Source: an uncultured Pseudomonadota bacterium (GTDB lineage: Bacteria; Pseudomonadota; Alphaproteobacteria; Rs-D84). Taken from it: a DNA stretch of 64,000 nucleotides. Made by a program: the position numbers and the translations under genes. The notes below the pieces were generated by a model that saw only the letters and a program-made list of their open reading frames with translations, was not told where the DNA came from and did no database searches. Positions within the stretch are counted from its first letter, which is position 1. Each line of letters starts with the position of its first letter. Shown here piece by piece: positions 1 through 64,000 of this stretch. The stretch spans positions 23,952 through 87,951 of the forward strand of contig CAMZFU010000001.1 of the NCBI GenBank assembly GCA_947306185.1, in the 5' to 3' direction.

Positions 1-600
1 TATCGCCACGCACACGAAAAGAACCACGATCAAACGCAATATCGTTTCGTTTATATTGGATATTTACTAATTCACGCATAACATCATCGCGCCCCATCAT
101 ATCGCCGGCCCTTAACACAAGTTTCATCCCAGAATACTGTTCCGGTGTTCCCAGGCCATATATAGAAGACACCGAAGAAACAACGATAACATCACGTTCT
201 TCTAACATTGCACGTGTCGCACTGTGTCGCATACGATCCAATTGGTCATTTATAGATGCGTCTTTATCAATATATGTATCTGTTGTTGGAACGTATGCTT
301 CGGGTTGATAATAATCATAATATGACACGAAATATTCCACATGATTATGCGGAAAAAATGACTTCATTTCAGTATATAACTGCGCCGCAAGAATCTTGTT
401 CGGCGCCATCAATAATGCCGGCCGTCCCAATTCGGCAATAACATTCGCCATTGTAAATGTCTTGCCAGAACCCGTTACCCCAAGCAAAACCTGGGAACGA
501 CGCCCTTCTTGGATGCCTTTTACCAAATCAGATATGGCGACCGGTTGGTCGCCCATTGGTTTGTAATCACTTTCAAGATTAAAAATTTTTTTGTTCACAT
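1..600 (-). CDS. uvrB: Excinuclease ABC subunit B, N-terminal part (3' end of gene lies beyond window start)
   Basis: Reverse-strand translation from ATG at 598-600 gives [19 protein letters not shown]...[18 protein letters not shown]... with Walker A and conserved UvrB N-terminal helicase motifs. ORF runs off the window edge, so it is absent from the ORF track. Confidence 0.85.
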
Positions 601-645
601 CATAGAGTATAATCCATTATAATAAAAAAACAAGAGGACGAGAGA

Positions 646-3123
646 ATGCCGATAAAACCACGCCATAAACGCAGAACTTTTTGGGTAATTATTATACTAA
701 TTGCATTGGTAATTATGGGGTTAATTGTATTACCGTCATTTATCAACCTAAATAAAATGCGCGACCGCATAGAATCCGCGATTCTGGCACAAACAGGTGT
801 TGCCACACAAATTAATGGTGATATAACTTTTGGTATTCTTGGACGCACAACCATAGTCGCACACGATGTCCGCCTGCCCCATGGGACGGCAAAAAAGATT
901 GCGGTAAAAATACCTTTTATGGGATTATTCAATCCATTGGGGACAACACTGACCGGTGAAATATCCGCAACCGGCGCAAACATACAATTAACATCATTGG
1001 CGGCATTAAACCTTAAATACGACCTTGTGGTCCATGATTCTGTTGTTAGATTTATGGACAAGAATTATTACATAATAGATGGCGTGTTTAGCAGGGGTAC
1101 ATTTAATGGACTGATTAGAACCGGACAACATAAATATGACATAAGGTTCAACAACAAAGAATTTACAGTTAAAAACAAAAATATGAACCTGGATATTCGT
1201 GGCGAATTGTATCCATCAGGTGCAGCAAGTGGAACATTAGAAATATCAACCGACAAAATCAATTCTTGGTTCGAATTTTCGGAACCAAAAATAACAAGAC
1301 ATGTCAACTTGGTTACTGATTTTTGGTGGGATGGTGCATACGGGTTTAAATTCTATGATATGACCGCAAATAATGTTCATGGGAACATAGACCTTGAATC
1401 AAACGGTTGGCGGAATATAAACCTAACTTCGGATAATACCGATTTTGACTTTTCTTTTTTGGCAAAGGGAACAAAAATATTACGCAACACGCGTCTAAAT
1501 ATCGATTTTACAGGTATGTTAAAATTTGAAAATCGTGATTTTAGACACATCAAAATAGACGCTGTTGGTACAGAACAATATGTTCAAATAAATGAAATCG
1601 TTGCGGATGACAGTATATTCATGGGCGGAACAATTGATGCCAATGGTGCGCATAATATTATGATTCATACAAATATAGATGACACCCCAACACAATGTCT
1701 GTTTTCTGGGACGCCGGAAAAATGGGAATGTCAGAATTTCAAATATGGAAACATTACCGGTGTTATAAAAACAACCAAGAATTCTGTTGTTGCAAATATT
1801 ACATCCAATACCCAAATTACCACAAAAGAACTTAGTACCTATGTATCACGTATCGGCAAAAAAAATGTAGATATCAAATTCAAATTCGCGAATATGGGTG
1901 GCCGATTTATATCAAATAAAAATGGAACAAAAACAGAATACGATTACGTGTATGGTAAAAATCTGCATTGGTTGAACCCGCATATAAAATTATTACCAGA
2001 ATTTATGATGAATGATGTCGGCAATATTATATGGACGGATAAAACAATGTCATTTATTCCTAATTCTGGTGAATGGTCGTTAACCTTACAAGATAACTTC
2101 TTTTACCTAACTGGGAACAGTATCAAAAAATGGTTTCCCAAAATAGATATGCGCATAGTGAATGATTTCGCATATGTCGCATCGGGTTTTTATAATGACC
2201 AAGGCGATATTTCCGATTTAACAATAAAAATTGCCGGTCATGTGTTTACTGGTACTGCTAATTCAGACAGTATCACTTTACATACCGATACATTGATATT
2301 GAAAGAATTCCTTAATCAAGAATTCTTTGACAGGTACGAAGAAATGGAATTTTTGGCGAATTCACCTATACTTTTACCATTTGATTTTGAACGCAATATA
2401 TATCTAAGTGTTGATACATTACTGTATGATAATAATGCATATAAAAATTTCGTCTATGCTTTGAAATCTGGCACACAGACATTTTCTATCACCGATAATT
2501 CACGAGGCAATTTATTGGCCACAATTATACGCGAACGTTCCGAATATGATATATTCTTGCAATTAAATAGATTTGTTATAAATGGTGAATTACTGCGTCG
2601 TAATTTCCCATTGAATATTGCCGATACATCAATTACCGCCGAAATGCAATTGCACACAAATGGCCATATTGCACACGATATTTGGTATAATATGATAGGT
2701 GATATAGATTTAACATTTGACGGTGGTTACATAAATGGTATTGGTATAGATGAATTTTATGCGAACACGGAAAATCTTTCACGCCTTAATGTCGAAGACT
2801 ATCTTATTACCGCACTTGAATCTGGCACGACCCGTATCAAGAATATGCGCATTATCGGTAAATATGAACGCGGTAATTTTGAAACGACAACACCATTGAC
2901 AATTGCCGTTCGTCACGCCGATATTGTGGGAGCATTGAACATCACAGATAATATGATGACAACCAAACTTGACATAACAATGCGTGCAACCGCCCCGGAC
3001 CCGGTCACAGTATCTTTAACGGTTGCACCAAACGGGAAACGCGGATATTCAATGTCAGAACTCATGCGATATTTTGACCCAGCCTTTATGCGAGAGTTTA
3101 TAAAAACGCATAATCGGTTCTAG
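646..3123 (+). CDS. AsmA-family-like large envelope protein (N-terminal membrane anchor plus large periplasmic domain)
   Basis: 825 aa. Basic N-terminus then one TM helix (FWVIIILIALVIMGLIVLPSF), then a long hydrophilic domain. Architecture and N-terminal region resemble AsmA/TamB-like proteins. Confidence 0.45.
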   Translation: MPIKPRHKRRTFWVIIILIALVIMGLIVLPSFINLNKMRDRIESAILAQTGVATQINGDITFGILGRTTIVAHDVRLPHGTAKKIAVKIPFMGLFNPLGTTLTGEISATGANIQLTSLAALNLKYDLVVHDSVVRFMDKNYYIIDGVFSRGTFNGLIRTGQHKYDIRFNNKEFTVKNKNMNLDIRGELYPSGAASGTLEISTDKINSWFEFSEPKITRHVNLVTDFWWDGAYGFKFYDMTANNVHGNIDLESNGWRNINLTSDNTDFDFSFLAKGTKILRNTRLNIDFTGMLKFENRDFRHIKIDAVGTEQYVQINEIVADDSIFMGGTIDANGAHNIMIHTNIDDTPTQCLFSGTPEKWECQNFKYGNITGVIKTTKNSVVANITSNTQITTKELSTYVSRIGKKNVDIKFKFANMGGRFISNKNGTKTEYDYVYGKNLHWLNPHIKLLPEFMMNDVGNIIWTDKTMSFIPNSGEWSLTLQDNFFYLTGNSIKKWFPKIDMRIVNDFAYVASGFYNDQGDISDLTIKIAGHVFTGTANSDSITLHTDTLILKEFLNQEFFDRYEEMEFLANSPILLPFDFERNIYLSVDTLLYDNNAYKNFVYALKSGTQTFSITDNSRGNLLATIIRERSEYDIFLQLNRFVINGELLRRNFPLNIADTSITAEMQLHTNGHIAHDIWYNMIGDIDLTFDGGYINGIGIDEFYANTENLSRLNVEDYLITALESGTTRIKNMRIIGKYERGNFETTTPLTIAVRHADIVGALNITDNMMTTKLDITMRATAPDPVTVSLTVAPNGKRGYSMSELMRYFDPAFMREFIKTHNRF

Positions 3124-3148
3124 AACGGCTTATTCAAATGGTTGTTTG

Positions 3149-4006
3149 CTATCTCTTTTTACCGCGCGGATATGCCCAATGTCCTTTGTGCGTTTCATAA
3201 GACCTTGCTAAACGGGCGTCTAATGCAAGTGCATATAAATTTACAGCCGGTGCAATAACATATTCATCGCCCATTCTTTTGACTGCGTTAATCAAATCGC
3301 AAACTTCACGAACCTTGGCCCCAGAATATCTAATATCATCAATACTTTTGCGTGAATCGTACCAGGTCCATGGTTGAATATGTCTGCATAATACCCGACC
3401 ATAATCTTTGAGAAAATAATTAGAACTAACAAGATCATTATCTTTGTTATTTATTTTATAATACGTACTTAAAAATGTGCCGAAACTTTCTAAACATTTT
3501 TGTTTTGGGCGATTAAATGTATAACCACCAACATACCCGCTTATGTTTTTAGTTAAAGGGAGATTAGTATAAAAAGGTTCTGACTTTGATTCTGGTTTTG
3601 GATCTAATTCTGATAATGCCTGGTCAAGACATTTTTGTAAATCATTAACATCTGCCGATAAATAACCAACCGCGGATTTTATATCTTTATTATCAATGCA
3701 TTGACCGAACTCATATGTTCCATACAAAATACTGGCCAACACTATCAACATAATTTGTTGTGCCTGGGATTTAGTTAATTCATTGGTCCCCATTTGTACG
3801 CCATATAATACCACCATTAATTTGTGTATACGTTGCCCGATTTCTTTATCTGATGACATTTTATATTTTGCCGCCAATTCGGCGCCCCTATTTTCGGGGA
3901 CACTAAGCCCCCGCACAAACGTATCACGTTTTGCAATATCTGCCGCCATTTTTTTCTCGTCAGTTATCACCCGCAATTCCGACATACTTTTTTTACCGTC
4001 TGACAT
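3149..4006 (-). CDS. Hypothetical protein
   Basis: ORF 3149..4084. Internal ATG at 4006 is preceded by AGGGA RBS, so the likely start is MSDGKK. No recognisable motifs. Confidence 0.4.
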   Translation of the reverse strand: MSDGKKSMSELRVITDEKKMAADIAKRDTFVRGLSVPENRGAELAAKYKMSSDKEIGQRIHKLMVVLYGVQMGTNELTKSQAQQIMLIVLASILYGTYEFGQCIDNKDIKSAVGYLSADVNDLQKCLDQALSELDPKPESKSEPFYTNLPLTKNISGYVGGYTFNRPKQKCLESFGTFLSTYYKINNKDNDLVSSNYFLKDYGRVLCRHIQPWTWYDSRKSIDDIRYSGAKVREVCDLINAVKRMGDEYVIAPAVNLYALALDARLARSYETHKGHWAYPRGKKR

Positions 4007-4089
4007 ATTCGTATCCCTATTTGTTATTCTATTAAAGTTATTTATATATCGAACGCAACATACCACAAAAACCAACAATGTCAATTAAA

Positions 4090-4113
4090 ACACCCGCAAT
4101 CCTGCGGGTGTTT
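4090..4113 (-). terminator. Rho-independent terminator downstream of aspS
   Basis: Hairpin aaacacccgcaatcctgcgggtgttt followed by a T-rich tract on the minus strand. Confidence 0.5.
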
Positions 4114-4131
4114 AGTTTTGGTACTTTATAT

Positions 4132-5901
4132 TTAGTTCTTTTTACGAACCTGAATATGTACGTCACGCAGTTGCTGTTCGGTAACCTCGTTCGGTGACCC
4201 CATCAGCAAGTCCTGACCGCGTTGGTTCGCCGGGAACGCGACAATTTCACGCAAACTGTCGCCATTGCCCAATATTTCGGACACAACACGTTCAATACCG
4301 AACGCGCATCCACCGTGTGGTGGCGCACCATATTGGAACGCAGTGTACAGGCCAGAGAAGTTCTTTTCAACCGCCTCTATTGGATAACCGGCGATTTCAA
4401 AACATTTCTTCATAACATCTGGGTTATAGTTACGCAGGCCCCCACTGCAGATTTCGATACCGTTTAACACCATATCAAACTGTGCCGCCTTGATTGTGAA
4501 AGGATCACGTGTGGACAGTTCTTCCAATGTTGCAAGTGGATACGAGAACGGATTGTGTGTAAACATTGGTGCACCACCGCGTTCTTCATCGGGTTCAAAG
4601 AACGGGAAATTATCAACCCAACAAAATGCAAAGTCGCGTGGTTTTACTAAACCTAAATCCGCACCAAGTTTGTTACGCAATTTACCTGCGGCCTTGGCTG
4701 CAACTTCAACATTGTCACATATAAAGAACAATGATGCATTATCGCCTGCAATTTCATGTAACTTTGCAATACGGTCTGCGTCCAATTTCTTGGAGACTGG
4801 ACCTTTGGCCTCTTCTGCAAATACGATATAGCCAAGTCCGCCAAGACCCAATTCTTTGGTTGCATATTCACCAAGTTTATCAAACCACGAACGTGGTTTG
4901 TCCGCACTATTTGGTGCCGGAACCGCACGAACAACCGAACCGTTTTCAATTGCATTTGCAAAGATTCCGAAATCAGACCCACGGAATATTTCGGTTACAT
5001 CGCTAATCAAAATCGGATTCCGCAAATCCGGTTTATCGGATCCATATTTCAACATTGCATCATCAAATGAAATATGCGGAATATCAGGATATACATTTGC
5101 ATCAGACGCAAATGTTTTAACCATTTCTGGAATAACAGCCTCGCCAACAGCCTGAATATCTGGCAAATCGACAAAAGACATTTCCAAATCTAATTGATAA
5201 AATTCTAGCAAACGATCTGCGCGTAAATCTTCATCGCGGAAACATGGTGCAATTTGGAAATAACGGTCAAAACCCGACACTTGTAACAATTGCTTAAACA
5301 TCTGTGGGGCCTGTGGCAACGCATAGAACTTACCATGATGCAAACGCGATGGGACCAAGAAACTGCGCGCACCTTCGGGCGAATCTGCGGTAAGCAACGG
5401 TGTTTGAAATTCTGAAAATCCTAAATCCCACATTTTATCACGCAACCATTTCATCATCTTGTTGCGCATTAAAATATTGTAATGTAATTTTTCACGGCGC
5501 AAATCAAGGAAGCGGAACTTGTAACGTAACTCTTCACTTGTTTCATCATCGCCAAATACTTGGAACGGTAAAACCTCGGCCGATGTTAAAACATTCCATG
5601 ATTCGACACTTATTTCAATTTCACCGGTTGGAATTTTTTCGTTTATTTGTGATGCGTCACGCGCAACAACCTTACCCACGACCTGCAATACCGATTCTGG
5701 ACGTACGCGTTCCAAATCTTCATTTCCGCCATCAAGAACAATCTGCGTAATTCCATAATTATCGCGCAGGTCAATAAATAACAAAGACCCGTGGTCACGT
5801 TTACGATGAACCCAACCAGACAGGGTTACGGTTTCCCCAACATTCTTGGCGGTCAATTCACCGCACGTATGTGTTCTGTATTTTGATTTCAGTGATAACA
5901 T
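4132..5901 (-). CDS. aspS: Aspartate--tRNA ligase
   Basis: Class II aaRS motifs (FRDEDLRADR, GGLGYIVF, GGCAFGIERV). Anticodon-binding OB-fold N-terminus. Probable start MLSLKSKYRTHTCGEL at 5901. Confidence 0.9.
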   Translation of the reverse strand: MLSLKSKYRTHTCGELTAKNVGETVTLSGWVHRKRDHGSLLFIDLRDNYGITQIVLDGGNEDLERVRPESVLQVVGKVVARDASQINEKIPTGEIEISVESWNVLTSAEVLPFQVFGDDETSEELRYKFRFLDLRREKLHYNILMRNKMMKWLRDKMWDLGFSEFQTPLLTADSPEGARSFLVPSRLHHGKFYALPQAPQMFKQLLQVSGFDRYFQIAPCFRDEDLRADRLLEFYQLDLEMSFVDLPDIQAVGEAVIPEMVKTFASDANVYPDIPHISFDDAMLKYGSDKPDLRNPILISDVTEIFRGSDFGIFANAIENGSVVRAVPAPNSADKPRSWFDKLGEYATKELGLGGLGYIVFAEEAKGPVSKKLDADRIAKLHEIAGDNASLFFICDNVEVAAKAAGKLRNKLGADLGLVKPRDFAFCWVDNFPFFEPDEERGGAPMFTHNPFSYPLATLEELSTRDPFTIKAAQFDMVLNGIEICSGGLRNYNPDVMKKCFEIAGYPIEAVEKNFSGLYTAFQYGAPPHGGCAFGIERVVSEILGNGDSLREIVAFPANQRGQDLLMGSPNEVTEQQLRDVHIQVRKKN

Positions 5902-6124
5902 TTTCGTCCCTTTTATCTTTGGGCGACAAAAAACGGCAAGGTTTCTGGCACCCATTGGTTAAACATATTTCGGGGCGCATAAATCTGGCTATGCGCGGTG
6001 CCACCCGAATTTATCACTTTTTTGTTTTTGAATCCGACTCCGTGGTTGTTGGTCACATCACCGCCAACATTCAAAACTTCTATGTATTCTACAAATGATT
6101 TTTACGGTTTGCAAGAATTATAAA

Positions 6125-6490
6125 TTACATGGCTTTTTCTTTAATCTTTCCTAGTAAAACAGGATTCTTATTGGTAACAATCCAATCTCCACCTATACAC
6201 ATTATATCAAACAAAAGTTTCCCAGTGTCATCATAAAAAGAAACCTCTCCATCGGCTCCAACATAGTCAGGCCTATCGTAAATAGCCTTCATACCGACCG
6301 TTGGAACAAACCCCAAACTCTTGGGTAAAACCATACCTCGACCAACAAACGGTATTTCGCCTTTTTCATCGGTAAAATCCAGCGTATACGCATCTCGGCT
6401 TTCAACGACACCTGAAACAACCTTTCGTACAAAGGATCTCAATAACCCATTCCCAACAAAACGTGGAACATATTTATCATAACCAGACAT
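6125..6490 (-). CDS. Hypothetical protein (121 aa)
   Basis: ORF only. No recognisable motifs. Confidence 0.3.
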   Translation of the reverse strand: MSGYDKYVPRFVGNGLLRSFVRKVVSGVVESRDAYTLDFTDEKGEIPFVGRGMVLPKSLGFVPTVGMKAIYDRPDYVGADGEVSFYDDTGKLLFDIMCIGGDWIVTNKNPVLLGKIKEKAM

Positions 6491-6612
6491 CTTTGAACTC
6501 CCAACATATTTTGTATTTGCGTATCTACATACCCGTCTTCGTTCGCTTCACTCACTACGCTACAACACTGATTTTTTTAACCGTGCGCAATGCGCGGGAC
6601 AACAAAAATTCG

Positions 6613-6686
6613 TGGTGCCCTAAGCAAGAATCGGACTTGCGACTCGTCCTTACCAAGGACGTGTTTTACCACTAGACTATTAGGGC
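6613..6686 (-). tRNA. tRNA-Thr (anticodon GGT)
   Basis: Reverse complement GCCCTAATAGTCTAGTGGTAAAACACGTCCTTGGTAAGGACGAGTCGCAAGTCCGATTCTTGCTTAGGGCACCA. Perfect acceptor, anticodon (CGTCC/GGACG, loop TTGGTAA) and T arms (GCAAG/CTTGC). D stem has one C-A mismatch. CCA is encoded. Confidence 0.75.
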
Positions 6687-6759
6687 AATTCGTAAAATCA
6701 CGGGCAAATTATACGGACATCCAGAAAAAAATCAAGCAAAAACCGCCCTGCCCGATTTT

Positions 6760-7443
6760 TTATATTATTTTGTATTTCTTTAATTCCACCTTGTGTTCCA
6801 TTGATACCCGATACGATTCGGTCGCCTTTTGGATGGCGCGGTTATGTGTCCATGTATCAAGCACCCTATTCTTGAAATATTGCAATATATGCCTCCACTG
6901 TTTTGCGGCGGCCGTTGCAAAATACCACGCACGCATCATATTTATATAATATTCATCTGATTTTATATTGGCGACCATATCGGCATATTTTGTATCAAAC
7001 CCATCATCCAAGAAATACCGCATCAGGCATAATACCGCGAAACGCACCGTATATGTGTGCTTTGATTTAATCCATTTTTTAATATATGGCAATAATTTGT
7101 CGGCATTTTTGGCAAAAACACGTGGGGACATCTGGTCGCATGTCGCCCAATTATCAACATATGATAAAAAACTATCCACCGCCGAGGCCGCAGAATCAAA
7201 ATCACGAAAATCAGATATAATAAATGCATGCAATTGATTTTCCTCAAAATATTTATGTGGCAAATTCTTAATAAAATCATCCGCCGTATCACGCATTTGT
7301 CGCGCCAAGGCACGAAGTTCTGGTGTCCGTACACCAATAACAGACATTTTATCAACCGTTGGTAATAGTGCAGATTGAAAATCCCTGTATACGGTGTCTT
7401 GCAACGCATACAGGGATTTTAAGATATCGTCTTTTGTCGTCAT
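6760..7443 (-). CDS. DNA alkylation repair protein (AlkD/AlkC-like HEAT-repeat glycosylase family)
   Basis: 227 aa all-helical protein. Overall similarity pattern to the 'DNA alkylation repair enzyme' family (remembered). Start overlaps the upstream stop by TAATG. Confidence 0.5.
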   Translation of the reverse strand: MTTKDDILKSLYALQDTVYRDFQSALLPTVDKMSVIGVRTPELRALARQMRDTADDFIKNLPHKYFEENQLHAFIISDFRDFDSAASAVDSFLSYVDNWATCDQMSPRVFAKNADKLLPYIKKWIKSKHTYTVRFAVLCLMRYFLDDGFDTKYADMVANIKSDEYYINMMRAWYFATAAAKQWRHILQYFKNRVLDTWTHNRAIQKATESYRVSMEHKVELKKYKII

Positions 7444-7961
7444 TATTCTAAATTATCTTTTATCCATTTTTCAACTGCATCACGGGCATCAGATACATTT
7501 GAACCATACAACGCCAGCCCCGGTTTAACATCCACACCTTTTAACAGATTTTTAATATCATCCACACTTTCCCCCAGGTGCGAACCTTCGTGCGTAACAA
7601 ACGGCATAATTATTTTACCCTTGAAATCATACCGTTCTAAAAATGTAAATACCGCCATTGGGTACGTTCCCCACCATACTGGTCCACCAATAAAAATCAC
7701 ATCATATTCAGACAAATCGCCCGCCGGCAATGTTTTAAGTGTCGGTCGAACATCTTTGGTCTTTTCCTGTTGGGCGATATCAGTACATTCATTATAGTCG
7801 TTTGGGTATTCGTTTTTGGTTTCAATTCTAAACATATCTGCGGACATAATATCACGAATATATTCGGCAACAACCTCTGTATTACCCTTGACCAGGTTAA
7901 CTATTCCACCCCCGAACCAGTTTTGCCCAGTATGTGAAAAATATGCAACTAATGATTTCAT
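7443..7961 (-). CDS. Flavodoxin-like protein
   Basis: MKSLVAYFSHTGQN... N-terminal flavodoxin signature and FMN-binding-like loops. Likely start at MKSL (7961). Confidence 0.55.
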   Translation of the reverse strand: MKSLVAYFSHTGQNWFGGGIVNLVKGNTEVVAEYIRDIMSADMFRIETKNEYPNDYNECTDIAQQEKTKDVRPTLKTLPAGDLSEYDVIFIGGPVWWGTYPMAVFTFLERYDFKGKIIMPFVTHEGSHLGESVDDIKNLLKGVDVKPGLALYGSNVSDARDAVEKWIKDNLE

Positions 7962-8076
7962 AATTTCTCCTTTTCCGACAATGATACACAAAAACCGTAA
8001 AAGTTTTAATAATTTTTTTAATCACTCACCATAAAAATTTTTAGGAATAACACCAAAAATATGATAAAATATTCGT

Positions 8077-9102
8077 ATGCGTAGAGAGATTGGTATTTTT
8101 TGTATTTTGGCATTTGTGTATGGCCCGGCACTTTGTGATTCCACCCCTTTGAGTGAACAAATTGAGAACGTACGTGCACAATGTTCTGGCATATCTTCCA
8201 AAATGGATGGATTAAAACGCATGGCCGGAATCAATACCGCCATTACGTCTGTTGGCACGGTTGCGGGCGGTGTTGGATTGGGTACCGGTATAGCCAAGGC
8301 AAAAGTGGATAAAATAGCCGAGCAATTAGAGGCAGAATTACAGGCAGAAATTGATAAATTGAGGCAATTGGCCACAACACAAACACATATTGATTATATA
8401 CCACAATCTAACATACCTGCGGGACAAACGCTAATATCGGACGATTCACCAACAACCAGTCAGCCCCAAGCACAACTGCAAACCGATCAGGCGGACATTG
8501 AAAAACAACAGGCAATAATAAAACAAAAACAGGCCGAATTGGATGCCGCAACACAAAAGTCAAAAACACTGGGTAATGTTCGCACGGGCACACTTGCCGG
8601 CGCGGCGGTAACCGACGCGGCCGGAACAATAATCGCGGTAAAAAATCGTGTTGATGATGATTTACAACAACGCATTGATAATTGTGCACTTGCGGTCCAA
8701 GAATTGTCCAAGGCATCCATTCAGGCACAAATGGAAGAACAAGACAACACATTATTAACACGGGCCCAAAATATTGTCCAAGGGTGCAATGAATGGCGCA
8801 CAATTGACCTGTCTAAGATAAACAAACGTGCAACGGGTGCGGCGATATCATCGGGTGTTGGTACCGCGATGGCAATTGCTGGAACCGCGACCAGCGCATC
8901 TGCAAATTCTGACCGCATACGGGACAACAATACCGACCAAGGCAAACAGAAAGAGAAGAACCTAAACACTGCATCAAATGTTTTGGCGGGTGGAACCACG
9001 GTGGCATCTGGGGTGGCGGTAGTATTTAATGCAACACAAATCAAGGCAATAAAAGATGCGTTACAGGTTGCAGAAAATTGTGAAAAGGCACTTAACCAAT
9101 GA
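8077..9102 (+). CDS. Secreted protein with four Gly/Ala/Thr-rich glycine-zipper segments and coiled-coil linkers
   Basis: Signal peptide MRREIGIFCILAFVYGPALC. Segments AITSVGTVAGGVGLGTGIA, GTLAGAAVTDAAGTIIA, ATGAAISSGVGTAMAIAGTATSA, NVLAGGTTVASGVAVVF are separated by Q/E-rich helical stretches. Confidence 0.5.
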   Translation: MRREIGIFCILAFVYGPALCDSTPLSEQIENVRAQCSGISSKMDGLKRMAGINTAITSVGTVAGGVGLGTGIAKAKVDKIAEQLEAELQAEIDKLRQLATTQTHIDYIPQSNIPAGQTLISDDSPTTSQPQAQLQTDQADIEKQQAIIKQKQAELDAATQKSKTLGNVRTGTLAGAAVTDAAGTIIAVKNRVDDDLQQRIDNCALAVQELSKASIQAQMEEQDNTLLTRAQNIVQGCNEWRTIDLSKINKRATGAAISSGVGTAMAIAGTATSASANSDRIRDNNTDQGKQKEKNLNTASNVLAGGTTVASGVAVVFNATQIKAIKDALQVAENCEKALNQ

Positions 9103-10535
9103 AGAAATTATTATTAATTTTACTGACTGTTTTATATCCCTTCGTTGGAATTGCCGATGACCCACCTGGCAGATACCCATCACCGTTTAACGAACCCTAT
9201 CCACAAGCATCAAGAAGTGTTTTTGCAGACGACAATGATATAGAACTAGTATGGTCATACGCCGCGTTGGCTGATACCATAAATGAAATGAATAAACAAT
9301 GTAACCCGGTATCTATTCAACAACTTACGGCTATTGGAAATTGGGTTCGCAACAATGGCGCAAAATTTTCTAAACATCAACTCGCTTGGGTCTGCAAGCA
9401 AACCGGTCTTCGTGACATTAATAGAGCCTACATAGATGATAAAGGCAACAAATTAAAGTGCGAATTACCAACAAAAAATTGCCACAATAACAATTGTGGT
9501 GAAGTTAACTATACCCCATTTGCCGGATGTAATATATTCATAACGACATTTATTGATAAAAATGAGCAATACCGCAAAATTTTAAGTTTTAACAAACCAG
9601 GAACATATGTAAAGATACATAACCCTGACAAAGTATACAAAATCATTGATGTTGTGTTGGCAAATGACTATTGGGTAAATAATGAAGTAAATTTAGAATC
9701 CAACACATCCGATAAAAATACAATGATATATGTGGTTGATAATGGGAATATTACCCCATTATTAGGGAAAGATGGTCAACCTTTGCACACACATACAAAC
9801 GATATGTTTATTAACACATCTGCCGCCCAACAAGAAACCGGTGCATTTCGTGGTGCATTTACCAACAGTTATATATTCTGGGAGAGCGATTTTACATGGC
9901 TAATTGAAGACAAATACGATGAAAATCGTGGTTTGCTCACTGCTACTATTGAAAATGCACATAAAAGCTTTCCGGGACGCGAGTATGATATTCATGAACT
10001 AGATCAAGCTAAAAGAATGAGAATTTATGGTCAAACCGATACCGATGTGAATACAAATGCGGTAATATTCCATAATAAGGTCGCACACTTTGATTGGTTG
10101 GGGCATTGGCTATTCGGGGCAAATCTTGCTGAATCAACGCTCCCCGAAGAATGGGGTAAATGGGCGGCACATCGCCTTTCACATGGTGATACCAAAGAAC
10201 CACTAAACTTACAACAAGCATGGCAACTGGGTATGGAATGGGTACGAGAAAATTTATCCAAAAGAAACGAGACGTTTGCACATCACGTGGCTCGAACCCC
10301 AGATGAGGCATACAGTATGGCAAAATCGAATGTAATAGCAAGTTACGGCCCAACAGATATATCCTGTCGTGGAAATTGCAATGCACTAACTCAACTTGAT
10401 GTTGTTATATGCACATCTAATCAAGGCATTTATCCATACGTACGTGAAGAATATGTCTTTCAATCAATATGTGGTACCAAACAAGATTTAAGTGACCCAT
10501 ACGGTGGTGCTCTGTTTAGACCGGGTATGAGATAA
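9099..10535 (+). CDS. Secreted cysteine-rich hypothetical protein
   Basis: Signal peptide MKKLLLILLTVLYPFVGIA. Start overlaps the upstream stop (ATGA), so the two are translationally coupled. Confidence 0.5.
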   Translation: MKKLLLILLTVLYPFVGIADDPPGRYPSPFNEPYPQASRSVFADDNDIELVWSYAALADTINEMNKQCNPVSIQQLTAIGNWVRNNGAKFSKHQLAWVCKQTGLRDINRAYIDDKGNKLKCELPTKNCHNNNCGEVNYTPFAGCNIFITTFIDKNEQYRKILSFNKPGTYVKIHNPDKVYKIIDVVLANDYWVNNEVNLESNTSDKNTMIYVVDNGNITPLLGKDGQPLHTHTNDMFINTSAAQQETGAFRGAFTNSYIFWESDFTWLIEDKYDENRGLLTATIENAHKSFPGREYDIHELDQAKRMRIYGQTDTDVNTNAVIFHNKVAHFDWLGHWLFGANLAESTLPEEWGKWAAHRLSHGDTKEPLNLQQAWQLGMEWVRENLSKRNETFAHHVARTPDEAYSMAKSNVIASYGPTDISCRGNCNALTQLDVVICTSNQGIYPYVREEYVFQSICGTKQDLSDPYGGALFRPGMR

Positions 10536-10540
10536 AAAAA

Positions 10541-10560
10541 AGACCCAAACTTGGGTCTTT
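10541..10560. terminator. Bidirectional rho-independent terminator
   Basis: aaaaaaaAGACCCAaactTGGGTCTtttttatt. Perfect stem flanked by A-run and T-run, sitting between convergent genes. Confidence 0.8.
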
Positions 10561-10565
10561 TTTAT

Positions 10566-11381
10566 TTAACGGTGTGCTTCTTTTTCCAATTTGTAATAAA
10601 CAAGCTTTGACACATCAAGAACCTTGCAGTCTCCACCAGTATAGTATGAAAATTTATCATCGTATCCTGATGCAATAACTGGGAACCCGTGTGGATCTGG
10701 GACAAATACGCGTTCAGAATCACCCACAAATCCAATACCAATGAATACCTTGGTGTGCCCAGAAAATCTAACAATTGAACCAACACCAATATTTGCAAAA
10801 TCCGCCGGTTCTGGATTTTCTATAAAGGCATCCGCAACCTTTTCACCATATTGCTCATTAAAATATGAAAGCAATTTGTCACCGTTTTCCAGTGCACTCG
10901 GGCGCCCTTGTCTGCGATTAAACAAATCAACTCTGCCCGTTTGGGTCAAACCAGAACGGACCTGTGCCCTTTGTATTGCGGTTGTTGCCGCCTTGTTACA
11001 ATAATTGCGATCCAAACGAAATGCCTTGCCTGGTGTTGTTAAACCATAATTAATAGAATCAATAACCATGGCCATTTCTTTGACAACAGTTTCACCAAAA
11101 AGTTTGCTAATTTTTTCGTTGGAATAATTTGTCCAATTGATAGTAGGAATAGATGCCGGGTCAAAATATGCACGGTTCATTGCCACCGGATTAAATGTTT
11201 CCGCCGTTATACGTTCACCCGTCACAGGATCAACATATTCTGTACGGAACGTAGTTAACGCCTCTTCTTCACGTTCTTCCATAGTTTTTGGTTTTGAACC
11301 ATTATGTCCAAAGATTATACCACCTAACGTAAAACCAATTACAAATGTACAAATTGGTATCACATGATTTCTTTTTTTCAT
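10566..11381 (-). CDS. Membrane-anchored protein with possible CHAP/NlpC-P60-like cysteine peptidase domain
   Basis: N-terminal TM (IPICTFVIGFTLGGIIFG). Cys in NYCNKAATTA and downstream His in GSIVRFSGHTKVFIGIGF resemble a Cys...His papain-like arrangement. Sigma70-like promoter TTGACA-N17-TATACT and AAGGAG RBS lie upstream. Confidence 0.35.
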   Translation of the reverse strand: MKKRNHVIPICTFVIGFTLGGIIFGHNGSKPKTMEEREEEALTTFRTEYVDPVTGERITAETFNPVAMNRAYFDPASIPTINWTNYSNEKISKLFGETVVKEMAMVIDSINYGLTTPGKAFRLDRNYCNKAATTAIQRAQVRSGLTQTGRVDLFNRRQGRPSALENGDKLLSYFNEQYGEKVADAFIENPEPADFANIGVGSIVRFSGHTKVFIGIGFVGDSERVFVPDPHGFPVIASGYDDKFSYYTGGDCKVLDVSKLVYYKLEKEAHR

Positions 11382-11506
11382 TTATGCACTCCTTACTATA
11401 TGGATGATATAGTATAGACCAAAAATACAAATTGTCAATACAAATATATAATTTTTTGTGGCGATTATCCAAAAAATGAAAACCAGGATAGCCCCGGTTT
11501 GAATTT

Positions 11507-11530
11507 TGGTAGCGGCGAAGGGATTGCACA
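11507..11530 (-). repeat. Direct repeat: partial copy of tRNA-Met 3' end (acceptor strand plus CCA plus flank)
   Basis: +strand gaattttggtagcggcgaagggatt (from 11501) recurs at 11671-11699. On the minus strand both copies read AATCCCTTCGCCGCTACCAAAATTCAA. Confidence 0.8.
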
Positions 11531-11652
11531 TTCCCATCGCTGTGCGACGGGAACCCTTTCCACTCGTAAGGCTCGATCGGCGCATACGCCCGTTCTCGCC
11601 AACTATCGTGTCGGACCCGGGGTCCTTATCTTTCTCTACTAACCAAAAATTA

Positions 11653-11673
11653 AACCCCGAATAAATCGGGGTT
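11653..11673 (-). terminator. Terminator hairpin immediately 3' of tRNA-Met
   Basis: aaccccgaataaatcggggtt with T/A runs on both sides. Confidence 0.6.
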
Positions 11674-11680
11674 GAATTTT

Positions 11681-11755
11681 TGGTAGCGGCGAAGGGATTC
11701 GGACCCCTGACCAAAGGATTATGATTCCTCTGCTCTACCACTGAGCTACGCCGCC
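11681..11755 (-). tRNA. tRNA-Met (anticodon CAT; elongator Met or lysidine-modified Ile2 cannot be distinguished by eye)
   Basis: Reverse complement GGCGGCGTAGCTCAGTGGTAGAGCAGAGGAATCATAATCCTTTGGTCAGGGGTCCGAATCCCTTCGCCGCTACCA. Clean cloverleaf, anticodon loop ATCATAA. Confidence 0.85.
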
Positions 11756-11912
11756 ATACTAAAATGACCGCATTATTATAACAATAATTTTCTCAATTGC
11801 AAGAATTTCTGTCAAGATATATAAATAATATGAATTTGTTCCGCTTTTTGACATTTATTATTTTATATATCGTATTTGTAAATATCGCAAAGATATTGTA
11901 TAATGTTTGGTA

Positions 11913-12473
11913 ATGAAAGCCGTTGTTGCAATTTTATGTTGTGTGTTTTGTATGCCCGTATTTGCATTCACGGGATATAATCCGTTTATGCGTAATCACA
12001 ATAATCAGTTATCATTCTTCATTGGCCAGGGTGTAAATAGCGGTTTCATTATTCCACCACCAACCCAACTAGTACCATTTTATATATTTAACTTGCAATA
12101 TTCGCAGCCAACGACGTTTTTTGGTCTGCCTGCGCGTCAGTCGCTAAACATAGGACAAACACTTGGATTTTCAGATAAATATGGTTGGCATTGGCGCGAT
12201 TATACTATTCCTATGATAATGATGTCTGGTGATGTTTTGTTGGCCGATTTTCGTGATTTTTATTTTGCTGGTGGGGCGGGGGTCGGGCTCCAGGCCAAAG
12301 AAAACGAACGTCTTGGCGCGAAACTGCTATTTCAATTTAAATTGACCGCGGGATTGCATATTAATGATAAATGGGGAACAGAAATTTTTGTTCAACACTT
12401 TTCCAATGCGAATACCGCCCTACAAAATTATTCCTATGCCTTTTATGGACTTGGGGTTACGTATAATTTCTAA
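11913..12473 (+). CDS. Outer-membrane acyloxyacyl hydrolase / lipid A 3-O-deacylase (PagL-like)
   Basis: Signal peptide MKAVVAILCCVFCMPVFA. C-terminal aromatic residue (…VTYNF) typical of OM beta-barrels. HFSNAN motif resembles the PagL catalytic His-x-Ser-Asn. ORF track uses TTG at 11907; ATG at 11913 is the likelier start. Confidence 0.55.
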   Translation: MKAVVAILCCVFCMPVFAFTGYNPFMRNHNNQLSFFIGQGVNSGFIIPPPTQLVPFYIFNLQYSQPTTFFGLPARQSLNIGQTLGFSDKYGWHWRDYTIPMIMMSGDVLLADFRDFYFAGGAGVGLQAKENERLGAKLLFQFKLTAGLHINDKWGTEIFVQHFSNANTALQNYSYAFYGLGVTYNF

Positions 12474-12474
12474 T

Positions 12475-13146
12475 CTACCAATCTATTGGTTTTTGGCCAT
12501 GCGAAATCAAGTATTCATTTGCCTTGCTAAAATGCTTGCATCCAAAAAATCCCCTGTATGCAGAAAGTGGTGATGGATGTACACTTTTTAGAATCAAATT
12601 ACTATTGGCATCCACAAATTCTGCTTTGCGTTGCGCGTATGAACCCCAGAGCATATAAACAACACCCGTCTTTTTCGCAACCGCCCTAATAACCGCATCC
12701 GTAAATTGTTCCCATCCATGTCCGGCGTGCGATGCCGCCAAATGTGCCGCCACAGTCAGGGTTGAATTTAACAACAAAACACCCTGCTCTGCCCAATGGG
12801 TTAAATCGCCATTTGTTGAACTGGGCCGTCCAATATCTGTTTCAATTTCTTTATAAATATTTATCAATGATGGTGGTGGCGTAATACCATTTGGCACAGA
12901 AAAACAAAGACCATGCGCCTGACCGGGTTCATGATATGGATCTTGGCCAATGATTACAACACGCACCGCATCATATGGACAAAGATTAAACGCATTAAAA
13001 ATATTTTTTGGAGCCGGATAAATTTGTTTGCCTGCCAAATACTCACCGCGCACAAAATCAGTCAGTTTGATAAAGTATTCTTTATCAAATTCGTCCGATA
13101 AAACACGTTTCCAAGATTCTTCTATTTTTACATCCATATACACCAC
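12475..13146 (-). CDS. ung: Uracil-DNA glycosylase (family 1)
   Basis: GQDPYH, HGLCFSV, and HPSPLSA motifs. Confidence 0.9.
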   Translation of the reverse strand: MVYMDVKIEESWKRVLSDEFDKEYFIKLTDFVRGEYLAGKQIYPAPKNIFNAFNLCPYDAVRVVIIGQDPYHEPGQAHGLCFSVPNGITPPPSLINIYKEIETDIGRPSSTNGDLTHWAEQGVLLLNSTLTVAAHLAASHAGHGWEQFTDAVIRAVAKKTGVVYMLWGSYAQRKAEFVDANSNLILKSVHPSPLSAYRGFFGCKHFSKANEYLISHGQKPIDW

Positions 13147-13776
13147 CTACAATTTAATCAATCCAATTTGACAAGATTTCCATAATACTACATCTATATA
13201 TCCGCGTGGCAATTTTGTTGCGGTCACCAAATGCGCAAACATATCATCACACGCATTTTTTATATCCGGTGTTAATTCGTCTGTACGGCAGATTCCGGCA
13301 TATAGCGCCCCAAGGCGTCTTATCCATACATCATATTTTACCGTATCAACACCCAAATTCCGTGCCAAATGATTCGCAGTTATTTTTCCAATATGTGGCA
13401 ACTTTGCCAAATATCTCAACCTTTCTTCATCGGTACCACATACATAAAACCCATCGCATAATTCTTTACGATTTTCCCAAATCTTGCATATCGCCGATAT
13501 TTTATTTTTGTTATGAAACATTTGGAACAGACCGTCAAAATCTGCACCATTTTTATAAATATAATCCATAATATTTTTATGAATACGCTTCGCGGTTTTC
13601 TGCGAAAAACCGCCGGCCAAAATCACATACGCGCACATTTCGGCAAACGCATCAGGTGAAAATTTATGGGGATTTGCCAAATTATCACGAATTTCATCAA
13701 AAGATTGCGCGTCACTATCTGCGCCACACGCGCGAATTTGCTTTTCCAAATCAAAAAACCATTGCGCATCAAACAT
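13147..13776 (-). CDS. HhH-GPD superfamily DNA glycosylase without Fe-S cluster (MagIII/AlkA-like)
   Basis: LPHIGKITANHLARNLGVDTVKYDVWIRRLG parallels the EndoIII helix-hairpin-helix LPGVGRKTANVV...VDTH with conserved Lys and Asp. No C-terminal 4-Cys motif. Confidence 0.6.
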   Translation of the reverse strand: MFDAQWFFDLEKQIRACGADSDAQSFDEIRDNLANPHKFSPDAFAEMCAYVILAGGFSQKTAKRIHKNIMDYIYKNGADFDGLFQMFHNKNKISAICKIWENRKELCDGFYVCGTDEERLRYLAKLPHIGKITANHLARNLGVDTVKYDVWIRRLGALYAGICRTDELTPDIKNACDDMFAHLVTATKLPRGYIDVVLWKSCQIGLIKL

Positions 13777-16069
13777 TACCACCACCAACCCTGCCAGACA
13801 ACATTTTGCGTTTATATGCCTCTAATATCTTTGGATCGATCTTCTTATGTTGCGGTTCTTTGTCGGCAAACATTTCTTCTACTTTCCCTTTTCCTTGCAC
13901 ATAATTCGCTATATGCTGTTCTCTACTTAATTGCGGTTTTTCCATTCTGAAATCATAAGGTGCATCTTTACCAGATCTATCTAAACTACGTTGTTCTATT
14001 GAACTATTGCTATGTGCTTGTTCACGTACGGTCGTATTTAATCTGATATCATCAGCGCCCAATTCTGTTTTTGCACCTGTGTTTTCTTCTTTCTTTTCCA
14101 ATCCGGGTTTATATTGTGCATTTGGCACCGGTATCTTCTGATTCTGTCCTTGTTGTCTTTTCAGGTCTAATGTATCTAGATGATTAAGTACAACATCTCT
14201 TAATCTTGTAGAGCCATAGTTAAATTGTTCCTGGTCACCAGAAAGTTCTTTGACTCTATCAAAAACATCCCTATACTCTTTTTTCATATCTTCTGGCAAC
14301 AGCCACTGTTGCGAAAGGTCTTTCAAGGCGAACATCATCCGTTTGAATGATTCAGGGTCTCTATCTTTGTGGTGTGACAAAACCTCTTCCAATCCGTATA
14401 TCAAATCTTCGTAATCTTCTGGCTTTTTTTCACCTGCGTTAACCTTATCATTGGTCATATCTTCGCGTTGCATTAGATTTTCTGGACGTGGCGAAACATC
14501 TTTGTTTTCTTGTTTCTTGGATAAATCTGCGCCATGCGCCATATCATCTGGTCCAAGCATCTGCTGTGGCTGTTCCTCCTGTCCAAAGCCCTTATTTATT
14601 GCATCCATTACCGCCTCGTAATTAGGCAAGCCGTTTTCAAACGTATCTCGTGATATTTTATAATATTCATCTGCTATATCTTTCAATTTTGGATTTCTTA
14701 ATGCCTGATGAAAATCACTGAACAATTTATTGCTTTCTTGCAATCCTTCCAACCCAGGATTTTCTGACCATTTAGCCCTGGTTTCATGTAACCTTTCCCA
14801 TAAATGTCTTAAATTTTCTAATGCATTCTCTTCAGTTTGAGATTCGGTTTTTGCTTCTTTGACCACATTATTATGTACAATTGTTGGTGAAATATTTTCG
14901 TTTTCTTTTTGTCTATGTTTTTCTTGTTTAGGTTCATTACCCAACTCTTTATCTATCAACTCCAACAATTTTGTCTGATTATAATCAATATCTCCCATAT
15001 GCGCATCAGTGGTATAAAACTCCATTGTGAAATCTTCCAAACCGGGGTCTTTGAGCGCATTGTTATACGCGTCACGCACCTTATTAAGTTCAACAAAAGA
15101 AACCGGTTTTTTAGACGCCACTGCACGATACTCGTTTATAGCATCTTTCAACCTTAACATGGCCTCTTTTGTTTTTGGGTCCATTTTTTCTTGTTCGTCT
15201 TCGCGTTGCATTAAATTTTCTGGCCGTAGAGAGACATCCGCGTTTTTTTCTTTGTGTTCTAATCCGTCCCCATGTGCTTCATCTTTCCTGATTTGCTGTT
15301 CTTGAACTTTATCCGTGGCTTCACTTTCCTTTTGAGATTTTTTACCGTCTTTTACAAACGCTTTTTTAACATCATGTACAACAGCATTTGCGGTTTTATC
15401 CAATACATTTCCGGCTTTTTCCAAAACTCCTGTTCTTGCCGGACCGTCATTTTTTTCTTCTTTTTCTGCCACCTTATCCAATCTTTTTTGTATTATACTC
15501 TGAAATTCATCGTATGCGGATCTTTGTTGATCGTTATTAAACATAAAATCTTTCATATGATGCAACGGTTCTGACAACCGCAATGCCGTTGCTTTGGAGA
15601 TTTTATCTTCTTTTAATGCATCCTTGATTATATTTCCTATATTACTAAATTCAACAACAGCCGACAATGCACCGTTTTGTTCAGAATACGCATCGGCATA
15701 TTTTTCCATTGCATCTTTTATCTGTTCTAGAACTTCTTTGGAATCTTTCTCGCTATTTTGAGCGGCATCTTTGTCAAATTCTAACGAATTGGTCATTTGT
15801 TCATACGCATCGTCAAATTGTAATAAATGCTTATCTGCAACAGTATTTAATTCGTTTACTATACTATCGATAATAAGCCTATTGTTTTGAAATAAATCAT
15901 CATAATCTTGGAGCATCTGTTGAGATATAAGCTTATCTTCACCGGCTTCGCCCACCTCTCTTTTTATCTGCTCTAAAAGAGACATTCTCTCCTGCTGATT
16001 GGCATACCCCAGGTTAGACACCAATCTTTTAAAATACTCTAATCTTTCTAATGTTCTATTTTCATCCAT
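13769..16069 (-). CDS. Large acidic hypothetical protein with internal sequence repeats (candidate effector-like)
   Basis: 766 aa, no signal peptide. Duplicated segment AHGDGLEHKEKNADVSLRPENLMQREDEQEK… versus AHGADLSKKQENKDVSPRPENLMQREDMTNDK…. Highly charged. Confidence 0.5.
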   Translation of the reverse strand: MDENRTLERLEYFKRLVSNLGYANQQERMSLLEQIKREVGEAGEDKLISQQMLQDYDDLFQNNRLIIDSIVNELNTVADKHLLQFDDAYEQMTNSLEFDKDAAQNSEKDSKEVLEQIKDAMEKYADAYSEQNGALSAVVEFSNIGNIIKDALKEDKISKATALRLSEPLHHMKDFMFNNDQQRSAYDEFQSIIQKRLDKVAEKEEKNDGPARTGVLEKAGNVLDKTANAVVHDVKKAFVKDGKKSQKESEATDKVQEQQIRKDEAHGDGLEHKEKNADVSLRPENLMQREDEQEKMDPKTKEAMLRLKDAINEYRAVASKKPVSFVELNKVRDAYNNALKDPGLEDFTMEFYTTDAHMGDIDYNQTKLLELIDKELGNEPKQEKHRQKENENISPTIVHNNVVKEAKTESQTEENALENLRHLWERLHETRAKWSENPGLEGLQESNKLFSDFHQALRNPKLKDIADEYYKISRDTFENGLPNYEAVMDAINKGFGQEEQPQQMLGPDDMAHGADLSKKQENKDVSPRPENLMQREDMTNDKVNAGEKKPEDYEDLIYGLEEVLSHHKDRDPESFKRMMFALKDLSQQWLLPEDMKKEYRDVFDRVKELSGDQEQFNYGSTRLRDVVLNHLDTLDLKRQQGQNQKIPVPNAQYKPGLEKKEENTGAKTELGADDIRLNTTVREQAHSNSSIEQRSLDRSGKDAPYDFRMEKPQLSREQHIANYVQGKGKVEEMFADKEPQHKKIDPKILEAYKRKMLSGRVGGGNV

Positions 16070-16102
16070 AATGCCGGCCTTTATGGTGAAATTATATCAC
16101 AT

Positions 16103-16420
16103 TTATTGACGATTTTTCTTAAAATTTTGAATTAATCGCAATAAATTACTATTATCACTTTTTTCTGCATCGGCCTGTTGTAATAATTTATTTCCGTTTC
16201 TGAAAACATCCGTCTCATCTTTGATACCAAGAATCTTTTTCAACTCATGATATCGTGCAATTTTTTCGGTGTCTTCGGTATGGTGGGCAATACTATGGAC
16301 AACGTCATGTTCCAGTGCGACAAATTCAGCCATTAACCTGTCTTCTTCGGTTTCTGGTTTTTCCTGCCTGTTTGTAAAAACAATCGTCCCATCATCTTGG
16401 ATGACGTATTTATCTGCCAT
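16103..16420 (-). CDS. Small acidic hypothetical protein (105 aa)
   Basis: ORF only. Confidence 0.35.
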   Translation of the reverse strand: MADKYVIQDDGTIVFTNRQEKPETEEDRLMAEFVALEHDVVHSIAHHTEDTEKIARYHELKKILGIKDETDVFRNGNKLLQQADAEKSDNSNLLRLIQNFKKNRQ

Positions 16421-16437
16421 TTGATTGGCCCTTTATG

Positions 16438-18861
<2,424 letters not shown>

Positions 18862-18934
18862 TCAAAAACATAGCAAATTATGGTATAATTATCAAGAAAA
18901 AAGAGAAAAAAAAGCAAAATAAAAGGAAAACATA

Positions 18935-19507
18935 ATGAAGTTTAAGTTATTGTATTTTGGGGAAATTTTAATTAACCCAAAAAAACGAGCCCAACATATA
19001 TCCGATATTCGTATGCAATTTCACCCACAACTTAAAAAATTAGTGGAACACCAACCGTGGGATAACCTTAAACAATATATGGCCCCAGATGCAACAAAAA
19101 GCCCGATTACCACCCGTCATATTGGTGGTATAGATTGGAATCCAATTATCACACCAAAGTTAAAACTTATTGCGGAATTAGATATCCAAATGTTACACCC
19201 TGAAATTGTTGGCGTACCACGTTCAGATATTGATAATCGTATCAAAACATTATTCGATGGTCTGCGTTGTCCACAAAATGAACATGAAATCGGTCAGAAT
19301 GTTCCACGTGACCAGGGACCAATTTATACCCTGCTTGATGACGACCATTTGATTACAAAAATATCGGTGAACACAAGCCACTTGCTAGCAACACACATGT
19401 TTCACCCAGACATTACCAGTATCAGCCCAGACTGCATGTTTTTAATGATTGATGTTAATGTCCGTGTTGCCGAAGGAACTTTGGAAAACCTGCCATTTAT
19501 GGTATAA
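18935..19507 (+). CDS. Hypothetical protein (190 aa)
   Basis: ORF followed by a strong terminator. No motifs recognised. Confidence 0.4.
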   Translation: MKFKLLYFGEILINPKKRAQHISDIRMQFHPQLKKLVEHQPWDNLKQYMAPDATKSPITTRHIGGIDWNPIITPKLKLIAELDIQMLHPEIVGVPRSDIDNRIKTLFDGLRCPQNEHEIGQNVPRDQGPIYTLLDDDHLITKISVNTSHLLATHMFHPDITSISPDCMFLMIDVNVRVAEGTLENLPFMV

Positions 19508-19526
19508 GATATTCTATAAGAAATGA

Positions 19527-19556
19527 AAAACACCGGATAAAATATCCGGTGTTTTT
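19527..19556. terminator. Rho-independent terminator (bidirectional)
   Basis: aaaaaCACCGGATaaaATATCCGGTGtttttta. Confidence 0.8.
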
Positions 19557-20491
19557 TATATTGTCTGTACTACCCGCTCTTGGGGGACATAAACATTTTC
19601 ACCAGATGTGTGTCGCAATTGTTGCGCTTTTATTATTCCATCTAATACTGCATTTTGTTTTTTAAGATTTCTATTTTCCGTCCTAAGTTTCCGTATCAAT
19701 TCTAACGCTTCTTCTAACGTTCGTGGTTCATATTCTTCGTCCGTTATTTGTGATTCGTCGGTGGACAATTGTGCTTGCTGGGCCTGCTGTTTTTTTATCT
19801 CTAATCTTTCTTGGACTGGCGCAAAAGATTTTTGCATTATTTCAAATCTATTTGCTCGGGCAAACGGAGAATCATTAAAATCTGCTCCCCATTCGCTACC
19901 AATATTTTTGCTATACTTGTACCTCAACATTTTATAAATTTTTTCAATATCTTCATCTGGAATACCCAAATTTTCAGCATTATCAACCAACACTTTGAAA
20001 TCGCTTTCTACTTCTGGATTTGTAACTTCCAAAACATGTATAAGTAAGGATTTATTTATCGCGGGATTGTTCATCCGAAAACCACGCCCCACATGACCAT
20101 CTTTATAAAGGAAACCATGATACAGCTTGCACATGTGTAAATCAAAGCGCAACTTACTACCAACAATTTTATTTTTATCAATTCCATTTACTATATTAAT
20201 CAGGAATTTTTGCCCTTCTATATCATCTGTATTTTGAAACATCTTAACAATTTTTTGGGCATCTTCAATTATATCATGTTCACCACTCCTAAGGCAGTCC
20301 AACATCTTAATAAAATCTTCTTGGCTACTATAAATACGCGAATCAAACGTCTCTGTTGTGTCTACTAATGAGCCAAAGTTAGTCCTACTTCCATTAATAA
20401 ACATCCATGAAGATTCACCGATATTACTAAGCACAACCATCGCCAGTTCAAGTAACTGTGTCCCACTGCTATTAAATTTATATTTATCCAT
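19556..20491 (-). CDS. Hypothetical protein with prepilin-like N-terminal motif and C-terminal coiled coil
   Basis: 311 aa. N-terminus MDKYKFNSSG/TQLLELAMVVL has Gly then Glu at +5 as in class III signal peptides, but the hydrophobic segment is short. Last gene of the T4bP-like operon. Confidence 0.4.
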   Translation of the reverse strand: MDKYKFNSSGTQLLELAMVVLSNIGESSWMFINGSRTNFGSLVDTTETFDSRIYSSQEDFIKMLDCLRSGEHDIIEDAQKIVKMFQNTDDIEGQKFLINIVNGIDKNKIVGSKLRFDLHMCKLYHGFLYKDGHVGRGFRMNNPAINKSLLIHVLEVTNPEVESDFKVLVDNAENLGIPDEDIEKIYKMLRYKYSKNIGSEWGADFNDSPFARANRFEIMQKSFAPVQERLEIKKQQAQQAQLSTDESQITDEEYEPRTLEEALELIRKLRTENRNLKKQNAVLDGIIKAQQLRHTSGENVYVPQERVVQTI

Positions 20492-20554
20492 TTATTATTC
20501 CTTTCTATACGGAATATTTTAACAGAAAAATGTGTTATTTTCCAAAAAATTGTA

Positions 20555-21625
20555 CTATGACAAAAATGCCGTTATTTGGTCTTGCATTTGGAATGTCCCC
20601 AACACGACCCACGCAATCACCGCGGTTATCAATAAAATACCAATACTGTTCAACGCATTTGATACAGATTCTATTTTCTTTACTGAATTTTCCAGATAAT
20701 CAGTTGATATTTGATTAAGGTTGGAATCAAAATCATTCATATCAGCGTATATAGTCAAATCACCTATCAATTCTTGGTTAGGGAAATCCATACCTGTATT
20801 TTGCAATGCGTCACCCAAATTATCACCATTTGCAATATAACGTAATGTCGCATCTAATATTTTGCGCAGATATCTGTTCGAATTATCGGCAAGCATACGC
20901 ATTGCATCTGGTATTGCAACCCCAGACGAAACCATTGCCGCCAATGACATCATCCAACTAACAGATAAACGTATTTTATAAATACTCCACGGCGGGAATT
21001 TATCAAATGCCGCACGTATATGCCCCGCCCAGCGTGGTAAAGACCACCAAATCAAAATCCCAGAAGCAACAAATACTACCGCAATTATATGCCAATATTT
21101 ACTGGCCACGTCTGACACCCATATAAGAGTTGCCGCCCCCCCAGTCCACACCATTGAATCACCCGCAACCTCGGCCAACGGCGGAACAAGATATAATCCC
21201 ACCATAATAATTATACCAATTACCAAAACGAATAATAATAACGGATATGCAATCGCACCAAATACTGCACCACTAATACGTTTATTTGCAACTATGATAC
21301 GACTAACGTTTTCCAATGCCACAACCAAACTAGACATATTTCCGGATGTCAATAATAATGTTTCTTCGGCCGGAATCCAACCACGTGTTGCCTCGGAAAA
21401 ACTCAAACCGCGTTCAAGGTTCTTTTCCCATTCGCGCATACATATCGCAAAAGGTTCGTTTGGTTTTGCACCCCCCTTGGATTCTGTCATCTGGATACGG
21501 TTTAATGCATCAATCAACGTAAAATCGTTTTTCAACAATGAAACCAATTTGCGCCATATGGTTACGCGTTTATCACGGCTAAACCTGCAAACTAATTTTG
21601 CATAAAGTATCTCAAGTTTGTTCAT
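20555..21625 (-). CDS. Type IV pilus / T2SS inner-membrane platform protein (GspF/PilC/BfpE/PilR family)
   Basis: 356 aa. Two repeated T2SSF-like cytoplasmic domains (…LLLTSGNMSSLVVALENVS…, …LADNSNRYLRKILDATLRYIANGDNLGDAL…). Three TM helices. Confidence 0.7.
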   Translation of the reverse strand: MNKLEILYAKLVCRFSRDKRVTIWRKLVSLLKNDFTLIDALNRIQMTESKGGAKPNEPFAICMREWEKNLERGLSFSEATRGWIPAEETLLLTSGNMSSLVVALENVSRIIVANKRISGAVFGAIAYPLLLFVLVIGIIIMVGLYLVPPLAEVAGDSMVWTGGAATLIWVSDVASKYWHIIAVVFVASGILIWWSLPRWAGHIRAAFDKFPPWSIYKIRLSVSWMMSLAAMVSSGVAIPDAMRMLADNSNRYLRKILDATLRYIANGDNLGDALQNTGMDFPNQELIGDLTIYADMNDFDSNLNQISTDYLENSVKKIESVSNALNSIGILLITAVIAWVVLGTFQMQDQITAFLS

Positions 21626-21630
21626 TGTTT

Positions 21631-23268
21631 TTAATAAACCCCCGGTCTATCCAGCAAACCGACCCAACGTTCTAATTCATCAACACCGATTATCCCACGC
21701 AACATCAATTCACTTGCCGCCTCTTTCAATGTACGACCATCCATTTCTTCTAACCAATATTTCACCGCGGCATCTGTGTCACCGGAAAGTGCAAGTTTTA
21801 GAAATTCACTATTTGTAATAATAATTTCACCGGCCTTGATACGTCCATGGGTACCCGTTCCGCCACAATGTTCACATCCCGCCCCACGAATATACACCTG
21901 TTTCAATCCGATCTCTCCAAATGCATCCATAACACGATTATATTCAGAATGTTCGGGGTGATCCGCCAAATGTTCACGACAATGCGGGCACAACCGTTTA
22001 AACAAACGCATAGAAACAAGCCCTCGCATCATCGTTTCTTCTTTTAATTTGAATGCCTCAACCCCCATATCCAATAAACGCACCAATGCAGCCATCGCAG
22101 AATTTGCATGTAATGTTGTCCAAACATTATGCCCAGACAGCGCACCTTTGACCGTTAATTGTGCCGCGGCAAGTGTTCGTATTTCACCAACCATCAATGT
22201 ATCAGGGTCACTGCGTAATGCGGCGGCCAACGCCTCGGTATATTCAGATTCACGTTGTTCTTCGGTTGCGGTATTAACAACAGGAATCTGGTGCGCACCG
22301 AATATTTTTTGCTCAACCGGGTCTTCAACCGTAATAAGGTTTATTTCATAATGATGTTCCTTTAACATCAAAACCATATTACGAACAAGTGTTGTCGATT
22401 TACCAGAACTTGTCGGCCCCGCAACGACAACCAATCCTGTCGGATAAGAACGCAAACGATGCAATAAACGCTGTTCATATTTACCAAATTCTTGTTCGGT
22501 TGTTATATTTTCAGATGGGTTATCATACAACAATCGCATAACAACATATCGTGATCCAAATGCAATCGGATTGAATTGCATTCTGATACTAAGCACCCCC
22601 TGGGGCAGATATAAATCTTTGGTTCCACGCAAAGGTGTACGACCATCTTTCTGGGCCGATTGATATTCATTTTGCGCATAGTTTGCATTTGAAATATCAG
22701 CTGATGCAAATGCCGCACGAACAAAAGATTCACCCCAGCCAGAATTGAATTCCAATACTGGTTGCATACTGCCGTCTATGCGAAAATATATTGTTGTTTG
22801 GTCTGCAACCTCGATATGAATATCAGAAACTTTTTGTGCCGCCGCGCGCGCAACAATATCAACAAAATCTTTCTGCATTTGATTGTTATAATCAACGCGC
22901 GATTTTATCGCATCCCCAAGTTTGTTTTCGTGATATGCATATATTGCGGAAACCAACCCCAAATCAGAATAAAACGGTATACGCAATGGACGATTTTTTT
23001 TGGTTAACAAATCCATAAAGGCCAGCACACGACCATCATATCTGTGTGTACGAGAAATTACAATGCATCCACCAGAAAAGTATGCCAATAACCCTTGCGT
23101 TTCTTTTGGTAATTCAAATTCACCGCCTGGTGCGGTCAAAAGTTTATTACCTTCGGAAAAAAGATATTCTACGATTTCTTTATTATCGGCATGTTCTAAC
23201 CCAGCCGGAACAGACGGTTTCCGGGAAATCGGCAAGTTATCCAAAACGCCATTATTTTCGGTCTTCAT
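21631..23268 (-). CDS. Type IV pilus / T2SS assembly ATPase (GspE/PilB/BfpD/PilQ family)
   Basis: Walker A VVAGPTSSGKST. SDIHIE and RIDG motifs. Walker B DPDTLMVGEIRT. His box GHNVWTTLHANSA. C-terminal tetracysteine CPHC…CEHC zinc motif. Confidence 0.85.
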   Translation of the reverse strand: MKTENNGVLDNLPISRKPSVPAGLEHADNKEIVEYLFSEGNKLLTAPGGEFELPKETQGLLAYFSGGCIVISRTHRYDGRVLAFMDLLTKKNRPLRIPFYSDLGLVSAIYAYHENKLGDAIKSRVDYNNQMQKDFVDIVARAAAQKVSDIHIEVADQTTIYFRIDGSMQPVLEFNSGWGESFVRAAFASADISNANYAQNEYQSAQKDGRTPLRGTKDLYLPQGVLSIRMQFNPIAFGSRYVVMRLLYDNPSENITTEQEFGKYEQRLLHRLRSYPTGLVVVAGPTSSGKSTTLVRNMVLMLKEHHYEINLITVEDPVEQKIFGAHQIPVVNTATEEQRESEYTEALAAALRSDPDTLMVGEIRTLAAAQLTVKGALSGHNVWTTLHANSAMAALVRLLDMGVEAFKLKEETMMRGLVSMRLFKRLCPHCREHLADHPEHSEYNRVMDAFGEIGLKQVYIRGAGCEHCGGTGTHGRIKAGEIIITNSEFLKLALSGDTDAAVKYWLEEMDGRTLKEAASELMLRGIIGVDELERWVGLLDRPGVY

Positions 23269-23269
23269 T

Positions 23270-24010
23270 TTATTTTGCTAATTCCGTCTTGTTTTTACTG
23301 CCAACATTAAGTGTTTGTGTTTCGCCATCTTTGATAAACGTAACACCTTCGTCCAATGATATAGATTTCACCATAAATCCATCAACATCTTTACCAACGC
23401 TGATTTTTTTATTTTGTCCGTTTGCTAAATCTTGGATTGTCGCCTGTAACTGTTCGCCTGCACCATAAACATTTATAAGTTTATACCTTTTTGTAATTTC
23501 TGTTTCTGGTTGTTCTTCTTCGGCAATAAATGATTTCTTTGAGGCCGCAGATGCCGCCGCAGTCAATGCACCAACCGGCGACACTTGATTTGCATCCAAT
23601 GCTTCTTTTTCTTTTTCCAAACGTTTTGCTTCGGCCTCTAAACGAACACGTTCTGTTTCAAATTCCTGCTGTTGCTGTTCTGCACGGCCGGATAGCGTGT
23701 CTATTTCCATATGCAATTTTATTTTTTCGGCCGCCAACCTATCCAAATCAAGATTCAACTGTGCGCGTTCTTTTTCTAATTGCATTAAAACCTTTTCTTG
23801 TTCCAAATCTGTGATTTGTTGGAACAAGGAACCTTCAATCTGATAATCTTCAATTGCACCCGCAGAAATTTCATCGTTCAATTCATCAACGTTATTAACA
23901 GATTCTATAACATCTATGACATTATCAAATTCCGTTGGCTCATCCGCGTGCGCCACAGATGCGATTCCAACCACAAAGATACACAATAATATTTTTATTT
24001 TACTTTGCAT
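23270..24010 (-). CDS. Periplasmic coiled-coil protein, PilP/BfpU-like position in the operon
   Basis: Signal peptide MQSKIKILLCIFVVGIASVAHA. Long Q/E coiled coil. Small C-terminal beta domain. Confidence 0.35.
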   Translation of the reverse strand: MQSKIKILLCIFVVGIASVAHADEPTEFDNVIDVIESVNNVDELNDEISAGAIEDYQIEGSLFQQITDLEQEKVLMQLEKERAQLNLDLDRLAAEKIKLHMEIDTLSGRAEQQQQEFETERVRLEAEAKRLEKEKEALDANQVSPVGALTAAASAASKKSFIAEEEQPETEITKRYKLINVYGAGEQLQATIQDLANGQNKKISVGKDVDGFMVKSISLDEGVTFIKDGETQTLNVGSKNKTELAK

Positions 24011-25304
24011 AGATTATCACCTCATAGTTCCAGATTTTCTTTATCATATTCCATGACACTTTTGTCATGTACACCCCGCCGAAACCGTCAAAGATTTGCA
24101 TAAACTCATACGGTATCATTTTTGATTCTGCGGAAACTTCAACAACATATATCTCTGCGGATTGCGTACTGTTTGCAATAACATCCGATGTAATATTCAT
24201 ATTCACATCAAGTTTTATTGCCTGAAATCTGCTTGTTAATTCGCGCACTATTGTATCCGCATCGCGTTCATCACGTGATGGCGACGGCACACGTTCCGGT
24301 AACTTTGCACGCACAGATATTTCATTATCACTTAATTCTTGTACAAAAACCCCAGGCATAATTTCCGCGGCCACCGCATAAAAATCATCCAATGTTCCAA
24401 AAGAACGTCTGAAAACCGCACTAACATATTTTTCTTCACATTCTGCCGAAACCTGAACCCAACCCGTAACCGGTTGCATCAAAAAACCAATCGCCTTGTA
24501 ACACAAATCTGCGCGTTCAATTGCATCTGGTAATAAATCAAACGGCATCACAAGTGGTTCTATGACCGGTTCTTGGTGCAAGTTATATTCTTTATCCAAC
24601 TCTTTATTCTTGGCCTCAATTTGTCGTTTATATTCCGCGGCAAGTTCTGGGTTTATCTTGGCAACTTGTGGTGTTGCGGTAAACATCTGATTTATTGGTT
24701 CACGGAATAGATACAAGAACAATAACGCAAATAAAAACAACATTAAAAATGACACTGCACCCGCCCCCATACGACTTATTGGATGCAAAGTACCATGTGT
24801 ATTTACCGACAATAATTCACGCAAATCACGATCAATCGCACGTGGCATTCCCCATTCTGACGGCGCAATCAAAGCATTCCAATCTGGGATATCGGTTAAT
24901 TCCGCATACTTTTCACGCGCATCAGTTTCATTATCGAACAACAAATCGTGCAGTATCACGCCATTTCTAACTGCAATTAAAATATATTTACCATCAATAT
25001 GAAATGCGCATAACATAGATGCGTATCCAGGCAAAGATTCTATAATTTCGGCTGCAAGTGACGGCATACCAGAACGCTGACCCAAACTACGTGCCCCAAG
25101 GCCAATCATATCACCATATGCAATATAACGATTTAATCTACGGTCAATACCACGGGCCAATTTTGCCGCATATGCACGTGGTGTGAAGCCCGCAACCATC
25201 GGTTGCCACAACAACCCAGCGGCATATTTTTTCCGTCTAATGTGTACATATTGGCCTGACAATTTCTCTCTCCCGATACATATCGTGATAGAATTATAAC
25301 ACAA
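24000..25304 (-). CDS. Bitopic inner-membrane protein (cytoplasmic N-domain, one TM, periplasmic domain), BfpC/PilO(R64)-like position
   Basis: 434 aa. Single TM GAGAVSFLMLFLFALLFLYLF at mid-length. Immediately upstream of and overlapping the ATPase operon. Confidence 0.35.
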   Translation of the reverse strand: MCYNSITICIGREKLSGQYVHIRRKKYAAGLLWQPMVAGFTPRAYAAKLARGIDRRLNRYIAYGDMIGLGARSLGQRSGMPSLAAEIIESLPGYASMLCAFHIDGKYILIAVRNGVILHDLLFDNETDAREKYAELTDIPDWNALIAPSEWGMPRAIDRDLRELLSVNTHGTLHPISRMGAGAVSFLMLFLFALLFLYLFREPINQMFTATPQVAKINPELAAEYKRQIEAKNKELDKEYNLHQEPVIEPLVMPFDLLPDAIERADLCYKAIGFLMQPVTGWVQVSAECEEKYVSAVFRRSFGTLDDFYAVAAEIMPGVFVQELSDNEISVRAKLPERVPSPSRDERDADTIVRELTSRFQAIKLDVNMNITSDVIANSTQSAEIYVVEVSAESKMIPYEFMQIFDGFGGVYMTKVSWNMIKKIWNYEVIIYAK

Positions 25305-25373
25305 ACCGACAAATCAATTCCAGTATAAAAAAACCGTTATATAAATAACGGCCTTATTTTTATGTCTTTTATC

Positions 25374-25811
25374 TTATCTGGTTACACATCCACCTGGTGG
25401 AACACCGTAAAAACCCGCACTCTCACATTTTGTGATTTCGTGTTCTGGCATTGGTTGATCAGACCGCGCAGTTTTAACATTCAACACATTCGGACAATCG
25501 TAAACATTTGCCGCCAATATAAAACTACGTTCTGGACCAAACACAACCCATTCGTTTGGTTTTGTCCGTTCACTAACAATCCAATACGCATTACCTGGAC
25601 GCGCCTGATCAGCAATACGATTTTCAAGATATCTGCGCGCATCATCTTGGTCATACACAGAAACAGATGATTCCAGTTTATACAAGAAAACGCACCCAAT
25701 TGGTTCGCCATCCAGTTGTTTAAGATGTTCACTGCCGTTTTCATTTTTTATATATCCACCACAACCAACCATCACAAACGCGGCAAACAACAAAGCCAAA
25801 TATTTTTTCAT
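25374..25811 (-). CDS. Small lipoprotein (145 aa)
   Basis: Lipobox LLFAAFVMVGC-GG. Sits 25 nt downstream of lpxC. Confidence 0.5.
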   Translation of the reverse strand: MKKYLALLFAAFVMVGCGGYIKNENGSEHLKQLDGEPIGCVFLYKLESSVSVYDQDDARRYLENRIADQARPGNAYWIVSERTKPNEWVVFGPERSFILAANVYDCPNVLNVKTARSDQPMPEHEITKCESAGFYGVPPGGCVTR

Positions 25812-25836
25812 TCTTCTTCCCTTCCTTTTTTATCTA

Positions 25837-26772
25837 CTACGCGTCAATTATATCATAATTGTTGGGATTACTAAACAATTTTTTAAGAACCATATTATTC
25901 ATTGCGTGGCTGCCCTTATAAGATTCTAAATTTCCAACAACAAAACCACCCGATGTAAACATATCGCCAATCGCATCTATGATTTTATGCCGCACAAATT
26001 CATCTGGCCAAAAAACCTTATTCAATGTGGCATCCCCGGCATCATTCAATGCAATAATATTATTTTCATTTGCGCCACGTGCCATACCATGCGCCTTTAA
26101 ATATTCCCATTCAGAATATTTACCAAATGTTCGGGCACGGGCGATATTTTTCACAAAATCTTTGACCGATTTGGCACTACCATCAAAAGAATAAGAAAAA
26201 CTCTGTTCCCCGATAATTTTTTCTTTGTAAACCAATGTTGCACATATATCCAAACAATTGTTATCAGATGGCGATAATTTAACAAACCCATCTAATTTAC
26301 GCCCCGATAATAAATTCATAATATATATTTTCATACGCGTAATAAATGACACCTGGCGCAGGGCTTCACGTGATGTAACAATGACTGGCCGGCGAACAAT
26401 GACCTTTTTCAGTTTTCCTGTCGTCACCCCCCCATCGGCAATTGCATTATAAAATTCAATCGCACTGCCGTCCAATATCGGTGTTTCCGGGCCGTCAATA
26501 TCAATAATCGCGCTATCAACCCCGGCAATAAATAATGCAGCCATTAAATGTTCAATTGTCTTAACATGCGCGCCATCCAATTTTCCAACGGTGGTATTGC
26601 GCATTTTTGTGTCACCAACATTATCAAACAATGCCAAAATCTTATTTTTTGGCATATCAGTACGATGAAAAAAAATACCATTTTCTTTTGATGGTTTTAT
26701 AACCATACTTACCGGCAATCCCGAATGAATTCCAACACCAGAAAACTTAATTTGTTTTTTTACTGTTGGCAT
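25837..26772 (-). CDS. lpxC: UDP-3-O-acyl-N-acetylglucosamine deacetylase
   Basis: FSGVGIHSG N-terminus. ARTFG…EFVRHKIIDAIGD…SGH C-terminal motifs co-linear with E. coli LpxC. Confidence 0.9.
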   Translation of the reverse strand: MPTVKKQIKFSGVGIHSGLPVSMVIKPSKENGIFFHRTDMPKNKILALFDNVGDTKMRNTTVGKLDGAHVKTIEHLMAALFIAGVDSAIIDIDGPETPILDGSAIEFYNAIADGGVTTGKLKKVIVRRPVIVTSREALRQVSFITRMKIYIMNLLSGRKLDGFVKLSPSDNNCLDICATLVYKEKIIGEQSFSYSFDGSAKSVKDFVKNIARARTFGKYSEWEYLKAHGMARGANENNIIALNDAGDATLNKVFWPDEFVRHKIIDAIGDMFTSGGFVVGNLESYKGSHAMNNMVLKKLFSNPNNYDIIDA

Positions 26773-27676
26773 TTAATTTCTCCTTTAACCAATCGAAAAA
26801 CTTTGGGTCAATAACGGTTTCAAGTTTTGCATATTTAATATTACGACGCGCATCATTCGGTAAACGCACCCAGTCCTTTTCGGTAGTAACAAGTTTTGCC
26901 TTTTTGCGTTTTGCAATTTTTTCAAGTTCCGCTATATCCTCATCTGTATATTGATAATGGTCACCAAACGCACGATGTCCAACCAAACCATCTAACGATT
27001 TAAAAAACTTTTTCGGATACCCTATTCCCGCAAAAGCAAACACGCGCACATTTTTATCATATGGTGATATCGTTTTGTTTTCTGCATAAAATACTGGCAC
27101 ACCGTCGGGCAATTTGAATTTACGTTTAGTATTTTTCTCGTTTTTTATAACAATAATCGCATCTGCCTTTTTGGCATGGTGCTTTGGTTCACGCAGGGGT
27201 CCCGCCGGCAACAAAAACCCATTTCCAAAACCAATCATTTGATCAAAAACCAAAATAGATACATCTTTTTTAATAAGGGGATTTTGCAAACCATCGTCCA
27301 TTAAAATTGGGCCTTTTTCATTTTTTTGCCGATCCAATAACATTATATTACTCTTGCGATGCCCCACATGAACCGCGATACCATCAGACATTAACATTGC
27401 GGCTTCGTCCCCAATATTTCCGGTACTGGCCGTGCGTTTATACCCACGCATAACTACCGGCGCATCCAGGTAATTTGCAATTACACGCACAATTGGCGTT
27501 TTGCCGACCCCACCCGCCAATATTCCACCGATACAAACAACTTTGCGCCGTGAATTGTACGCAAACATACGGCGCCAGTTAAACACAACGCGCGACACCA
27601 AATAATAAACCCACGAAATTGGCAACAATAAAAAAGCCAACGGTGTTTTATGCAAGAACCACCACGGTGTTTTCAT
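26747..27676 (-). CDS. lpxK: Tetraacyldisaccharide 4'-kinase
   Basis: LLLPISWVY…VVCIGGILAGGVGKTP (P-loop) and DDGLQ motifs co-linear with E. coli LpxK. Confidence 0.85.
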   Translation of the reverse strand: MKTPWWFLHKTPLAFLLLPISWVYYLVSRVVFNWRRMFAYNSRRKVVCIGGILAGGVGKTPIVRVIANYLDAPVVMRGYKRTASTGNIGDEAAMLMSDGIAVHVGHRKSNIMLLDRQKNEKGPILMDDGLQNPLIKKDVSILVFDQMIGFGNGFLLPAGPLREPKHHAKKADAIIVIKNEKNTKRKFKLPDGVPVFYAENKTISPYDKNVRVFAFAGIGYPKKFFKSLDGLVGHRAFGDHYQYTDEDIAELEKIAKRKKAKLVTTEKDWVRLPNDARRNIKYAKLETVIDPKFFDWLKEKLNANSKKTN

Positions 27677-27678
27677 CT

Positions 27679-28458
27679 TTAACGATACCTTTTGGTAAGT
27701 TTGGGTTCCAATCCTTGCTTTTTTGCGCGTTTGAATGCGCGTGATTTTAACCCAGGTTCCACCACATACAGGTTAAATTCCGCATCTAGTTCGCGCAATT
27801 GTGCAACCATAATATCTTCCAATTCTTGACGTTTAGATTCAAATTCTTCAGCCGACACTTTGGAATCAATATACATAGGTTCACCTATTTTGCATTTTAT
27901 CTTGGTAAAGGGGTACACCAATAAATACCTATCCCACCGATTTTGTATCCATACATGCCTGGCTGAAAAACATACTGGAATAATCGGTGCCCCAGTCATT
28001 TTTGCAAAATATAGTGCCCCTTCTTGAACATGCAATGACGGCCCCCCAGGACCATCTGGCGAAATGCACAGCGAATGATCCCCCCGGCGCAAAGCCCTAA
28101 CACCCTCACGCAGAACGGATATTCCACCGCTATGCGAACTGCCGTAAATGGCACGCAGGCCGAATAAATGCTGTAATTTTGCCATCATACGACCATCTTT
28201 GTGTTTGGAAGTAATCGCATAAGATTTCATTCCCCCAAGGCACACAATTGGCGACAGCATCAAACTGCGCCCGTGCCAGAACGCAAATATTGCGGGTTTG
28301 TGCTTGAATTTCTTAAATGTTTCATAATTCACTATTTCTTTGCGACATGTAAAGTAAATAAACCACATCATCGCGGCCATAAATATAACGATTATCCATT
28401 GCAACAAGGAAATCCCCAGTATGACGCCCCAAAAATTTTTCCATATCTTTCTAAACAT
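27679..28458 (-). CDS. DUF374 / lysophospholipid-acyltransferase-like membrane protein (frequently linked to kdtA/lpxK)
   Basis: N-terminal TM. FWHGRSL motif. Confidence 0.45.
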   Translation of the reverse strand: MFRKIWKNFWGVILGISLLQWIIVIFMAAMMWFIYFTCRKEIVNYETFKKFKHKPAIFAFWHGRSLMLSPIVCLGGMKSYAITSKHKDGRMMAKLQHLFGLRAIYGSSHSGGISVLREGVRALRRGDHSLCISPDGPGGPSLHVQEGALYFAKMTGAPIIPVCFSARHVWIQNRWDRYLLVYPFTKIKCKIGEPMYIDSKVSAEEFESKRQELEDIMVAQLRELDAEFNLYVVEPGLKSRAFKRAKKQGLEPKLTKRYR

Positions 28459-28544
28459 AACGGTTAGATTTTACCAACAAAAAAACCATATTTCAAGTAT
28501 ACATTAGGAATCCAACATTTTACCCTAGGAATAAATATCAAAAT

Positions 28545-31500
28545 TTGTTAAAATATAGACCGAAACTATGGGGGAATGTTATGATAAATGCGTCTAATCC
28601 AATATTGGAACAAAGCGATTTCGAGGCATTGCGCCTTTATGACCCCGATAGTACATTGCATAAAGAAATTGGTGAAAAAGTCCGCCAAATTTTTATAAAA
28701 CTGTTCCAAAATACCGATATAAATATTGACGATTTCTATTTTACCGGTTACGACAGCGATGAAGCCAATGCATTTTTTATCGAAGGTTCTAACACCAAAA
28801 ACGGCAAAAATGTTATCGCTGTGTCTTATGGTTTGATTATGGCATTATCAAACACCGAAGAATTAGCGGCAATTATCGGACACGAATGCGGACATTACCT
28901 GTGGTCACAATTATTGGGCGGCCGAAACACAATATTCCAAGAACGCGCCGCGGACCTGCGTTCGGTTGATTTAATGATAAACGGCGGATATAACCCACGC
29001 AATGTTTTGTCGGCCGAAAACAAGGTTTTTGGTCAATCTGGTAAAAAAATAGATTATCAAAGTGTGACCTTGGATGTTCATGGCAACAGTTTTAATCGTA
29101 TTGAAGATGTTAAAACATACCTAACCAAATTATCATTGGAACGCGGATATTTCCCCGAAGTTAACCCATCCGACCCCGAATACGATGCATTTAAACAAAA
29201 AATACAAGAAACCAGAAAAAACGAACCATATCTTTCTTTTCTTGATAAGGCAATACAGGAGTGGGCAAGTAATTCATTTAAATTCGCACCCAACGAACGT
29301 GCACAGACATTAGATGCGATAGATTATTATTTAGATGAAATAGTAAAAAACGAAACGCGACTTAATGACCTTGTAAAAGTTTATAAAACATTTGATTATG
29401 CAAATAAACCGGCTTCCGAAGATCACTTTAACCATGAAACAACCCTACTGGAAAGAATTGTTGATAAACTTATTGAAAAATCTGAAACAAATCCAACTAT
29501 TGAAAAATACATTTGGCAAATATTAAGTCTTTCTCAACTTAAATTTTATGGGAAGTTTAACACATTATATTATGCTATTGGGGACCTAATATCTTCATTT
29601 GAACATAATGTTGAAGAAGCCGCCCAAAAAATTATTGAAAATGCGGTATATATTCCACTGGCAACCGCATTAACAGATTTTACAGAACACACTATTGAAT
29701 TTGTCCCAGACAAATATACTATCGGTAAAAAACCATATTGGGTTCGCCTAAGGGAAAAGAATAATCCAGAAATAAATCAGGCACTTAGTTTGGTATCACA
29801 AAGACCAACCCGTATGTTGGTATATAATGAAAAAGATTATATGTATGATAAAGACGGAAACATAATCGCGTACGGCGAAAAATGTGCCAAACTTATTCAA
29901 GAAGAAAAAGAAAGAAAAAATATCGCCCAAGCAAATGAAATCTTTGATAAATTGGCAAATGCACACATAGAACAACTGGCACAATATGAAAAAATAAAAG
30001 ATTTCGTGGACGGAAAAATTGATCCAAAAAATATGGATTACGATTTTGTAATGAAAACATTTCAAGAATGGATTGTCGCCCCAAGCTTGGAAATGTTAAA
30101 CAACAGAAATGGTGAAGAATCCCAGTTAAAACAATATGTAAATAAACTTGATAAAACCAAAATACTAAGTCATTACAATGCGCTTATTTCTTCGTCATAT
30201 TATCGCGATTATAAAAAATACACAGACGAACTTGGAAATTCGCTTGAAATAAGCGCCCCGCAACAATTCCCCGAAGACACAGAAAATTCAGAAATATTAA
30301 AATGGATTTCATGTTTGTATGGTAGTCGGCTACAACAATATATAACCGAATGCACGGTATGTGACGCATATATAAAAATGGGTGAATACTATCATAAAAC
30401 AAATGCGTTGGCTTTAGAAGAAGAATTATACACAAACCTACTTAATAAGTCAGTCCGAAGTCAAGAAGAAACAAAACAATACATATCTGAAAAAGTACCA
30501 CTATACATATCAAAAAATCCGTTTGCCGGACCGCGTATGTATAGCGAAATAGTAAATGCAATTTTATCAGATATTGATAAAAACAAAACCGATATAATTG
30601 AAAATATTATCAAATGCCTTGGGTTTAAACGGTTGCCCAAAACCGAAGAAGAATTATTGTTCTTTATCAAACAAATGCAATTGTACAATTTCCATTATGT
30701 TAATGGTAATGTCGAAAGTGAACTTTGTGCATTTAATCCGTTCTTTCATTATGATACTGTTTATCCACAATTGAATATAACCGAAATTGGTACGGCATTA
30801 TTGGTCAACTATATGGCATCTGGGTACAAGTGTGATCCTATCAAAGTCATCAAATCGTTTGGATATGATACACCTTCTATATTCCTGCATAATTACAGAA
30901 ATATTTTAACAAAACTTATACCATACGAAATGTTTGACTCTTTTACATTGGAAGACAAAATATATTTATATGAATTTATGAATGAAAACACCGGGTTTTC
31001 CGAAGAAGCCGCAAATAAAAACTATTTTATAAAACAAATTGTTAATCAGATTATAACATACCCAGATTATAATACCGCCGTAGAATATGCGGAAAAGATA
31101 TTGATGCGTAAAAACATCTTTTATGCCACAGAAAAAAGAGACATCCATGATATAGAATTCGCGGTTGAACGTGAAAAATTAATAGATTTTTATTCTGATT
31201 ATTGGGCGCAAAAACTCGGGCGCGATGATGATTCACCAGAATTTGCACAAAAGGCACAAGAACTTGCGGGTTTCTTGGATTATGTTCCAGAACCCAAACG
31301 TCGATTCAATATTGGACGACTTAGTAGAGCCCGCGGGCCACGTAATTTTACCAAAAGTATGGCGGGGGCATTGGCGGATAAAATCGCAAATAAAATATAT
31401 GCCCAAGAAAACGTTACCAGAATTCTTGATTCTGTAAATGACAGAACTATTAAGGGTGGCGATGCGGAAAGGTTTGATTCCTTTGGTCGCGATGCCGATG

Positions 31501-33332
31501 CATTATTTAATTTACTTGCGGGTTCCCCAGAAAAAGCATTGGCAACCATAGAATTTATAAATGGTGAATTAACCGATGAATCCATACGAAAACTATTTTC
31601 TATTTTTACTAAGCGCGACCGTGACCAATTGAACAAACAATCTTTAACCATACTTCATGAAAATTTCTGGGCGGCCGATTTACCAATTCGTGCATACCTG
31701 ATGAATCGCCTGCTTAATGCATATAGTACCGAAGACGGTAAAAAACTACAACTTATCTTGGATATGTTCTTTAAGCCGGATTCAGAATATTACAATGATG
31801 CCAAGTTAATATTAAAATGCATTTATAAAAATCTGGACGAAATTGAACGCGGATTAATTTTGGCGGCATTGATTGCATCTGGTAAAAAATCTGGCGAAAA
31901 TGAAATGACATCTGGAACCGCGGTTGGCCGTGGATTAAAAATATTCTTGCAAAACAAAGGACCCGCATTTATTAAATTTGGACAATTGTTATCTTACCTG
32001 CCAAACCTTGACCCGGATATTCGTCATGAATTATCAACCCTGCGTGACAAGGCAAAAATACCAACACGCGCAGAATTGTTTGATATGTTAAGAACATCTT
32101 TACCAGAATCTGAATTCAATAAAATATCGTATGTTGGCGGAATACTGGGGGCCGGGTCATTCTTTGTAACCGTTCATGTTAAATACGATGACAAAGATTG
32201 CGTTATATCGCTTATGCGACCAAACACACAAAAACTGACATCGGACGGAATAAATATGATTGCAAAAACTATTCAGGATATGACCGCACAGGATCCAAAA
32301 TATGCCGTACTAACAAATATTGTAAATCAGGCGCGCGATTCCGCATACAGTGAAATTGATATTGAACAAGATCATAAAAAATATGTCGATGCGGTTAAAA
32401 TATATGAATCATTTACCGTTCATACACCTATGGGCGACTATTCGCCGGATGTTGCACGGTGGATGGCATACGGCGCCGCACCAGATAAAAACAACGCATA
32501 TAAAATTATGGAAATGTCACCGGGTGTACCACTTACTTCTGATGAATTGACCGAAGAAGAAAAACACGATATGGCGTTGGCATACACAACATTGGAATTG
32601 GCGATATTACTGTCCGGTAATAAATGGGATACCGACCGTCACGCGGGCCAACAAAACTTTTCAAATCCGGCATTTCGTGAATTCTGCATCGGAATTTTTG
32701 ATACCGGTGCCCAAATGAACAATGCACCAAATCGTCACGACAAACGGATAATGGGTTACCTGCTCTATCTGTTGATAAACGGCGTACGTAATGGTAAATC
32801 GATATCAGAAGTATTAACAACCAGTGTCCAATATATTGACCGTGTTTGTGAAAAATATGGTATCAGTACCGCGTATATTGATGGTGTACAACGCGGTATT
32901 ACCGCACTTTCCGATATTATTCAATATCAAAAAGAAGTCCGCGATGATAATGGAAACATTGTGCAAGAGGCTAAATCACTTACCGCCGAAGATTTGGAAA
33001 ATATCGCCGTGGCATTAATTGAATCAGGGGTAATTGACAGAACACTTATCAACACAACCAAAACACATTTTGTGTTAGATGTGTTATCATTCTGGAAACC
33101 AAAAGAAAATGCGCAACCGTTATCATTACCAAAACGCAAAAGTCCGATAAGTATCACCGTCGGTCCCGAAATTACAGTACAAATACAAACGCATCGTATA
33201 AACAAGGCCCAAGAAGAAATAGATAAAATGATTGCCGAACAACGCGCCAATGAACACCTTGGCGTCAAAGTCGGTTTAACAGAAAAGACACAACAAATAC
33301 CGACTACGCCACAAGAATTACGACGCGCATAA
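28545..33332 (+). CDS. Giant multidomain protein: N-terminal M48-like zinc metalloprotease domain plus C-terminal ABC1/UbiB-type atypical kinase-like domain
   Basis: 1595 aa. LAAIIGHECGHYL (HExxH) followed ~30 aa later by QERAADLRS (the M48 third-ligand E-x-x-A-D). Later FIKFGQLLSYLPNLDPDIRHELSTLRD…ISYVGGILGAGSFFVTVHV…DTDRHAGQQNF…IFDTGAQ matches the UbiB/ADCK motif order. Confidence 0.6.
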   Translation: MLKYRPKLWGNVMINASNPILEQSDFEALRLYDPDSTLHKEIGEKVRQIFIKLFQNTDINIDDFYFTGYDSDEANAFFIEGSNTKNGKNVIAVSYGLIMALSNTEELAAIIGHECGHYLWSQLLGGRNTIFQERAADLRSVDLMINGGYNPRNVLSAENKVFGQSGKKIDYQSVTLDVHGNSFNRIEDVKTYLTKLSLERGYFPEVNPSDPEYDAFKQKIQETRKNEPYLSFLDKAIQEWASNSFKFAPNERAQTLDAIDYYLDEIVKNETRLNDLVKVYKTFDYANKPASEDHFNHETTLLERIVDKLIEKSETNPTIEKYIWQILSLSQLKFYGKFNTLYYAIGDLISSFEHNVEEAAQKIIENAVYIPLATALTDFTEHTIEFVPDKYTIGKKPYWVRLREKNNPEINQALSLVSQRPTRMLVYNEKDYMYDKDGNIIAYGEKCAKLIQEEKERKNIAQANEIFDKLANAHIEQLAQYEKIKDFVDGKIDPKNMDYDFVMKTFQEWIVAPSLEMLNNRNGEESQLKQYVNKLDKTKILSHYNALISSSYYRDYKKYTDELGNSLEISAPQQFPEDTENSEILKWISCLYGSRLQQYITECTVCDAYIKMGEYYHKTNALALEEELYTNLLNKSVRSQEETKQYISEKVPLYISKNPFAGPRMYSEIVNAILSDIDKNKTDIIENIIKCLGFKRLPKTEEELLFFIKQMQLYNFHYVNGNVESELCAFNPFFHYDTVYPQLNITEIGTALLVNYMASGYKCDPIKVIKSFGYDTPSIFLHNYRNILTKLIPYEMFDSFTLEDKIYLYEFMNENTGFSEEAANKNYFIKQIVNQIITYPDYNTAVEYAEKILMRKNIFYATEKRDIHDIEFAVEREKLIDFYSDYWAQKLGRDDDSPEFAQKAQELAGFLDYVPEPKRRFNIGRLSRARGPRNFTKSMAGALADKIANKIYAQENVTRILDSVNDRTIKGGDAERFDSFGRDADALFNLLAGSPEKALATIEFINGELTDESIRKLFSIFTKRDRDQLNKQSLTILHENFWAADLPIRAYLMNRLLNAYSTEDGKKLQLILDMFFKPDSEYYNDAKLILKCIYKNLDEIERGLILAALIASGKKSGENEMTSGTAVGRGLKIFLQNKGPAFIKFGQLLSYLPNLDPDIRHELSTLRDKAKIPTRAELFDMLRTSLPESEFNKISYVGGILGAGSFFVTVHVKYDDKDCVISLMRPNTQKLTSDGINMIAKTIQDMTAQDPKYAVLTNIVNQARDSAYSEIDIEQDHKKYVDAVKIYESFTVHTPMGDYSPDVARWMAYGAAPDKNNAYKIMEMSPGVPLTSDELTEEEKHDMALAYTTLELAILLSGNKWDTDRHAGQQNFSNPAFREFCIGIFDTGAQMNNAPNRHDKRIMGYLLYLLINGVRNGKSISEVLTTSVQYIDRVCEKYGISTAYIDGVQRGITALSDIIQYQKEVRDDNGNIVQEAKSLTAEDLENIAVALIESGVIDRTLINTTKTHFVLDVLSFWKPKENAQPLSLPKRKSPISITVGPEITVQIQTHRINKAQEEIDKMIAEQRANEHLGVKVGLTEKTQQIPTTPQELRRA

Positions 33333-33337
33333 TAAAA

Positions 33338-34183
33338 TTATTTCGTCTGTGATTGTTTAATATCCATCACAAATCTTTTCGCCGCGACCAATGCGTCATA
33401 GAAGCTATCAAACGCGGCACCGATGTTATATACCTGAACACACCCAGGCATTTTTTTACAATAAGACGGTATTTCATACGGTTCAACGGTTGTTATGTTA
33501 TATGTTCCACGATGAGATTTTTTTACAATATATTTTACACGCGTACCACGAAATGCATTTCTATCAACATAATCGTCCAATGCTAAAATAACAAAATCAG
33601 ATGAAGCCAATTCTTTCGCACGATTTTTGTCTTTGATAAAATCACAAGATTTTTCAATCGTCGCACTAAGATACTTTGCCATATCATTGACAATTTTTGT
33701 AAACAGTTTTTTATTTTCCGCATCCGTGTATTTCATATTATTCATAGACGATATAAGAATGGATATTGTATTCGGATATTGTTCGGCACCAAAATTATCG
33801 GTTAAATCAATTTTTGATACAAAATCTATATCAAACTTTTTTGCTGCATCTATTGCTATTTGTGCATCAACATTATATTTCTTTTGTATGTATTCCGCAC
33901 CAACTTCGTTCCATAATAAACCAAACGCGGCATACTTATCACCATTCGGACGAACACGTGCGTCATCTTGGTGATGATCAAATGCACCACCACCAATATC
34001 AAAAGCCAATCCATTAAAACCTTGTGGCACACGACCAACACGCCCGATTTCTGAAATAGATTTTATAATTCCAGCCAATTTTAACAATGCCGCCGCAAAA
34101 ACATCATCCGCATGAAAACGACCGTTGTGTGTCAAAACACCATTTTTTGCAAGTTTTCGTAAAGATTTAATTTTTTCATACAT
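33338..34183 (-). CDS. MYG1/UPF0160-family metal-dependent hydrolase-like protein
   Basis: THNGRFHADDVFAAALL and FDHHQ motifs. Likely start MYEKIKSLRK. Confidence 0.5.
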   Translation of the reverse strand: MYEKIKSLRKLAKNGVLTHNGRFHADDVFAAALLKLAGIIKSISEIGRVGRVPQGFNGLAFDIGGGAFDHHQDDARVRPNGDKYAAFGLLWNEVGAEYIQKKYNVDAQIAIDAAKKFDIDFVSKIDLTDNFGAEQYPNTISILISSMNNMKYTDAENKKLFTKIVNDMAKYLSATIEKSCDFIKDKNRAKELASSDFVILALDDYVDRNAFRGTRVKYIVKKSHRGTYNITTVEPYEIPSYCKKMPGCVQVYNIGAAFDSFYDALVAAKRFVMDIKQSQTK

Positions 34184-34196
34184 TAAATTGATTACG

Positions 34197-36452
34197 TTAA
34201 TGTTTATGTTCCATACTTTCCTTTGCCGCCAGCACCAACATATCACTAATTGTGTTACCTTGAAGTAAATCTTCGACCTTCATATATTTACTTAATTCTT
34301 CTTTGGTATATGTCCGCTTTTTAAATGCTTGTTTTCTAAAGTTAATATACTCACGCTTCTTTTTGGTCGTTTTGGTAGAGTTATGATCTTCACAGAATCC
34401 AATTCCGACAATTATCAATTCTCCATCTGGTCCATTTGCAACGCCCCACACTATGCGCTTTTTATCGGTAGTTATGGAACTATCCACACTTTGGACAAGA
34501 CATGCGCCACCGTCTCTTTTTACATTTGTGGATACAGTTCTAACACCATTCTTGATAATATGAATACGGGTTTGATCTTGCATTTTCGGGTCAATTGGAT
34601 CAAGGTTGATTTCATTTATATCACGTAAAACATCATCTATTTTATGTTGTGAAGATGTTTCGATAGTTTTATATAAATCGTATGAAATATATTTTGTTAT
34701 ATTAATTGGTTGTTCCACTTTTTGCTTTTTAACTGGTTTAGGCGCTTTTTCTTGTTTTGTTGTTGTCTGATTTTCTGCCAATTTACTTTTTATTAATTCC
34801 TCACGCTGTTCGTCTTCTTTTACAATTTTTAAAATTTCTTTGCACACAAGGTCTATTTGTGATGAATCGATACACACCACTGGTGTTCCATCGGCAAGTT
34901 GCATCATTCTCTTTTCTATTCCGTTTCTACGTTGATTGGACAAAACACGCTGTATCAGACGTTTTAACGCATCGTCTGGTATCATCGCAAAATCACTTTT
35001 TCTTTCTTTGCGACAATATTTCATAATATCTTTGACACCCATATGTTTTCCCGGAACCTTATGTTCAAGTATTTGTTTTGCTGGTACCGGATTTTCTTCT
35101 TTTGATTTTTGTGGTTCGGGCTTTTTATCAACCGCCTTTTCAACCTTATCGCTTAATGCATCTGATAATGTATTACCATTGGTATCAACAATATTTAAAT
35201 CCTGGTAATTTTTGGTGTCCTTATATTTTTCTTTATATTTTGCAACAAGTTCTTTTGCGGCGGCAAGATGTGGCGAACCCCTGCGAATTAATTTTGGTTC
35301 AACAATCAAAGTACGCAACCCCTTGCCCAGCGCACCTTTATTTAATATTTCTATCAACACGCTAAAATCCGTAATACTATACGCACAATTTATTGTCCGC
35401 GCATATGGCAGAACCGTATCTTTGGTTATATATTCTTTACCAAGATTTTGACAATTAAATGTTCCCTTTATCATAAAAGGAAACGTTTTGTTATTTTTGG
35501 CACAGGTGAAATCACCATCAATAACTATGTGATTCATACAAGAAAAATCAAAATCGTTGTTTTGCAAAGTCTTGGCATCTAAACTATTGCTAATTATTAT
35601 ATAACAATCTGGACGTTCAGATAAAACATGTTTGCATCTTTGTGATAGTACCTTTAGACCGCATTCTTCGGGTACATCTATTTGTTTACCTTCTGTATCA
35701 ACCGCAATAAAAGTTATTCTGGTTTCTGGGTTAATACCAACCTGTTTATATATGGAAGCCGAGATAACATCTATGATGGATGAATCCACCCATTGTTCAA
35801 AATTCAATTCCATTGTTCCAGATTTGGTATTTTTTGTTACCACCATACCCTTTAATGCGCGTATTATCACAGACAGTGTTATTCCATCAGGAAGTTTTTT
35901 TGGTAATTTTTTTAGAATATTTGTTTTATATTCATCAAATTCTTTCAATATGTTTAAATATTCCACCGCCCCAATTTCATCTGGAAAACCAAACTTCCAC
36001 CAAACATCTATTTGGTGTTTTTTCAATTCGCGTAACGCGGACATATATTCCAATACGTTTGCCCCATCGGGAATACCAGTAGTACGTAAAATTTCTGTTT
36101 GATATTCCTTTAATTGCCCCAGTATATTCAATATATCATGTGCACTTGCTTGTTCTTGATATTTTGGGTCTATACGTTCCAATGCTATCATTTGGTGGTA
36201 TTCTAATGCCTGTCCCAACAACGCCAATTTTAGACCAGAATCCCCATTCATACTTTTATAACAACTAAGCCTTTGCATAAGTTGTATCTGAAGAAGTTTA
36301 AATTCTGGATCCATCAATTGTTTTGTCGTCAAATGTTTCATTTCCAAAAATAACTGTACAGCTTCCTCGCTGGTTTCCATCGGATCACCTGCCAGCACGC
36401 GCCGTACATTACTTTTATAAATTTCAAACAAATCTTCTTTATTTGGCATCAT
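34197..36452 (-). CDS. Large hypothetical protein, paralog family member A (shares C-terminal module with 39820..41364)
   Basis: ORF to 36497 begins with TTG that is part of a TTGACA -35 box. Probable start MMPNKEDL at 36452 after a GGGG RBS. N-terminal ~30-aa helical repeats, lysine-rich linker, conserved module …YITKDTVLPYARTINCAYSITDF…LRTLIVEP…. Confidence 0.5.
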   Translation of the reverse strand: MMPNKEDLFEIYKSNVRRVLAGDPMETSEEAVQLFLEMKHLTTKQLMDPEFKLLQIQLMQRLSCYKSMNGDSGLKLALLGQALEYHQMIALERIDPKYQEQASAHDILNILGQLKEYQTEILRTTGIPDGANVLEYMSALRELKKHQIDVWWKFGFPDEIGAVEYLNILKEFDEYKTNILKKLPKKLPDGITLSVIIRALKGMVVTKNTKSGTMELNFEQWVDSSIIDVISASIYKQVGINPETRITFIAVDTEGKQIDVPEECGLKVLSQRCKHVLSERPDCYIIISNSLDAKTLQNNDFDFSCMNHIVIDGDFTCAKNNKTFPFMIKGTFNCQNLGKEYITKDTVLPYARTINCAYSITDFSVLIEILNKGALGKGLRTLIVEPKLIRRGSPHLAAAKELVAKYKEKYKDTKNYQDLNIVDTNGNTLSDALSDKVEKAVDKKPEPQKSKEENPVPAKQILEHKVPGKHMGVKDIMKYCRKERKSDFAMIPDDALKRLIQRVLSNQRRNGIEKRMMQLADGTPVVCIDSSQIDLVCKEILKIVKEDEQREELIKSKLAENQTTTKQEKAPKPVKKQKVEQPINITKYISYDLYKTIETSSQHKIDDVLRDINEINLDPIDPKMQDQTRIHIIKNGVRTVSTNVKRDGGACLVQSVDSSITTDKKRIVWGVANGPDGELIIVGIGFCEDHNSTKTTKKKREYINFRKQAFKKRTYTKEELSKYMKVEDLLQGNTISDMLVLAAKESMEHKH

Positions 36453-36587
36453 ATACCCCAGCCCCATAAAAATAACACAAAAAACATAAAATGTCAATAA
36501 AATTGTTATACTTAACGTTTTTGATATTATACTTATAACAAATCATAAAAGAAATAATATTATAAAGAGACTGGATTTAATTAGTAC

Positions 36588-36613
36588 AAAAGTGGCGATT
36601 TTTTCGCCACTTT
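36588..36613 (-). terminator. Terminator-like hairpin downstream of 36629..37429
   Basis: aaaGTGGCGAttttttCGCCACttt. Confidence 0.5.
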
Positions 36614-36628
36614 CTTAATTAAACTATT

Positions 36629-37429
36629 TTATACAGACCGCCCACTTCTAATTTGTTCCATTGGGTTTATTGGTGATTTTTTTTCTAAACCTGTTGGTGT
36701 TTCGTCAAGTTTCTTTGTTAAAAATTCAATAACAGAATAAATTTGTGTTTTATTCAAAGAATTATTAAGTCGCCTAGATGATATAACCTCTGTGATTTCT
36801 TTAATTTCAAGTCCCCTTTGCATAAAACAAAGTGCGACTTTTTTGATAATCTGAATAATATATTCTGCTAATTTTTCCGAAGATAACTTTCTTAAATAAT
36901 CAGTTAAAATTCCGCAAGTATATAAAAAATAAACTTTTAATGGTTCATTTTTACTTTCTTTCACGTTTAAATCTATGAAACTGATACCTTCTTCGGAATA
37001 AAAGAAATTTGTTGTTTTTGAAGGGTCAATTATTAATCCCGCGTTTTCAATGGCCAACCAATCAGATACAAACCTATCTATTTTTTTGATATCCATATTG
37101 GCAATATCGCGTAATCTTTTTTCATACTCTTCTTCGGACATTTCACTATTATATATTTCGGTACCTTTCGCACGTGGTTGCAAAATATATCCACGTGCAT
37201 ACCCAAGTTCATTCGGCGGATAAACAATTTTATATTCCAATGTTGGAACAACGGCGATACCTTTATCTTTCAATACGTTCGTAATCAAAATTACTTTTTT
37301 TATTTCGTCTTCCTTAAATCCACCGGCCAATAAAACATAATCATCAAAGACACGAACTTTTTTATTTCCACCCTTTTTTAATGGGGTATCATTTTTGAAA
37401 CGTAATTCTATAAATTTATCTATCAGCAT
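36629..37429 (-). CDS. Hypothetical protein; possible kinase-like fold
   Basis: 266 aa. LIIDPSKTTNFFYSEEGISFIDLN resembles an APH/protein-kinase catalytic loop plus metal-binding Asp. Weak. Confidence 0.35.
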   Translation of the reverse strand: MLIDKFIELRFKNDTPLKKGGNKKVRVFDDYVLLAGGFKEDEIKKVILITNVLKDKGIAVVPTLEYKIVYPPNELGYARGYILQPRAKGTEIYNSEMSEEEYEKRLRDIANMDIKKIDRFVSDWLAIENAGLIIDPSKTTNFFYSEEGISFIDLNVKESKNEPLKVYFLYTCGILTDYLRKLSSEKLAEYIIQIIKKVALCFMQRGLEIKEITEVISSRRLNNSLNKTQIYSVIEFLTKKLDETPTGLEKKSPINPMEQIRSGRSV

Positions 37430-37600
37430 ATTATTCCCCTTTTAAGTATACTATATCACAAATATACTAGATTGATATTAATAAAATGCTATTTGTTAAG
37501 ATTCAATACCCCCATATAAATAACTTGTTTTTGCGCGTTTTTTTACCTAAAATTATATCATCTAGAAACCAGTATAAAAGACAAACAAAAAGGTCAAAAA

Positions 37601-38602
37601 ATGATTCTAGTAACAGGTGCCACAGGATTTATTGCTTCACATACAATCGTTGAATTACAAAATAATGGTTTTGATATTGTTGGTATAGATAATTTATGTA
37701 ATTCATCGGTTAGTGTTTTGGATAACATCCAAAAAATTACAGGTAAAAAAATAGAATTTTCCAATATCGATATTCGCGATAAGGATGCATTAAAAAATTT
37801 CCTATCTGGATATAAAATTGATACTTGTATTCATTTTGCCGGATTAAAAGCGGTTGGCGAATCTGTGGCCAAGCCTGTTGAATATTATGATAATAACATT
37901 TCTGGAACAATATCTTTGTTGAAAGTTTTGAATGAAATAGGATGCAAAAATATTATTTTTTCGTCCAGTGCGACTGTTTATGGAATACCTGCATTTGTGC
38001 CGATTACCGAAGAATGCCCAAAAGGAATATGTACAAATCCATATGGTTGGACTAAACACATGATAGAACAAATTTTGGTGGACACGCAAAAAGCAAACCC
38101 AGACATGAATATTGTTATTTTACGTTATTTTAATCCGGTCGGTGCGCATCCATCTGGTCTGATTGGTGAAAATCCAAATGGTATTCCAAATAATTTGATG
38201 CCTTATATTACCCAAGTTGCGTGCGGAAAACGTGAAAAATTGTTTGTGTATGGCAATGATTACGATACACCCGATGGCACAGGTGTCAGAGATTATATCC
38301 ATGTGGTTGATTTGGCGCGTGGGCATGTGTGTGCAATGTCCGCAATTGATAAAAAGTGTGGATTAGAAATATTTAATCTGGGGACGGGACATGGATATTC
38401 TGTACTGGATGTAATTAACACTTTCGAGAAAGTAAATAATATAAAAATCCCGTATGAAATTACGGCACGTAGACCGGGCGATATTGCAATGTGCTATGCC
38501 AATCCAGAAAAAGCGAAACGCGTATTAGGATGGGTTGCGGAACATTCTTTGGATGACATGTGTCGTGATTCTTGGAATTACCAAAATAATTTGAATGTTT
38601 AA
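37601..38602 (+). CDS. galE: UDP-glucose 4-epimerase
   Basis: MILVTGATGFIASH Rossmann motif. YxxxK region. Full-length 333 aa colinear with GalE. Confidence 0.85.
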   Translation: MILVTGATGFIASHTIVELQNNGFDIVGIDNLCNSSVSVLDNIQKITGKKIEFSNIDIRDKDALKNFLSGYKIDTCIHFAGLKAVGESVAKPVEYYDNNISGTISLLKVLNEIGCKNIIFSSSATVYGIPAFVPITEECPKGICTNPYGWTKHMIEQILVDTQKANPDMNIVILRYFNPVGAHPSGLIGENPNGIPNNLMPYITQVACGKREKLFVYGNDYDTPDGTGVRDYIHVVDLARGHVCAMSAIDKKCGLEIFNLGTGHGYSVLDVINTFEKVNNIKIPYEITARRPGDIAMCYANPEKAKRVLGWVAEHSLDDMCRDSWNYQNNLNV

Positions 38603-38678
38603 TTTGCCCCAAATTGTGTGCGGTTCTCGAACCGAGTTGGTTGAAATAGGGCGGGAGATTGATAGGATGAGACATAAG

Positions 38679-38990
38679 TTATTTTTCTAAATCTTGCATA
38701 ATGTCTGTATAATACAATACCTGTTTACTATGTTGTTTTGCATATTCAATCTCTAAACGCGTAGAATCACCAATATAATTATTTACATTTACAACCAATA
38801 TCGCATCAGAAATTTCTATTTTTTTTAAATGTGCGTTTTTTAATTTTTGTATTTGTTCCATGGTATAATTTTCTGTATCTGAATTTGGAAATATAGGTGT
38901 TATTACACAATGCCCCAGAAAAGTCATTTTTTCTGCGATACTTATCATCTCTTGTTTATATTTCAAACTACCGCATATTGTTATTATCAT
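38679..38990 (-). CDS. Nucleoside 2-deoxyribosyltransferase-like small Rossmann protein (DUF4406-like)
   Basis: MIITICGS…GHCVITP…SDAILVVN…GDSTRLEIEYAKQHSKQV pattern. Start overlaps upstream ASCH stop (ATGA-type coupling). ORF-track start at 39107 lies inside the ASCH gene and is unlikely. Confidence 0.45.
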   Translation of the reverse strand: MIITICGSLKYKQEMISIAEKMTFLGHCVITPIFPNSDTENYTMEQIQKLKNAHLKKIEISDAILVVNVNNYIGDSTRLEIEYAKQHSKQVLYYTDIMQDLEK

Positions 38991-39385
38991 TTTATGTCTT
39001 TTTCTGCTAAATCTATATTCCAAAGCATTTGATATCCACGTGCCGGAATTGGTTCTTTTAGAATTTTTAATACTTTTAATTTCCAAGCATAACGTCCAGG
39101 TGTCCAAATTCCAAAATCTTTTTCAGTGATTGGTTGGCGTTTGATAATTTCATCAGTCATTTCAATACAATCTTGTAATTCACAAATGACAATTATTTTA
39201 CCGTATTCCAGATTAGTTATATTATAACGCTTTGCTAGTTTTTTTAATTCTGGTGATAACTTTTTAACAGATGTGTGAATAGCCAAAGGCCCACGGTATG
39301 ATGTTGCCCAAGACCGTGTTTCATATTTTTTTAATCCAAGTATTATTGCGGTTGCATAAGGTTGGTATAAAGTAAATGCTTTCAT
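38987..39385 (-). CDS. ASCH-domain protein (PUA-like fold)
   Basis: MKAFTLYQPYATAIILGLKKYETRSW…YRGPLAIH is the canonical ASCH N-terminus. Confidence 0.6.
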   Translation of the reverse strand: MKAFTLYQPYATAIILGLKKYETRSWATSYRGPLAIHTSVKKLSPELKKLAKRYNITNLEYGKIIVICELQDCIEMTDEIIKRQPITEKDFGIWTPGRYAWKLKVLKILKEPIPARGYQMLWNIDLAEKDIK

Positions 39386-39487
39386 AATTTATTATTATAT
39401 CACAAATAGTTCAAAAGTAACAAAAAACCGCCATTTTTTTAAATTACACTTTCGAACTTTTTGTAGGTATTGGGAAACAAATAAAAA

Positions 39488-39510
39488 CTTGCCCCGGTGG
39501 GCAAGTTTTG
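39488..39510 (-). terminator. Terminator hairpin after tRNA-fMet 3'-end duplicate
   Basis: CTTGCCCcggtGGGCAAGtttt (+ strand). On the minus strand it is followed by a T-run. Confidence 0.55.
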
Positions 39511-39516
39511 AAACTC

Positions 39517-39536
39517 TGGTTGCGGGGGATGATTTC
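39517..39536 (-). repeat. Direct repeat: partial copy of tRNA-fMet 3' end including CCA
   Basis: +strand tggttgcgggggatgatttc vs tRNA tggttgcgggggatggatttg at 39688-39708 (one indel). Confidence 0.8.
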
Positions 39537-39654
39537 GCTCGCGCGGCAACTGCGGATTTTTGCCTTTGGCAAACCGGCGTGTTTCCACCCGCCTAATCCT
39601 TGTGGTGAACCACCTTACCCCGGTGATTCAACCATCATAACTATTAAAATAAAA

Positions 39655-39675
39655 ATGTGACCGTATTGGCCACAT
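39655..39675 (-). terminator. Terminator hairpin immediately 3' of tRNA-fMet
   Basis: atgtgaccgtattggccacat flanked by A/T runs. Confidence 0.6.
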
Positions 39676-39687
39676 TTTCATTTTAAC

Positions 39688-39764
<77 letters not shown>

Positions 39765-39819
39765 ATAAACGGCACTAATTATAAATCATATTTTTTTGTT
39801 GTCAAACGAAATATGAATT

Positions 39820-41364
39820 TTAGTGCGCAGAACGCGACATATCTGCCATTTTTTGTAATGCTAAATTACTGCTGCTAGATAAAAATGACAAGACAATAAC
39901 GCTGCTATCTGAATTACCGTCATCTGTTTTAGGTTTACGTTCTTCAATAACTTTATCCAAATTTTCGATAAAGGTATTAAAATCAGAAAAATTGATACTA
40001 TCTACAAGGTTACCTTCTTTATCCAAAACTTTTTTCTTGGTAAGGTTTGTATATTTCAAGGCCTCCTTGATAAAATTTCTTAATTCTCTATCTGAAAATT
40101 TATCTGCACCATATTTGTCCTGAACTGAACGAACATACATTATCAAATCTTTAACTGTTAAATCTGTACCCAATATTTTAGATTCAGCATCTATTCTGGT
40201 TGTTTTTCTTTCAACTGGTTTAACAGTTTGTTCTTCTTGGACCGGTATTTTCTTGATGTCAATATCATTAGATATTTCTATAAGTTTATTCAACAAAATA
40301 TTACCCTTGGTATCAACAACAATAACACCTTGGTACAGCTCTACGAACTTTAATACATCGGCAAGATTTTTGCAGATATATTCTTTTTTAAGAAATCCTG
40401 GTTCAACAACCAACGTTTTTAACCCCGCTGGTAATGTACCAACCATGTCGCCTTTTTCATCTGTGGTAAAGAACACATCAAAACCACTGATACTATAGGA
40501 GCAATCTATTTTTTCTGCTACCGGAAATACAGTATCTTTTGTAATATAACTTGGTTCACCTTTTTCTGCGTCACCCTTACCCAAACCCACAAAGTAAACT
40601 GTACCTTGTACTTTTTTCGGTAATGTCTTGCCATACTTTGATGCATAGAAATCACCACCAACGATAATACGACCAATGAACGCATCATCTAATTCCGATT
40701 TTTTATCAATACATTTTCTTAGGTCAAGATTACCTTTGATACGTACAATTTTACCGGGGTAATCGGCCAAAATATTTTTGCATGCAACAGCAATATTTCC
40801 GGAAACAAAGCCGTTCATTATAAATTTTTCGTCTTCATCCAACAATTCAACTTCTGTTGCTTTACCAGATTTACCAACTTCTTGTTTATGTATAATGCTG
40901 CTAAGGTATTCTTTCGCATTTTCTGGTACAAAATCAGGGTATTTAACAATCACTTCTACACCTTGACCGTTTTGTGCCCTACTATACTGAACACCACGCA
41001 GTGCAAGCAATAAGCCTATTCTATTTATACCTTTTGGGGCCTCACCTATAAATATCGCTTCTTCCACTGTCACCTTTAAATACATCAATGATTTGATTTC
41101 CTTCGGTGAAAATTTGTAATGCTTCATAACCATTTCTGGTGTTAAATTTGGTTCCTTTTTCTGTGGTATACTTAAATCAGAACCCTTGCCAAAACGTTTT
41201 TCAAAATCATCTGCGTCTAACAAAAACACGTTTTTTGGATCCAAAACACCACCTGGCAAACCAACAGAATTTAATAACGCATTTTTTGCTTGGTCATCAA
41301 CATCAATTGGTGTAACCCCCATCATCTTAAGAAAATCTAATAAAATATCTAATGAATCGTCCAT
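39820..41364 (-). CDS. Large hypothetical protein, paralog family member B (shares C-terminal module with 34197..36452)
   Basis: 514 aa. …YITKDTVFPVAEKIDCSYSISGFDVFF…LKTLVVEPGF…VIVVDTKGN…TVKDLIMYVRS… is colinear with the 766-aa protein. Confidence 0.5.
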   Translation of the reverse strand: MDDSLDILLDFLKMMGVTPIDVDDQAKNALLNSVGLPGGVLDPKNVFLLDADDFEKRFGKGSDLSIPQKKEPNLTPEMVMKHYKFSPKEIKSLMYLKVTVEEAIFIGEAPKGINRIGLLLALRGVQYSRAQNGQGVEVIVKYPDFVPENAKEYLSSIIHKQEVGKSGKATEVELLDEDEKFIMNGFVSGNIAVACKNILADYPGKIVRIKGNLDLRKCIDKKSELDDAFIGRIIVGGDFYASKYGKTLPKKVQGTVYFVGLGKGDAEKGEPSYITKDTVFPVAEKIDCSYSISGFDVFFTTDEKGDMVGTLPAGLKTLVVEPGFLKKEYICKNLADVLKFVELYQGVIVVDTKGNILLNKLIEISNDIDIKKIPVQEEQTVKPVERKTTRIDAESKILGTDLTVKDLIMYVRSVQDKYGADKFSDRELRNFIKEALKYTNLTKKKVLDKEGNLVDSINFSDFNTFIENLDKVIEERKPKTDDGNSDSSVIVLSFLSSSSNLALQKMADMSRSAH

Positions 41365-41460
41365 TTGTATACCTCTTGTTTACCTTCTGCAGAAAACATA
41401 ACACAAAAATATACATTGTCAAGTTTTTTATTCTTTAATTTTTTTATGTTTTTTTGTAGA

Positions 41461-41841
41461 ATGCTCACCAAGAGAGAATTATCAGTGAAATACCTATTTC
41501 AATTTATGATTATTGTGTGTTTCGTCTTTTTGGGCGAACTGTGCGAATTTCTGATTCCACTGCCTATCGCGGGCAGTATTTACGGCCTTTTATTACTTTT
41601 TATCGCACTTTGTACACATATCATAAAACTTGAATGGGTGGCTGATGTGGCCGATTGGTTTCACAGTATAATGGCACTATTCTTTGTTGCACCGGCGGTC
41701 GCAATCATCGATATTTGGCCGGAAATATCCGGAATTTGGTATTATTTGGTACTTTTGCTGGTTGTGGCATATTTTGTAACAATGGTTATTACCGGAAAAA
41801 CAGCGGATTTTTTTCTTGAACGCGGGAAAAATAAAAAATGA
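41461..41841 (+). CDS. lrgA: Murein hydrolase regulator / holin-like protein LrgA (CidA/LrgA family)
   Basis: Four TM helices. IPLPIAGSIYGLLLLF motif. Likely ATG at 41461 (MLTKREL…). ORF-track start at 41365 is upstream in-frame. Confidence 0.6.
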   Translation: MLTKRELSVKYLFQFMIIVCFVFLGELCEFLIPLPIAGSIYGLLLLFIALCTHIIKLEWVADVADWFHSIMALFFVAPAVAIIDIWPEISGIWYYLVLLLVVAYFVTMVITGKTADFFLERGKNKK

Positions 41842-42536
41842 TGGAATTATTTACAAATTCGACATATTTTGGGGCGGCCATAACAATTGCGGCATTTATC
41901 CTTGCCAGCATAATAAACAAGAAATGGCCGAATCCGTTCTCTACCCCACTATTTTTGTCGACTATAACTGTTGCATTGATTTTAGTTTTACTAAAAGTTC
42001 CATATGATAATTACAATCAAAGTGCAAAATATCTAACATACTTTTTGATGCCTGTAACTGTGTGTTTTGCGGTTCCAATGTACCGTCAATTACCATTATT
42101 AAAGAAACATATTTGGACAATATTGTTCGCTATGCTTGTTGGTGTAATCGCTTCGGTTGTATCGGTATGCTTGGTTGTCGCACTTATTGGTTTAACAGAT
42201 ATTATTGCGCGTTCATTGGTTTCAATATCTGTAACAACTGCATTGGCAATTGGTATAACAAGAAAATTGGGTGGTATGGTTTCATTGACAGTATCCGCAG
42301 TTATTATAACAGGAATACTTGGTGCATCAGTTAGCGATAAATTATGTAAATGGATTAAATTAAAAAACCCTATTTCACGTGGTTTAGCAATTGGCAATGC
42401 ATCGCACGCCGCCGGTACGGTCAAAGCAATGGAAATGGGACATATTGAAGGTTCGTTTAGCAGTTTAGCAATTGTTATATCTGGCCTGATGACCGCGGCA
42501 TTGGCCCCAATTGCAATATGGTTTTATTTCGGATAG
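41838..42536 (+). CDS. lrgB: LrgB family membrane protein
   Basis: 232 aa polytopic. GLAIGNASHAAGT motif. ATGA overlap with lrgA. Confidence 0.7.
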   Translation: MMELFTNSTYFGAAITIAAFILASIINKKWPNPFSTPLFLSTITVALILVLLKVPYDNYNQSAKYLTYFLMPVTVCFAVPMYRQLPLLKKHIWTILFAMLVGVIASVVSVCLVVALIGLTDIIARSLVSISVTTALAIGITRKLGGMVSLTVSAVIITGILGASVSDKLCKWIKLKNPISRGLAIGNASHAAGTVKAMEMGHIEGSFSSLAIVISGLMTAALAPIAIWFYFG

Positions 42537-42570
42537 ACGCTGTATGCGGTATAATCCGCCATATACACGA

Positions 42571-43182
42571 TTAAAAGCATTCTTTTAATTCACTGTTATC
42601 TTCGTTTTGATCAACACGTTTATTACGTATTTCTTGGGCTGCATTAATTTTTTGTTTTATTAAAACAACATCTGGATGTGATTGAATTTTATAATTCATA
42701 TTTTCTATGACTGCCTCGATATCTTGGCGCGAATTAACAAAAACCGGCATCACAGAATTCGCCGCATTAAATACAGAATCTTTGATATCAGATTTCATAT
42801 CATTTATAACCGATAAATATGCATCAATATGTTTCTTTTCGTGATTAAGAATCGCATTATATGAACATGTTCCACGTATATGCGATTTATCAACTTTTAC
42901 CAAGAAATCATTATATCCAACATCCGCATCAAGTTTTTTTAGAACAACACAATAACCACCATCTTGGACAATAATATCTACGATTAAATCAAAATCTTGC
43001 ACCAATGTTGCAAGCACATTTCCATGTAATTTATCCATCGGTTCGTCTGGTTGAACAACACGTCTTTCATAATCTGGATTTGATATTTTTATTTTTGGAA
43101 TTAATTTATATTTAACACAATCATTTCCATATGCAATTCCATACAAACAAGATAAACATAAAATGCATATTTTTTTCAACAT
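42571..43182 (-). CDS. Secreted hypothetical protein downstream of virB4 (possible accessory T4SS component)
   Basis: Signal peptide MLKKICILCLSCLYGIAYG. 203 aa. Starts 2 nt after virB4 stop. Confidence 0.45.
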   Translation of the reverse strand: MLKKICILCLSCLYGIAYGNDCVKYKLIPKIKISNPDYERRVVQPDEPMDKLHGNVLATLVQDFDLIVDIIVQDGGYCVVLKKLDADVGYNDFLVKVDKSHIRGTCSYNAILNHEKKHIDAYLSVINDMKSDIKDSVFNAANSVMPVFVNSRQDIEAVIENMNYKIQSHPDVVLIKQKINAAQEIRNKRVDQNEDNSELKECF

Positions 43183-43183
43183 A

Positions 43184-45604
43184 CTATAAATCGCCTGCGC
43201 CTTGCTTTTTCAGATATTCTGCAACAAATGCCGAACCAAATTGTCTGTATAAATCTTCTGCCAAAAGCACAGATGAACGACCGGATTCAAATAATCGTAA
43301 TAAATTACCTAAACCACCAAGTTCTGTATTTAATATCACAGATTCATTATTCACTGGTCGCGCAAGTAATACCGCACGTTTTAAATTCGGATATGCTTTG
43401 CCTTGGATAAATGCCATTTCCAATGGATTCAGATTCCAATGTTCATAGTCCGCCGCATCCGCCGCCGGATTACGGAAGAACATAATTGTCTGTGCCTGAC
43501 CACGGACAACGTCCCCTATTCCTAATTTATCAAGTACGTTTGCGCGTTGGAAAGCGACCATATATGCCTGGCGATTTTTACGACCTTCTTGTAGTCCTGT
43601 TATAAAGTTATCACGGAACATCTTGTTTTCCAACATTGGCGCGGTTTCGTCAATCATAATCAATGACGGATTTCCACCAGACACAGTTGTATTATTTATA
43701 CGGTGTAATATATACGAAATAACCGCTGGTGCAAGTGTCGAATCTTGTAAAATATCGGTAAAGTCAAATGTTGTTAAACGTGATTGCAAATCAAGTGTAT
43801 CTGTTTCTTCATTAAAGATTTCACCATATTGCAATGGATCAACCCATTTTTTAAGTGCGCTGCGCATATTACCAGATGAAGAAAAACAACTTTCCCACAA
43901 ATTCTTTAACATACGGTCTTTATCAGATAGATAATCAAAATTTACGGATACTGCACGTGCAATTTCATCTGCAGATGTCGCATCTGTTTGTTCAGAAATC
44001 ATCGCAAACCAACGACGCAAAAATGCACGATTTGCGACAGTATCTTGCATTTTTAATGGATTTAAATGTGTCAAAAATGCTGTATCAGATTTTTCTTTAC
44101 CCTGCATAGTTATATACTTTCCACCAACCGCAAGTGTAAATATTTCTGCACCTTTGTTTCTATCAAAGAAAAATGCTTTTAATTTTTTATGCCGTAAAGA
44201 TTGCGCAATTAAAAACGAGAATAATGTTGTTTTACCACCACCGGTTGGACCAATTGTAAGTGTATGACCAACCGCCGCCGGTTTATCAGAAACATGGAAT
44301 TGGAATTGATACGGTGTTCCTTGGGCGGTTGGGAATATAACCAATGGCCCCTGACCCCAATCTGAATTTGCAATACCGCGTGGTGTGCTGGACATTGGAA
44401 TACTTATTGCCGCGGCACGTGACAACATTTTAAATGTACGCGGGAAAGTATCAAATCCCGGAATCATTGAAAACCATGATACCTTGGTCGCGAAATTTTC
44501 TTGTATTGGCGCCACACCAAACGATGCGCATATTTTCTTGAAATCATCTATATATTCTTTCAATTCTTGTTCAGATTTTCCGAATATCACAAAAAGTGGA
44601 TAATAATTAACCAACGTCTGATTACCGGAAACATTTTCATCCATAACAGATTCTGCATCAGATATTTGTTCTTCGGTTGAATCGTTTTCTTTTGATGCAA
44701 CATTACGACGTTGACGCAGGACCGCTTCGACATCGGCGGCACCCATAATCTTGAATCCATTCATACAAATTACTTCTGTTTGGATTGTATTTATAGAATC
44801 AAAGAAATCTTCGTCTAAATAATCCGGCGCGGCACGAAATGATATAAGACCCGCATAATATTCCCTATCGCCACTTATATATTTAACATTACCATTTGGT
44901 AAAAATTCAACATCATCAACGGTCGAAAGTTCTTTTATTTTTTCATCACATACTTGTGGTTCTGGTTTTGTAATTGGTGAAAATATACGGCCAAAAAATT
45001 TTGCCATATTATCACGAGAATCATTTTTAAGAACTTTTGGATTATATGGTGCAAGAATAGATTCTATATAATTTCCATATTGATTAAGTAAATCACGCGA
45101 TGCCGCACCACTATTTACAGATAAAACAATATAATAATTATTAATAAATATGCGCAAACCCTGGGAATGCCATTTATCATATATTTTCTGTAATACCGGT
45201 TGATCAAATTCATAATCAGTATTTTCTGCGACCGCGTCACGAATTGTAAAAAACCGCAATATTACATTTGGATCGTGAATCTGATTAAAAATTTGTGCCC
45301 TTAAATCAAGAAATTTTGCACGTTGTTCATCTGTTTGCATACTTGTCTGGACCCCAGAAACACGATAAACACGAATCAATGAACCGTTATCTATTTCCAA
45401 AGAATCATCAGTATAAACTGTATCAAATGGCACATATTCTGAATAATGTTTATAACCAAATTTTGGAAATACATGCTTAACGATTGTTGGAATATACACC
45501 ATTAAAATGATAAAAACACAAATAACCGCCACCACCATAACAGTAAGTGTCATAGTTGTTGAAAAACCACCACCGGCAAAATATCTAAAAAAACTTTCTA
45601 TCAT
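43184..45604 (-). CDS. virB4: Type IV secretion system ATPase VirB4/TrbE family
   Basis: 806 aa. Walker A TIGPTGGGKTTLFSF. Walker B SLIMIDETAP. N-terminal TM segment. Size and motif spacing typical of VirB4. Confidence 0.8.
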   Translation of the reverse strand: MIESFFRYFAGGGFSTTMTLTVMVVAVICVFIILMVYIPTIVKHVFPKFGYKHYSEYVPFDTVYTDDSLEIDNGSLIRVYRVSGVQTSMQTDEQRAKFLDLRAQIFNQIHDPNVILRFFTIRDAVAENTDYEFDQPVLQKIYDKWHSQGLRIFINNYYIVLSVNSGAASRDLLNQYGNYIESILAPYNPKVLKNDSRDNMAKFFGRIFSPITKPEPQVCDEKIKELSTVDDVEFLPNGNVKYISGDREYYAGLISFRAAPDYLDEDFFDSINTIQTEVICMNGFKIMGAADVEAVLRQRRNVASKENDSTEEQISDAESVMDENVSGNQTLVNYYPLFVIFGKSEQELKEYIDDFKKICASFGVAPIQENFATKVSWFSMIPGFDTFPRTFKMLSRAAAISIPMSSTPRGIANSDWGQGPLVIFPTAQGTPYQFQFHVSDKPAAVGHTLTIGPTGGGKTTLFSFLIAQSLRHKKLKAFFFDRNKGAEIFTLAVGGKYITMQGKEKSDTAFLTHLNPLKMQDTVANRAFLRRWFAMISEQTDATSADEIARAVSVNFDYLSDKDRMLKNLWESCFSSSGNMRSALKKWVDPLQYGEIFNEETDTLDLQSRLTTFDFTDILQDSTLAPAVISYILHRINNTTVSGGNPSLIMIDETAPMLENKMFRDNFITGLQEGRKNRQAYMVAFQRANVLDKLGIGDVVRGQAQTIMFFRNPAADAADYEHWNLNPLEMAFIQGKAYPNLKRAVLLARPVNNESVILNTELGGLGNLLRLFESGRSSVLLAEDLYRQFGSAFVAEYLKKQGAGDL

Positions 45605-45903
45605 GCCGATAATCTCCGTGGTATTTTACTTCTTATCATTTTTATTTTTGCAATCAAAACTTGCCCTATTTGTGAATCATTTTTTGCAAATTTTGCAAAC
45701 ACCATATGAACCAGACACACAGATATCAAAAAATACAGTGGATTAAGGAACTTGTTTACAAAATCAGGAAAAACCATTAAACCAACAACATACAAGACAA
45801 TAAACACAACGAACTGAACCATAAAATTCAGTATCGCCAAAGTATACGGCACACCAAACAAAAGCGATGGATTCGCCAAAGCTTTTAGTACTTGTTGTCT
45901 CAT
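45601..45903 (-). CDS. virB3: Type IV secretion system protein VirB3/TrbD family
   Basis: 100 aa. MRQQVLKALANPSLLFGVPYTLAILNFMV matches the VirB3 LxKGLTRPxxxFGVP motif. Two TM helices. ATGA overlap with virB4. Confidence 0.7.
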   Translation of the reverse strand: MRQQVLKALANPSLLFGVPYTLAILNFMVQFVVFIVLYVVGLMVFPDFVNKFLNPLYFLISVCLVHMVFAKFAKNDSQIGQVLIAKIKMIRSKIPRRLSA

Positions 45904-45929
45904 TTTACAGAAAATCCCTCCATGGATAA

Positions 45930-46140
45930 TTCCATTATAACAATTTCAACAATTTTCAACAAGCATAAAAAACAAAAACATAAATTTGTTAAAAATGTTG
46001 AAAAAATCATAATTTTTTAACAGTTTTTCAATAGGGATAGTTTTCAACAAAATTGATAAAAATCGCTAAAATCAGCCTAAAAACTGTTAAAAACTTTGTT
46101 GAAAATCCATTTTCCACAATTTCAACAGACACAACAAAAA
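45930..46140. promoter_or_regulatory. AT-rich intergenic array of TTTTCAACA/TTTTCCACA-like 9-mers in both orientations
   Basis: Copies at ~45945, 45955, 45990 (inverted), 46025 (variant), 46041, 46098 (inverted), 46110 (TTTTCCACA), 46119. Lies between divergent virB3 and rpmJ. Confidence 0.5.
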
Positions 46141-46212
46141 CAACAAAAAATAAATATAATATTTGATTTTTGTTAAAAAGTGTTTATAATGCCTTCGCAA
46201 AAAGGATAAAAA

Positions 46213-46347
46213 ATGAAGTTTTTAAGTTCTCTACGTGCATGGAAAAAACGTGGAAATATTAAACAGGTTCGTCGTGGAAAACAGGTTGTTTTGATTGATC
46301 CTGATAACCCAAAATTCAAGGCAAAACAGGGTTTTAAAAGAAAATAA
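46213..46347 (+). CDS. rpmJ: 50S ribosomal protein L36 (Cys-less type B / YkgO-like form)
   Basis: MKFLSSLRAWKKRGNIKQVRRGKQVVLIDPDNPKFKAKQGFKRK. AAGGA RBS 7 nt upstream. 44 aa, so below the ORF-track cutoff. Confidence 0.75.
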   Translation: MKFLSSLRAWKKRGNIKQVRRGKQVVLIDPDNPKFKAKQGFKRK

Positions 46348-46404
46348 ATCCTATGTTTTTTCGCATATCTTGTACGGTAAGCCAATAGGAATACCGTATT
46401 TTTT

Positions 46405-47100
46405 TTAGAATAAATCAAAATCGTTCATAAATGCCTCTATAAGGGCATCTTTAACCTCTGCCCCAGACAGACCGGCTGAACGCATATAGTTTTCTATTTT
46501 TTCGTCTGTATGGAAAATATAAGCACTATGGTCCGCAAAATCTGGAACCGATAAAATACGTTGGGTGGGCATAAATCTTATTTTTGCACTTTTATCCAAA
46601 GAATGACCGGCGAAACGAATATCTGACCGGCAATTTTTACAATTTGGGTTTATTATTGCGACCCCAGATACAGAAGAAAAACTGTTTTTGGAACCGATAA
46701 TTTTGGTCTGAATCAAAATACCGCTTTCGGGGGCATCATGTTCACCGACAATTTTTAATGATAATTCAGATGAATTTTTACATAAAATATGTCCACGAAT
46801 TTCAGATTTTTTCCCGGTGTTTTTGATAAAAATGTTAAAAAAGGCCGGGAATTTATTTTCTGTGTTCACACTTAAAAAGACCGGTTGATTTGGTACATTT
46901 ATATTTATATTTAATGTGTTATCATCTTTTATTTCACCAACATATATAATATGTATAGGTAAATTATACTTTTTATCTATATTTTCTGTTTGTGGCAGTG
47001 TTGAAAGTTCAGAATTATAAACCCCATCACAGTAAACAATAGTTTCTGATGGAAAAGTTTTTATATTGAATTTGTTCCACATGTATGACATATTATTCAT
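46405..47100 (-). CDS. SufD-like Fe-S cluster assembly protein fragment/short form
   Basis: 231 aa. Beta-helix-like repeats and C-terminal …DFADHSAYIFHTDEKIENYMRSAGLSGAEVKDALIEAF resembling the SufB/SufD C-terminus. About half the normal SufD length. Confidence 0.35.
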   Translation of the reverse strand: MNNMSYMWNKFNIKTFPSETIVYCDGVYNSELSTLPQTENIDKKYNLPIHIIYVGEIKDDNTLNININVPNQPVFLSVNTENKFPAFFNIFIKNTGKKSEIRGHILCKNSSELSLKIVGEHDAPESGILIQTKIIGSKNSFSSVSGVAIINPNCKNCRSDIRFAGHSLDKSAKIRFMPTQRILSVPDFADHSAYIFHTDEKIENYMRSAGLSGAEVKDALIEAFMNDFDLF

Positions 47101-47118
47101 ATTATAAAGGATTTTATT

Positions 47119-48198
47119 ATGGGTTTCAATTGTGGAATTGTTGGATTACCAAATGTTGGAAAATCAACACTGTTTAATGCATTAACGCAAAGTGCCGTGG
47201 CCGACGCGCAAAATTATCCTTTTTGCACTATCGAGCCTAATACAGGTCGTGTTGTCGTGCCGGATGAAACATTACATAAATTGGCGGCGGTTGATAATTC
47301 GGCCAAAATTATACCAACACAACTTGAAATTGTTGATATTGCGGGCCTTGTGCGCGGTGCATCAAATGGTGAAGGATTAGGTAATAAATTCCTTGGGAAT
47401 ATATTGGAAACAGACGCAATAATTCATGTTGTTCGTTGTTTCGAAAACGATGATATTGTTCATGTTGATGGTCGTATTGATCCAATTGCCGATATTGATA
47501 CAATTGAAACAGAACTTATGATGGCGGACCTTGAAAGTTTATCTAAACAAATTAAAAATCTTGAAAAAAAGGCACATGGTTTGGATAAAGAGGCAATAAA
47601 ATTACTTGCCGATGCCAAGGTTATTGCGGAAAATCTTGAAAAATCTGTGCCGGCGCGTGAAAGTGGCGTGGATACCAAACCATTTAATTTACTTACATCA
47701 AAACCGGTTATATATGTATGTAATGTTGAAGAATCGGCGGCGGCAAAAGGAAATAAATATTCTGATATGGTTGTAAGTAAGTTTTCTGGCAAGGCCCCGG
47801 TTTTAATAATTTCTGGAAAAATAGAAATGGAAATTGCGCAAATTGTTGACCCCGAAGAACGCAAAATGTTCTTAAATGATTTGGGTTTGGAACAATCGGG
47901 GTTGGAAAAGGTTATAAAAACCGGGTATGAAACATTGGGATTGCAAACATTTTATACGGTTGGACCAAAAGAAGCCCACGCATGGACAATCACGCGTGGT
48001 ATGACCGCGCCACAGGCGGCCGGTAAAATCCATACAGATTTTGAAAAAGGTTTTATCCGTGCCGAGGTTATTTCACCAGAAGATTATATAAATTATGGTG
48101 GTGAAGTAGCGGTCAAAGAAGCCGGAAAAATGCGCCTTGTTGGACGTGATTATGTGATGCAAGAAGGTGATATTTGCCATTTCTTGTTTAATAACTAG
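47119..48198 (+). CDS. ychF: Ribosome-binding ATPase YchF (Obg-family GTPase)
   Basis: GIVGLPNVGKSTLFNALT G1 motif. TGS C-terminal domain. 359 aa. Confidence 0.9.
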   Translation: MGFNCGIVGLPNVGKSTLFNALTQSAVADAQNYPFCTIEPNTGRVVVPDETLHKLAAVDNSAKIIPTQLEIVDIAGLVRGASNGEGLGNKFLGNILETDAIIHVVRCFENDDIVHVDGRIDPIADIDTIETELMMADLESLSKQIKNLEKKAHGLDKEAIKLLADAKVIAENLEKSVPARESGVDTKPFNLLTSKPVIYVCNVEESAAAKGNKYSDMVVSKFSGKAPVLIISGKIEMEIAQIVDPEERKMFLNDLGLEQSGLEKVIKTGYETLGLQTFYTVGPKEAHAWTITRGMTAPQAAGKIHTDFEKGFIRAEVISPEDYINYGGEVAVKEAGKMRLVGRDYVMQEGDICHFLFNN

Positions 48199-48227
48199 AG
48201 GTAATAAAAATTAATACAAATGATTAC

Positions 48228-48260
48228 GCGTGGTATAAAATACCACGCTTTTTTATTTTT
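48228..48260 (+). terminator. Rho-independent terminator after ychF
   Basis: GCGTGGTATaaaATACCACGCttttttattttt. Confidence 0.8.
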
Positions 48261-48502
48261 ATAAAAATTTTGTCTTGTTAGGTTTAAAAGTTTTATGTTA
48301 ACATAAATATGCCGACGGGTGTTCTATTGGCGGGGTGTAACTACCTCTCTGAAGATGTTGAAAATATTCAACAAAAAATCCAACCGCATGGTTGGATGGT
48401 TGCGAATATATTGAATAAGCACACAATTTCTTCAGATTGTAGTTAACATCCAACCACCTAAATTTATCTTGGTGGTTTTTCTTTTTAAGAAAGGTTAACA
48501 AT

Positions 48503-49459
48503 ATGAAGAAAATTTTTGTTGCAATTTTCATTATATTTTCATCTGTGGTATATGCCGCAGATAAAACAATAACATCAAAAAAATATGTTGATACGCAAAT
48601 TGCAACAAAACAGGACAAAATCCCAGCGGTTGATAATAACACGGTAATAACACATACCGGAACCGTGGGTAATATCGGCGAAAAAGGTGTATACGATTCT
48701 AGCGGTAATTATGAAGAACAACAAACGGCATTAATGACCGCCGGTGATGCAAATGCGGGAATAAACAATGCATTGGAAAATGAATTTGTATGTGTTGAAG
48801 AAGATACCGACGGCACATGTTTGATTTGGGAAATAAGACCTGCAAGATTATCACAATTATCTAATACATATACGCAACTGGATTATTTAGAAAGCACAGG
48901 AACACAGACAATTAATTCAGAAATTATGGTGACTGATAATATTGGAGTATCGGTAAAATACGCATGGACAGAATTAAAAGCACAAACATACATCTTTGGT
49001 TCATATAATCCGCATTACTACCTGGGTATAAATAGTGGCCGTAATGCTATGGTTGGTTCGTATGGCCCGGAAATGAACAATGTTGTTCTTAGTATACCTA
49101 TCAATTCTGTTTCTGTTGGGACAGTGTATCAATACAATATAAACTTTTACAATTCTGGTACTGTGCAGTTTGTCGGAATAACCCCAGTTACCCAATTGGC
49201 ACCAAAAATGTTCACTTCATCTAGTGTTACATTAGGATTATTTGGGTTGACAGGGGGGATTTATAACTCAAAATCGCGTATTTATCATATGCAGATAACC
49301 GATGGTACAACATTGGTTCGTAATTTTATCCCCGTGCGGCGCAATAGTGATGGGGAATTGGGTATGTATGATTTGGTATCAAATCAGTTCTTTACAAATG
49401 CTGGTTCTGGAACATTTGTTGCCGGACCGGTTGCAAGTTATATTCCACAAAACCAATAA
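48503..49459 (+). CDS. Secreted beta-rich hypothetical protein (possible tail-fibre/lectin-like fold)
   Basis: Signal peptide MKKIFVAIFIIFSSVVYA. Gly/Asn/Tyr/Thr-rich C-terminal half. Confidence 0.45.
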   Translation: MKKIFVAIFIIFSSVVYAADKTITSKKYVDTQIATKQDKIPAVDNNTVITHTGTVGNIGEKGVYDSSGNYEEQQTALMTAGDANAGINNALENEFVCVEEDTDGTCLIWEIRPARLSQLSNTYTQLDYLESTGTQTINSEIMVTDNIGVSVKYAWTELKAQTYIFGSYNPHYYLGINSGRNAMVGSYGPEMNNVVLSIPINSVSVGTVYQYNINFYNSGTVQFVGITPVTQLAPKMFTSSSVTLGLFGLTGGIYNSKSRIYHMQITDGTTLVRNFIPVRRNSDGELGMYDLVSNQFFTNAGSGTFVAGPVASYIPQNQ

Positions 49460-49477
49460 AAATTATATTATTTTTGT

Positions 49478-49512
49478 TATTAGAAATCCGCTATATGGCG
49501 GATTTCTGCTTT
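49478..49512 (+). terminator. Rho-independent terminator
   Basis: AGAAATCCGCtatatGGCGGATTTCTgctttttta. Confidence 0.75.
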
Positions 49513-49559
49513 TTTATTGACAAACTACATGTATATGATATTTTATAAAAATCTAAAAG

Positions 49560-50132
49560 GTGTATATATTGACATTACGTCGTGAATTAAAAGAACTAGA
49601 AAATATGAAAATTGCGGACGATTTATTGGCCGAAGAAACTTATACACTTGAAGATTTATTAGATTCAAAAACCAAATATTTTATGTTGAAATTGACCGAT
49701 AAAGAACGTGAAGAATTTATAAAACAAAAAAAGATAGAGGTTCGTTGCAGAAATTTGATTCCGTGTGTTGTCCTTGGCAAGGCAAAATTAAGTGGTATGG
49801 ATACATATCAATATGCCGAAAGAAAAGGTTTAACAAAAGATATGACACACGAACAAAAACAGATGTTGGAAAATATGTCTCGTGATGTATCTTTTTGGCG
49901 TATTTTGGCAATAACCAAGAAATATTTGGCGCTGGTTATGGGAATTATGGCGGTATCTAATTTTATTATTGATATGAAATTTCCAGAATTGTATAACATA
50001 ATACAACCCGAAGAAAATTACATTTTTTGGTCTTTATTTTGTATAGTTATATTTCTTCATTATGCGGATAAAAATAAATATAATAAAATCATATGGCAAA
50101 TGTATAACCTTGCAAAATCACAAGAAAAATAA
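49560..50132 (+). CDS. Hypothetical membrane protein
   Basis: ORF-track start is GTG. Alternative ATG at 49605 (MKIADDLL). Two C-terminal TM helices. Confidence 0.35.
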   Translation: MYILTLRRELKELENMKIADDLLAEETYTLEDLLDSKTKYFMLKLTDKEREEFIKQKKIEVRCRNLIPCVVLGKAKLSGMDTYQYAERKGLTKDMTHEQKQMLENMSRDVSFWRILAITKKYLALVMGIMAVSNFIIDMKFPELYNIIQPEENYIFWSLFCIVIFLHYADKNKYNKIIWQMYNLAKSQEK

Positions 50133-50133
50133 A

Positions 50134-51753
50134 CTATCTATCATTTGTATCAAGTAAACGTTCAAGTTTTTCTTTTGCAACCTTGATTTTATCATCTATT
50201 TCTTTGATTGAATCAGGATTATTATTTTTTAATGCGTCCGCGATTAATTGTTTTCTATCAATTGTTAATTTTTCAAGATACTTTTGTAATTTTAATGATA
50301 TTAAATATTTTTCCGCAGATTCAAAACCAAGGTTCATATCTGGAACATTCGTATCAAAATCAATATTAAAACTGCTTATGAAATCACCATAACGTTCGGC
50401 CAATTCCGGATATTTATTTACAATAAAATTCAATGTATTTTTTGTTGTTAATTCTATATCTGGAACATCTATGGATATCTGTTCTGATTTTTTCTTCCAT
50501 TTGTGCCATTCGTTAAATTTGCGTGAATCATATTCGTGTTCGTATTCGGCACGAAGTGTTTTATCTGTTATTTTTTCTAGTTGGGATTTCAAAAATTTTT
50601 CTGCCTGTGTTTTTCCAGATGGTGTACTGACTAAATAATTTGTATTTGTTATTTTCCATAGGAAATCAACCAACGGCATGGAATTATTTATAATCTTGTC
50701 CATTTCACTTTTTCCGGATTTACGCAGTATTTCATCTGGGTCTTTTCCGCCGGTCACAAATGCGAAACGAACATCAGAATTATCACGCAAGAACGGTAAT
50801 ACAATACCACATGCGCGCGCTGCTGCTTTTTGCCCTGCCCCGTCGCCATCAAAACAAAAAATAATATTTCTATTCGCCTTGCAAAGTATTGCAATATGAT
50901 CTTCGGTCAATGCGGTCCCCAGTGGCGCAACCGTCTCACCAAAACCATTACATTGCATTTGAATCGCATCAATTTGACCTTCGACAATAATTGCACGATT
51001 TGCACGATGTATATTTTCACGTGCAAAATTGAAACCGAACAAAGTTTGTCTTTTATGGAACATTTCTGTATCGGTTGTGTTTATATATTTTGGTTCCGAA
51101 CCATCTAATGAACGGCCTGAAAATGCAACAATTTGACCACGCGCATTAAATATAGGAAACATCAATTTATCGCGAAAGAAATCATACATTCCATATTCGC
51201 CGCGCCGTACAAGTCCCGTTGCAATAAGTTTATCTTGTTTAGTATTTACGAATTTATTAGAAATAATATTGTTTTTTGGCGCGTATCCGATACCATATTT
51301 TTTTATCATTTCATCTGTAAATCCGCGACCGCGTATATATTCTAATGCATGCGCACCATCTGGTGTAAATAATTTTTCGGCATATATTTTTGCGGCGTCC
51401 GTTGTGATGGTTATGTATGTTTCTTCGGCTGCGATTTGTTCTTGTGATTTTTGTTTTATTTCTGGCAATGGAATACCCGCCATTTCTGCTAATTCTGTAA
51501 TAGCGGCCATAAAATCGATATGTTCCATTTCCATAGTAAATGAAATAATATCGCCAGATTTTCCGCAACCAAAACAATGATAAAAACCTTTGTCTTCACG
51601 TACAGAAAAAGACGGTGTTTTTTCATTATGAAATGGGCAACATCCCCAATAATTTTCTCCTTTTCGTGTTAAAGGTACATGACGTTGTACAACATCAACA
51701 ATAGACAGCCTTTCACGTAATTGATCGGTAAAATTATTGTCGTATTTCGCCAT
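50134..51753 (-). CDS. dnaG: DNA primase
   Basis: CHC2 zinc finger (GCCPFHNEKTPSFSV…HCFGCG). Toprim motifs (EGQIDA, DGDGAGQKAA). Confidence 0.9.
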   Translation of the reverse strand: MAKYDNNFTDQLRERLSIVDVVQRHVPLTRKGENYWGCCPFHNEKTPSFSVREDKGFYHCFGCGKSGDIISFTMEMEHIDFMAAITELAEMAGIPLPEIKQKSQEQIAAEETYITITTDAAKIYAEKLFTPDGAHALEYIRGRGFTDEMIKKYGIGYAPKNNIISNKFVNTKQDKLIATGLVRRGEYGMYDFFRDKLMFPIFNARGQIVAFSGRSLDGSEPKYINTTDTEMFHKRQTLFGFNFARENIHRANRAIIVEGQIDAIQMQCNGFGETVAPLGTALTEDHIAILCKANRNIIFCFDGDGAGQKAAARACGIVLPFLRDNSDVRFAFVTGGKDPDEILRKSGKSEMDKIINNSMPLVDFLWKITNTNYLVSTPSGKTQAEKFLKSQLEKITDKTLRAEYEHEYDSRKFNEWHKWKKKSEQISIDVPDIELTTKNTLNFIVNKYPELAERYGDFISSFNIDFDTNVPDMNLGFESAEKYLISLKLQKYLEKLTIDRKQLIADALKNNNPDSIKEIDDKIKVAKEKLERLLDTNDR

Positions 51754-53978
51754 TATTTCTTGCTAAACCTTTTTGTCGGTTTTTTGTTGTTTATTAAATC
51801 TGCGGCCGTTTCTAAATCTGGCTGGTCTGATACACTAACATTTACCTTGTTGCTTGAAATATATGCACCATAACGTCCGGTTGGATAATAATAAATCATT
51901 TTATTTGTTTTTGGATTTACACCAATTTCCACCGGTTCGGCCTTTTTATTACCACCTTCTAATAATTCACGTGCAATTTCAAGAGTGATAGTTTCAGATG
52001 TATATTTCTTTGCCGGTGCATTTTTTGTTCCATCGGTAACATACGGTCCAAAACGCCCTATACGATAAGATATACCGTCCCCAAGGTCTTTTGGTTCTTG
52101 TTTGGCGTTTGCCTCGGGGGCATCAGATAAACGTTTTGTATAATCACATTTTGGATAATTTTCACAACCAATAAATGCACCGAATTTTGATAATTTTATC
52201 CCCAATTTTCCACCACATTTCGGACATTTATCGTTGCCATCAACAAATAAATGTTTGTTCATAAATTTATTTATTTCATCGATGATATCTGTTGTTTTAA
52301 TATCACGCGCACCAGAAATCATTTTTTCTGTATCGCCCCAGAAATCATTTAATGCGGCAAGTTTATCGGTTTTTCCATTTGATACATCGTCCAATGTATC
52401 TTCGGTTTTTGCGGTAAAATTAACATCCACCAGGTCCGTAAAATACTTTGCCAAATATGCCGCGATAACCCATCCACCAGGGGTTGGATGAAAACGTCGT
52501 TGTTTATCTTGTTCAACATATTTTCTTTCAACAATTGTTGACATAATTGCCGCATACGTTGATGGACGCCCTATTCCAAGTTCTTCAAGTTTTTTAACAA
52601 GTGATGCTTCGGTATATCTTGCCGGCGGTTGAGTAAAGTGTTGATCTGTATCTATTTCAGAAATTGTGACATTATCGCCAACATTCATAACCGGTAATTT
52701 TGCATCAGATTCATCATCATTGTCGTCTTTATCTTCGATATAAACTTTCATAAACCCATCAAATGTGCGCGCGCGACCAACCGCGTGGAATGTTGCAATT
52801 TTATCATTTGTTACGATATCTGCCGCCACAGAATCAAATTCTGCATTGGTCATTTGGCACGCAATTGTACGTTTCCATATCAAATCATACAGTTTCTTTT
52901 CGTCACCAGAAAGTTCGTGTTCGGCACCATCAAAATGTGTTGGACGAATTGCTTCGTGGGCTTCCTGTGCGTTTTTAGATTTTGTAACATAAATATTTGG
53001 CGATTTTGGTAAAAATGTATTTCCATAATTTTTACTGATAAAATTTCTTATTTCACTAACCGCCTCGTTTGACAGGTTTGTCGCATCGGTTCGCATATAT
53101 GTAATGAAACCATTTTCATAAAGTTTTTGGGCAACAGACATTGTTTTCTTGGACGAAAAATAAAGCTTACGCGCGGCCTCTTGTTGTAATGTACTTGTTG
53201 TAAACGGTGCGTATGGCCGATAAGACAATTTTTTCTTGTCAATATTTGACACAGTCGCATTTATTGGTGTTTTTAATTTTGATAATACCGTATCAACATC
53301 CGATTTGTTTTTAAGGGTCATTTTTTCAATTTTTTGACCGTCAAAATAACTAAGACCTGCATTGAAATTACTTTTATCTAATTTGCAACCTGCGGATACA
53401 GACCAATATTCTACTGGATTAAAATCTTCTATTTCGCGTTCGCGGTCAACAACCAATTTAACCGCCACTGATTGTACACGACCGGCGGAACGTCCTAAAT
53501 TACGCCGCCACAACAACGGTGATATTTCAAAACCAATTAAATAATCTAATGCACGTCGCACTAAATACGCATCTACTAAATTAGAATCGATTTCACGTGG
53601 TTCTTTTATCGCGTTCATAACAGCATTTTTTGTAATTTCATGAAATGCGACACGATAAATCGGCGTTTTTCCAATCAACTTTTTTGATTTTAATATATCC
53701 AAAATATGCCATGCAATTGCTTCCCCTTCGCGGTCAGGATCGGATGCAAGATACACTGCGTCGGCCTTTTTAACTTCATCGGTAATAAGTTTAATTTTTT
53801 TTTCTTTACCTGGCATAATTTGCCAACGCATTTCAAAATTATTTTTTGTATCAACACTGCCGTTTTCTGGGACCAAGTCGCGAACATGACCAACAGATGC
53901 AATAACATGCCACCCTTTTCCAAGATATTTTTCAATTGTTTTTGCCTTTGATGGAGATTCAACAATTAGTAAATTCAT
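51753..53978 (-). CDS. topA: DNA topoisomerase I
   Basis: Toprim N-terminus MNLLIVESPSKAKTIEKYLG. Active-site region …YMRTDA…. C-terminal Cys4 zinc ribbons. 1-nt overlap with dnaG start. Confidence 0.9.
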   Translation of the reverse strand: MNLLIVESPSKAKTIEKYLGKGWHVIASVGHVRDLVPENGSVDTKNNFEMRWQIMPGKEKKIKLITDEVKKADAVYLASDPDREGEAIAWHILDILKSKKLIGKTPIYRVAFHEITKNAVMNAIKEPREIDSNLVDAYLVRRALDYLIGFEISPLLWRRNLGRSAGRVQSVAVKLVVDREREIEDFNPVEYWSVSAGCKLDKSNFNAGLSYFDGQKIEKMTLKNKSDVDTVLSKLKTPINATVSNIDKKKLSYRPYAPFTTSTLQQEAARKLYFSSKKTMSVAQKLYENGFITYMRTDATNLSNEAVSEIRNFISKNYGNTFLPKSPNIYVTKSKNAQEAHEAIRPTHFDGAEHELSGDEKKLYDLIWKRTIACQMTNAEFDSVAADIVTNDKIATFHAVGRARTFDGFMKVYIEDKDDNDDESDAKLPVMNVGDNVTISEIDTDQHFTQPPARYTEASLVKKLEELGIGRPSTYAAIMSTIVERKYVEQDKQRRFHPTPGGWVIAAYLAKYFTDLVDVNFTAKTEDTLDDVSNGKTDKLAALNDFWGDTEKMISGARDIKTTDIIDEINKFMNKHLFVDGNDKCPKCGGKLGIKLSKFGAFIGCENYPKCDYTKRLSDAPEANAKQEPKDLGDGISYRIGRFGPYVTDGTKNAPAKKYTSETITLEIARELLEGGNKKAEPVEIGVNPKTNKMIYYYPTGRYGAYISSNKVNVSVSDQPDLETAADLINNKKPTKRFSKK

Positions 53979-53980
53979 TT

Positions 53981-55126
53981 CTAACTTCCTTTGGCCGATA
54001 ATTGCTGGTCTTTATGTATGTGTGCGTTCTCGCATAGCCCAAAACCGAACATCAGTGATAATAAACTGCTGCCGCCAAAGGACATAAGCGGTAATGGCAC
54101 CCCGACGGTTGGAACCATACCCAAAACCATAGAGATATTTATAAAATAATAAATGAAAAAGTTCAACATAAAACCAAAACATACCAATTGCCCGAATCTA
54201 TTTCGACACGTTTTTGCGGCCCAAAACAATATGATAATGGTAATTGTATATATAAACAATATGGTAAATGCGCCGAAAAATCCAAATTCTTCGCCAAGCA
54301 TTGTAAATATGAAGTCGGTCTGTTTTTCCGGCAAGAACGATTGTTGCGATTGCGACCCGTTCATATACCCCTTACCAATCAGACCGCCACTACCAAATGC
54401 TATTTTGGCCTGATTTATCTGATACCCTGCGCCCTTGGCATCATGGTCTGGGTCCAAGAAAGTAATAATCCTTTCGCGTTGATATTGATGCATCCCACCA
54501 TACCAAACAACAGGTGCCGACATCACGGCAAGTAACGCGCCGATAAGGAACCATTTCTTGTTTGCCCCGACAATATAAAATATCCCAATTGTAATAAGTG
54601 CAATAGAAATTGCGGTTCCTAAATCCGGCTGCATAACAACTAATCCAAATGGGATTAACATCAGAAGTGCCGGTACTATATAGTTTTTGAACTTGCTTAA
54701 TTCCACAGAATTCATCCACGCAAAATATCGTGCCAACACCATAACAAGTGCTATTTTAAACAATTCTGATGGTTGAATATGTATAAATCCAAGGTTCAAC
54801 CAACGTTGTGCCCCCATTCCGGTATGACCAACAAATGTAACCAATACAATAAGTATTGCCGCAATTGCATAAATAGTATATGCGGACTTTAACCAGAATT
54901 TTATATTCGTAAATGCCGCGATAAAAAATACACACATACCTGCAATAATCTTTAACAGTTGAGATAAAGCAAATGGTTGCCATGAACCACCACCGGCAGA
55001 ATAAAGGATAATTTCGGATATAATCAATATCAAACACATAGGTGCAAACATAACCCAGGAAAAACGACCAAGTTTTTCCGAAAAGTTCATCATATTTGCA
55101 TTTGAAACACGTGTTTGTTTTGTCAT
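53981..55126 (-). CDS. rodA: SEDS-family peptidoglycan polymerase RodA
   Basis: Polytopic membrane protein immediately downstream of PBP2 with SEDS-like motifs. Position downstream of mrdA identifies RodA rather than FtsW. Confidence 0.75.
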   Translation of the reverse strand: MTKQTRVSNANMMNFSEKLGRFSWVMFAPMCLILIISEIILYSAGGGSWQPFALSQLLKIIAGMCVFFIAAFTNIKFWLKSAYTIYAIAAILIVLVTFVGHTGMGAQRWLNLGFIHIQPSELFKIALVMVLARYFAWMNSVELSKFKNYIVPALLMLIPFGLVVMQPDLGTAISIALITIGIFYIVGANKKWFLIGALLAVMSAPVVWYGGMHQYQRERIITFLDPDHDAKGAGYQINQAKIAFGSGGLIGKGYMNGSQSQQSFLPEKQTDFIFTMLGEEFGFFGAFTILFIYTITIIILFWAAKTCRNRFGQLVCFGFMLNFFIYYFINISMVLGMVPTVGVPLPLMSFGGSSLLSLMFGFGLCENAHIHKDQQLSAKGS

Positions 55127-55135
55127 TTTTATCTG

Positions 55136-56908
55136 TTAGTTATTTGTTAAAAGTTCCTTCATTACAGCGGATACAGTACGCGCGGCACTGCCACTGCCAC
55201 CGGAATGTTCTGTAATCACGCATACGGCATATTTTGGTGCATTGGTCGGTGCATATCCAACAAAAAGCCCGTGATTACGCATATTCCATTTTAATTGTTC
55301 ATTTGTTAAAACCCCCGATATACGTTCGGCACGCGAAATACTGCGGACCTGGGATGTTCCGGTTTTTCCACCCATTTTTGCACCTTTGACATCTATGGCA
55401 CTGCCTGCAGCGGTTCCACCTTTTTTGGTCACTTCTTCTAATCCATTTAACACGATTTTAAGATTTTTTTGTTGGAAATCCATACTTTCAAATTGCGGCA
55501 CAGTGCCATCTTTGATTAAACGCGGAATAACACGTTTGTTTGATGCGACGCGCGCCATCATCACCGCCAATTGCATACAGTTTACCAAAATGAACCCTTG
55601 ACCAATTCCGGAAATAACCGTATCACCATGAACCCATTTGGAACCTATGTTTGTTTCTTTCCATTCACGGTCTGGTATAACACCGGGCATTTGTTTAGAA
55701 ACAATATCTTCAATATATTTTTCCGTCATTCCCAAACGTATCGCCATGCGTTTAATTGCATCAATACCAATGCGCAGGGCCAGTTGATAAAAATAAATAT
55801 CGCAAGAATGCTTTAATGCTTTGACAATATTTACACGACCGTGCCCTTTGCTTTCCCAACAATGATACCGGCGATCCCCGTAATCCCAATGCCCAGGGCA
55901 AAATACGGTTTCGTTCAATGTGACGGCACCGGCCTCTAATGCGGCAAGTGCGACAACAATCTTGAATGTTGAACCGGGTGGATATAAACCTTCGAATACT
56001 TTGTTCATAAATGGTTTTGCAAAGTTTTGACGCAGGCCTGCAATATATTCTTCGGCGTCATCGCCTGCAAAATAGTTTGGATCAAAACTGGGGGTTGATG
56101 CCATTGCCAAAATATCACCTGTTTCAATGTCAATGGCGACACCACACCCCGATTTATGCAATGTCAATGCATCGTAAAGTTTGCGTTGCGCATTATCATT
56201 TATAGTTGTTTGAATATCTTTTCCGATAATAGATGGCTTGTATTGGGTTTTATCTTCGCCGGTAACACGTCCCAATGCATTTGTTATCATGACATTTTGA
56301 CCGGGAATACCGGACAATTCATCATTAAAACGCTTTTCTAGTCCTGTTATGCCATGTGTATAAAATGGTGTATTTGCAACAGGTTTATCAGGCGCGCCAA
56401 CATAACCAAAAAACTGTGCACCGGCGGGTCCCAGTTCATAAACACGTGCATAACCACTTTCCACATGCAACCCAGGAAGGTTTTTTGCCTGTAATCCCGC
56501 AAGTGTATTCCAATTTGTATTTTCACTAACCAATACCGGTTGGAACTTTTGTTGTTTTTTTATTCGTTGCCATATTTTATCAACACGTTTTTTCGTAAGG
56601 CCCAAATCATTGGCAACTGTTGAAACCAAGTTTTCCAAATCGTCTGTTTCTTCGGGAATTATATATATACGATAAATTGGCGCGTCGTGCGAAATGGGGG
56701 TTCCATACTTTGATAAAATATTACCACGTTGCGGCATATTTACCTGAATACGAAATGAATTATTTTCACTTTTTTTCTTGTAATCACGATAGTTAAACAC
56801 CTGCATTTGCAACATACGCAACACCAACCCAGATGTTAAAATCATACCTGTTGTTAAAAACAAGGCACTGCGGCGGTCGAACATTTTTGATATTTCTGTA
56901 TCAATCAT
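55136..56908 (-). CDS. mrdA: Penicillin-binding protein 2 (elongation transpeptidase)
   Basis: N-terminal TM. Transpeptidase motifs STFKIV (SxxK), SGN-like, KTGT (KTG). 590 aa. Follows mreCD. Confidence 0.85.
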   Translation of the reverse strand: MIDTEISKMFDRRSALFLTTGMILTSGLVLRMLQMQVFNYRDYKKKSENNSFRIQVNMPQRGNILSKYGTPISHDAPIYRIYIIPEETDDLENLVSTVANDLGLTKKRVDKIWQRIKKQQKFQPVLVSENTNWNTLAGLQAKNLPGLHVESGYARVYELGPAGAQFFGYVGAPDKPVANTPFYTHGITGLEKRFNDELSGIPGQNVMITNALGRVTGEDKTQYKPSIIGKDIQTTINDNAQRKLYDALTLHKSGCGVAIDIETGDILAMASTPSFDPNYFAGDDAEEYIAGLRQNFAKPFMNKVFEGLYPPGSTFKIVVALAALEAGAVTLNETVFCPGHWDYGDRRYHCWESKGHGRVNIVKALKHSCDIYFYQLALRIGIDAIKRMAIRLGMTEKYIEDIVSKQMPGVIPDREWKETNIGSKWVHGDTVISGIGQGFILVNCMQLAVMMARVASNKRVIPRLIKDGTVPQFESMDFQQKNLKIVLNGLEEVTKKGGTAAGSAIDVKGAKMGGKTGTSQVRSISRAERISGVLTNEQLKWNMRNHGLFVGYAPTNAPKYAVCVITEHSGGSGSAARTVSAVMKELLTNN

Positions 56909-57356
56909 CGCACACCACCTTGGTTAGAAAGGCGACTGGAATATACGCGGCGCACGTTACAATAAACATCAAAATCCCCAAACCTAAACTTGTCCAACTT
57001 AAGTACCAAAAAATCATAGATAAACTTGCAATACCAAAAAATATCATAAATGCGTATATGCCGTATTTCTTGGTATGCGTTAAATCAATAATGGTTTGGA
57101 TATTTACAATTGCATAGTATGCACAATAAAGTGTTGTCCAAAAAATTACGGTATCAAAATTATAATCTATTAAAAAACAAAACAAAATCGCAAATGCCGT
57201 AAAATATGGAACCGGTTTAATAAAAGAACAATAAAATATCGGAATTATCGCCAAAACACCGGCCGGATTTATCCACGGATTTGATAATCGCCACAATGCA
57301 ATCGTAATTAAAAAAGGAAAAGCAATCTGCAAATATTTAATAATGTTTTGCTTCAT
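56901..57356 (-). CDS. mreD: Rod shape-determining protein MreD
   Basis: 151-aa polytopic protein between mreC and mrdA. Confidence 0.7.
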   Translation of the reverse strand: MKQNIIKYLQIAFPFLITIALWRLSNPWINPAGVLAIIPIFYCSFIKPVPYFTAFAILFCFLIDYNFDTVIFWTTLYCAYYAIVNIQTIIDLTHTKKYGIYAFMIFFGIASLSMIFWYLSWTSLGLGILMFIVTCAAYIPVAFLTKVVCDD

Positions 57357-58177
57357 TTGTAATTTTCCTGATTTACATTAAATTTAAATACAATAACGCT
57401 TGAAAGTTGGCTTGGTGACAAAATATCAACATCAGATGTATTCTGCATTGTGCCAACAAATATATCTGGGGGTAAAATACCACTAATACTGCTGGTAACA
57501 AGTTTTGTTCCCTTGCCACCTTGGAATTTCGGATCGTTAAAGAATCCAACTGTTGGACTTGTTGCGCCATTTCCACGCAAGAATCCATATACATCAGAAC
57601 CCGCAACGCGTACCGCAATGTTTGTGTTTGAATCAGTCAACGCACGTACGCGCGAATAATGTGCACCCGTATCCATAATAATACCAACCATGGCATTATC
57701 AAATGATACAACCACCATACCGGTTTTTAATCCGTCGCGCGCCCCGCGATCTATTAAAAATGTTTCGTGATTCACCGCGGTATTATCCAATATAACATCG
57801 GCAACAACCGTTTCATATTCGGTATTGCGTTTTATATCTAATTCATTGATCAATCGTTCGTTTTCGACCAATGCCACATCACATTCGTTTTTACGGGCCA
57901 ATGCCATATCAAGCCGTGTACGCAGTTCTTCATTTTCTTGTCTAAGGTTGGAAATATCACGAATATCCCTAACTAAATTGCCACCCGCACGTATTGGCCA
58001 AGTAATAACATTACCAACACCATTGGCAATTGGCAAAATAACATGTGCCGCCCCATTCATAAACCGATAATCCGGTTTTGCCACCACTATATATATAAGT
58101 ATAATTGGCAATAATGCCGCAACAAAGGCGGATTTTATAATGGTATGTAATCTGGAAGATACTTTCTTTGGATTCAT
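57353..58177 (-). CDS. mreC: Rod shape-determining protein MreC
   Basis: N-terminal TM, coiled-coil (RQENEELRTRLDMALARKNE), C-terminal beta domains. 274 aa. Confidence 0.8.
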   Translation of the reverse strand: MNPKKVSSRLHTIIKSAFVAALLPIILIYIVVAKPDYRFMNGAAHVILPIANGVGNVITWPIRAGGNLVRDIRDISNLRQENEELRTRLDMALARKNECDVALVENERLINELDIKRNTEYETVVADVILDNTAVNHETFLIDRGARDGLKTGMVVVSFDNAMVGIIMDTGAHYSRVRALTDSNTNIAVRVAGSDVYGFLRGNGATSPTVGFFNDPKFQGGKGTKLVTSSISGILPPDIFVGTMQNTSDVDILSPSQLSSVIVFKFNVNQENYK

Positions 58178-58317
58178 TTCGACGTCAGTTTAATAGCAAA
58201 AAAAAGAATATTCAATAAAAACTTGATTTTTCCATAAATTATGTCAAAATAGCCCCGTCAAACCATCCAAAGTGGCAAGGCATTGCCACCAGGATTATAC
58301 TAACAAGAGGTTAAAAA

Positions 58318-58521
58318 ATGCCAAAATTAAAGACAAAGTCATACTTGAAAAAGCGTGCATCTATGACCGCAACCGGTAAAATTCGTGTTGCCAGAAATGC
58401 CCACAAAAAACTTCTGCGTAATAAATCTGCGCGTGCAAACAACGCCGGTTCTAAACCGCAGTATTTGAATGATAACATGGTCGGCCAGGCGAAAATCTTG
58501 GCGCCGTATGGTTTGAAATAA
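58318..58521 (+). CDS. rpmI: 50S ribosomal protein L35
   Basis: MPKLKTKSYLKKRASMTATGKIRV… typical L35. Confidence 0.85.
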   Translation: MPKLKTKSYLKKRASMTATGKIRVARNAHKKLLRNKSARANNAGSKPQYLNDNMVGQAKILAPYGLK

Positions 58522-58533
58522 TGGGGGCATAAA

Positions 58534-58899
58534 ATGGCAAGAGTAAAACGTGGAACAACGGTTCGTCAAAAACACAATAAAATTTTAGAACGTGCCAAGG
58601 GCTTCCTTGGTCGCCACAGCAGCACTTATCGTGCCGCACGTGAAAAATCAGAAAAAGCGGGTCAGTATGCATATCGTGATCGTCGCACCAAAAAACGTGA
58701 TTTCCGCAGTTTGTGGATTGTCCGTATTAACGCGGCGGTTCGTCCTTCTGGCATCACATACAGCCAATTCATGAATGGTCTGCGCAAGGCCGGTGTTGAA
58801 TTGGACCGCAAGGTTTTGGCCGAAATGGCATATGCCGGTGATGCAAATTTTGCTAAACTTATTGAAACCGCAAAACGATTTATCGCAGGGGATAAATAA
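58534..58899 (+). CDS. rplT: 50S ribosomal protein L20
   Basis: [24 protein letters not shown]… typical L20. Confidence 0.9.
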
Positions 58900-58920
58900 A
58901 ACCCTTGGCGGCAGGTTGTT

Positions 58921-58950
58921 TTTTGTTTATGATTATGGGGCCGCGAAAGC
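58921..58950 (+). terminator. Hairpin between rplT and pheS (terminator/attenuator-like)
   Basis: TGGGGCCgcgaaagcaGGCCCCAtattta. Confidence 0.55.
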
Positions 58951-58980
58951 AGGCCCCATATTTATTAAAAGGTTGAATCA

Positions 58981-59934
58981 ATGTTACAAGAAAAAATTAA
59001 AGAAATAGAATCGTTGGATGAATTACAGGAACTCTATACGTCTGTGTATGGTAAAAACGGCACAATGACCGCACGCCTTAAAGAGATGAAAAATCTTGGT
59101 AATGAAGAACGCGCCGAATTAAACCGTGAAAATACAGAATTGCGCGAATTGTTTAAATCACGCCAGGCCGAATTAGAATTGGCGGAAATGAACGCGTCGT
59201 TGGCAATGCAAAAATTAGACGTAACCTTGGACGGTGAACCGGAAAATCGTGGAACACTGCACCCGGTTACACAATCTTTCAAAGAAGCCATAGCGATATT
59301 TGAATCTATGGGGTATACCCTTATGACTGGCCCTGAAATCGAAGATGATTGGCACAATTTTACGGCGTTAAATACCCCGGATTATCATCCTGCACGTGAT
59401 ATGCAAGATACATTTTTTCTTGAAAACGGAAACGTTATGCGTACCCAAACATCGGCGATTCAAATTCGTGCGATGGAAAAATTAGGTGCGCCAATCAAAA
59501 TTTTTGCGGTTGGTAATTGTTACCGCAAAGAATTAGATGCGACACATTCGGCTATGTTTGACCAACTGGAGGGTCTGTATGTTGATAAAGTTGAAAAAAA
59601 TATAAATTTATCTGATTTGTTGGGAACAATGCGCGTTTTTGCATCAAAGTTTTTCAATAAGGATGTAGATTTGCGTATTCGTCCGTCATATTTTCCTTTC
59701 ACCGACCCCAGCATAGAGGTTGATATGAAATGGGGTGATAGATGGCTTGAATTATTGTGTGGTGGTATGGTTCATCCAAATGTTTTGCGTAATTGTGGCA
59801 TTGACCCAGAAAAATACCAAGGGTTCGCTTTTGGATTTGGTTGGGACAGATTGGCAATGTTGAAATATGGATTAAACGATATTCGGGCCTTTACTGATGG
59901 CGATATTCGTTGGTTAAAGAATAGCGGTTTTTAA
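58981..59934 (+). CDS. pheS: Phenylalanine--tRNA ligase alpha subunit
   Basis: Class II motifs. C-terminus FGFGWDRLAMLKYGLNDIR. Confidence 0.9.
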   Translation: MLQEKIKEIESLDELQELYTSVYGKNGTMTARLKEMKNLGNEERAELNRENTELRELFKSRQAELELAEMNASLAMQKLDVTLDGEPENRGTLHPVTQSFKEAIAIFESMGYTLMTGPEIEDDWHNFTALNTPDYHPARDMQDTFFLENGNVMRTQTSAIQIRAMEKLGAPIKIFAVGNCYRKELDATHSAMFDQLEGLYVDKVEKNINLSDLLGTMRVFASKFFNKDVDLRIRPSYFPFTDPSIEVDMKWGDRWLELLCGGMVHPNVLRNCGIDPEKYQGFAFGFGWDRLAMLKYGLNDIRAFTDGDIRWLKNSGF

Positions 59935-59949
59935 TAATAGGGGACGAAA

Positions 59950-62256
59950 ATGAAATGGACTTTTGATTGGTTACAAGATTATTTGAAAACGAATTTATCT
60001 GCATCTGAAATTGCGGATATGCTTACCCGCACCGGATTGGAAGTCGAAGATTTAATTGCACCGGTTGCACCAATTGCGGCAAAAATCGTTGAATGTCGCC
60101 CACATGAAAACAGCGACCATTTGCATGTGTTAATGGTTGATGATGGTTCAGGTACCCTGCGCCAGGTTGTATGCGGTGCACCAAATGTACGTGTTGGTTT
60201 AATATCTGCATTGGCAATTCCTGGTTGTGTTATCGAAGGTCATGAAATACAAAGTGGTAAACTGCGTGGTGTATTGTCTGATGGTATGATGTGCAGTGGT
60301 CGCGAACTGGGCGTAAATGATGACCACAGTGGTATTATCGAATTGCCAGAAGATACAGAAATAGGCAGTGCGGTTATTGAATGCCCAACGATTTTTGATG
60401 CAGGCATTACACCAAACCGTCCGGACTATTTGGCTGTGCGTGGTGTTGCACGTGATTTGTCTGCGGCCGGTGCGGGTGAATATATTGCGCCACAAGATGA
60501 CACGTTCGAGATATCTGGCAAGGCGCGTAATGTTAATATAAAAACAGATAAGTGCCGTGCATATAAATTGGCGGAAATTCACGGTATATCAATGGCCAAA
60601 AGTTGTGATAAAATTGCATCACGCCTTGCCGCGATTGGTATAAACCCAAAAAATGCGCCAATTGATGCGACGAATTATATTTGCTATGATATGGCGCAAC
60701 CTATGCATTGTTTTGATGCCGATGAAATACATGGCGATATAATTGTTCGTCTTGCGAATGCCGGCGAAGAATTTACCGACCTGTTTGGCAATAAACACGA
60801 ATTGCACGATAAGGACATAGTTATTGCAGATGCCGATGGTATATTGGCATTGGCCGGTGTTGTTGGTGGTGCACGTGGTATGACAACCGATAACACAAAA
60901 AATATTATATTGGAAAGTGCATATTTTGACCCGGTTTGTGTCCGTAAAACCGCAAAACGTTTGGGCATATCAACCGATGCATCATACAGATATGAACGTG
61001 GAATTGACCCAACAATTACAGGTCCCGCATTGATGTGCACGGTAAAGATTATAACTGATGCGTGTGGTGGCAATGTTATTGGGTACAATGCGGCGGGTAT
61101 TGATACACCATTGAACCCAGAAATAGATTTTGCACCAGATGTATTTTTCAAGAAAACCGGTATAGAAATGCCAATTGATGAAATGCAAAACATTTTATTG
61201 CGCTTGGGATATACCGGAAAAATGGACGGAAAGTCGTGGAAAATCACCGCACCAAATTCACGTGTAGATGTTCAGATTCCTGAAACAGTCGTTGCAGATT
61301 TAATACGTATATACGGTTATGATAAGGTAGGATTAAATTATGTTCCTGAAAAAGTCGTTCCTGTGGAACATAACAATCTTAATATACCGCTTAAAGAAAA
61401 ATTGGCCGCGCGTGGATTAAACGAATCAATTACATTTGGTTTTGGTAATTCGCGTGTCGAAGAAATATTAACAAATAAACCAATTATTCGTATCGCTAAT
61501 CCTATAATTGTTGATTTAGATACGGCGCGTAATGGTTTGTTGGGGAATTTATTAATTGCGGTGTCAAACAATGAAAAACGTGGATATCCAGATTTGAACT
61601 TGTTCGAATTGGGAACCGTATTTGATGGCGATATTCCGAACGAACAACATACCGGAATATGTATTGTTCGCAGTGGCGTAACATCACCAAAGCATTGGCA
61701 AAAGCGCAATCGTTCGGTTGATATATACGATGTTAAATCAGATATAGTTTCATTATTAAACGGTCAGAATTTTACCATTGAAACGGAAAATCCGCCACTT
61801 TGGGCACACCCATATCGTTATGGTGCGCTGTACCAGGGTAAAAAGAAATTGGCGGAATTTGGCGAATTGCATCCATCCGTTGCCAAGAAATTAAAGATAA
61901 AAACCAATGTGGTTATTGGCATTGTTGAAAATATCGACGCCCTGCCCCGCCCGACGGTAAAGCGAAAATCGATAAAACTTGGTGAATTTCAACCGGTAAC
62001 ACGTGATTTTGCGTTTATTGTGCCAAACGATTTTCCGGCGGCAAAGTTGGTTGCGGCAGCACAAGGCGCGTCCAACCTGATATCCGACGTGGTTGTGTTT
62101 GATTCATTTGAAATGCCGGATGGCCAGAAATCTGTGGCGTTCACGACAACTATCATTCCGACCGAAAAGATGTCCGAAGACGATTTGGCAAAATTACATA
62201 GCGATATAATCGCGGCGGTTGAAAAGAAATGCCCGGCAAAGGTTCGCGATAAATAG
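59950..62256 (+). CDS. pheT: Phenylalanine--tRNA ligase beta subunit
   Basis: 768 aa. tRNA-binding N-domain, B3/4 and B5 regions, C-terminal FDX-ACB-like domain. Follows pheS. Confidence 0.9.
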   Translation: MKWTFDWLQDYLKTNLSASEIADMLTRTGLEVEDLIAPVAPIAAKIVECRPHENSDHLHVLMVDDGSGTLRQVVCGAPNVRVGLISALAIPGCVIEGHEIQSGKLRGVLSDGMMCSGRELGVNDDHSGIIELPEDTEIGSAVIECPTIFDAGITPNRPDYLAVRGVARDLSAAGAGEYIAPQDDTFEISGKARNVNIKTDKCRAYKLAEIHGISMAKSCDKIASRLAAIGINPKNAPIDATNYICYDMAQPMHCFDADEIHGDIIVRLANAGEEFTDLFGNKHELHDKDIVIADADGILALAGVVGGARGMTTDNTKNIILESAYFDPVCVRKTAKRLGISTDASYRYERGIDPTITGPALMCTVKIITDACGGNVIGYNAAGIDTPLNPEIDFAPDVFFKKTGIEMPIDEMQNILLRLGYTGKMDGKSWKITAPNSRVDVQIPETVVADLIRIYGYDKVGLNYVPEKVVPVEHNNLNIPLKEKLAARGLNESITFGFGNSRVEEILTNKPIIRIANPIIVDLDTARNGLLGNLLIAVSNNEKRGYPDLNLFELGTVFDGDIPNEQHTGICIVRSGVTSPKHWQKRNRSVDIYDVKSDIVSLLNGQNFTIETENPPLWAHPYRYGALYQGKKKLAEFGELHPSVAKKLKIKTNVVIGIVENIDALPRPTVKRKSIKLGEFQPVTRDFAFIVPNDFPAAKLVAAAQGASNLISDVVVFDSFEMPDGQKSVAFTTTIIPTEKMSEDDLAKLHSDIIAAVEKKCPAKVRDK

Positions 62257-62312
62257 TTGTTATACTAAATCCTTGCAATCGTCAAATTCTTTGTTATAAT
62301 GGCGGTTGCCTT

Positions 62313-62389
62313 GGGTGGTTAGCTCAGTTGGTTAGAGCGTTACGTTGACATCGTAAAGGTCGTTGGTTCGAGTCCAATACCACCCACCA
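62313..62389 (+). tRNA. tRNA-Val (anticodon GAC)
   Basis: GGGTGGTTAGCTCAGTTGGTTAGAGCGTTACGTTGACATCGTAAAGGTCGTTGGTTCGAGTCCAATACCACCCACCA. Clean cloverleaf. TTGCAA-N16-TATAAT promoter upstream. Confidence 0.9.
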
Positions 62390-62463
62390 TTATAAATTAG
62401 GAATAAAAAGTACAATGCGAATGCAAAAATAATTTTCAACATAAACTAAAACGGGATTCTTTG

Positions 62464-62492
62464 GGACGCCCCGTTTGGCGTCCATTTTTCGT
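62464..62492 (+). terminator. Terminator after tRNA-Val
   Basis: GGACGCCccgtttGGCGTCCatttttc. Confidence 0.7.
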
Positions 62493-62509
62493 AAAAGGAC
62501 GGGCAAAAA

Positions 62510-64000
62510 ATGAGTGAAAAATATCTTATAACATCGGCATTACCATATGTTAATAATCAGTTGCATATTGGGCATCTTATTGGTTGTTTATTACCAAGTG
62601 ATGTTTATGCGCGTTTTTGCCGTGCGATGGGACGCGATGTTTTATATATTGGTGGTTCCGATGAACATGGTACAACGTCTGAAATTGGCGCAACACGCGA
62701 AAATATGCCTGTGGAAGAATATGTTGAAAAATATCGCGCAAAGCATTTGGATGCAGTGCGTGATTTCAAATTGTCTTTCAATTTATATGGTCGTACACAT
62801 ACCGCGCAGCATGAAAAACTGATGCACGAATTGTTTAACCGTCTTGATTCATTGGGCATGATAGAAGAAAAGGCATCTATGCAGCCATATTCTGTAAATG
62901 AAAAGAAATTCTTGGCGGACCGTTATGTTATCGGTACATGTCCGTTTTGCGGATATGAAAAGGCATATGGAAACGAATGTGAAAAATGTGGTGCGTCATT
63001 AGATCCTTCTGATTTGAAAAATCCGCATAGTGCAATTGACCCTTCATCACCAGTTGAAATGCGCGAAACCAAGCATCTGTATTTTAGACTTAGCAAGATG
63101 CAGGATAAATTACGTGCATGGATAAATTCTCGGCAAGGATGGCCAAAAACCGCAATTAAAATTGCGAACAAATGGTTGGACGAAGGATTACATGATAACC
63201 CAATCACACGTGATTTAAAATGGGGTATTTCGGTAAATAAACCCGGATATGAAAATAAAGTTTTCTATGTATGGTTTGATGCACCGTGGGGTTATGTTTC
63301 TATTTCACAAATTGCGACACCGGATTGGGCGTCATGGTGGAAAAACCCAGATTGTCATTACACACAGTTTATGGCCAAAGATAATGTATCTTTCCATTCG
63401 GTGTTTTTTCCTGCCCAAGAATTGGCAATGGATGATAATTGGAAAACAGTTGATGTGTTGAAAGGTCAAAACTTTCTGAACTTTAATGGTGCAAAAATTT
63501 CCAAATCGACTGGTAATGGAATATTTTTGGACGAGGCATTATCAATCGCGCCAAGCGATTGTTGGCGGTATGCATTGCTCGCATCTGCGCCTGAAACAGA
63601 TGATACAGATTTTACAATGACGCGTTTCGCCGAAATTGTGAACAAAGATTTGAACGGGTTGTTGGGCAACTTTGTTTCACGTGTGTGTAAATTATCCGCC
63701 AAGAATTTTGGTGATGTCGTGCCAAATGCGGGTGCGCGTGATGCGGAACTTGATGGTCGCATAAACGAAAAATTGGCGGAATTAACCAGTGCATTAGAGG
63801 CATGTGAATTCCGTAAAACGATAACCGCATTACGTGATATTTATGGTATTGCAAATGAATATATGACATTAAAAGAACCGTGGACATTGGTTAAAAATGG
63901 CGATATGGATGGCGCGGCCGCAGTGCTAAACGAATGCTTTCAAATGATAGATTTATTTGCGCGTGTATCTGCGCCGATTATTCCGGATGCAGCGGAAAAG
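62510..64000 (+). CDS. metG: Methionine--tRNA ligase (3' end beyond window)
   Basis: MSEKYLITSALPYVNNQLHIGHLIG (HIGH). Zinc knuckles CPFCG…CEKCG. KISKS (KMSKS). Runs off window end. Confidence 0.9.
   Translation, partial: MSEKYLITSALPYVNNQLHIGHLIGCLLPSDVYARFCRAMGRDVLYIGGSDEHGTTSEIGATRENMPVEEYVEKYRAKHLDAVRDFKLSFNLYGRTHTAQHEKLMHELFNRLDSLGMIEEKASMQPYSVNEKKFLADRYVIGTCPFCGYEKAYGNECEKCGASLDPSDLKNPHSAIDPSSPVEMRETKHLYFRLSKMQDKLRAWINSRQGWPKTAIKIANKWLDEGLHDNPITRDLKWGISVNKPGYENKVFYVWFDAPWGYVSISQIATPDWASWWKNPDCHYTQFMAKDNVSFHSVFFPAQELAMDDNWKTVDVLKGQNFLNFNGAKISKSTGNGIFLDEALSIAPSDCWRYALLASAPETDDTDFTMTRFAEIVNKDLNGLLGNFVSRVCKLSAKNFGDVVPNAGARDAELDGRINEKLAELTSALEACEFRKTITALRDIYGIANEYMTLKEPWTLVKNGDMDGAAAVLNECFQMIDLFARVSAPIIPDAAEK

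Follow-up and report, generated by a model that had tools for sequence, protein, structure and literature searches.

Is the second copy of its own 3' end that follows a tRNA-Met gene the scar of an integrase, or is it part of something else? The question arises from a 64-kb stretch of DNA (the window), in which a first-pass annotation had noticed that the tail of tRNA-Met(CAU) recurs a short distance downstream. The repeat is real: the 19-mer AATCCCTTCGCCGCTACCA has two exact copies and no more, on the minus strand at 11681-11699 and 11507-11525, and a second match by chance is not expected, as none of 100 dinucleotide shuffles gives any match. The identity is exact over 22 nt, made up of the tail of tRNA-Met (last 19 nt) and AAA (second copy 11525..11504), and reaches 27 of 28 positions if one 1-nt indel in the A run is allowed, the trailer AAATTCAA included. 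Start-to-start measurement gives a spacing of 174 nt, just as annotated; the second copy had been placed at 11501-11530 and lies rather at about 11499-11525 of the minus strand. The hairpin with T-run described behind each copy is present, and GC-rich, in both cases (terminators T1 and T2, Table 1), the palindrome of T1 being lengthened by an A tract before it and a U tract after it. The order on the minus strand is tRNA-Met, T1, E1, T2, where E1 is the GC-rich segment between the terminators with the 3' end ...GGGAATGTGCAATCCCTTCGCCGCTACCA. The tRNA has an unusual T loop (UCCGAAU) and, upstream, a sigma-70-like promoter (TTGCAA-16-TATAAT, 11802..11775). A like architecture, also reported in the first-pass annotation, is found at tRNA-fMet: an exact repeat of 16 nt (CATCCCCCGCAACCAG) with a spacing of 171 nt, the approximately 118 nt between the terminators ending in AAATCATCCCCCGCAACCA. 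At both loci the element (E1 or E2) sits between two intrinsic terminators, right behind the tRNA gene and in the same orientation. The tRNA-Thr and tRNA-Val genes of the window are without any such tail duplicate.

Table 1. Positions of the features at the tRNA-Met and tRNA-fMet loci of the window
Feature	Position	Strand	Description
tRNA-Met(CAU)	11681..11755	minus	75 nt; found by ARAGORN and Rfam
Trailer and intrinsic terminator T1	11646..11680	minus	stem-loop 11673..11653, U tract after it
E1, type-A tRNA-tail element	11507..11645	minus	139 nt; predicted four-way junction closed by P1
5' arm of E1	11619..11645	minus	diverged antisense copy of the last 27 nt of tRNA-Met; begins UGGU
Helix P1			5' end of E1 (UGGU..AGUCGCGA) with 3' end (UCGCCGCU ACCA)
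Hairpin P2	11613..11625	minus	GGACC-CCG-GGUCC; antisense T-arm strand paired with sense T-arm 5' half
Core X	11526..11610	minus	85 nt; interrupts the T loop of the sense tail copy
Arm P3			long, variable, compensated hairpin on a CAC/GUG base
T-arm-like stem AGGG/CCCU of E1			carries the inserted hairpin UUCCC..GGGAA
Sense copy of tRNA tail	11504..11525	minus	T-loop 3' part, T-stem 3' strand, acceptor 3' strand, ACCA, AAA
Intrinsic terminator T2	11472..11503	minus	stem-loop 11500..11480, U tract after it
Remnant of a further 5' arm, TGGATAATCGCCA	11459..11471	minus	11/14 identical to the family consensus TGGTATAGTCGCGA, as read from the sequence
tRNA-fMet (initiator-type CAU)	39688..39764	minus	consensus promoter 39805..39778
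E2, type-B tRNA-tail element	39517..39634	minus	118 nt; 77.7 bits with model R2

Relatives of E1 were sought in species-representative genomes with an exact-pattern scan, which returned five loci, all from uncultured rumen Alphaproteobacteria, and in metagenomes with a pattern chosen outside the tRNA-derived part, which returned 10 loci, nine of them true: eight lie behind tRNA-Met and one is a variant in a tRNA-His array, while L009 is a chance match inside GC-rich coding DNA and was dropped. All relatives are uncultured MAGs or metagenome contigs. Taking both scans together, E1 follows tRNA-Met in 12 of 12 distinct related sequences, always directly after the tRNA and a terminator, and the family as a whole occupies the tRNA-Met locus in 17 of 17 (12 with a type-A and five with a type-B element), all from one clade of uncultured Alphaproteobacteria of the rumen and gut. 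E1 copies have a mean pairwise identity of 88%; the value is 67% for T1, 62% for the promoter region of the tRNA and 32-36% further out in the flanks. The sequence of tRNA-Met is identical across all nine genomes compared. A lack of conservation of the enclosed segment, which would have spoken against the first-pass annotation, is contradicted by the contrast between element and flanks. Gene content downstream of the locus varies between genomes, and the neighbouring PagL-like protein has more than 500 relatives in the databases.

The consensus fold of E1, obtained with MAFFT and RNAalifold, is a four-way junction. Covariation was counted on 13 sequences: 95.8% of the paired cells can pair, compared with 33-46% when the partners are slid, and nine pairs have changed on both sides, compared with none to three for the slid partners and a number that none of 500 shuffles reached. 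The paired cells that are not Watson-Crick comprise 21 G.U and no A.C, indicating that the strand that folds is the tRNA-sense strand. Comparison of the copies shows that E1 is under purifying selection for both its sequence and its predicted structure, with the proviso that the covariation would be the same for an RNA and for a folded single DNA strand. Of the two internal stems that had been proposed from the single sequence, ggaccccgggtcc is real and conserved and corresponds to P2; gggaatgtgcaatccc does not form a simple hairpin, its GGGAA pairing with an upstream UUCCC and its CCCU with an upstream AGGG in the consensus fold. A protein-coding reading was also considered, as an ORF of 119 amino acids spans 11382-11741: it overlaps the tRNA, and it was excluded because orthologues differ from each other by indels of 1-2 nt.

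Both ends of E1 derive from the tail of tRNA-Met, in opposite orientations. The first 27-29 nt are a diverged reverse complement of the last 27 nt of the tRNA, such that the 5' arm is the complement of ACCA, the acceptor 3' strand and the T arm. This antisense match has a score of 20 in the E1 of the window (equalled by 22 of 2000 shuffles) and of 25 in the family consensus, in which TGGTATAGTCGCGAGTGGATGAGGACCCC is aligned to TGGTAGCGGCGAAGGGATTCGGACCCC (equalled by 4 of 2000). Next after the antisense arm comes the 5' half of the T arm in sense orientation (GGGTCCGA, 11618..11611) and then core X, inserted at about nt 57-59 of the tRNA; the sense copy resumes at AATCCCTTCGCCGCTACCA. The core itself consists, in this order, of the invariant CGACACGAUAG, P3, the invariant CGAGUGGAAAGGG, the hairpin UUCCC..GGGAA and UGUGC. 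In the predicted fold, antisense T arm and sense T arm meet in P2, and the antisense acceptor strand with UGGU meets the sense acceptor strand with ACCA in P1. Model R1, built from E1, weakly matches tRNA-Met itself via the leader and the acceptor strand. The CGAGUGGAAAGGG stretch of the core resembles a D loop: as read from the sequence, AGUGGAA is identical to the tRNA D loop AGUGGUA in six of seven positions. The same reading finds a T-loop-like UGCAA kept in the core, and the U tract of T1 together with the A tract after ACCA could extend P1 by 4-6 pairs in a precursor.

In L010 and L013 the 3' end of E1 is mutated (GCCGGTACTA) and the paired position of the 5' arm has changed from G to C (TATACT), which restores pairing within E1 and would break pairing with the unchanged tail of the tRNA. 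The partner of the 5' arm is thus the 3' end of E1 itself, which makes P1 a genuine intramolecular helix and includes the 5' arm in the folded structure. Ends that agree with the local tRNA are found in most copies; the scores of the tail-derived ends were compared with 2000 shuffles in seven cases, and in none did more than 40 shuffles do as well. In every element the first four bases, UGGN, covary with the discriminator base of the local tRNA: the pairs are UGGU/ACCA at tRNA-Met, UGGUUG/CAACCA at tRNA-fMet and UGGG/CCCA at tRNA-His. The copies compared show a predicted fold that is closed by P1, with NCCA base-paired to UGGN.

The element behind tRNA-fMet is not matched by model R1 and has a different core between similar ends: UGGUUG (the complement of CAACCA) is followed by a hairpin of antisense and sense T arm, a core folding as a three-way junction and AAAUCAUCCCCCGCAACCA, and the element is framed by terminator hairpins at 39635-39687 (before) and 39509..39484 (after). 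The argument that the recurrence at tRNA-fMet speaks against chance was therefore right, with the specification that the second element belongs to a related family with another core and like ends. As the ends are modular, the type-B alignment was confined to the core; 10 of the 17 pairs of this three-way junction are compensated, and model R2 finds one tRNA-His copy from outside its training set at E=0.0015. The type-B core is found behind three different tRNAs. L005, L008 and L012 have it in a second unit that comes after E1 and carries the tail of tRNA-Met at its end; L011 has two in tandem behind tRNA-His, beginning with UGGG, the complement of CCCA, and with the tail of tRNA-His at the end. 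It also occurs in the more distant relatives L023-L028, at the syntenic locus (neighbouring PagL-like protein 58-66% identical), behind a different, canonical tRNA-Met of 77 nt. The hairpin of these distant relatives copies the local T arm exactly, GGACTTGAACCCCCG being the reverse complement of 15 nt, and in L027 the last 17 nt of the element are the tail of the local tRNA-Met.

Integration of tyrosine-integrase islands and prophages leaves the 3' end of a tRNA gene directly repeated (attL/attR), and elements that have such att flanks yet lack recombination genes are known as CIMEs (PMC5704250 for review; PMC6323972 for a catalogue). An intact tRNA followed by a same-sense copy of its own 3' end (19-22 nt here, 16 nt at tRNA-fMet) resembles such a scar, and so does a polymorphism of presence and absence with exact boundaries. 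The T loop is a classical crossover sublocation of integrases, and the repeat of E1 begins inside the T loop. Unlike a scar, the unit measures merely about 175 bp and is gene-free, its conserved interior carries compensatory changes and it includes an antisense copy of the tail. Between the repeats of the window, neither the ORFs nor Pfam searches of the neighbouring genes reveal an integrase or a gene remnant, only 139 nt of non-coding sequence; the genes neighbouring E1 have Pfam matches of the housekeeping type, and no integrase is near E1 or E2 within the window. Larger islands, for which the first-pass annotation had proposed a comparison with relatives, do exist at tRNA-Met, and all of them leave E1 outside. 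L012 has a complete island of approximately 3.5 kb with a DUF3800 gene and a tyrosine integrase (domains HTH_17, Arm-DNA-bind_3 and Phage_integrase), arranged as intact tRNA, the island's own terminator, about 3.5 kb of genes, a 45-nt copy of the tRNA (anticodon loop to CCA), T1, E1, a second terminator and a type-B unit; L004 and L022 contain the two ends of islands like that of L012. In all three cases the island lies on the tRNA side and E1 stays with the chromosome. Because their 45-nt repeat begins in the anticodon loop, the true islands use another crossover point, and none of them contains an E1 from which the unit of the window might derive. The footprint of an integrase, or a decayed island, as the first-pass annotation had it, does not agree with these data: there is no integrase remnant, the interior is conserved and compensated rather than debris-like, and the repeat of real islands differs. 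Its other suggestions, a small RNA with a tRNA-like end or a miniature element targeting tRNAs, fit much better. Judged from the comparison of sequences, the repeat behind tRNA-Met is no integrase scar but forms one end of an element that is conserved and has a predicted fold.

No known family accounts for the element. Rfam covariance models, to which the first-pass annotation had pointed, were run on the whole window at gathering scores and on both loci at E up to 10; they return true tRNAs only and no family matches E1. A tRNA or pseudo-tRNA is rejected, as ARAGORN and, with E allowed to rise to 10, RF00005 match nothing beyond the four genuine tRNA genes. No tmRNA, in one or two pieces, is detected by ARAGORN in the window, there is no Rfam match to one, and the acceptor copies tRNA-Met, not tRNA-Ala. 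YrlA and bacterial Y RNAs have no Rfam match at E up to 10, and the neighbours are PagL-like, UDG and uncharacterised genes. The motif GAUGAG-P2-CGAC resembles the core of a hammerhead ribozyme, but the position of A14 is a C in all copies, the core is not kept (GAUAAG in the window, GAAGAG in L002) and no ribozyme of Rfam matches. The antisense and sense tail copies form two ends like the terminal inverted repeats of a MITE or REP-type repeat; such repeats are expected in many dispersed copies, and the 64 kb contain one E1 and one E2. An integron cassette array is excluded because no integrase adjoins any array examined and the junctions read ...GCTACCA / TGGTATAG... instead of the attC core GTTRRRY. 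Of the patterns scanned against viral contigs, one had a single match (L006), a chance match inside a coding region, and the type-B pattern retrieved nothing; BLASTN against phage records and plasmid records gave no match. Such elements were not found described in the literature, structured-RNA surveys included, and no database searched in this analysis holds the family.

Comparisons with known systems lead to the same result. Like the tRNA-like domain of tmRNA and like YrlA, E1 has an acceptor-like helix with an NCCA end and pairing 5' and 3' ends, a T-arm-like stem with a UGCAA loop and a D-loop-like AGUGGAA; unlike them, it matches none of the tRNA, tmRNA and YrlA models, its CCA is base-paired rather than free, its tail is copied from, and covaries with, the neighbouring tRNA, and it has no linked rsr or smpB context. 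With integron attC cassettes and the folded attP of CTX phage it shares units separated by imperfect palindromes, conserved ends with variable yet paired centres, the newest unit nearest to the anchor and one strand alone that appears to fold. It differs in having neither IntI nor another recombinase nearby and no GTTRRRY core, in carrying a non-coding, structured segment as its cargo and in being anchored at the end of a tRNA gene; its mobility is hypothetical. Pairing of UGGN with NCCA, covarying with the discriminator base, recalls the T-box discriminator and also the leader-trailer pairing of tRNA-like precursors such as MALAT1-mascRNA (PMC8457004); in contrast to a T box, the pairing in E1 is intramolecular and closes the molecule, and there is no specifier, antiterminator or regulated downstream gene. 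Here a third of the tRNA recurs in the order direct, inverted, direct, and its first junction holds a terminator hairpin, which is also the layout of tandem inversion duplications. These arise by snap-back at short palindromes and have been described in Salmonella; they would explain the origin of the ends, but not the conserved cores or their upkeep. The E1 family fails a defining feature of each system compared.

How the units behave in different genomes bears on what they are. Start-to-start, they measure 171-177 nt at both loci of the window and at the tRNA-Met locus of nine relatives. Tandem copies are found in L011 and L025. Truncated second copies, in which the 5' arm alone follows T2, occur in L003, L007, L015 and L016 and in the window (11471..11459), the remnant of the window being comparable to the longer ones of these four relatives. 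In L008 and L012, which have a type-A and a type-B unit, the type-A unit is the nearer to the tRNA. T1 and T2 are often identical inside one genome, whereas comparison of genomes reveals at least four different hairpins at the two positions; this pattern suggests gene conversion, or exchange across the conserved arms. In some relatives a module with a small GIY-YIG gene lies at exactly the element junction; this gene is absent from the window and thus not a required partner. Profile searches with R1 and R2 found no dispersed copies in the window and 27 sources.

At tRNA-fMet the element is present in two of five lineages (the window and L020) and absent from L017, L030 and L032, in which ...CGCAACCA runs straight into the terminator that follows the element in occupied alleles. 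The flank downstream of the empty site of L030 is shared with the window and that of L017 with L020 (96% over 176 nt). The E2 elements of the window and L020 differ about as much as their hosts do and their stems are compensated; because the divergence of E2 is close to that of the hosts, an element that is old and has been lost cleanly several times, by deletion between the 20-nt repeats, is no less likely than one that was inserted several times. The clean loss from several lineages indicates that the element is accessory rather than essential.

A decayed remnant of an integrase island, att-flanked or a CIME, would explain a direct repeat that begins in the T loop of a tRNA gene which is a real integration site in relatives, but we regard it as highly improbable: nothing of an integrase or other gene is left inside, the unit sizes are alike at both loci and in the nine relatives, the real islands have their own terminator and longer repeat and leave E1 outside, the antisense arm would be unexplained, and the conservation and covariation are incompatible with debris. 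Just as little credit can be given to a functionless by-product, a pseudo-tRNA in decay that arose when the 3' region of the tRNA was duplicated in tandem or in inverted form. The tRNA-derived ends and the truncated and drifting copies would be expected of it; against it stand the identity of E1 compared with its flanks, the compensation in nine type-A pairs and in 10 of 17 type-B core pairs, a core without counterpart in the tRNA and the persistence of the element despite flanking direct repeats, which favour deletion. A cis-acting module of the tRNA operon, acting without a free RNA as double terminator and structured spacer, is improbable too. It might insulate downstream genes from the tRNA promoter or guide the processing or decay of read-through transcripts, and its antisense arm could pair with the tRNA tail. 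The position between two good terminators right behind strongly promoted tRNAs is always the same, together with the tRNA tail the antisense arm makes T1 part of a long hairpin, and as the genes downstream are not the same from genome to genome, whatever role there is goes with the tRNA. Yet the compensatory change in L010 and L013 favours the element's own 3' end over the tRNA tail, tRNA-Thr and tRNA-Val do without such a module, and an 85-nt core with invariant unpaired stretches, in two types, is far beyond the needs of termination.

A non-autonomous mobile cassette is the main rival, if a rather unlikely one. Terminator and element together would insert at the CCA end of tRNA genes by site-specific recombination, the single-stranded palindrome of tail, terminator hairpin and antisense arm folding to imitate the duplex end of the tRNA gene, and the cores would be either cargo or needed for mobilisation. 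The exact presence and absence at tRNA-fMet (window and L020 versus L030, L017 and L032, with flanks matched for L030 and L017), the arrays and tandem copies, a newer type-A unit nearest to the tRNA before an older type-B unit, the occurrence of either core type with different tRNA tails, terminator variants shuffled among positions and genomes, a remnant of the antisense arm after the last terminator even where no further element follows, and the GIY-YIG module inserted at the identical junction all agree with this. Several observations do not: the elements have no linked recombinase, each locus has a single copy and none is dispersed in the window and 27 sources, viral contigs, phage records and plasmid records have none, and the invariant unpaired stretches of the core are not expected of mere cargo. 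The clean absences are explained equally by deletion between the 20-nt direct repeats. Every relative has E1 at the syntenic site, with a divergence that follows the host's, which indicates a long vertical residence. A more specific version, for which we see a low probability, has the elements as cassettes of RNA genes whose homing to the CCA end of tRNA genes relies on a folded hairpin imitating this end, with both ends rebuilt from the target tRNA; this would be integron-like, with a cargo that is a mimic of the acceptor end and interferes with, for example, a toxin, an integrase or a priming reaction.

We favour, with moderate confidence, the reading of E1 as a member of a previously undescribed family of structured elements derived from tRNA tails, which most probably act as RNA. 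The clean absences, the tandem and truncated copies and the presence of one core behind three tRNAs suit a selfish cassette as well. A conserved promoter for the elements was not found at the E1 and E2 loci or in relatives. The one candidate, TGGTATAGT, which is extended -10-like in many E1 copies, lies inside the 5' arm of the folded molecule, is degenerate in the window and is absent from type-B and His copies. Because no conserved promoter of its own is present and the 5' arm, which starts directly behind the U tract of T1, is included in the folded structure, the element would most likely be made by read-through of a leaky T1 from the strong tRNA promoter. The transcript would end at T2 and may then be trimmed to the closing helix in the manner of a tRNA 3' end. 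The identity of the tail may be kept by common descent and by gene conversion from the adjacent tRNA, with the antisense arm presumably following by compensatory change. For the origin of the ends, the direct-inverted-direct order of tails around a terminator palindrome would be the expected product of snap-back template switching. The weakest step is the function: the element could serve as a stable mimic of the acceptor/T-arm end of a tRNA, with the conserved core binding a partner. In some genomes (L023, L025, L010) the 3' end has drifted from the tRNA; exact mimicry of the tail is thus not needed for persistence, and this weakens the proposed function as a mimic.

For annotation, the locus calls for caution: a tRNA followed by a copy of its own 3' end is routinely called an integrase scar, and this would be wrong here whether the elements are RNAs or cassettes. 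As cassettes, they would be the smallest units known to target the ends of tRNA genes and a new way to build att-like sites out of a folded strand. If they are RNAs, they would represent a new class of tRNA-linked structured RNA with a modular core and ends copied from the tRNA in both orientations, a design that suggests interaction with whatever reads the acceptor/T-arm end of tRNAs.

The tRNA-Met gene of the window (anticodon CAU; 11681-11755, minus strand), behind which the type-A tRNA-tail element E1 lies, has the same sequence in each of the nine genomes that offered a complete gene for comparison. The tRNA has an unusual T loop (UCCGAAU, with C where the universal U55 is expected) and also carries A32; in more distant relatives, the syntenic site holds a canonical 77-nt tRNA with the T loop UUCAAGU. 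The tRNA-Met(CAU) may be an elongator tRNA-Met or a tRNA-Ile2 (lysidine).

In three related loci, tRNA-Met houses small islands with a tyrosine integrase that has HTH_17 and arm-binding domains, together with DUF3800; the island of L004 also carries RhuM. The att repeat is 45 nt long and runs from the anticodon loop onward, and both att sites are adjoined by repeated TTACAC / TCTACAC motifs, which look like arm-type sites. L004 has a second tRNA 3' half of the same kind at about 6883, and thus two islands may lie in tandem.

Features in the window and in related loci (L numbers)
Feature	Locus	Position	Strand	Remark
tyrosine-integrase island	L012	936-4547	+	
tyrosine-integrase island	L004			
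tyrosine-integrase island	L022	1-2246		
serine recombinase ORF, large	L017	4588-6195	-	Resolvase, Recombinase, Zn_ribbon_recom domains
GIY-YIG module	L014	11299-11654	-	
GIY-YIG module	L005	212-567	+	
GIY-YIG module	L008	2814-2899	+	leader only
GIY-YIG module	L015	8520-8756	+	
tRNA-Thr trailer	window	6520-6612	-	
putative methionyl-tRNA synthetase-like gene	window	62511 onward	+	
third unit behind two tRNA-His elements	L011	2002-2141	+	type-A core
type-B element with internal duplication	L026	about 1010-900	-	

The serine recombinase ORF of L017 starts about 180 nt downstream of tRNA-fMet and, as called, extends across the flank and the antisense strand of this tRNA, the latter encoding its C-terminus (...MDLNHRPSGYEPDELPDCSTPR): the call may be over-extended, or the gene may have been completed by integration.

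Some relatives also have a module inserted exactly 3' of an ACCA end, either that of E1 or that of a type-B unit (same end design, other core); there is no copy in the window. It consists of a leader of ~120 nt, with a long hairpin and a perfect extended -10 box (TGGTATAAT), and a 79-aa ORF that is a GIY-YIG catalytic domain alone (Pfam E about 1e-14). Directly behind the L005 module, 37 nt of the 3' end of E1 are present as a further copy. A homologue of the ORF (44% identity) lies immediately downstream of tRNA-Thr.

The trailer after E1 in L004 and L005 (CGAATTTTCGTT..TCCCGC..GTTAAGAAAATTCAGT..GCGTAG) resembles the tRNA-Thr trailer of the window (CGAATTTTTGTT..TCCCGC..GTTAAAAAAATCAGTG..GCGTAG); one trailer/terminator module seems to be common to different NCCA ends. 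About 120 nt downstream of tRNA-Val, the window has the start of the predicted methionyl-tRNA synthetase-like gene (N-terminus MSEKYLITSALPYVNNQLHIGHL..., judged by sequence alone), for which no connection to the Met-tRNA elements was seen.

The third unit of L011 has the core CGACACGATAG ... GAGTGGAAAGGG, a degenerate T-arm part and a 3' end (GCGCGTCCGCAACCA) that exactly matches neither tRNA-His nor tRNA-Met. In one type-B element of L026, about 50 nt are duplicated internally, with ACAAATTTGCGCAGATACGTTGTGGCATGATATGCCACAACGAAT present twice, which shows that slippage is ongoing inside the elements.

Follow-up and report, generated by a model that had tools for sequence, protein, structure and literature searches.

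Do four pilus-assembly genes that lie between gyrB and lpxC, with neither a secretin nor a pilin gene beside them, represent a repurposed acquisition, or the core of a pilus whose remaining parts are encoded elsewhere in the genome? The question is raised by a stretch of 64,000 nucleotides (the window) from Candidatus Enterousia, a gut and rumen bacterium of the order Rs-D84 with a genome of less than 1 Mb. Genomes of this size, the absence of biosynthesis and a probable dependence on partners have been described for Rs-D84 (PMC12306168).

All four motor genes claimed by a first, sequence-only reading of this DNA were found, every one on the minus strand, where they form an operon (25262..20555) encoding in this order a PilO2/BfpC-like protein, a PilP-family protein, a BfpD-like ATPase and a GspF/PilC-type platform (Table 1). 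The pilO and pilP genes overlap by 11 nt and the remaining junctions are gaps of 1 nt and 5 nt. With a GC content of 0.39–0.42 the operon is similar to the adjacent genes, and neither an integrase nor a tRNA was found at the borders of the unit in the window. A terminator scan places a hairpin 3' of the preceding lipoprotein gene (25355..25330, minus strand), and the sequence TGTTATAAT at 25301..25293, ahead of pilO, reads by eye as a putative extended -10 element of a possible promoter. In agreement with the sequence-only reading, profile searches detected no secretin, A24 peptidase or pilin family among the window ORFs of at least 120 amino acids, and motif scans of the window revealed no credible prepilin.

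Table 1. Features of the motor operon and its flanks in the window
Feature	Position	Strand	Basis
Lineage-specific lipoprotein gene, 145 aa	25374..25811	-	lipobox VGC, two conserved cysteines
Operon boundary	25293..25355	-	hairpin and putative extended -10, between lipoprotein gene and pilO
pilO2/bfpC-like gene, 420 aa	24000..25262	-	PAP_PilO, Shine-Dalgarno, homologue length
pilP-family gene, 246 aa	23270..24010	-	TIGR03021 in orthologues; start overlaps pilO stop by 11 nt
BfpD-like type IVb assembly ATPase, 545 aa	21631..23268	-	T2SSE, BfpD match
GspF/PilC/BfpE-type polytopic platform, 356 aa	20555..21625	-	two T2SSF domains
Variable gene following the platform gene, 311 aa	19556..20491	-	no family match

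The first protein of the operon is a bitopic inner-membrane protein, in which a cytoplasmic BfpC-like domain is followed by a transmembrane helix (about residues 164–185) and a periplasmic part of two alpha-beta-beta ferredoxin-like domains. Pfam PAP_PilO scores 41.9 bits on the mechanical ORF of 434 residues (25304..24000, from TTG 25304; cut-off 26.7). Nearly all homologues are 420 residues long and a GGGAGAG Shine-Dalgarno sequence is located upstream of TTG 25262; therefore the true pilO gene spans 25262..24000, so that the bitopic PilO/BfpC type proposed earlier stands, but not the proposed length of 434 residues. The second protein displays the signal peptide (Sec type) and the coiled coil noted before, the latter being highly conserved and joined by a variable linker to a PilP beta domain at the C-terminus. 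TIGR03021 (pilP_fam) assigns it to the PilP family, matching 23 of 23 orthologues with a best E-value of 2.5e-11, while the window copy itself scores 32.6 bits, slightly below the cut-off of 34.65. An hhalign comparison with one Bordetella PilP sequence was weak (probability 21%).

The ATPase (T2SSE, E 9e-65) contains Walker A (GPTSSGKST), Asp box, Walker B, His box and a CxxC...CxxC zinc motif, as expected from its earlier description as a PilB/GspE-class enzyme with a tetracysteine motif. Across 83 of 83 orthologues no change is seen in Walker A, the His box or any of the four cysteines, and in two orthologues Walker B shows one conservative change. Its best match among solved structures is BfpD (PDB 8dze, E 2e-77, residues 41–529), with PilF (1e-44) and GspE (1.8e-43) as weaker relatives. 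In the platform, as likewise predicted, Pfam T2SSF matches two stretches (E 2e-25), and a phmmer query with BfpE finds platform orthologues with E-values down to 5e-60. Four of the features by which type IVb systems are recognized are present: a PilO2/BfpC-type bitopic protein, a PilP-family gene directly after pilO, a BfpD/PilQ-type ATPase with intact catalytic and zinc motifs, and a GspF/BfpE-type platform.

The two flanking genes differ in their conservation. The lipoprotein gene, which lies inside the interval covered by the sequence-only reading and was missing from its description, starts 25 nt downstream of lpxC and is separated from pilO by the terminator. It adjoins the operon in about 76 of 84 loci and is absent from five loci in which the four-gene unit is located elsewhere (L036, L045, L053, L061 and L075). 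The few of its 555 homologues with a named source are Alphaproteobacteria or Rickettsiales MAG proteins, searches of Pfam, NCBIfam and PDB profiles yielded chance-level matches only, and its AF2 model is unusable (pLDDT 45); its membership in the pilus system is uncertain. On the other side, homologues of the 311-residue gene are limited to seven of the 84 loci, all from the closest relatives, and many relatives have less than 100 nt, or unrelated genes, in the slot that follows the platform gene. The weakly prepilin-like N-terminus that had been attributed to its product is not kept, since the G-x4-E of the window protein is G-x4-D or lost among homologues. With the motif unkept, the gene rare and the slot often empty, the gene was rejected as a pilin; it is variable cargo outside the pilus system.

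The block had been described as inserted between gyrB and lpxC and as acquired. Comparison with relatives, which the sequence-only reading had itself proposed as a check, reveals instead an ancestral conserved block. A PilO relative is encoded by 214 reference species genomes, and the closest genome loci belong to Candidatus Enterousia or to uncultured gut and rumen Alphaproteobacteria. In a sample of 84 loci from the order, all containing the four-gene unit, the layout lpxK-lpxC-lipoprotein-PilO-PilP-ATPase-platform-(variable slot)-gyrB is common to about 70, and synteny is kept down to a PilO identity of 48%. The ORFs of the unit are intact in 80 to 84 of the 84 loci and are under strongly purifying selection (dN/dS 0.03–0.13; 0.03–0.07 for the ATPase). 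Across the order the platform shares 61–91% identity and the ATPase 77–95%, the latter being nearly as conserved as gyrB (84–97%). A recently acquired island was rejected on the shared context in about 70 of 84 loci, the neighbour-like GC content and the borders free of integrase and tRNA. The motor genes are an old, strongly conserved part of the lineage and no recent insertion.

The outer-membrane components are encoded at other loci of the relatives. In L042, a secretin gene lies about 9 kb upstream of pilO. A metagenome scan found 191 relatives on contigs of up to 935 kb, and the longer of these secretin loci share the layout sufC-sufB-p178 / tcpQ-pilN, in which the TcpQ protein scores above the Pfam cut-off and the secretin belongs to the type IVB PilN family (best model TIGR02520, E 2.5e-70). 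One contig (L088) was left out of this context analysis because it appears chimeric upstream of the secretin. A single intact lipoprotein secretin ORF is present in 68 of 86 secretin loci, and in three contigs the gene is broken, by a frameshift in L089 and L090 and by a TAG stop in L091. These three copies, together with 65 protein-database matches on contigs of at most 11.5 kb, had given rise to the idea that the secretin is limited to one sub-clade or decaying, which the 191 relatives and the 68 intact copies rule out. The PilO of L103 is 42–43% identical to those of L042 and of the window, and that of L042 is 53% identical to the window's, while the secretins of L042 and L103 are 82% identical to each other. 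Since L103 is the PilO outgroup, L042 is closer, and both carry a secretin, the two bracket the clade of the window.

A stand-alone TcpA/BfpA-like prepilin gene adjoins uvrC in relatives. Five such genes encode pilins of about 158 residues, which begin M..ESG↓RSMIEMLGVLAIMGVIT; the leader is short (about 7–12 residues) and the cleavage context is G↓RSMIE. A strict G-x4-E scan found nothing, missing the true pilins because of the Arg at position +1, and they were recovered only by phmmer with BfpA. Similarity to known pilins is weak (phmmer E 2e-6 to BfpA; best PDB match TcpA, 8uhf, E 7e-4), with no match in Pfam and N-terminal matches only in NCBIfam. As relatives bracketing the clade of the window encode the secretin module and a prepilin elsewhere, the absence of these genes from the window points to dispersal and not to loss; the completeness of the system in the genome of the window is thus suggested by phylogenetic bracketing, via its relatives. 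No A24 prepilin peptidase was matched by phmmer with BfpP and plasmid A24 queries in the window and in 2.66 Mb of Enterousia DNA, which is highly redundant and covers few genomic regions, and the latter likewise yielded no retraction ATPase, minor pilin, PilV-type adhesin or lytic transglycosylase.

Taken together, the operon is likely to encode the inner-membrane core of a type IVb pilus of the BFP / TCP / R64-PAPI-1 class whose genes are dispersed. This pilus is probably complete apart from the A24 prepilin peptidase and probably attaches to a partner cell. It dates back to the ancestor of the order, and its genes occupy three or more separate places in the chromosome: the pilO-P-ATPase-platform operon, tcpQ-pilN beside the suf genes, and the prepilin gene beside uvrC. 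By analogy with the known families, a hexameric BfpD-like ATPase would dock both on the polytopic platform and on the cytoplasmic part of the PilO2/BfpC-like protein; driven by ATP hydrolysis, the platform would lift processed pilin from the inner membrane into the fibre as it grows. In the periplasm, the domains of PilO2 and of the PilP-family protein would connect this motor to the PilN-type lipoprotein secretin in the outer membrane. Such a pilus would most likely serve to attach the bacterium to a partner or host cell, an essential function if, as predicted, the organism lives off other cells. More tentatively, the dispersed pilus might serve the whole Rs-D84/Enterousia order as its organelle of attachment, and perhaps of feeding, a use for which the type IV pili of Saccharibacteria offer a parallel. 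It would then have originated from a type IVb operon of a mobile element that was captured by the ancestor of the order, domesticated and scattered.

Four other functions were considered. That the fibre is short and exports soluble proteins in the manner of a type II-like device, as TCP does with TcpF, instead of acting mainly as an adhesin, is unlikely. Secretion of proteins such as TcpF and CofJ is known from type IVb systems, many large effector-like orphan proteins are encoded in the genome (for example window 13769..16069 and 28545..33332), and the failure to find minor pilin and adhesin genes in the 2.66 Mb of Enterousia DNA would suit such a device; however, genetic linkage to a candidate substrate is missing at all three loci, and the architecture fits an adhesive pilus equally well, both roles being able to coexist.

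The sequence-only reading had regarded the module as possibly repurposed. A stripped-down machine of four inner-membrane proteins that works without secretin and pilin, for instance as a periplasmic piston or membrane motor, now appears very unlikely, although most loci have no partner genes within 10 kb, the four genes have relocated together in the five loci listed above, and the secretin is interrupted in three contigs. The intact tcpQ-pilN pair in 68 of 86 loci, the pilin genes in the lineage, and the secretin together with a type IV prepilin elsewhere in the genomes bracketing the clade of the window argue against it; to our knowledge, moreover, no pilin-independent function is known for such an ATPase and platform. 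No more plausible is a pilus for DNA uptake that would provide an organism incapable of nucleotide synthesis with nucleotides or DNA. Competence pili are not known to be of type IVb, the known ones being of type IVa or Com-type, and neither comEC nor comEA was seen, against which stand the absence of nucleotide biosynthesis in Rs-D84 and, as weak evidence, the position of dprA, which many relatives carry within a few kb of the secretin locus. A conjugative thin pilus, as in R64/PAPI-1, that stabilizes mating pairs for the VirB/VirD4 type IV secretion system of these genomes is the least probable, for despite plasmid-borne PilO2-PilP-ATPase operons as the closest outside relatives, virB3 and virB4 in the window (43184..45903) and VirD4 close to the unit in L036, the genes lie scattered between housekeeping genes and are vertically conserved order-wide under strong purifying selection, with no PilV, shufflon, relaxase or other hallmark of a mobile element found nearby.

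Rs-D84/Enterousia is a widespread uncultured lineage of gut and rumen that is predicted to depend on other cells. Neither pili in Rs-D84 nor a contact mechanism for the lineage are described in the literature searched, and one genomic survey lists type IV pili only for another lineage (PMC12306168). A type IVb pilus under strong selection in genomes below 1 Mb is a concrete candidate for cell contact, and its genes provide a marker set for this idea. The locus also shows that a normally plasmid-borne single-operon system can become scattered and chromosomal, and that a core annotated with missing secretin and pilin need not be an incomplete machine.

Among the known systems, type II secretion systems and type IVa pili belong to the same mechanistic class, sharing a GspE/PilB-type zinc-binding ATPase and a GspF/PilC platform, and the PilO2-like protein resembles GspL in joining a PilM-like domain in the cytoplasm to a PilN/O-like one in the periplasm. 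The equivalog scores for GspE (226 bits, cut-off 630), GspF (57, cut-off 424) and PilB are nevertheless far under the cut-offs, BfpD and PilO2 score clearly better, and the window contains no pseudopilin gene, no GspC or GspG-K and no PilMNOPQ set. A type II secretion system was rejected on these grounds, which confirms the earlier distinction from classical T2SS and type IVa pili. A Tad/Flp pilus, a better match to which would have spoken against type IVb, was rejected as well, since the TadA-family model reaches E 1e-10 versus 1e-67 for GspE-class models; the type IVb reading stands.

The similarity to TCP of Vibrio cholerae is very distant, and operon structure and regulators differ. Common to both are a TcpQ-family protein paired with the secretin, found also in Enterousia relatives, TcpA as the best solved relative of the pilin, and a platform N-domain that weakly matches TcpE. 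In contrast to BFP of enteropathogenic E. coli, which is encoded by one 14-gene plasmid operon (bfpA-G-B-C-U-D-E-F-P-H-I-J-K-L), the Enterousia genes are chromosomal and scattered. The ATPase is about 33% identical to its BFP counterpart, no similarity was detected between BfpU and the PilP-family protein, and BfpF, BfpP, BfpH and BfpI-L have no counterparts in the Enterousia DNA examined. Whereas bfpC and bfpU overlap by 23 nt, the pilO/pilP overlap in Bosea and Bordetella is 11 nt, as in the window.

The R64 / PAPI-1 PilL2-PilV2 class (PilN-PilO2-PilP-PilQ-PilR) has PilO2 (PAP_PilO) and PilP (TIGR03021) in common with Enterousia, and its plasmid operons are the nearest relatives outside the lineage (ATPase 35% identical, the value also for the Bosea plasmid type IVb ATPase; platform 35%; PilO 24–30%). 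On the plasmids Bosea pBSY19_1 and of Bordetella pseudohinzii, a TcpQ-family gene and a PilN-type secretin gene directly precede pilO2. The Enterousia unit differs in being off a mobile element, with tcpQ-pilN split from pilO-R and with no PilV adhesin, shufflon or PilT-like second ATPase found in Enterousia DNA; its PilP has a coiled coil of about 100 residues, and its pilin a short leader instead of the long PilS-type leader. The core proposed from gene order (bfpC-U-D-E / pilO-P-Q-R) is borne out by BfpD as the best ATPase relative and by the same order in plasmid type IVb operons. In conclusion, sequence, profile and fold all confirm the type IVb assignment, and the pilus is a new example within an already known kind.

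All genes between positions 19556 and 25811 of the window are encoded on the minus strand. The block is preceded by lpxK, lpxC and a DUF374 gene and followed by gyrB and a gene for a 190-aa protein (p190) on the opposite strand. Its genes have a GC content of 0.39–0.42, which is not distinct from that of the neighbours. The pilO and pilP frames share 11 nt, and the pilus genes that follow are spaced by 1 and 5 nt. Due to the Shine-Dalgarno sequence GGGAGAG ahead of a TTG at 25262 and the length of the PilO homologues, nearly all of which comprise 420 aa, the real pilO gene is taken to span 25262..24000. A terminator-like hairpin (25355..25330) lies between the lipoprotein gene and pilO and is followed by TGTTATAAT at 25301..25293, as read by eye. 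Because both elements are located ahead of pilO, the pilus genes look like a separate four-gene operon.

Coordinates of the block genes, in order of transcription, and of other features of the window
Feature	Coordinates	Strand	Description
Lipoprotein gene	25811..25374	-	145 aa; first in transcription order
pilO	25304..24000	-	434-aa ORF; PAP_PilO 41.9 bits (cut-off 26.7)
pilP-family gene	24010..23270	-	246-aa ORF; TIGR03021 (pilP_fam) 32.6 bits, just below the cut-off of 34.65
Assembly ATPase gene	23268..21631	-	545-aa ORF; T2SSE, E 9e-65
Platform gene	21625..20555	-	356-aa ORF; two T2SSF domains
311-aa ORF	20491..19556	-	last in transcription order
p190 gene	18935..19507	+	between pilus operon and gyrB
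Orphan next to gyrB	13769..16069	-	766 aa, highly charged repeat or coiled coil
Island	28545..39764		about 11 kb, between DUF374 gene and tRNA-Met
tRNA-Met	39688..39764		
virB region	43184..45903		virB4 (806 aa), 100-aa virB3-like gene, then 203-aa signal-peptide protein

Family searches (PAP_PilO, T2SSE, two T2SSF and, just under its cut-off, TIGR03021) agree with the domains assigned in the sequence-only reading; TIGR03021 is matched by all 23 PilP orthologues tested, with a best E-value of 2.5e-11. The best solved relative of the ATPase is BfpD of enteropathogenic E. coli (8dze), which aligns over nearly the full length with an E-value of 2e-77, compared with about 1e-44 for PilF, 2e-43 for GspE and 3e-37 for PilB, and much weaker matches to PilT and DotB. 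Walker A, His box and the four cysteines of the zinc motif are invariant in 83 of 83 ATPase orthologues, and Walker B shows one conservative change in two of them. The PilO profile weakly matches the N-terminus of 4bz0/4byz. In an annotated plasmid collection, the closest relatives outside the lineage are the PilO2-PilP-ATPase-platform operons of Bosea, Methylorubrum, Methylovorus and Bordetella, together with bfp (identities of about 33–35% for the ATPase and 24–30% for PilO). These plasmid operons are arranged in the order TcpQ-family protein, PilN secretin, PilO2, PilP, ATPase and platform, followed by pilins and a second ATPase, and those of Bosea and Bordetella share the 11-nt pilO/pilP overlap with the window. 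Equivalog models for Tad-type systems and type II secretion stay far under their cut-offs. The type IVb core proposed earlier is thus supported by the closeness to BfpD, by the gene order and by the failure of rival families. The operon encodes the four components that a type IVb machine has in the inner membrane, and the system is assigned to the BFP/TCP/R64 class.

A database search for PilO yields 648 relatives, and those named by their sources read 'type 4b pilus protein PilO2 [Alphaproteobacteria bacterium]'. Among genomes scanned at one per GTDB species, 214 encode a PilO relative; the best 80 of these are titled Candidatus Enterousia, uncultured gut or rumen Alphaproteobacteria or 'Rickettsiales'. 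Enterousia is a member of the order Rs-D84. Its genomes, below 1 Mb, encode neither respiration nor the synthesis of amino acids, nucleotides and lipids, and standard transporters are missing as well; the lineage has been proposed to live off a partner, and type IV pili were reported only for another lineage (PMC12306168).

When the window proteins were mapped onto 84 relatives' loci carrying the unit, the layout DUF374-lpxK-lpxC-lipoprotein-PilO-PilP-ATPase-platform-(slot)-p190-gyrB-p213-UDG was found in about 70, down to 48% PilO identity. In five loci (L036, L045, L053, L061 and L075) the four-gene unit occupies a different context and the lipoprotein is missing; in three, the gyrB block is inverted. 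The reading frames of the unit are intact in almost all loci, the ATPase is 77–95% identical across the order, near the 84–97% of gyrB, and pairwise dN/dS is 0.03–0.13 for all four genes. The sequence-only reading had regarded the genes as a block acquired between gyrB and lpxC and possibly repurposed. However, the same layout is conserved across the relatives, an outcome that this reading had itself named as refuting it, and the comparison shows a unit that is ancestral to the order and, by its substitution pattern, under strong constraint; the evidence supports neither recent acquisition nor repurposing. The nearest outgroups make it plausible that the unit arose long ago from a mobile type IVb operon.

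The slot that separates the platform gene from p190 (19556–20555 in the window) ranges from about 30 nt to more than 5 kb, and its genes are unrelated from one species to another. In some species it is near-empty (about 30–100 nt); in others it contains the 311-aa family, proteins of 738–844 aa or other orphans. One locus (L054) carries three genes, for proteins of 321, 261 and 178 aa, whose sequences suggest a restriction-modification-like set. Seven of the 84 loci encode a homologue of the 311-aa protein, and the N-termini of these homologues vary (SGTQLLELAMVV, TGLKLYDLLTFALA and PKPILYDLLTFALG), so that G-x4-E is not conserved. The weak prepilin-like N-terminus noted earlier therefore does not indicate a pilin, and the 311-aa gene belongs to the variable cargo of this hot spot.

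With 555 relatives, the 145-aa lipoprotein is specific to the lineage. It combines a conserved domain of about 90 residues containing two cysteines with a variable tail and is under purifying selection. Family and structure-database searches returned no recognisable family or solved relative, and the predicted model was unusable. Its gene starts 25 nt after lpxC, is separated from pilO by the terminator and does not accompany the unit in the five rearranged loci. It is a possible member of the pilus system. p190 is found in almost every locus with identities of 79–97% across the order (100% in one short match), which comes close to the conservation of gyrB; Pfam and NCBIfam give no match, and its RSDIDNRIKTLFDGL stretch may correspond to the RusA resolvase motif. 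The orphan next to gyrB weakly matches TcdB_N (E 1e-3), is poorly conserved (29–39% identity, in no more than a few loci) and has the appearance of an effector. The island encodes a 1595-aa protein in which an N-terminal M48 peptidase motif is the only one recognised, a MYG1-like protein, orphans of 766 and 266 aa, an epimerase and DUF4406/ASCH. It is missing as a whole from locus L001, where the DUF374 gene comes straight after the 537-aa/LrgAB genes; the window shares the 1595-aa gene with its closest relatives only (L006, L007 and L009). The virB3-like/virB4 pair is also present in L001 and a VirD4 coupling protein is encoded near the pilus unit in L036, implicating that the lineage also has a type IV secretion system.

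As had been noted from the sequence, family searches and motif scans detected no secretin, A24 peptidase or pilin within the window. With operon proteins of Bosea and Bordetella as queries, the relatives' loci yielded a secretin C-terminus right at the beginning of L042, some 9 kb upstream of that locus's own pilO. Its database relatives bear the Pfam Secretin domain, and several are named 'R64 PilN family' by JGI. In their contigs, a TcpQ-family gene is immediately followed by the lipoprotein secretin, beside sufB; longer loci share the layout sufC-sufB-p178, tcpQ-pilN and, further on, rpsT-plsY-dprA. TcpQ scores above its Pfam cut-off, and the best family of the secretin is TIGR02520 (PilN, type IVB; E 2.5e-70, under the equivalog cut-off). 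The 65 secretin relatives given by a word-indexed protein search, none on a contig longer than 11.5 kb, suggested a clade-restricted or decaying gene; this was overturned by a pattern-based metagenome scan with a secretin alignment, which yielded 191 relatives on contigs that reach 935 kb in some cases. The top 80 of them match at 79–97% identity, and in an exhaustive search of 1.8 billion representatives the secretins of Enterousia form essentially a single 50% cluster, with the next relatives at 45% identity or less.

In 68 of 86 secretin loci, the secretin is encoded by a single intact frame that has a lipobox and spans 520 aa or more. The others are mostly cut by contig ends, and only three are disrupted: L089 (8213–9840) and L090 (5738–7365), from two runs, by the same frameshift near PRAQVA/NGDTV, and L091 (5536–7164) by a TAG that lies in frame at the position of THMEGG in the others. 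Assembly errors, phase variation or genuine decay may account for these disruptions. The secretin gene is often followed by variable surface-protein genes (L088:3405–6814, L134:11537–12900, L091:7698–10160), encoding proteins of 120–188 aa with a conserved C-terminus (PPxGQVYIWFN), of about 330 aa (Gly-rich) and of 514 aa (Cys-rich); the stretch in L091 includes an autotransporter. In L103, the secretin is followed within a few kb by the locus's own lpxK-lpxC-lipoprotein-PilO-PilP-ATPase. PilO of L103 is 42–43% identical to that of L042 and of the window, which share 53% with each other, placing L103 outside; the secretins of L103 and L042 are 82% identical. Since both encode a secretin, the ancestor of the window's clade, by parsimony, had the secretin module.

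Queried with BfpA and with the major pilin of a plasmid system, phmmer identified five prepilin genes of about 158 aa in relatives. The proteins start with M..ESG followed by RSMIEMLGVLAIMGVIT, with Gly at -1 and Glu at +5. Four of the genes stand alone between uvrC and a pseudouridine-synthase gene, and the fifth (L170) lies directly 3' of the secretin. The best solved relative is the V. cholerae pilin TcpA, albeit weakly (E 7e-4); NCBIfam gives only N-terminal pilin or pseudopilin matches and Pfam none. Across 2.66 Mb of highly redundant Enterousia DNA, BfpP, a plasmid A24 peptidase, BfpH, BfpI-L, PilV and lytic transglycosylases had no match, and BfpF and other PilT-like queries for a retraction ATPase matched only the assembly ATPase. 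The relatives are shown to encode, at separate loci, an outer-membrane module matching the operon and a type IV prepilin. We infer that the window's own genome has both as well, and a prepilin peptidase presumably exists.

In such a machine the ATPase would act on the platform by the standard mechanism, so that pilin is extracted from the membrane, while PilO2 and PilP would couple the motor to the secretin. The proteins would assemble a surface fibre, which would probably serve attachment to a partner or host. Protein secretion, an accessory pilus for conjugation and DNA uptake are rival roles for the same apparatus. Least likely is a repurposed motor working without a secretin, since relatives encode the tcpQ-pilN module and a prepilin.

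The fibre would be a candidate contact organelle of an uncultured, partner-dependent gut order, apparently unreported for Rs-D84 in the literature searched, and its interest lies in the host. Public MAG annotations already name the protein 'PilO2' automatically. Compared with the BFP/TCP/R64 class, the system is unusual in its chromosomal dispersal over at least three loci, its coiled-coil-extended PilP and its short-leader pilin.

Follow-up and report, generated by a model that had tools for sequence, protein, structure and literature searches.

What protein does an uncultured alphaproteobacterium of the order Rs-D84 make from positions 28545 to 33332 (+) of the 64,000-nucleotide stretch of DNA analyzed here (the window), and where would that protein act? 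The original prediction read a metalloprotease joined to an atypical kinase-like domain and suggested a translocated effector. Our analysis confirms that the protein is an M48 zinc protease joined to a UbiB/COQ8-type atypical kinase domain without the usual ATP-binding lysine, and all of the motifs quoted for that reading (GHECGHYL, QERAAD, KFGQ...R.D..P, GAGS, VISLMRP, DRHAGQ, and FDTG) are present.

Reading frame and start codon

The open reading frame (ORF) runs without interruption across 28545 to 33332 (+). Translation probably starts at ATG 28581 and not at TTG 28545, judging from a ribosome binding sequence (GGGGGA, 28570 to 28575, +) read 5 nt 5′ of the likely start codon and from the N termini of homologues, which lack the 12 extra codons that the TTG start would add. 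The coding sequence (28581 to 33332, +; stop codon at 33330 to 33332) therefore specifies 1,583 amino acids, correcting an earlier length of 1,595. A promoter and terminator scan returned sites no more numerous than in shuffled controls. At a few related loci (L012, L013, L037) the gene is broken into two ORFs, as might be expected of a pseudogene in decay or of a frame that arose by chance or through chimeric assembly. However, the 4.75-kb frame is unbroken here, dozens of independent assemblies hold full-length orthologues (31 to 85% identity), and the catalytic residues are invariant across relatives; an artifact of this kind is already refuted, and its probability is negligible. The protein is very acidic (net charge, −42) and has neither a signal peptide nor a transmembrane segment (maximum Kyte-Doolittle score in a 19-residue window, 1.51), which upholds the early view that the M48-type protease lacks membrane helices and a signal peptide.

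The N-terminal M48 protease domain

Residues 1 to 230 (28581 to 29270, +) form a soluble M48 zinc metalloprotease domain with the M48 (gluzincin) fold. Its HExxH motif, H101-E-C-G-H105 (nucleotides 28881 to 28895), is invariant in 44/44 close members and in 138/139 members of the broad family. The third zinc ligand, E121 (138/139), lies with D125 (132/139) in a QERAAD helix that aligns with ENQAD of the M48 protein 3c37, and H101, E102, H105, and E121 are retained in 138 of the 139 members. Further on, VHGNSFNR (H167 to R173) stands opposite THPLTSER of 3c37, a THPxxxxR motif that reads H-P-x-x-x-x-R in both BepA and 3c37; H167 is kept in 117/139 members and R173 in 112/139, the remainder being mostly gaps, and most members have Gly in place of Pro. 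With the Pfam model PF01435 the domain reaches 39.6 bits (cut-off, 20.3), in a match that covers profile positions 6 to 77 of 186 only, and sequence-profile searches of the PDB (A1, A2) returned 3c37 as the sole match and no kinase. The active site is under purifying selection.

The nearest protease relatives are Escherichia coli BepA (PDB 6sar, 6ait) and Geobacter Q74D82 (PDB 3c37), with Ste24/ZMPSTE24 and HtpX more distant. BepA is periplasmic, whereas our protein lacks a signal peptide, and the membrane helices of HtpX and Ste24 are absent. Only about 15 residues separate HExxH from the Glu ligand, compared with about 50 in 3c37, and the helical region is far longer than in soluble M48 proteases and continues into the kinase-like domain.

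A UbiB-type kinase-like domain without the β3 lysine

As predicted, a complete UbiB-type motif series lies roughly 1,000 residues C-terminal of the protease, in a UbiB/COQ8-type atypical kinase-like domain (residues 1101 to 1460; 31881 to 32960, +) whose fold is nearest to UbiB structures. Its closest relatives are in the UbiB family (human COQ8A/ADCK3, PDB 4ped; E. coli UbiB; Mycobacterium tuberculosis Rv3197/MABP-1, PDB 5yjz). K1132-F-G-Q1135, the KxGQ motif typical of the family's N-terminal extension, matches KFGQ in the alignment with E. coli UbiB; the loop is G1190-A-G-S1193, where the UbiB family has the Ala-rich A-S-A-S-I-A-Q; S1210 is followed by R1213-P; and αC E1258 is opposite the Glu of DELN in UbiB. 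The catalytic loop, D1350-T-D1352-R-H1354-A-G1356-Q1357, falls opposite H-A-D-M-H-P-G-N (family motif H-x-D-x-H-x-G-N), and F-D1374-T-G, the DFG equivalent, lines up, one residue out of register, with UbiB I-D-C-G. Among 173 family sequences, K1132, D1350, D1352, and H1354 are invariant (173/173), and Q1135 (172/173), E1258 (171/173), and D1374 (170/173) are nearly so. No other part of the protein is as well conserved as this domain (mean pairwise identity, 61%), and its active site, like that of the protease, is under purifying selection.

The canonical β3 lysine is missing, as first read: Ser1210 (CVISLMRP) takes the position of the Lys in UbiB VVIKVIRP. The commonest residues there are A (57 of the 173 sequences), S (43), R (17), K (16), Q (13), and G (12), with K or R retained in only 33/173 overall and in none of the 53 sequences of the close clade (A, 39; S, 12; G, 2). 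The catalytic-loop Asn of the UbiB family is also replaced, by Gln in 149/173 sequences, with Asn in 18/173. Both substitutions would suit a catalytically dead pseudokinase, a nucleotide or ligand switch or a scaffold that leaves the M48 domain as the sole enzyme, and canonical UbiB proteins (COQ8/ADCK3) themselves display little to no protein kinase activity. Yet the catalytic Asp and His, the DFG Asp, the αC Glu, and KxGQ are almost invariant across a very divergent family, in the very domain that is most conserved, whereas dead domains usually shed such residues; moreover, several active kinase-fold enzymes, such as WNK, manage without the canonical Lys. We therefore consider a dead domain improbable. 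The suggestion of a pseudokinase was right about the lost lysine but is too simple for a domain that keeps six of seven UbiB signature residues almost without exception. The loss of the β3 Lys together with the Asn-to-Gln change could nevertheless have cost the domain its ATP turnover.

The fold and motifs are of the UbiB type and might point to a classical UbiB regulator of ubiquinone or menaquinone biosynthesis fused to a protease, but scores fall far under the curated UbiB/ABC1 thresholds. The equivalog model TIGR01982 gave 35.5 bits against a cut-off of 487.55 and NF003404 gave 27.2 against 667, both below threshold, where the control, E. coli UbiB, reached 621.3 and 931.6 bits, respectively. 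Even with the limit relaxed to E ≤ 10, Pfam ABC1 matched neither the whole protein nor its C-terminal part taken alone, so a domain scan bears out the proposed pairing for the protease (PF01435) but not for ABC1. The β3 Lys is missing, there is no C-terminal membrane anchor of the E. coli UbiB kind, and the domain instead ends a 1,583-residue, protease-bearing protein. Because the Rs-D84 lineage reportedly lacks respiratory chains, as well as the TCA cycle (PMC12306168), a role in quinone or coenzyme Q synthesis is unlikely, and we give a classical UbiB function very little credence.

Helical linker, preK domain, and C-terminal tail

The two catalytic domains are separated first by a fast-evolving, all-helical, α-solenoid-like linker or scaffold (residues 231 to 780; 29271 to 30920, +). 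An AlphaFold2 model of this region has helices throughout (pLDDT, 84.5), and its matches to helical-repeat proteins are only weak. Mean pairwise identity is 23% here, compared with 48 to 61% in the catalytic domains. A variable middle between conserved ends is often seen in host interaction proteins. There follows, N-terminal to the kinase-like domain, a conserved domain that we call preK (residues 781 to 1100; 30921 to 31880, +), which is helical in the model, is conserved over the broad family (43% mean pairwise identity), and has no Pfam or PDB sequence match. The C-terminal tail domain (residues 1461 to 1583; 32961 to 33329, +) carries a conserved HLGV motif, an invariant G1561, and a mildly basic end (…TTPQELRRA), and the hidden Markov model (HMM) built for it is confined to the closer subfamilies.

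A large family in uncultured Alphaproteobacteria

The C-terminal module is matched by at least 745 clusters (50% identity; E ≤ 1e-3). Among the best 150 of these, almost every full-length protein also retains the M48 domain. Our protein thus belongs to a family of fixed architecture, and the M48-UbiB arrangement is the hallmark of a large family and not a one-off. The fusion had been thought undescribed: literature searches indeed found no paper that describes such a family, but it is far from unique, and in public records its members are called “M48 family metalloprotease” or hypothetical and nothing more. The sources are uncultured Alphaproteobacteria, namely, the order Rs-D84/Candidatus Enterousia and one metagenome-assembled genome (MAG) labeled Micavibrio sp.; no homologue was found in cultured Micavibrio, and all such sequences come from MAGs. 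The 41 loci that we found are all from uncultured gut, rumen, or related MAGs, and 38 of them carry the label Alphaproteobacteria, proteobacterium, or one of their subgroups; Muribaculaceae, the label of the remaining three (L034, L038, L041), looks like an error. Genomes hold one to three copies of the 4.7-kb gene, some in tandem. Rs-D84 genomes are smaller than 1 Mb, and a symbiotic or parasitic lifestyle that depends on partner cells has been proposed for the lineage (PMC12306168).

Genomic neighborhood and type IV secretion

The gene's surroundings in the window include lipid A genes and, about 10 kb away, VirB4 (43184 to 45604) and a VirB3-like gene (45601 to 45903). At eight related loci (L005, L006, L007, L012, L013, L014, L018, L030), a VirB3-VirB4-lipoprotein set stands immediately upstream of the family gene, on its strand. 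Within its orthologue group the gene belongs to the syntenic core, in a conserved chromosomal neighborhood, and is not on an island. Loci of the second paralogue group and of the distant subfamilies have unrelated contexts, with no type IV secretion system (T4SS) genes nearby and no recurring partner gene. A search of the window for type I secretion and further T4SS genes found only VirB3/VirB4, a type IVb pilus-like cluster, and housekeeping genes, so that VirB6 to VirB11 and VirD4 are absent from the window, and PADLOC models revealed no defense system or phage signature. The nearby “paralogous giant proteins” of the original prediction are not paralogues of the M48-UbiB protein: no other large ORF in the window contains any of its six domain HMMs, and the 766- and 514-residue ORFs are paralogous to each other but not to it. 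Literature searches on Rs-D84 with T4SS, or on Micavibrio with Rs-D84, found nothing relevant; the cultured Micavibrio aeruginosavorus ARL-13 is reported to have neither a T3SS nor a T4SS (PMC3189940).

The last 25 residues have a mean net charge of +2.3 in the family, whose sequences are mutually related, compared with +0.67 in background ORFs, and they are net positive in 78% of these nonindependent family sequences compared with 53% of the background; they contain no conserved Arg motif.

Several of these observations would also fit a lineage-specific housekeeping enzyme that stays in the cytoplasm and is never exported, for example, an ATP-regulated protease for quality control of proteins or membrane proteins or for regulated proteolysis, with its adjacency to VirB4 and lipid A genes being inherited gene order only. 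The protein lacks a signal peptide and transmembrane segment, its gene is a core gene and not an island gene, it is present across the order and also in larger-genome relatives with unrelated neighbors, no defense or phage signature accompanies it, and its M48 relatives HtpX, BepA, and Oma1 are quality control proteases. Such a role is harder to reconcile with a 550-residue middle that evolves very fast (23% identity) and with tandem paralogues, both unusual for a housekeeping enzyme in strongly reduced genomes, or with the basic C terminus, and other bacterial groups, judging from the 41 loci, apparently do without such a protein. We regard a housekeeping role as somewhat unlikely, although conservation of the neighborhood in a reduced genome may be inherited synteny only.

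Proposed function

Because Rs-D84 reportedly lacks respiratory chains and depends on partner cells, and because the protein has no Sec signal, we consider action outside the cell after non-Sec export the most likely reading. We tentatively favor an exported protein with two functional centers that acts on a partner or host cell. The variable solenoid would pick the target and the protease would cut it. The UbiB-like domain, presumably functional like the M48 domain, would not act as a protein kinase; as proposed for COQ8 and Rv3197, it would bind or hydrolyze ATP and would sense or handle a hydrophobic ligand. Nucleotide would be handled without the β3 lysine, perhaps through contacts from the invariant K1132 and Q1135 of the KxGQ lid, although a role for K1132 at the nucleotide is conjecture. 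A VirB-type T4SS is the obvious candidate route. For export we count the absence of a signal peptide and transmembrane segment, a basic C-terminal end in an acidic protein, VirB3/VirB4 nearby, and the retention of a 4.7-kb gene in genomes of <1 Mb; against it, the charge bias is modest, the linkage to VirB genes does not extend to the whole family, and the ARL-13 genome reportedly has no T4SS, although cultured Micavibrio yielded no family member either.

Legionella LegK kinases, the pseudokinase SidJ, and HopBF1, secreted effectors of bacteria that depend on another cell, are likewise large, soluble proteins that lack a Sec signal and combine a kinase-like fold with further enzymatic or targeting modules. 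The likeness is by analogy only; homology goes no further than the general kinase fold (HopBF1 model, E = 0.015). In a survey of Legionella kinases, no family is described as carrying a peptidase domain, whether M48 or another (PMC9758233).

Implications for UbiB proteins and partner-dependent Alphaproteobacteria

The family constitutes a very divergent branch of UbiB, soluble and joined to a protease, that has dropped the “essential” lysine while keeping other active-site residues. UbiB/COQ8 proteins are ancient and linked to disease, and their mechanism is still poorly understood; the M48-UbiB family offers a natural experiment on the requirements of that active site. Pfam misses the kinase-like domain, leaving hundreds of proteins under the M48 or hypothetical label alone, which a dedicated model would remedy. 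The gene is among the largest kept in genomes of <1 Mb and is thus a strong candidate for part of the interaction machinery. On a bolder view, to which we assign a low probability, the family as a whole is an unrecognized class of exported, two-headed effectors of partner-dependent or predatory Alphaproteobacteria (Rs-D84, Micavibrio-like), in which a lysine-less UbiB-type domain would work on the partner membrane by non-kinase chemistry or by using ATP to handle a lipid or hydrophobic ligand. If that were true, a UbiB-type domain would for the first time be found acting between cells, and it would provide a naturally soluble model for UbiB mechanism.

M48-UbiB-like fusion protein

The giant gene occupies an open reading frame that, on direct reading of the sequence, runs without interruption from 28545 to 33332 on the + strand. 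An RBS-like GGGGGA (28570-28575) precedes ATG 28581, its first in-frame ATG, and the equivalent Met forms the N-terminus in all homologues; the product is therefore taken to be 1583 aa, with residue numbers counted from this Met. With a net charge of −42 the protein is strongly acidic, and neither a signal peptide nor a possible membrane-spanning hydrophobic stretch was found in it, as the original prediction had held. Every motif quoted in that prediction is present, and sequence, profiles, and models confirm the fusion of M48 and UbiB-type domains.

The N-terminal domain is a bona fide soluble M48 protease, as proposed. It scores 39.6 bits against Pfam Peptidase_M48 (cut-off, 20.3), and a PDB profile search with the family profile recovers 3c37, a soluble M48 peptidase, over two segments that span the HExxH, the E-x-x-A-D helix, and the H...R motif. 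An AlphaFold2 model covering residues 1 to 800 (pLDDT, 84.5) matched BepA and 3c37 in Foldseek with probability 1.0. The active-site residues H101, E102, H105, and E121 are conserved in 138 of 139 family members, and the domain is probably catalytically active. In the same model residues 231 to 780, the solenoid, are all-helical, with likeness limited to generic helical repeats.

Curated models barely detect the C-terminal domain. Pfam ABC1, the model suggested originally, gave no match for the whole protein or its C-terminal part, while TIGR01982 (UbiB) was recovered at E = 4e-9 with 35.5 bits, far under its cut-off of 487; PDB sequence-profile searches with family profiles retrieved no kinase. 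More sensitive tests, namely the AlphaFold2 model of residues 781 to 1583 (pLDDT, 78.7; pTM, 0.72) and hhalign, agree with the proposed UbiB-type identity. The E. coli UbiB sequence used for comparison was verified against the NCBIfam UbiB equivalog (931.6 bits). In hhalign it gave 93.4% against the family profile from a shallow alignment and 97.1% (E = 7.6e-11, 327 columns) against that from the 174-sequence alignment, where the register holds across KFGQ, the glycine/alanine loop, the beta3 strand, the alphaC Glu, the hinge, the catalytic loop, and the D-x-G motif.

Active site and conservation of the kinase-like domain

The canonical ATP-binding beta3 Lys of UbiB is indeed missing, the aligned residue being Ser. 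Across the family (n = 173) this position is Ala in 57, Ser in 43, Arg in 17, Lys in 16, Gln in 13, and Gly in 12 members; the close clade has Ala, Ser, or Gly only, some distant members keep Lys, and a subfamily of ∼1,900 aa has Arg. The catalytic-loop Asn is replaced by Gln in 149 of 173 members and kept in 18. Such replacement of the beta3 Lys, here and throughout the close clade, is what an inert pseudokinase scaffold would display, and the domain was originally suspected either to be a pseudokinase or to have a shifted lysine. We consider the pseudokinase reading doubtful, because the other signature residues are near-invariant (K1132, D1350, D1352, and H1354 in 173/173 members, Q1135 in 172, E1258 in 171, and D1374 in 170) and no other region of the protein is as well conserved as the kinase-like domain, which has a mean pairwise identity of 61% versus 48% for the M48 domain, 43% for the pre-kinase helical domain, 34% for the C-terminal tail, and 23% for the middle (solenoid). 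To judge from the alignment, this pattern is unlike that of a decaying pseudo-domain, and a constrained, non-canonical nucleotide-dependent site is the prediction that fits better.

Family and distribution

The original prediction knew of no described polypeptide that combines the two domains, but the fusion is not unique. A word-indexed search returned 44 clusters (1,530 to 1,720 aa), for which the sole name given by any source is "M48 family metalloprotease [Alphaproteobacteria bacterium]." An exhaustive search using a profile of the C-terminal half returned 745 representative clusters at E ≤ 1e-3 (341 at E ≤ 1e-30); among the best 150 of these, nearly all full-length proteins (1,400 to 2,600 aa) carry M48, pre-kinase, and kinase-like domains in the same order, as read with HMMs built for this analysis. 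A genome scan identified 41 loci (L001 to L041), all in uncultured MAGs from gut, rumen, and related sources and, save three with Muribaculaceae labels, all alphaproteobacterial, including Candidatus Enterousia, RUG/RGIG bins, and a "Rickettsiales bacterium." The fusion is thus common within this alphaproteobacterial branch, and its annotation reflects the protease half alone. Literature searches on the fusion family found no paper.

Several genomes carry the gene in duplicate or triplicate, in some cases as tandem paralogues (L006, 9941-19223; L012, 7992-17262; L017, 9962-18947; L040, 9980-22775). One copy each in L012, L013, and L037 is broken into two ORFs, one with the M48 domain and first middle segment and the other with the remainder; a frameshift, a pseudogene, or an error of assembly may lie behind each split. 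The three records labeled "uncultured Muribaculaceae bacterium" (L034, L038, L041) carry the alphaproteobacterial gene and look taxonomically mislabeled, since the 0.72-Mb chromosome of L038 (OZ246409.1, 716,531-bp "chromosome 1") suits Rs-D84 and not Bacteroidota. One member of the ∼1,900-aa subfamily comes from a MAG labeled Micavibrio sp. (2.4-Mb contig); a homologue search found no family protein in cultured Micavibrio, and a T4SS is reportedly absent from M. aeruginosavorus ARL-13 (PMC3189940).

Gene neighborhood

Upstream of the giant gene and on the opposite strand lie DUF374-LpxK-LpxC and, directly adjoining them, a cluster resembling an R64-type thin (type IVb) pilus (20555-25811, − strand), an arrangement conserved in related genomes. 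The cluster encodes a PilO-like protein, a PilP-like protein (32.6 bits against TIGR03021, below the cut-off of 34.65), a T2SSE ATPase, a T2SSF platform protein, and a conserved 145-aa unknown, and could be the attachment organelle of a partner-dependent cell.

Downstream follow, in order, a low-GC stretch, LrgAB, a 203-aa gene, VirB4, and VirB3. The low-GC stretch (33338-41364; GC, 0.31 to 0.35 versus 0.39 to 0.40) has no synteny to related genomes and holds a MYG1-like gene, two unknown paralogues, an epimerase, and tRNA-Met. The MYG1/UPF0160-like exonuclease gene (33338-34246, − strand) is convergent with the giant gene, ends 5 bp from its stop codon, and has no counterpart in any related locus compared. 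The paralogues, of 766 aa (34197-36497, − strand) and 514 aa (39820-41364, − strand), have no Pfam or NCBIfam match, share 27% identity over 423 aa (E = 4e-27), and flank the tRNA, one on each side; L001 has a relative at the equivalent place. An exact copy of the 3′-terminal 16 nt of tRNA-Met (39688-39764, − strand), CTGGTTGCGGGGGATG, lies 171 bp downstream (copies at 39516-39531 and 39687-39702) and looks like an att-like remnant of integration. Elsewhere in the window, a second 766-aa protein (13769-16069, − strand), unrelated to the first, has a single match, weak and sub-threshold, to the N-terminal helical domain of the TcdB toxin.

The small T4SS fragment (42571-45903, − strand) comprises a VirB3-like membrane protein (100 aa), VirB4 (806 aa), and the 203-aa protein, which has a lipoprotein-like signal and accompanies VirB4 in 11 related loci; as in Rickettsiales, the fragment stands apart from other vir genes. 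Eight related loci share the order VirB4, 203-aa gene, giant gene, gap, and DUF374-LpxK-LpxC on one strand; the gap spans 0.6 to 9 kb, may contain more genes, and in L006 and L012 holds a second giant-gene paralogue. Because the second paralogue group and distant subfamilies sit in unrelated contexts, the linkage hints at a T4SS connection in a single orthologue group, and simple conservation of gene order could account for it. The last 25 residues are more basic than those of background ORFs (mean net charge, +2.3 versus +0.67), weakly compatible with a putative VirB-type signal.

Implications for a lineage with reduced genomes and a proposed partner dependence

Genomes of the order Rs-D84 (Enterousia) are described as mostly <1 Mb and as devoid of the TCA cycle, of respiratory chains, and of most biosynthetic capacity, and the lineage has been proposed to live in dependence on a partner (PMC12306168). 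The classical UbiB role in quinone synthesis is therefore implausible for the giant protein. Given such reduced genomes, it is notable that 1 to 3 copies of a 4.7-kb gene are kept in each.

The family is not a categorically new system; what is new here is a divergent, lysine-less UbiB-like subfamily joined to a fixed M48-solenoid-UbiB architecture. That it is a translocated effector, as originally suggested, is possible. The main rival readings are a lineage-specific protease that stays in the cytoplasm and serves quality control or regulation, somewhat less probable than the reading favored below, and the inert pseudokinase scaffold, less probable again. We tentatively favor, at somewhat short of even confidence, a two-enzyme machine in which the variable solenoid would pick a target, the M48 domain would cleave it, and the UbiB-like domain would serve in ATP-dependent ligand or lipid handling or in gating, with the giant protein most likely acting on a partner cell after non-Sec export.
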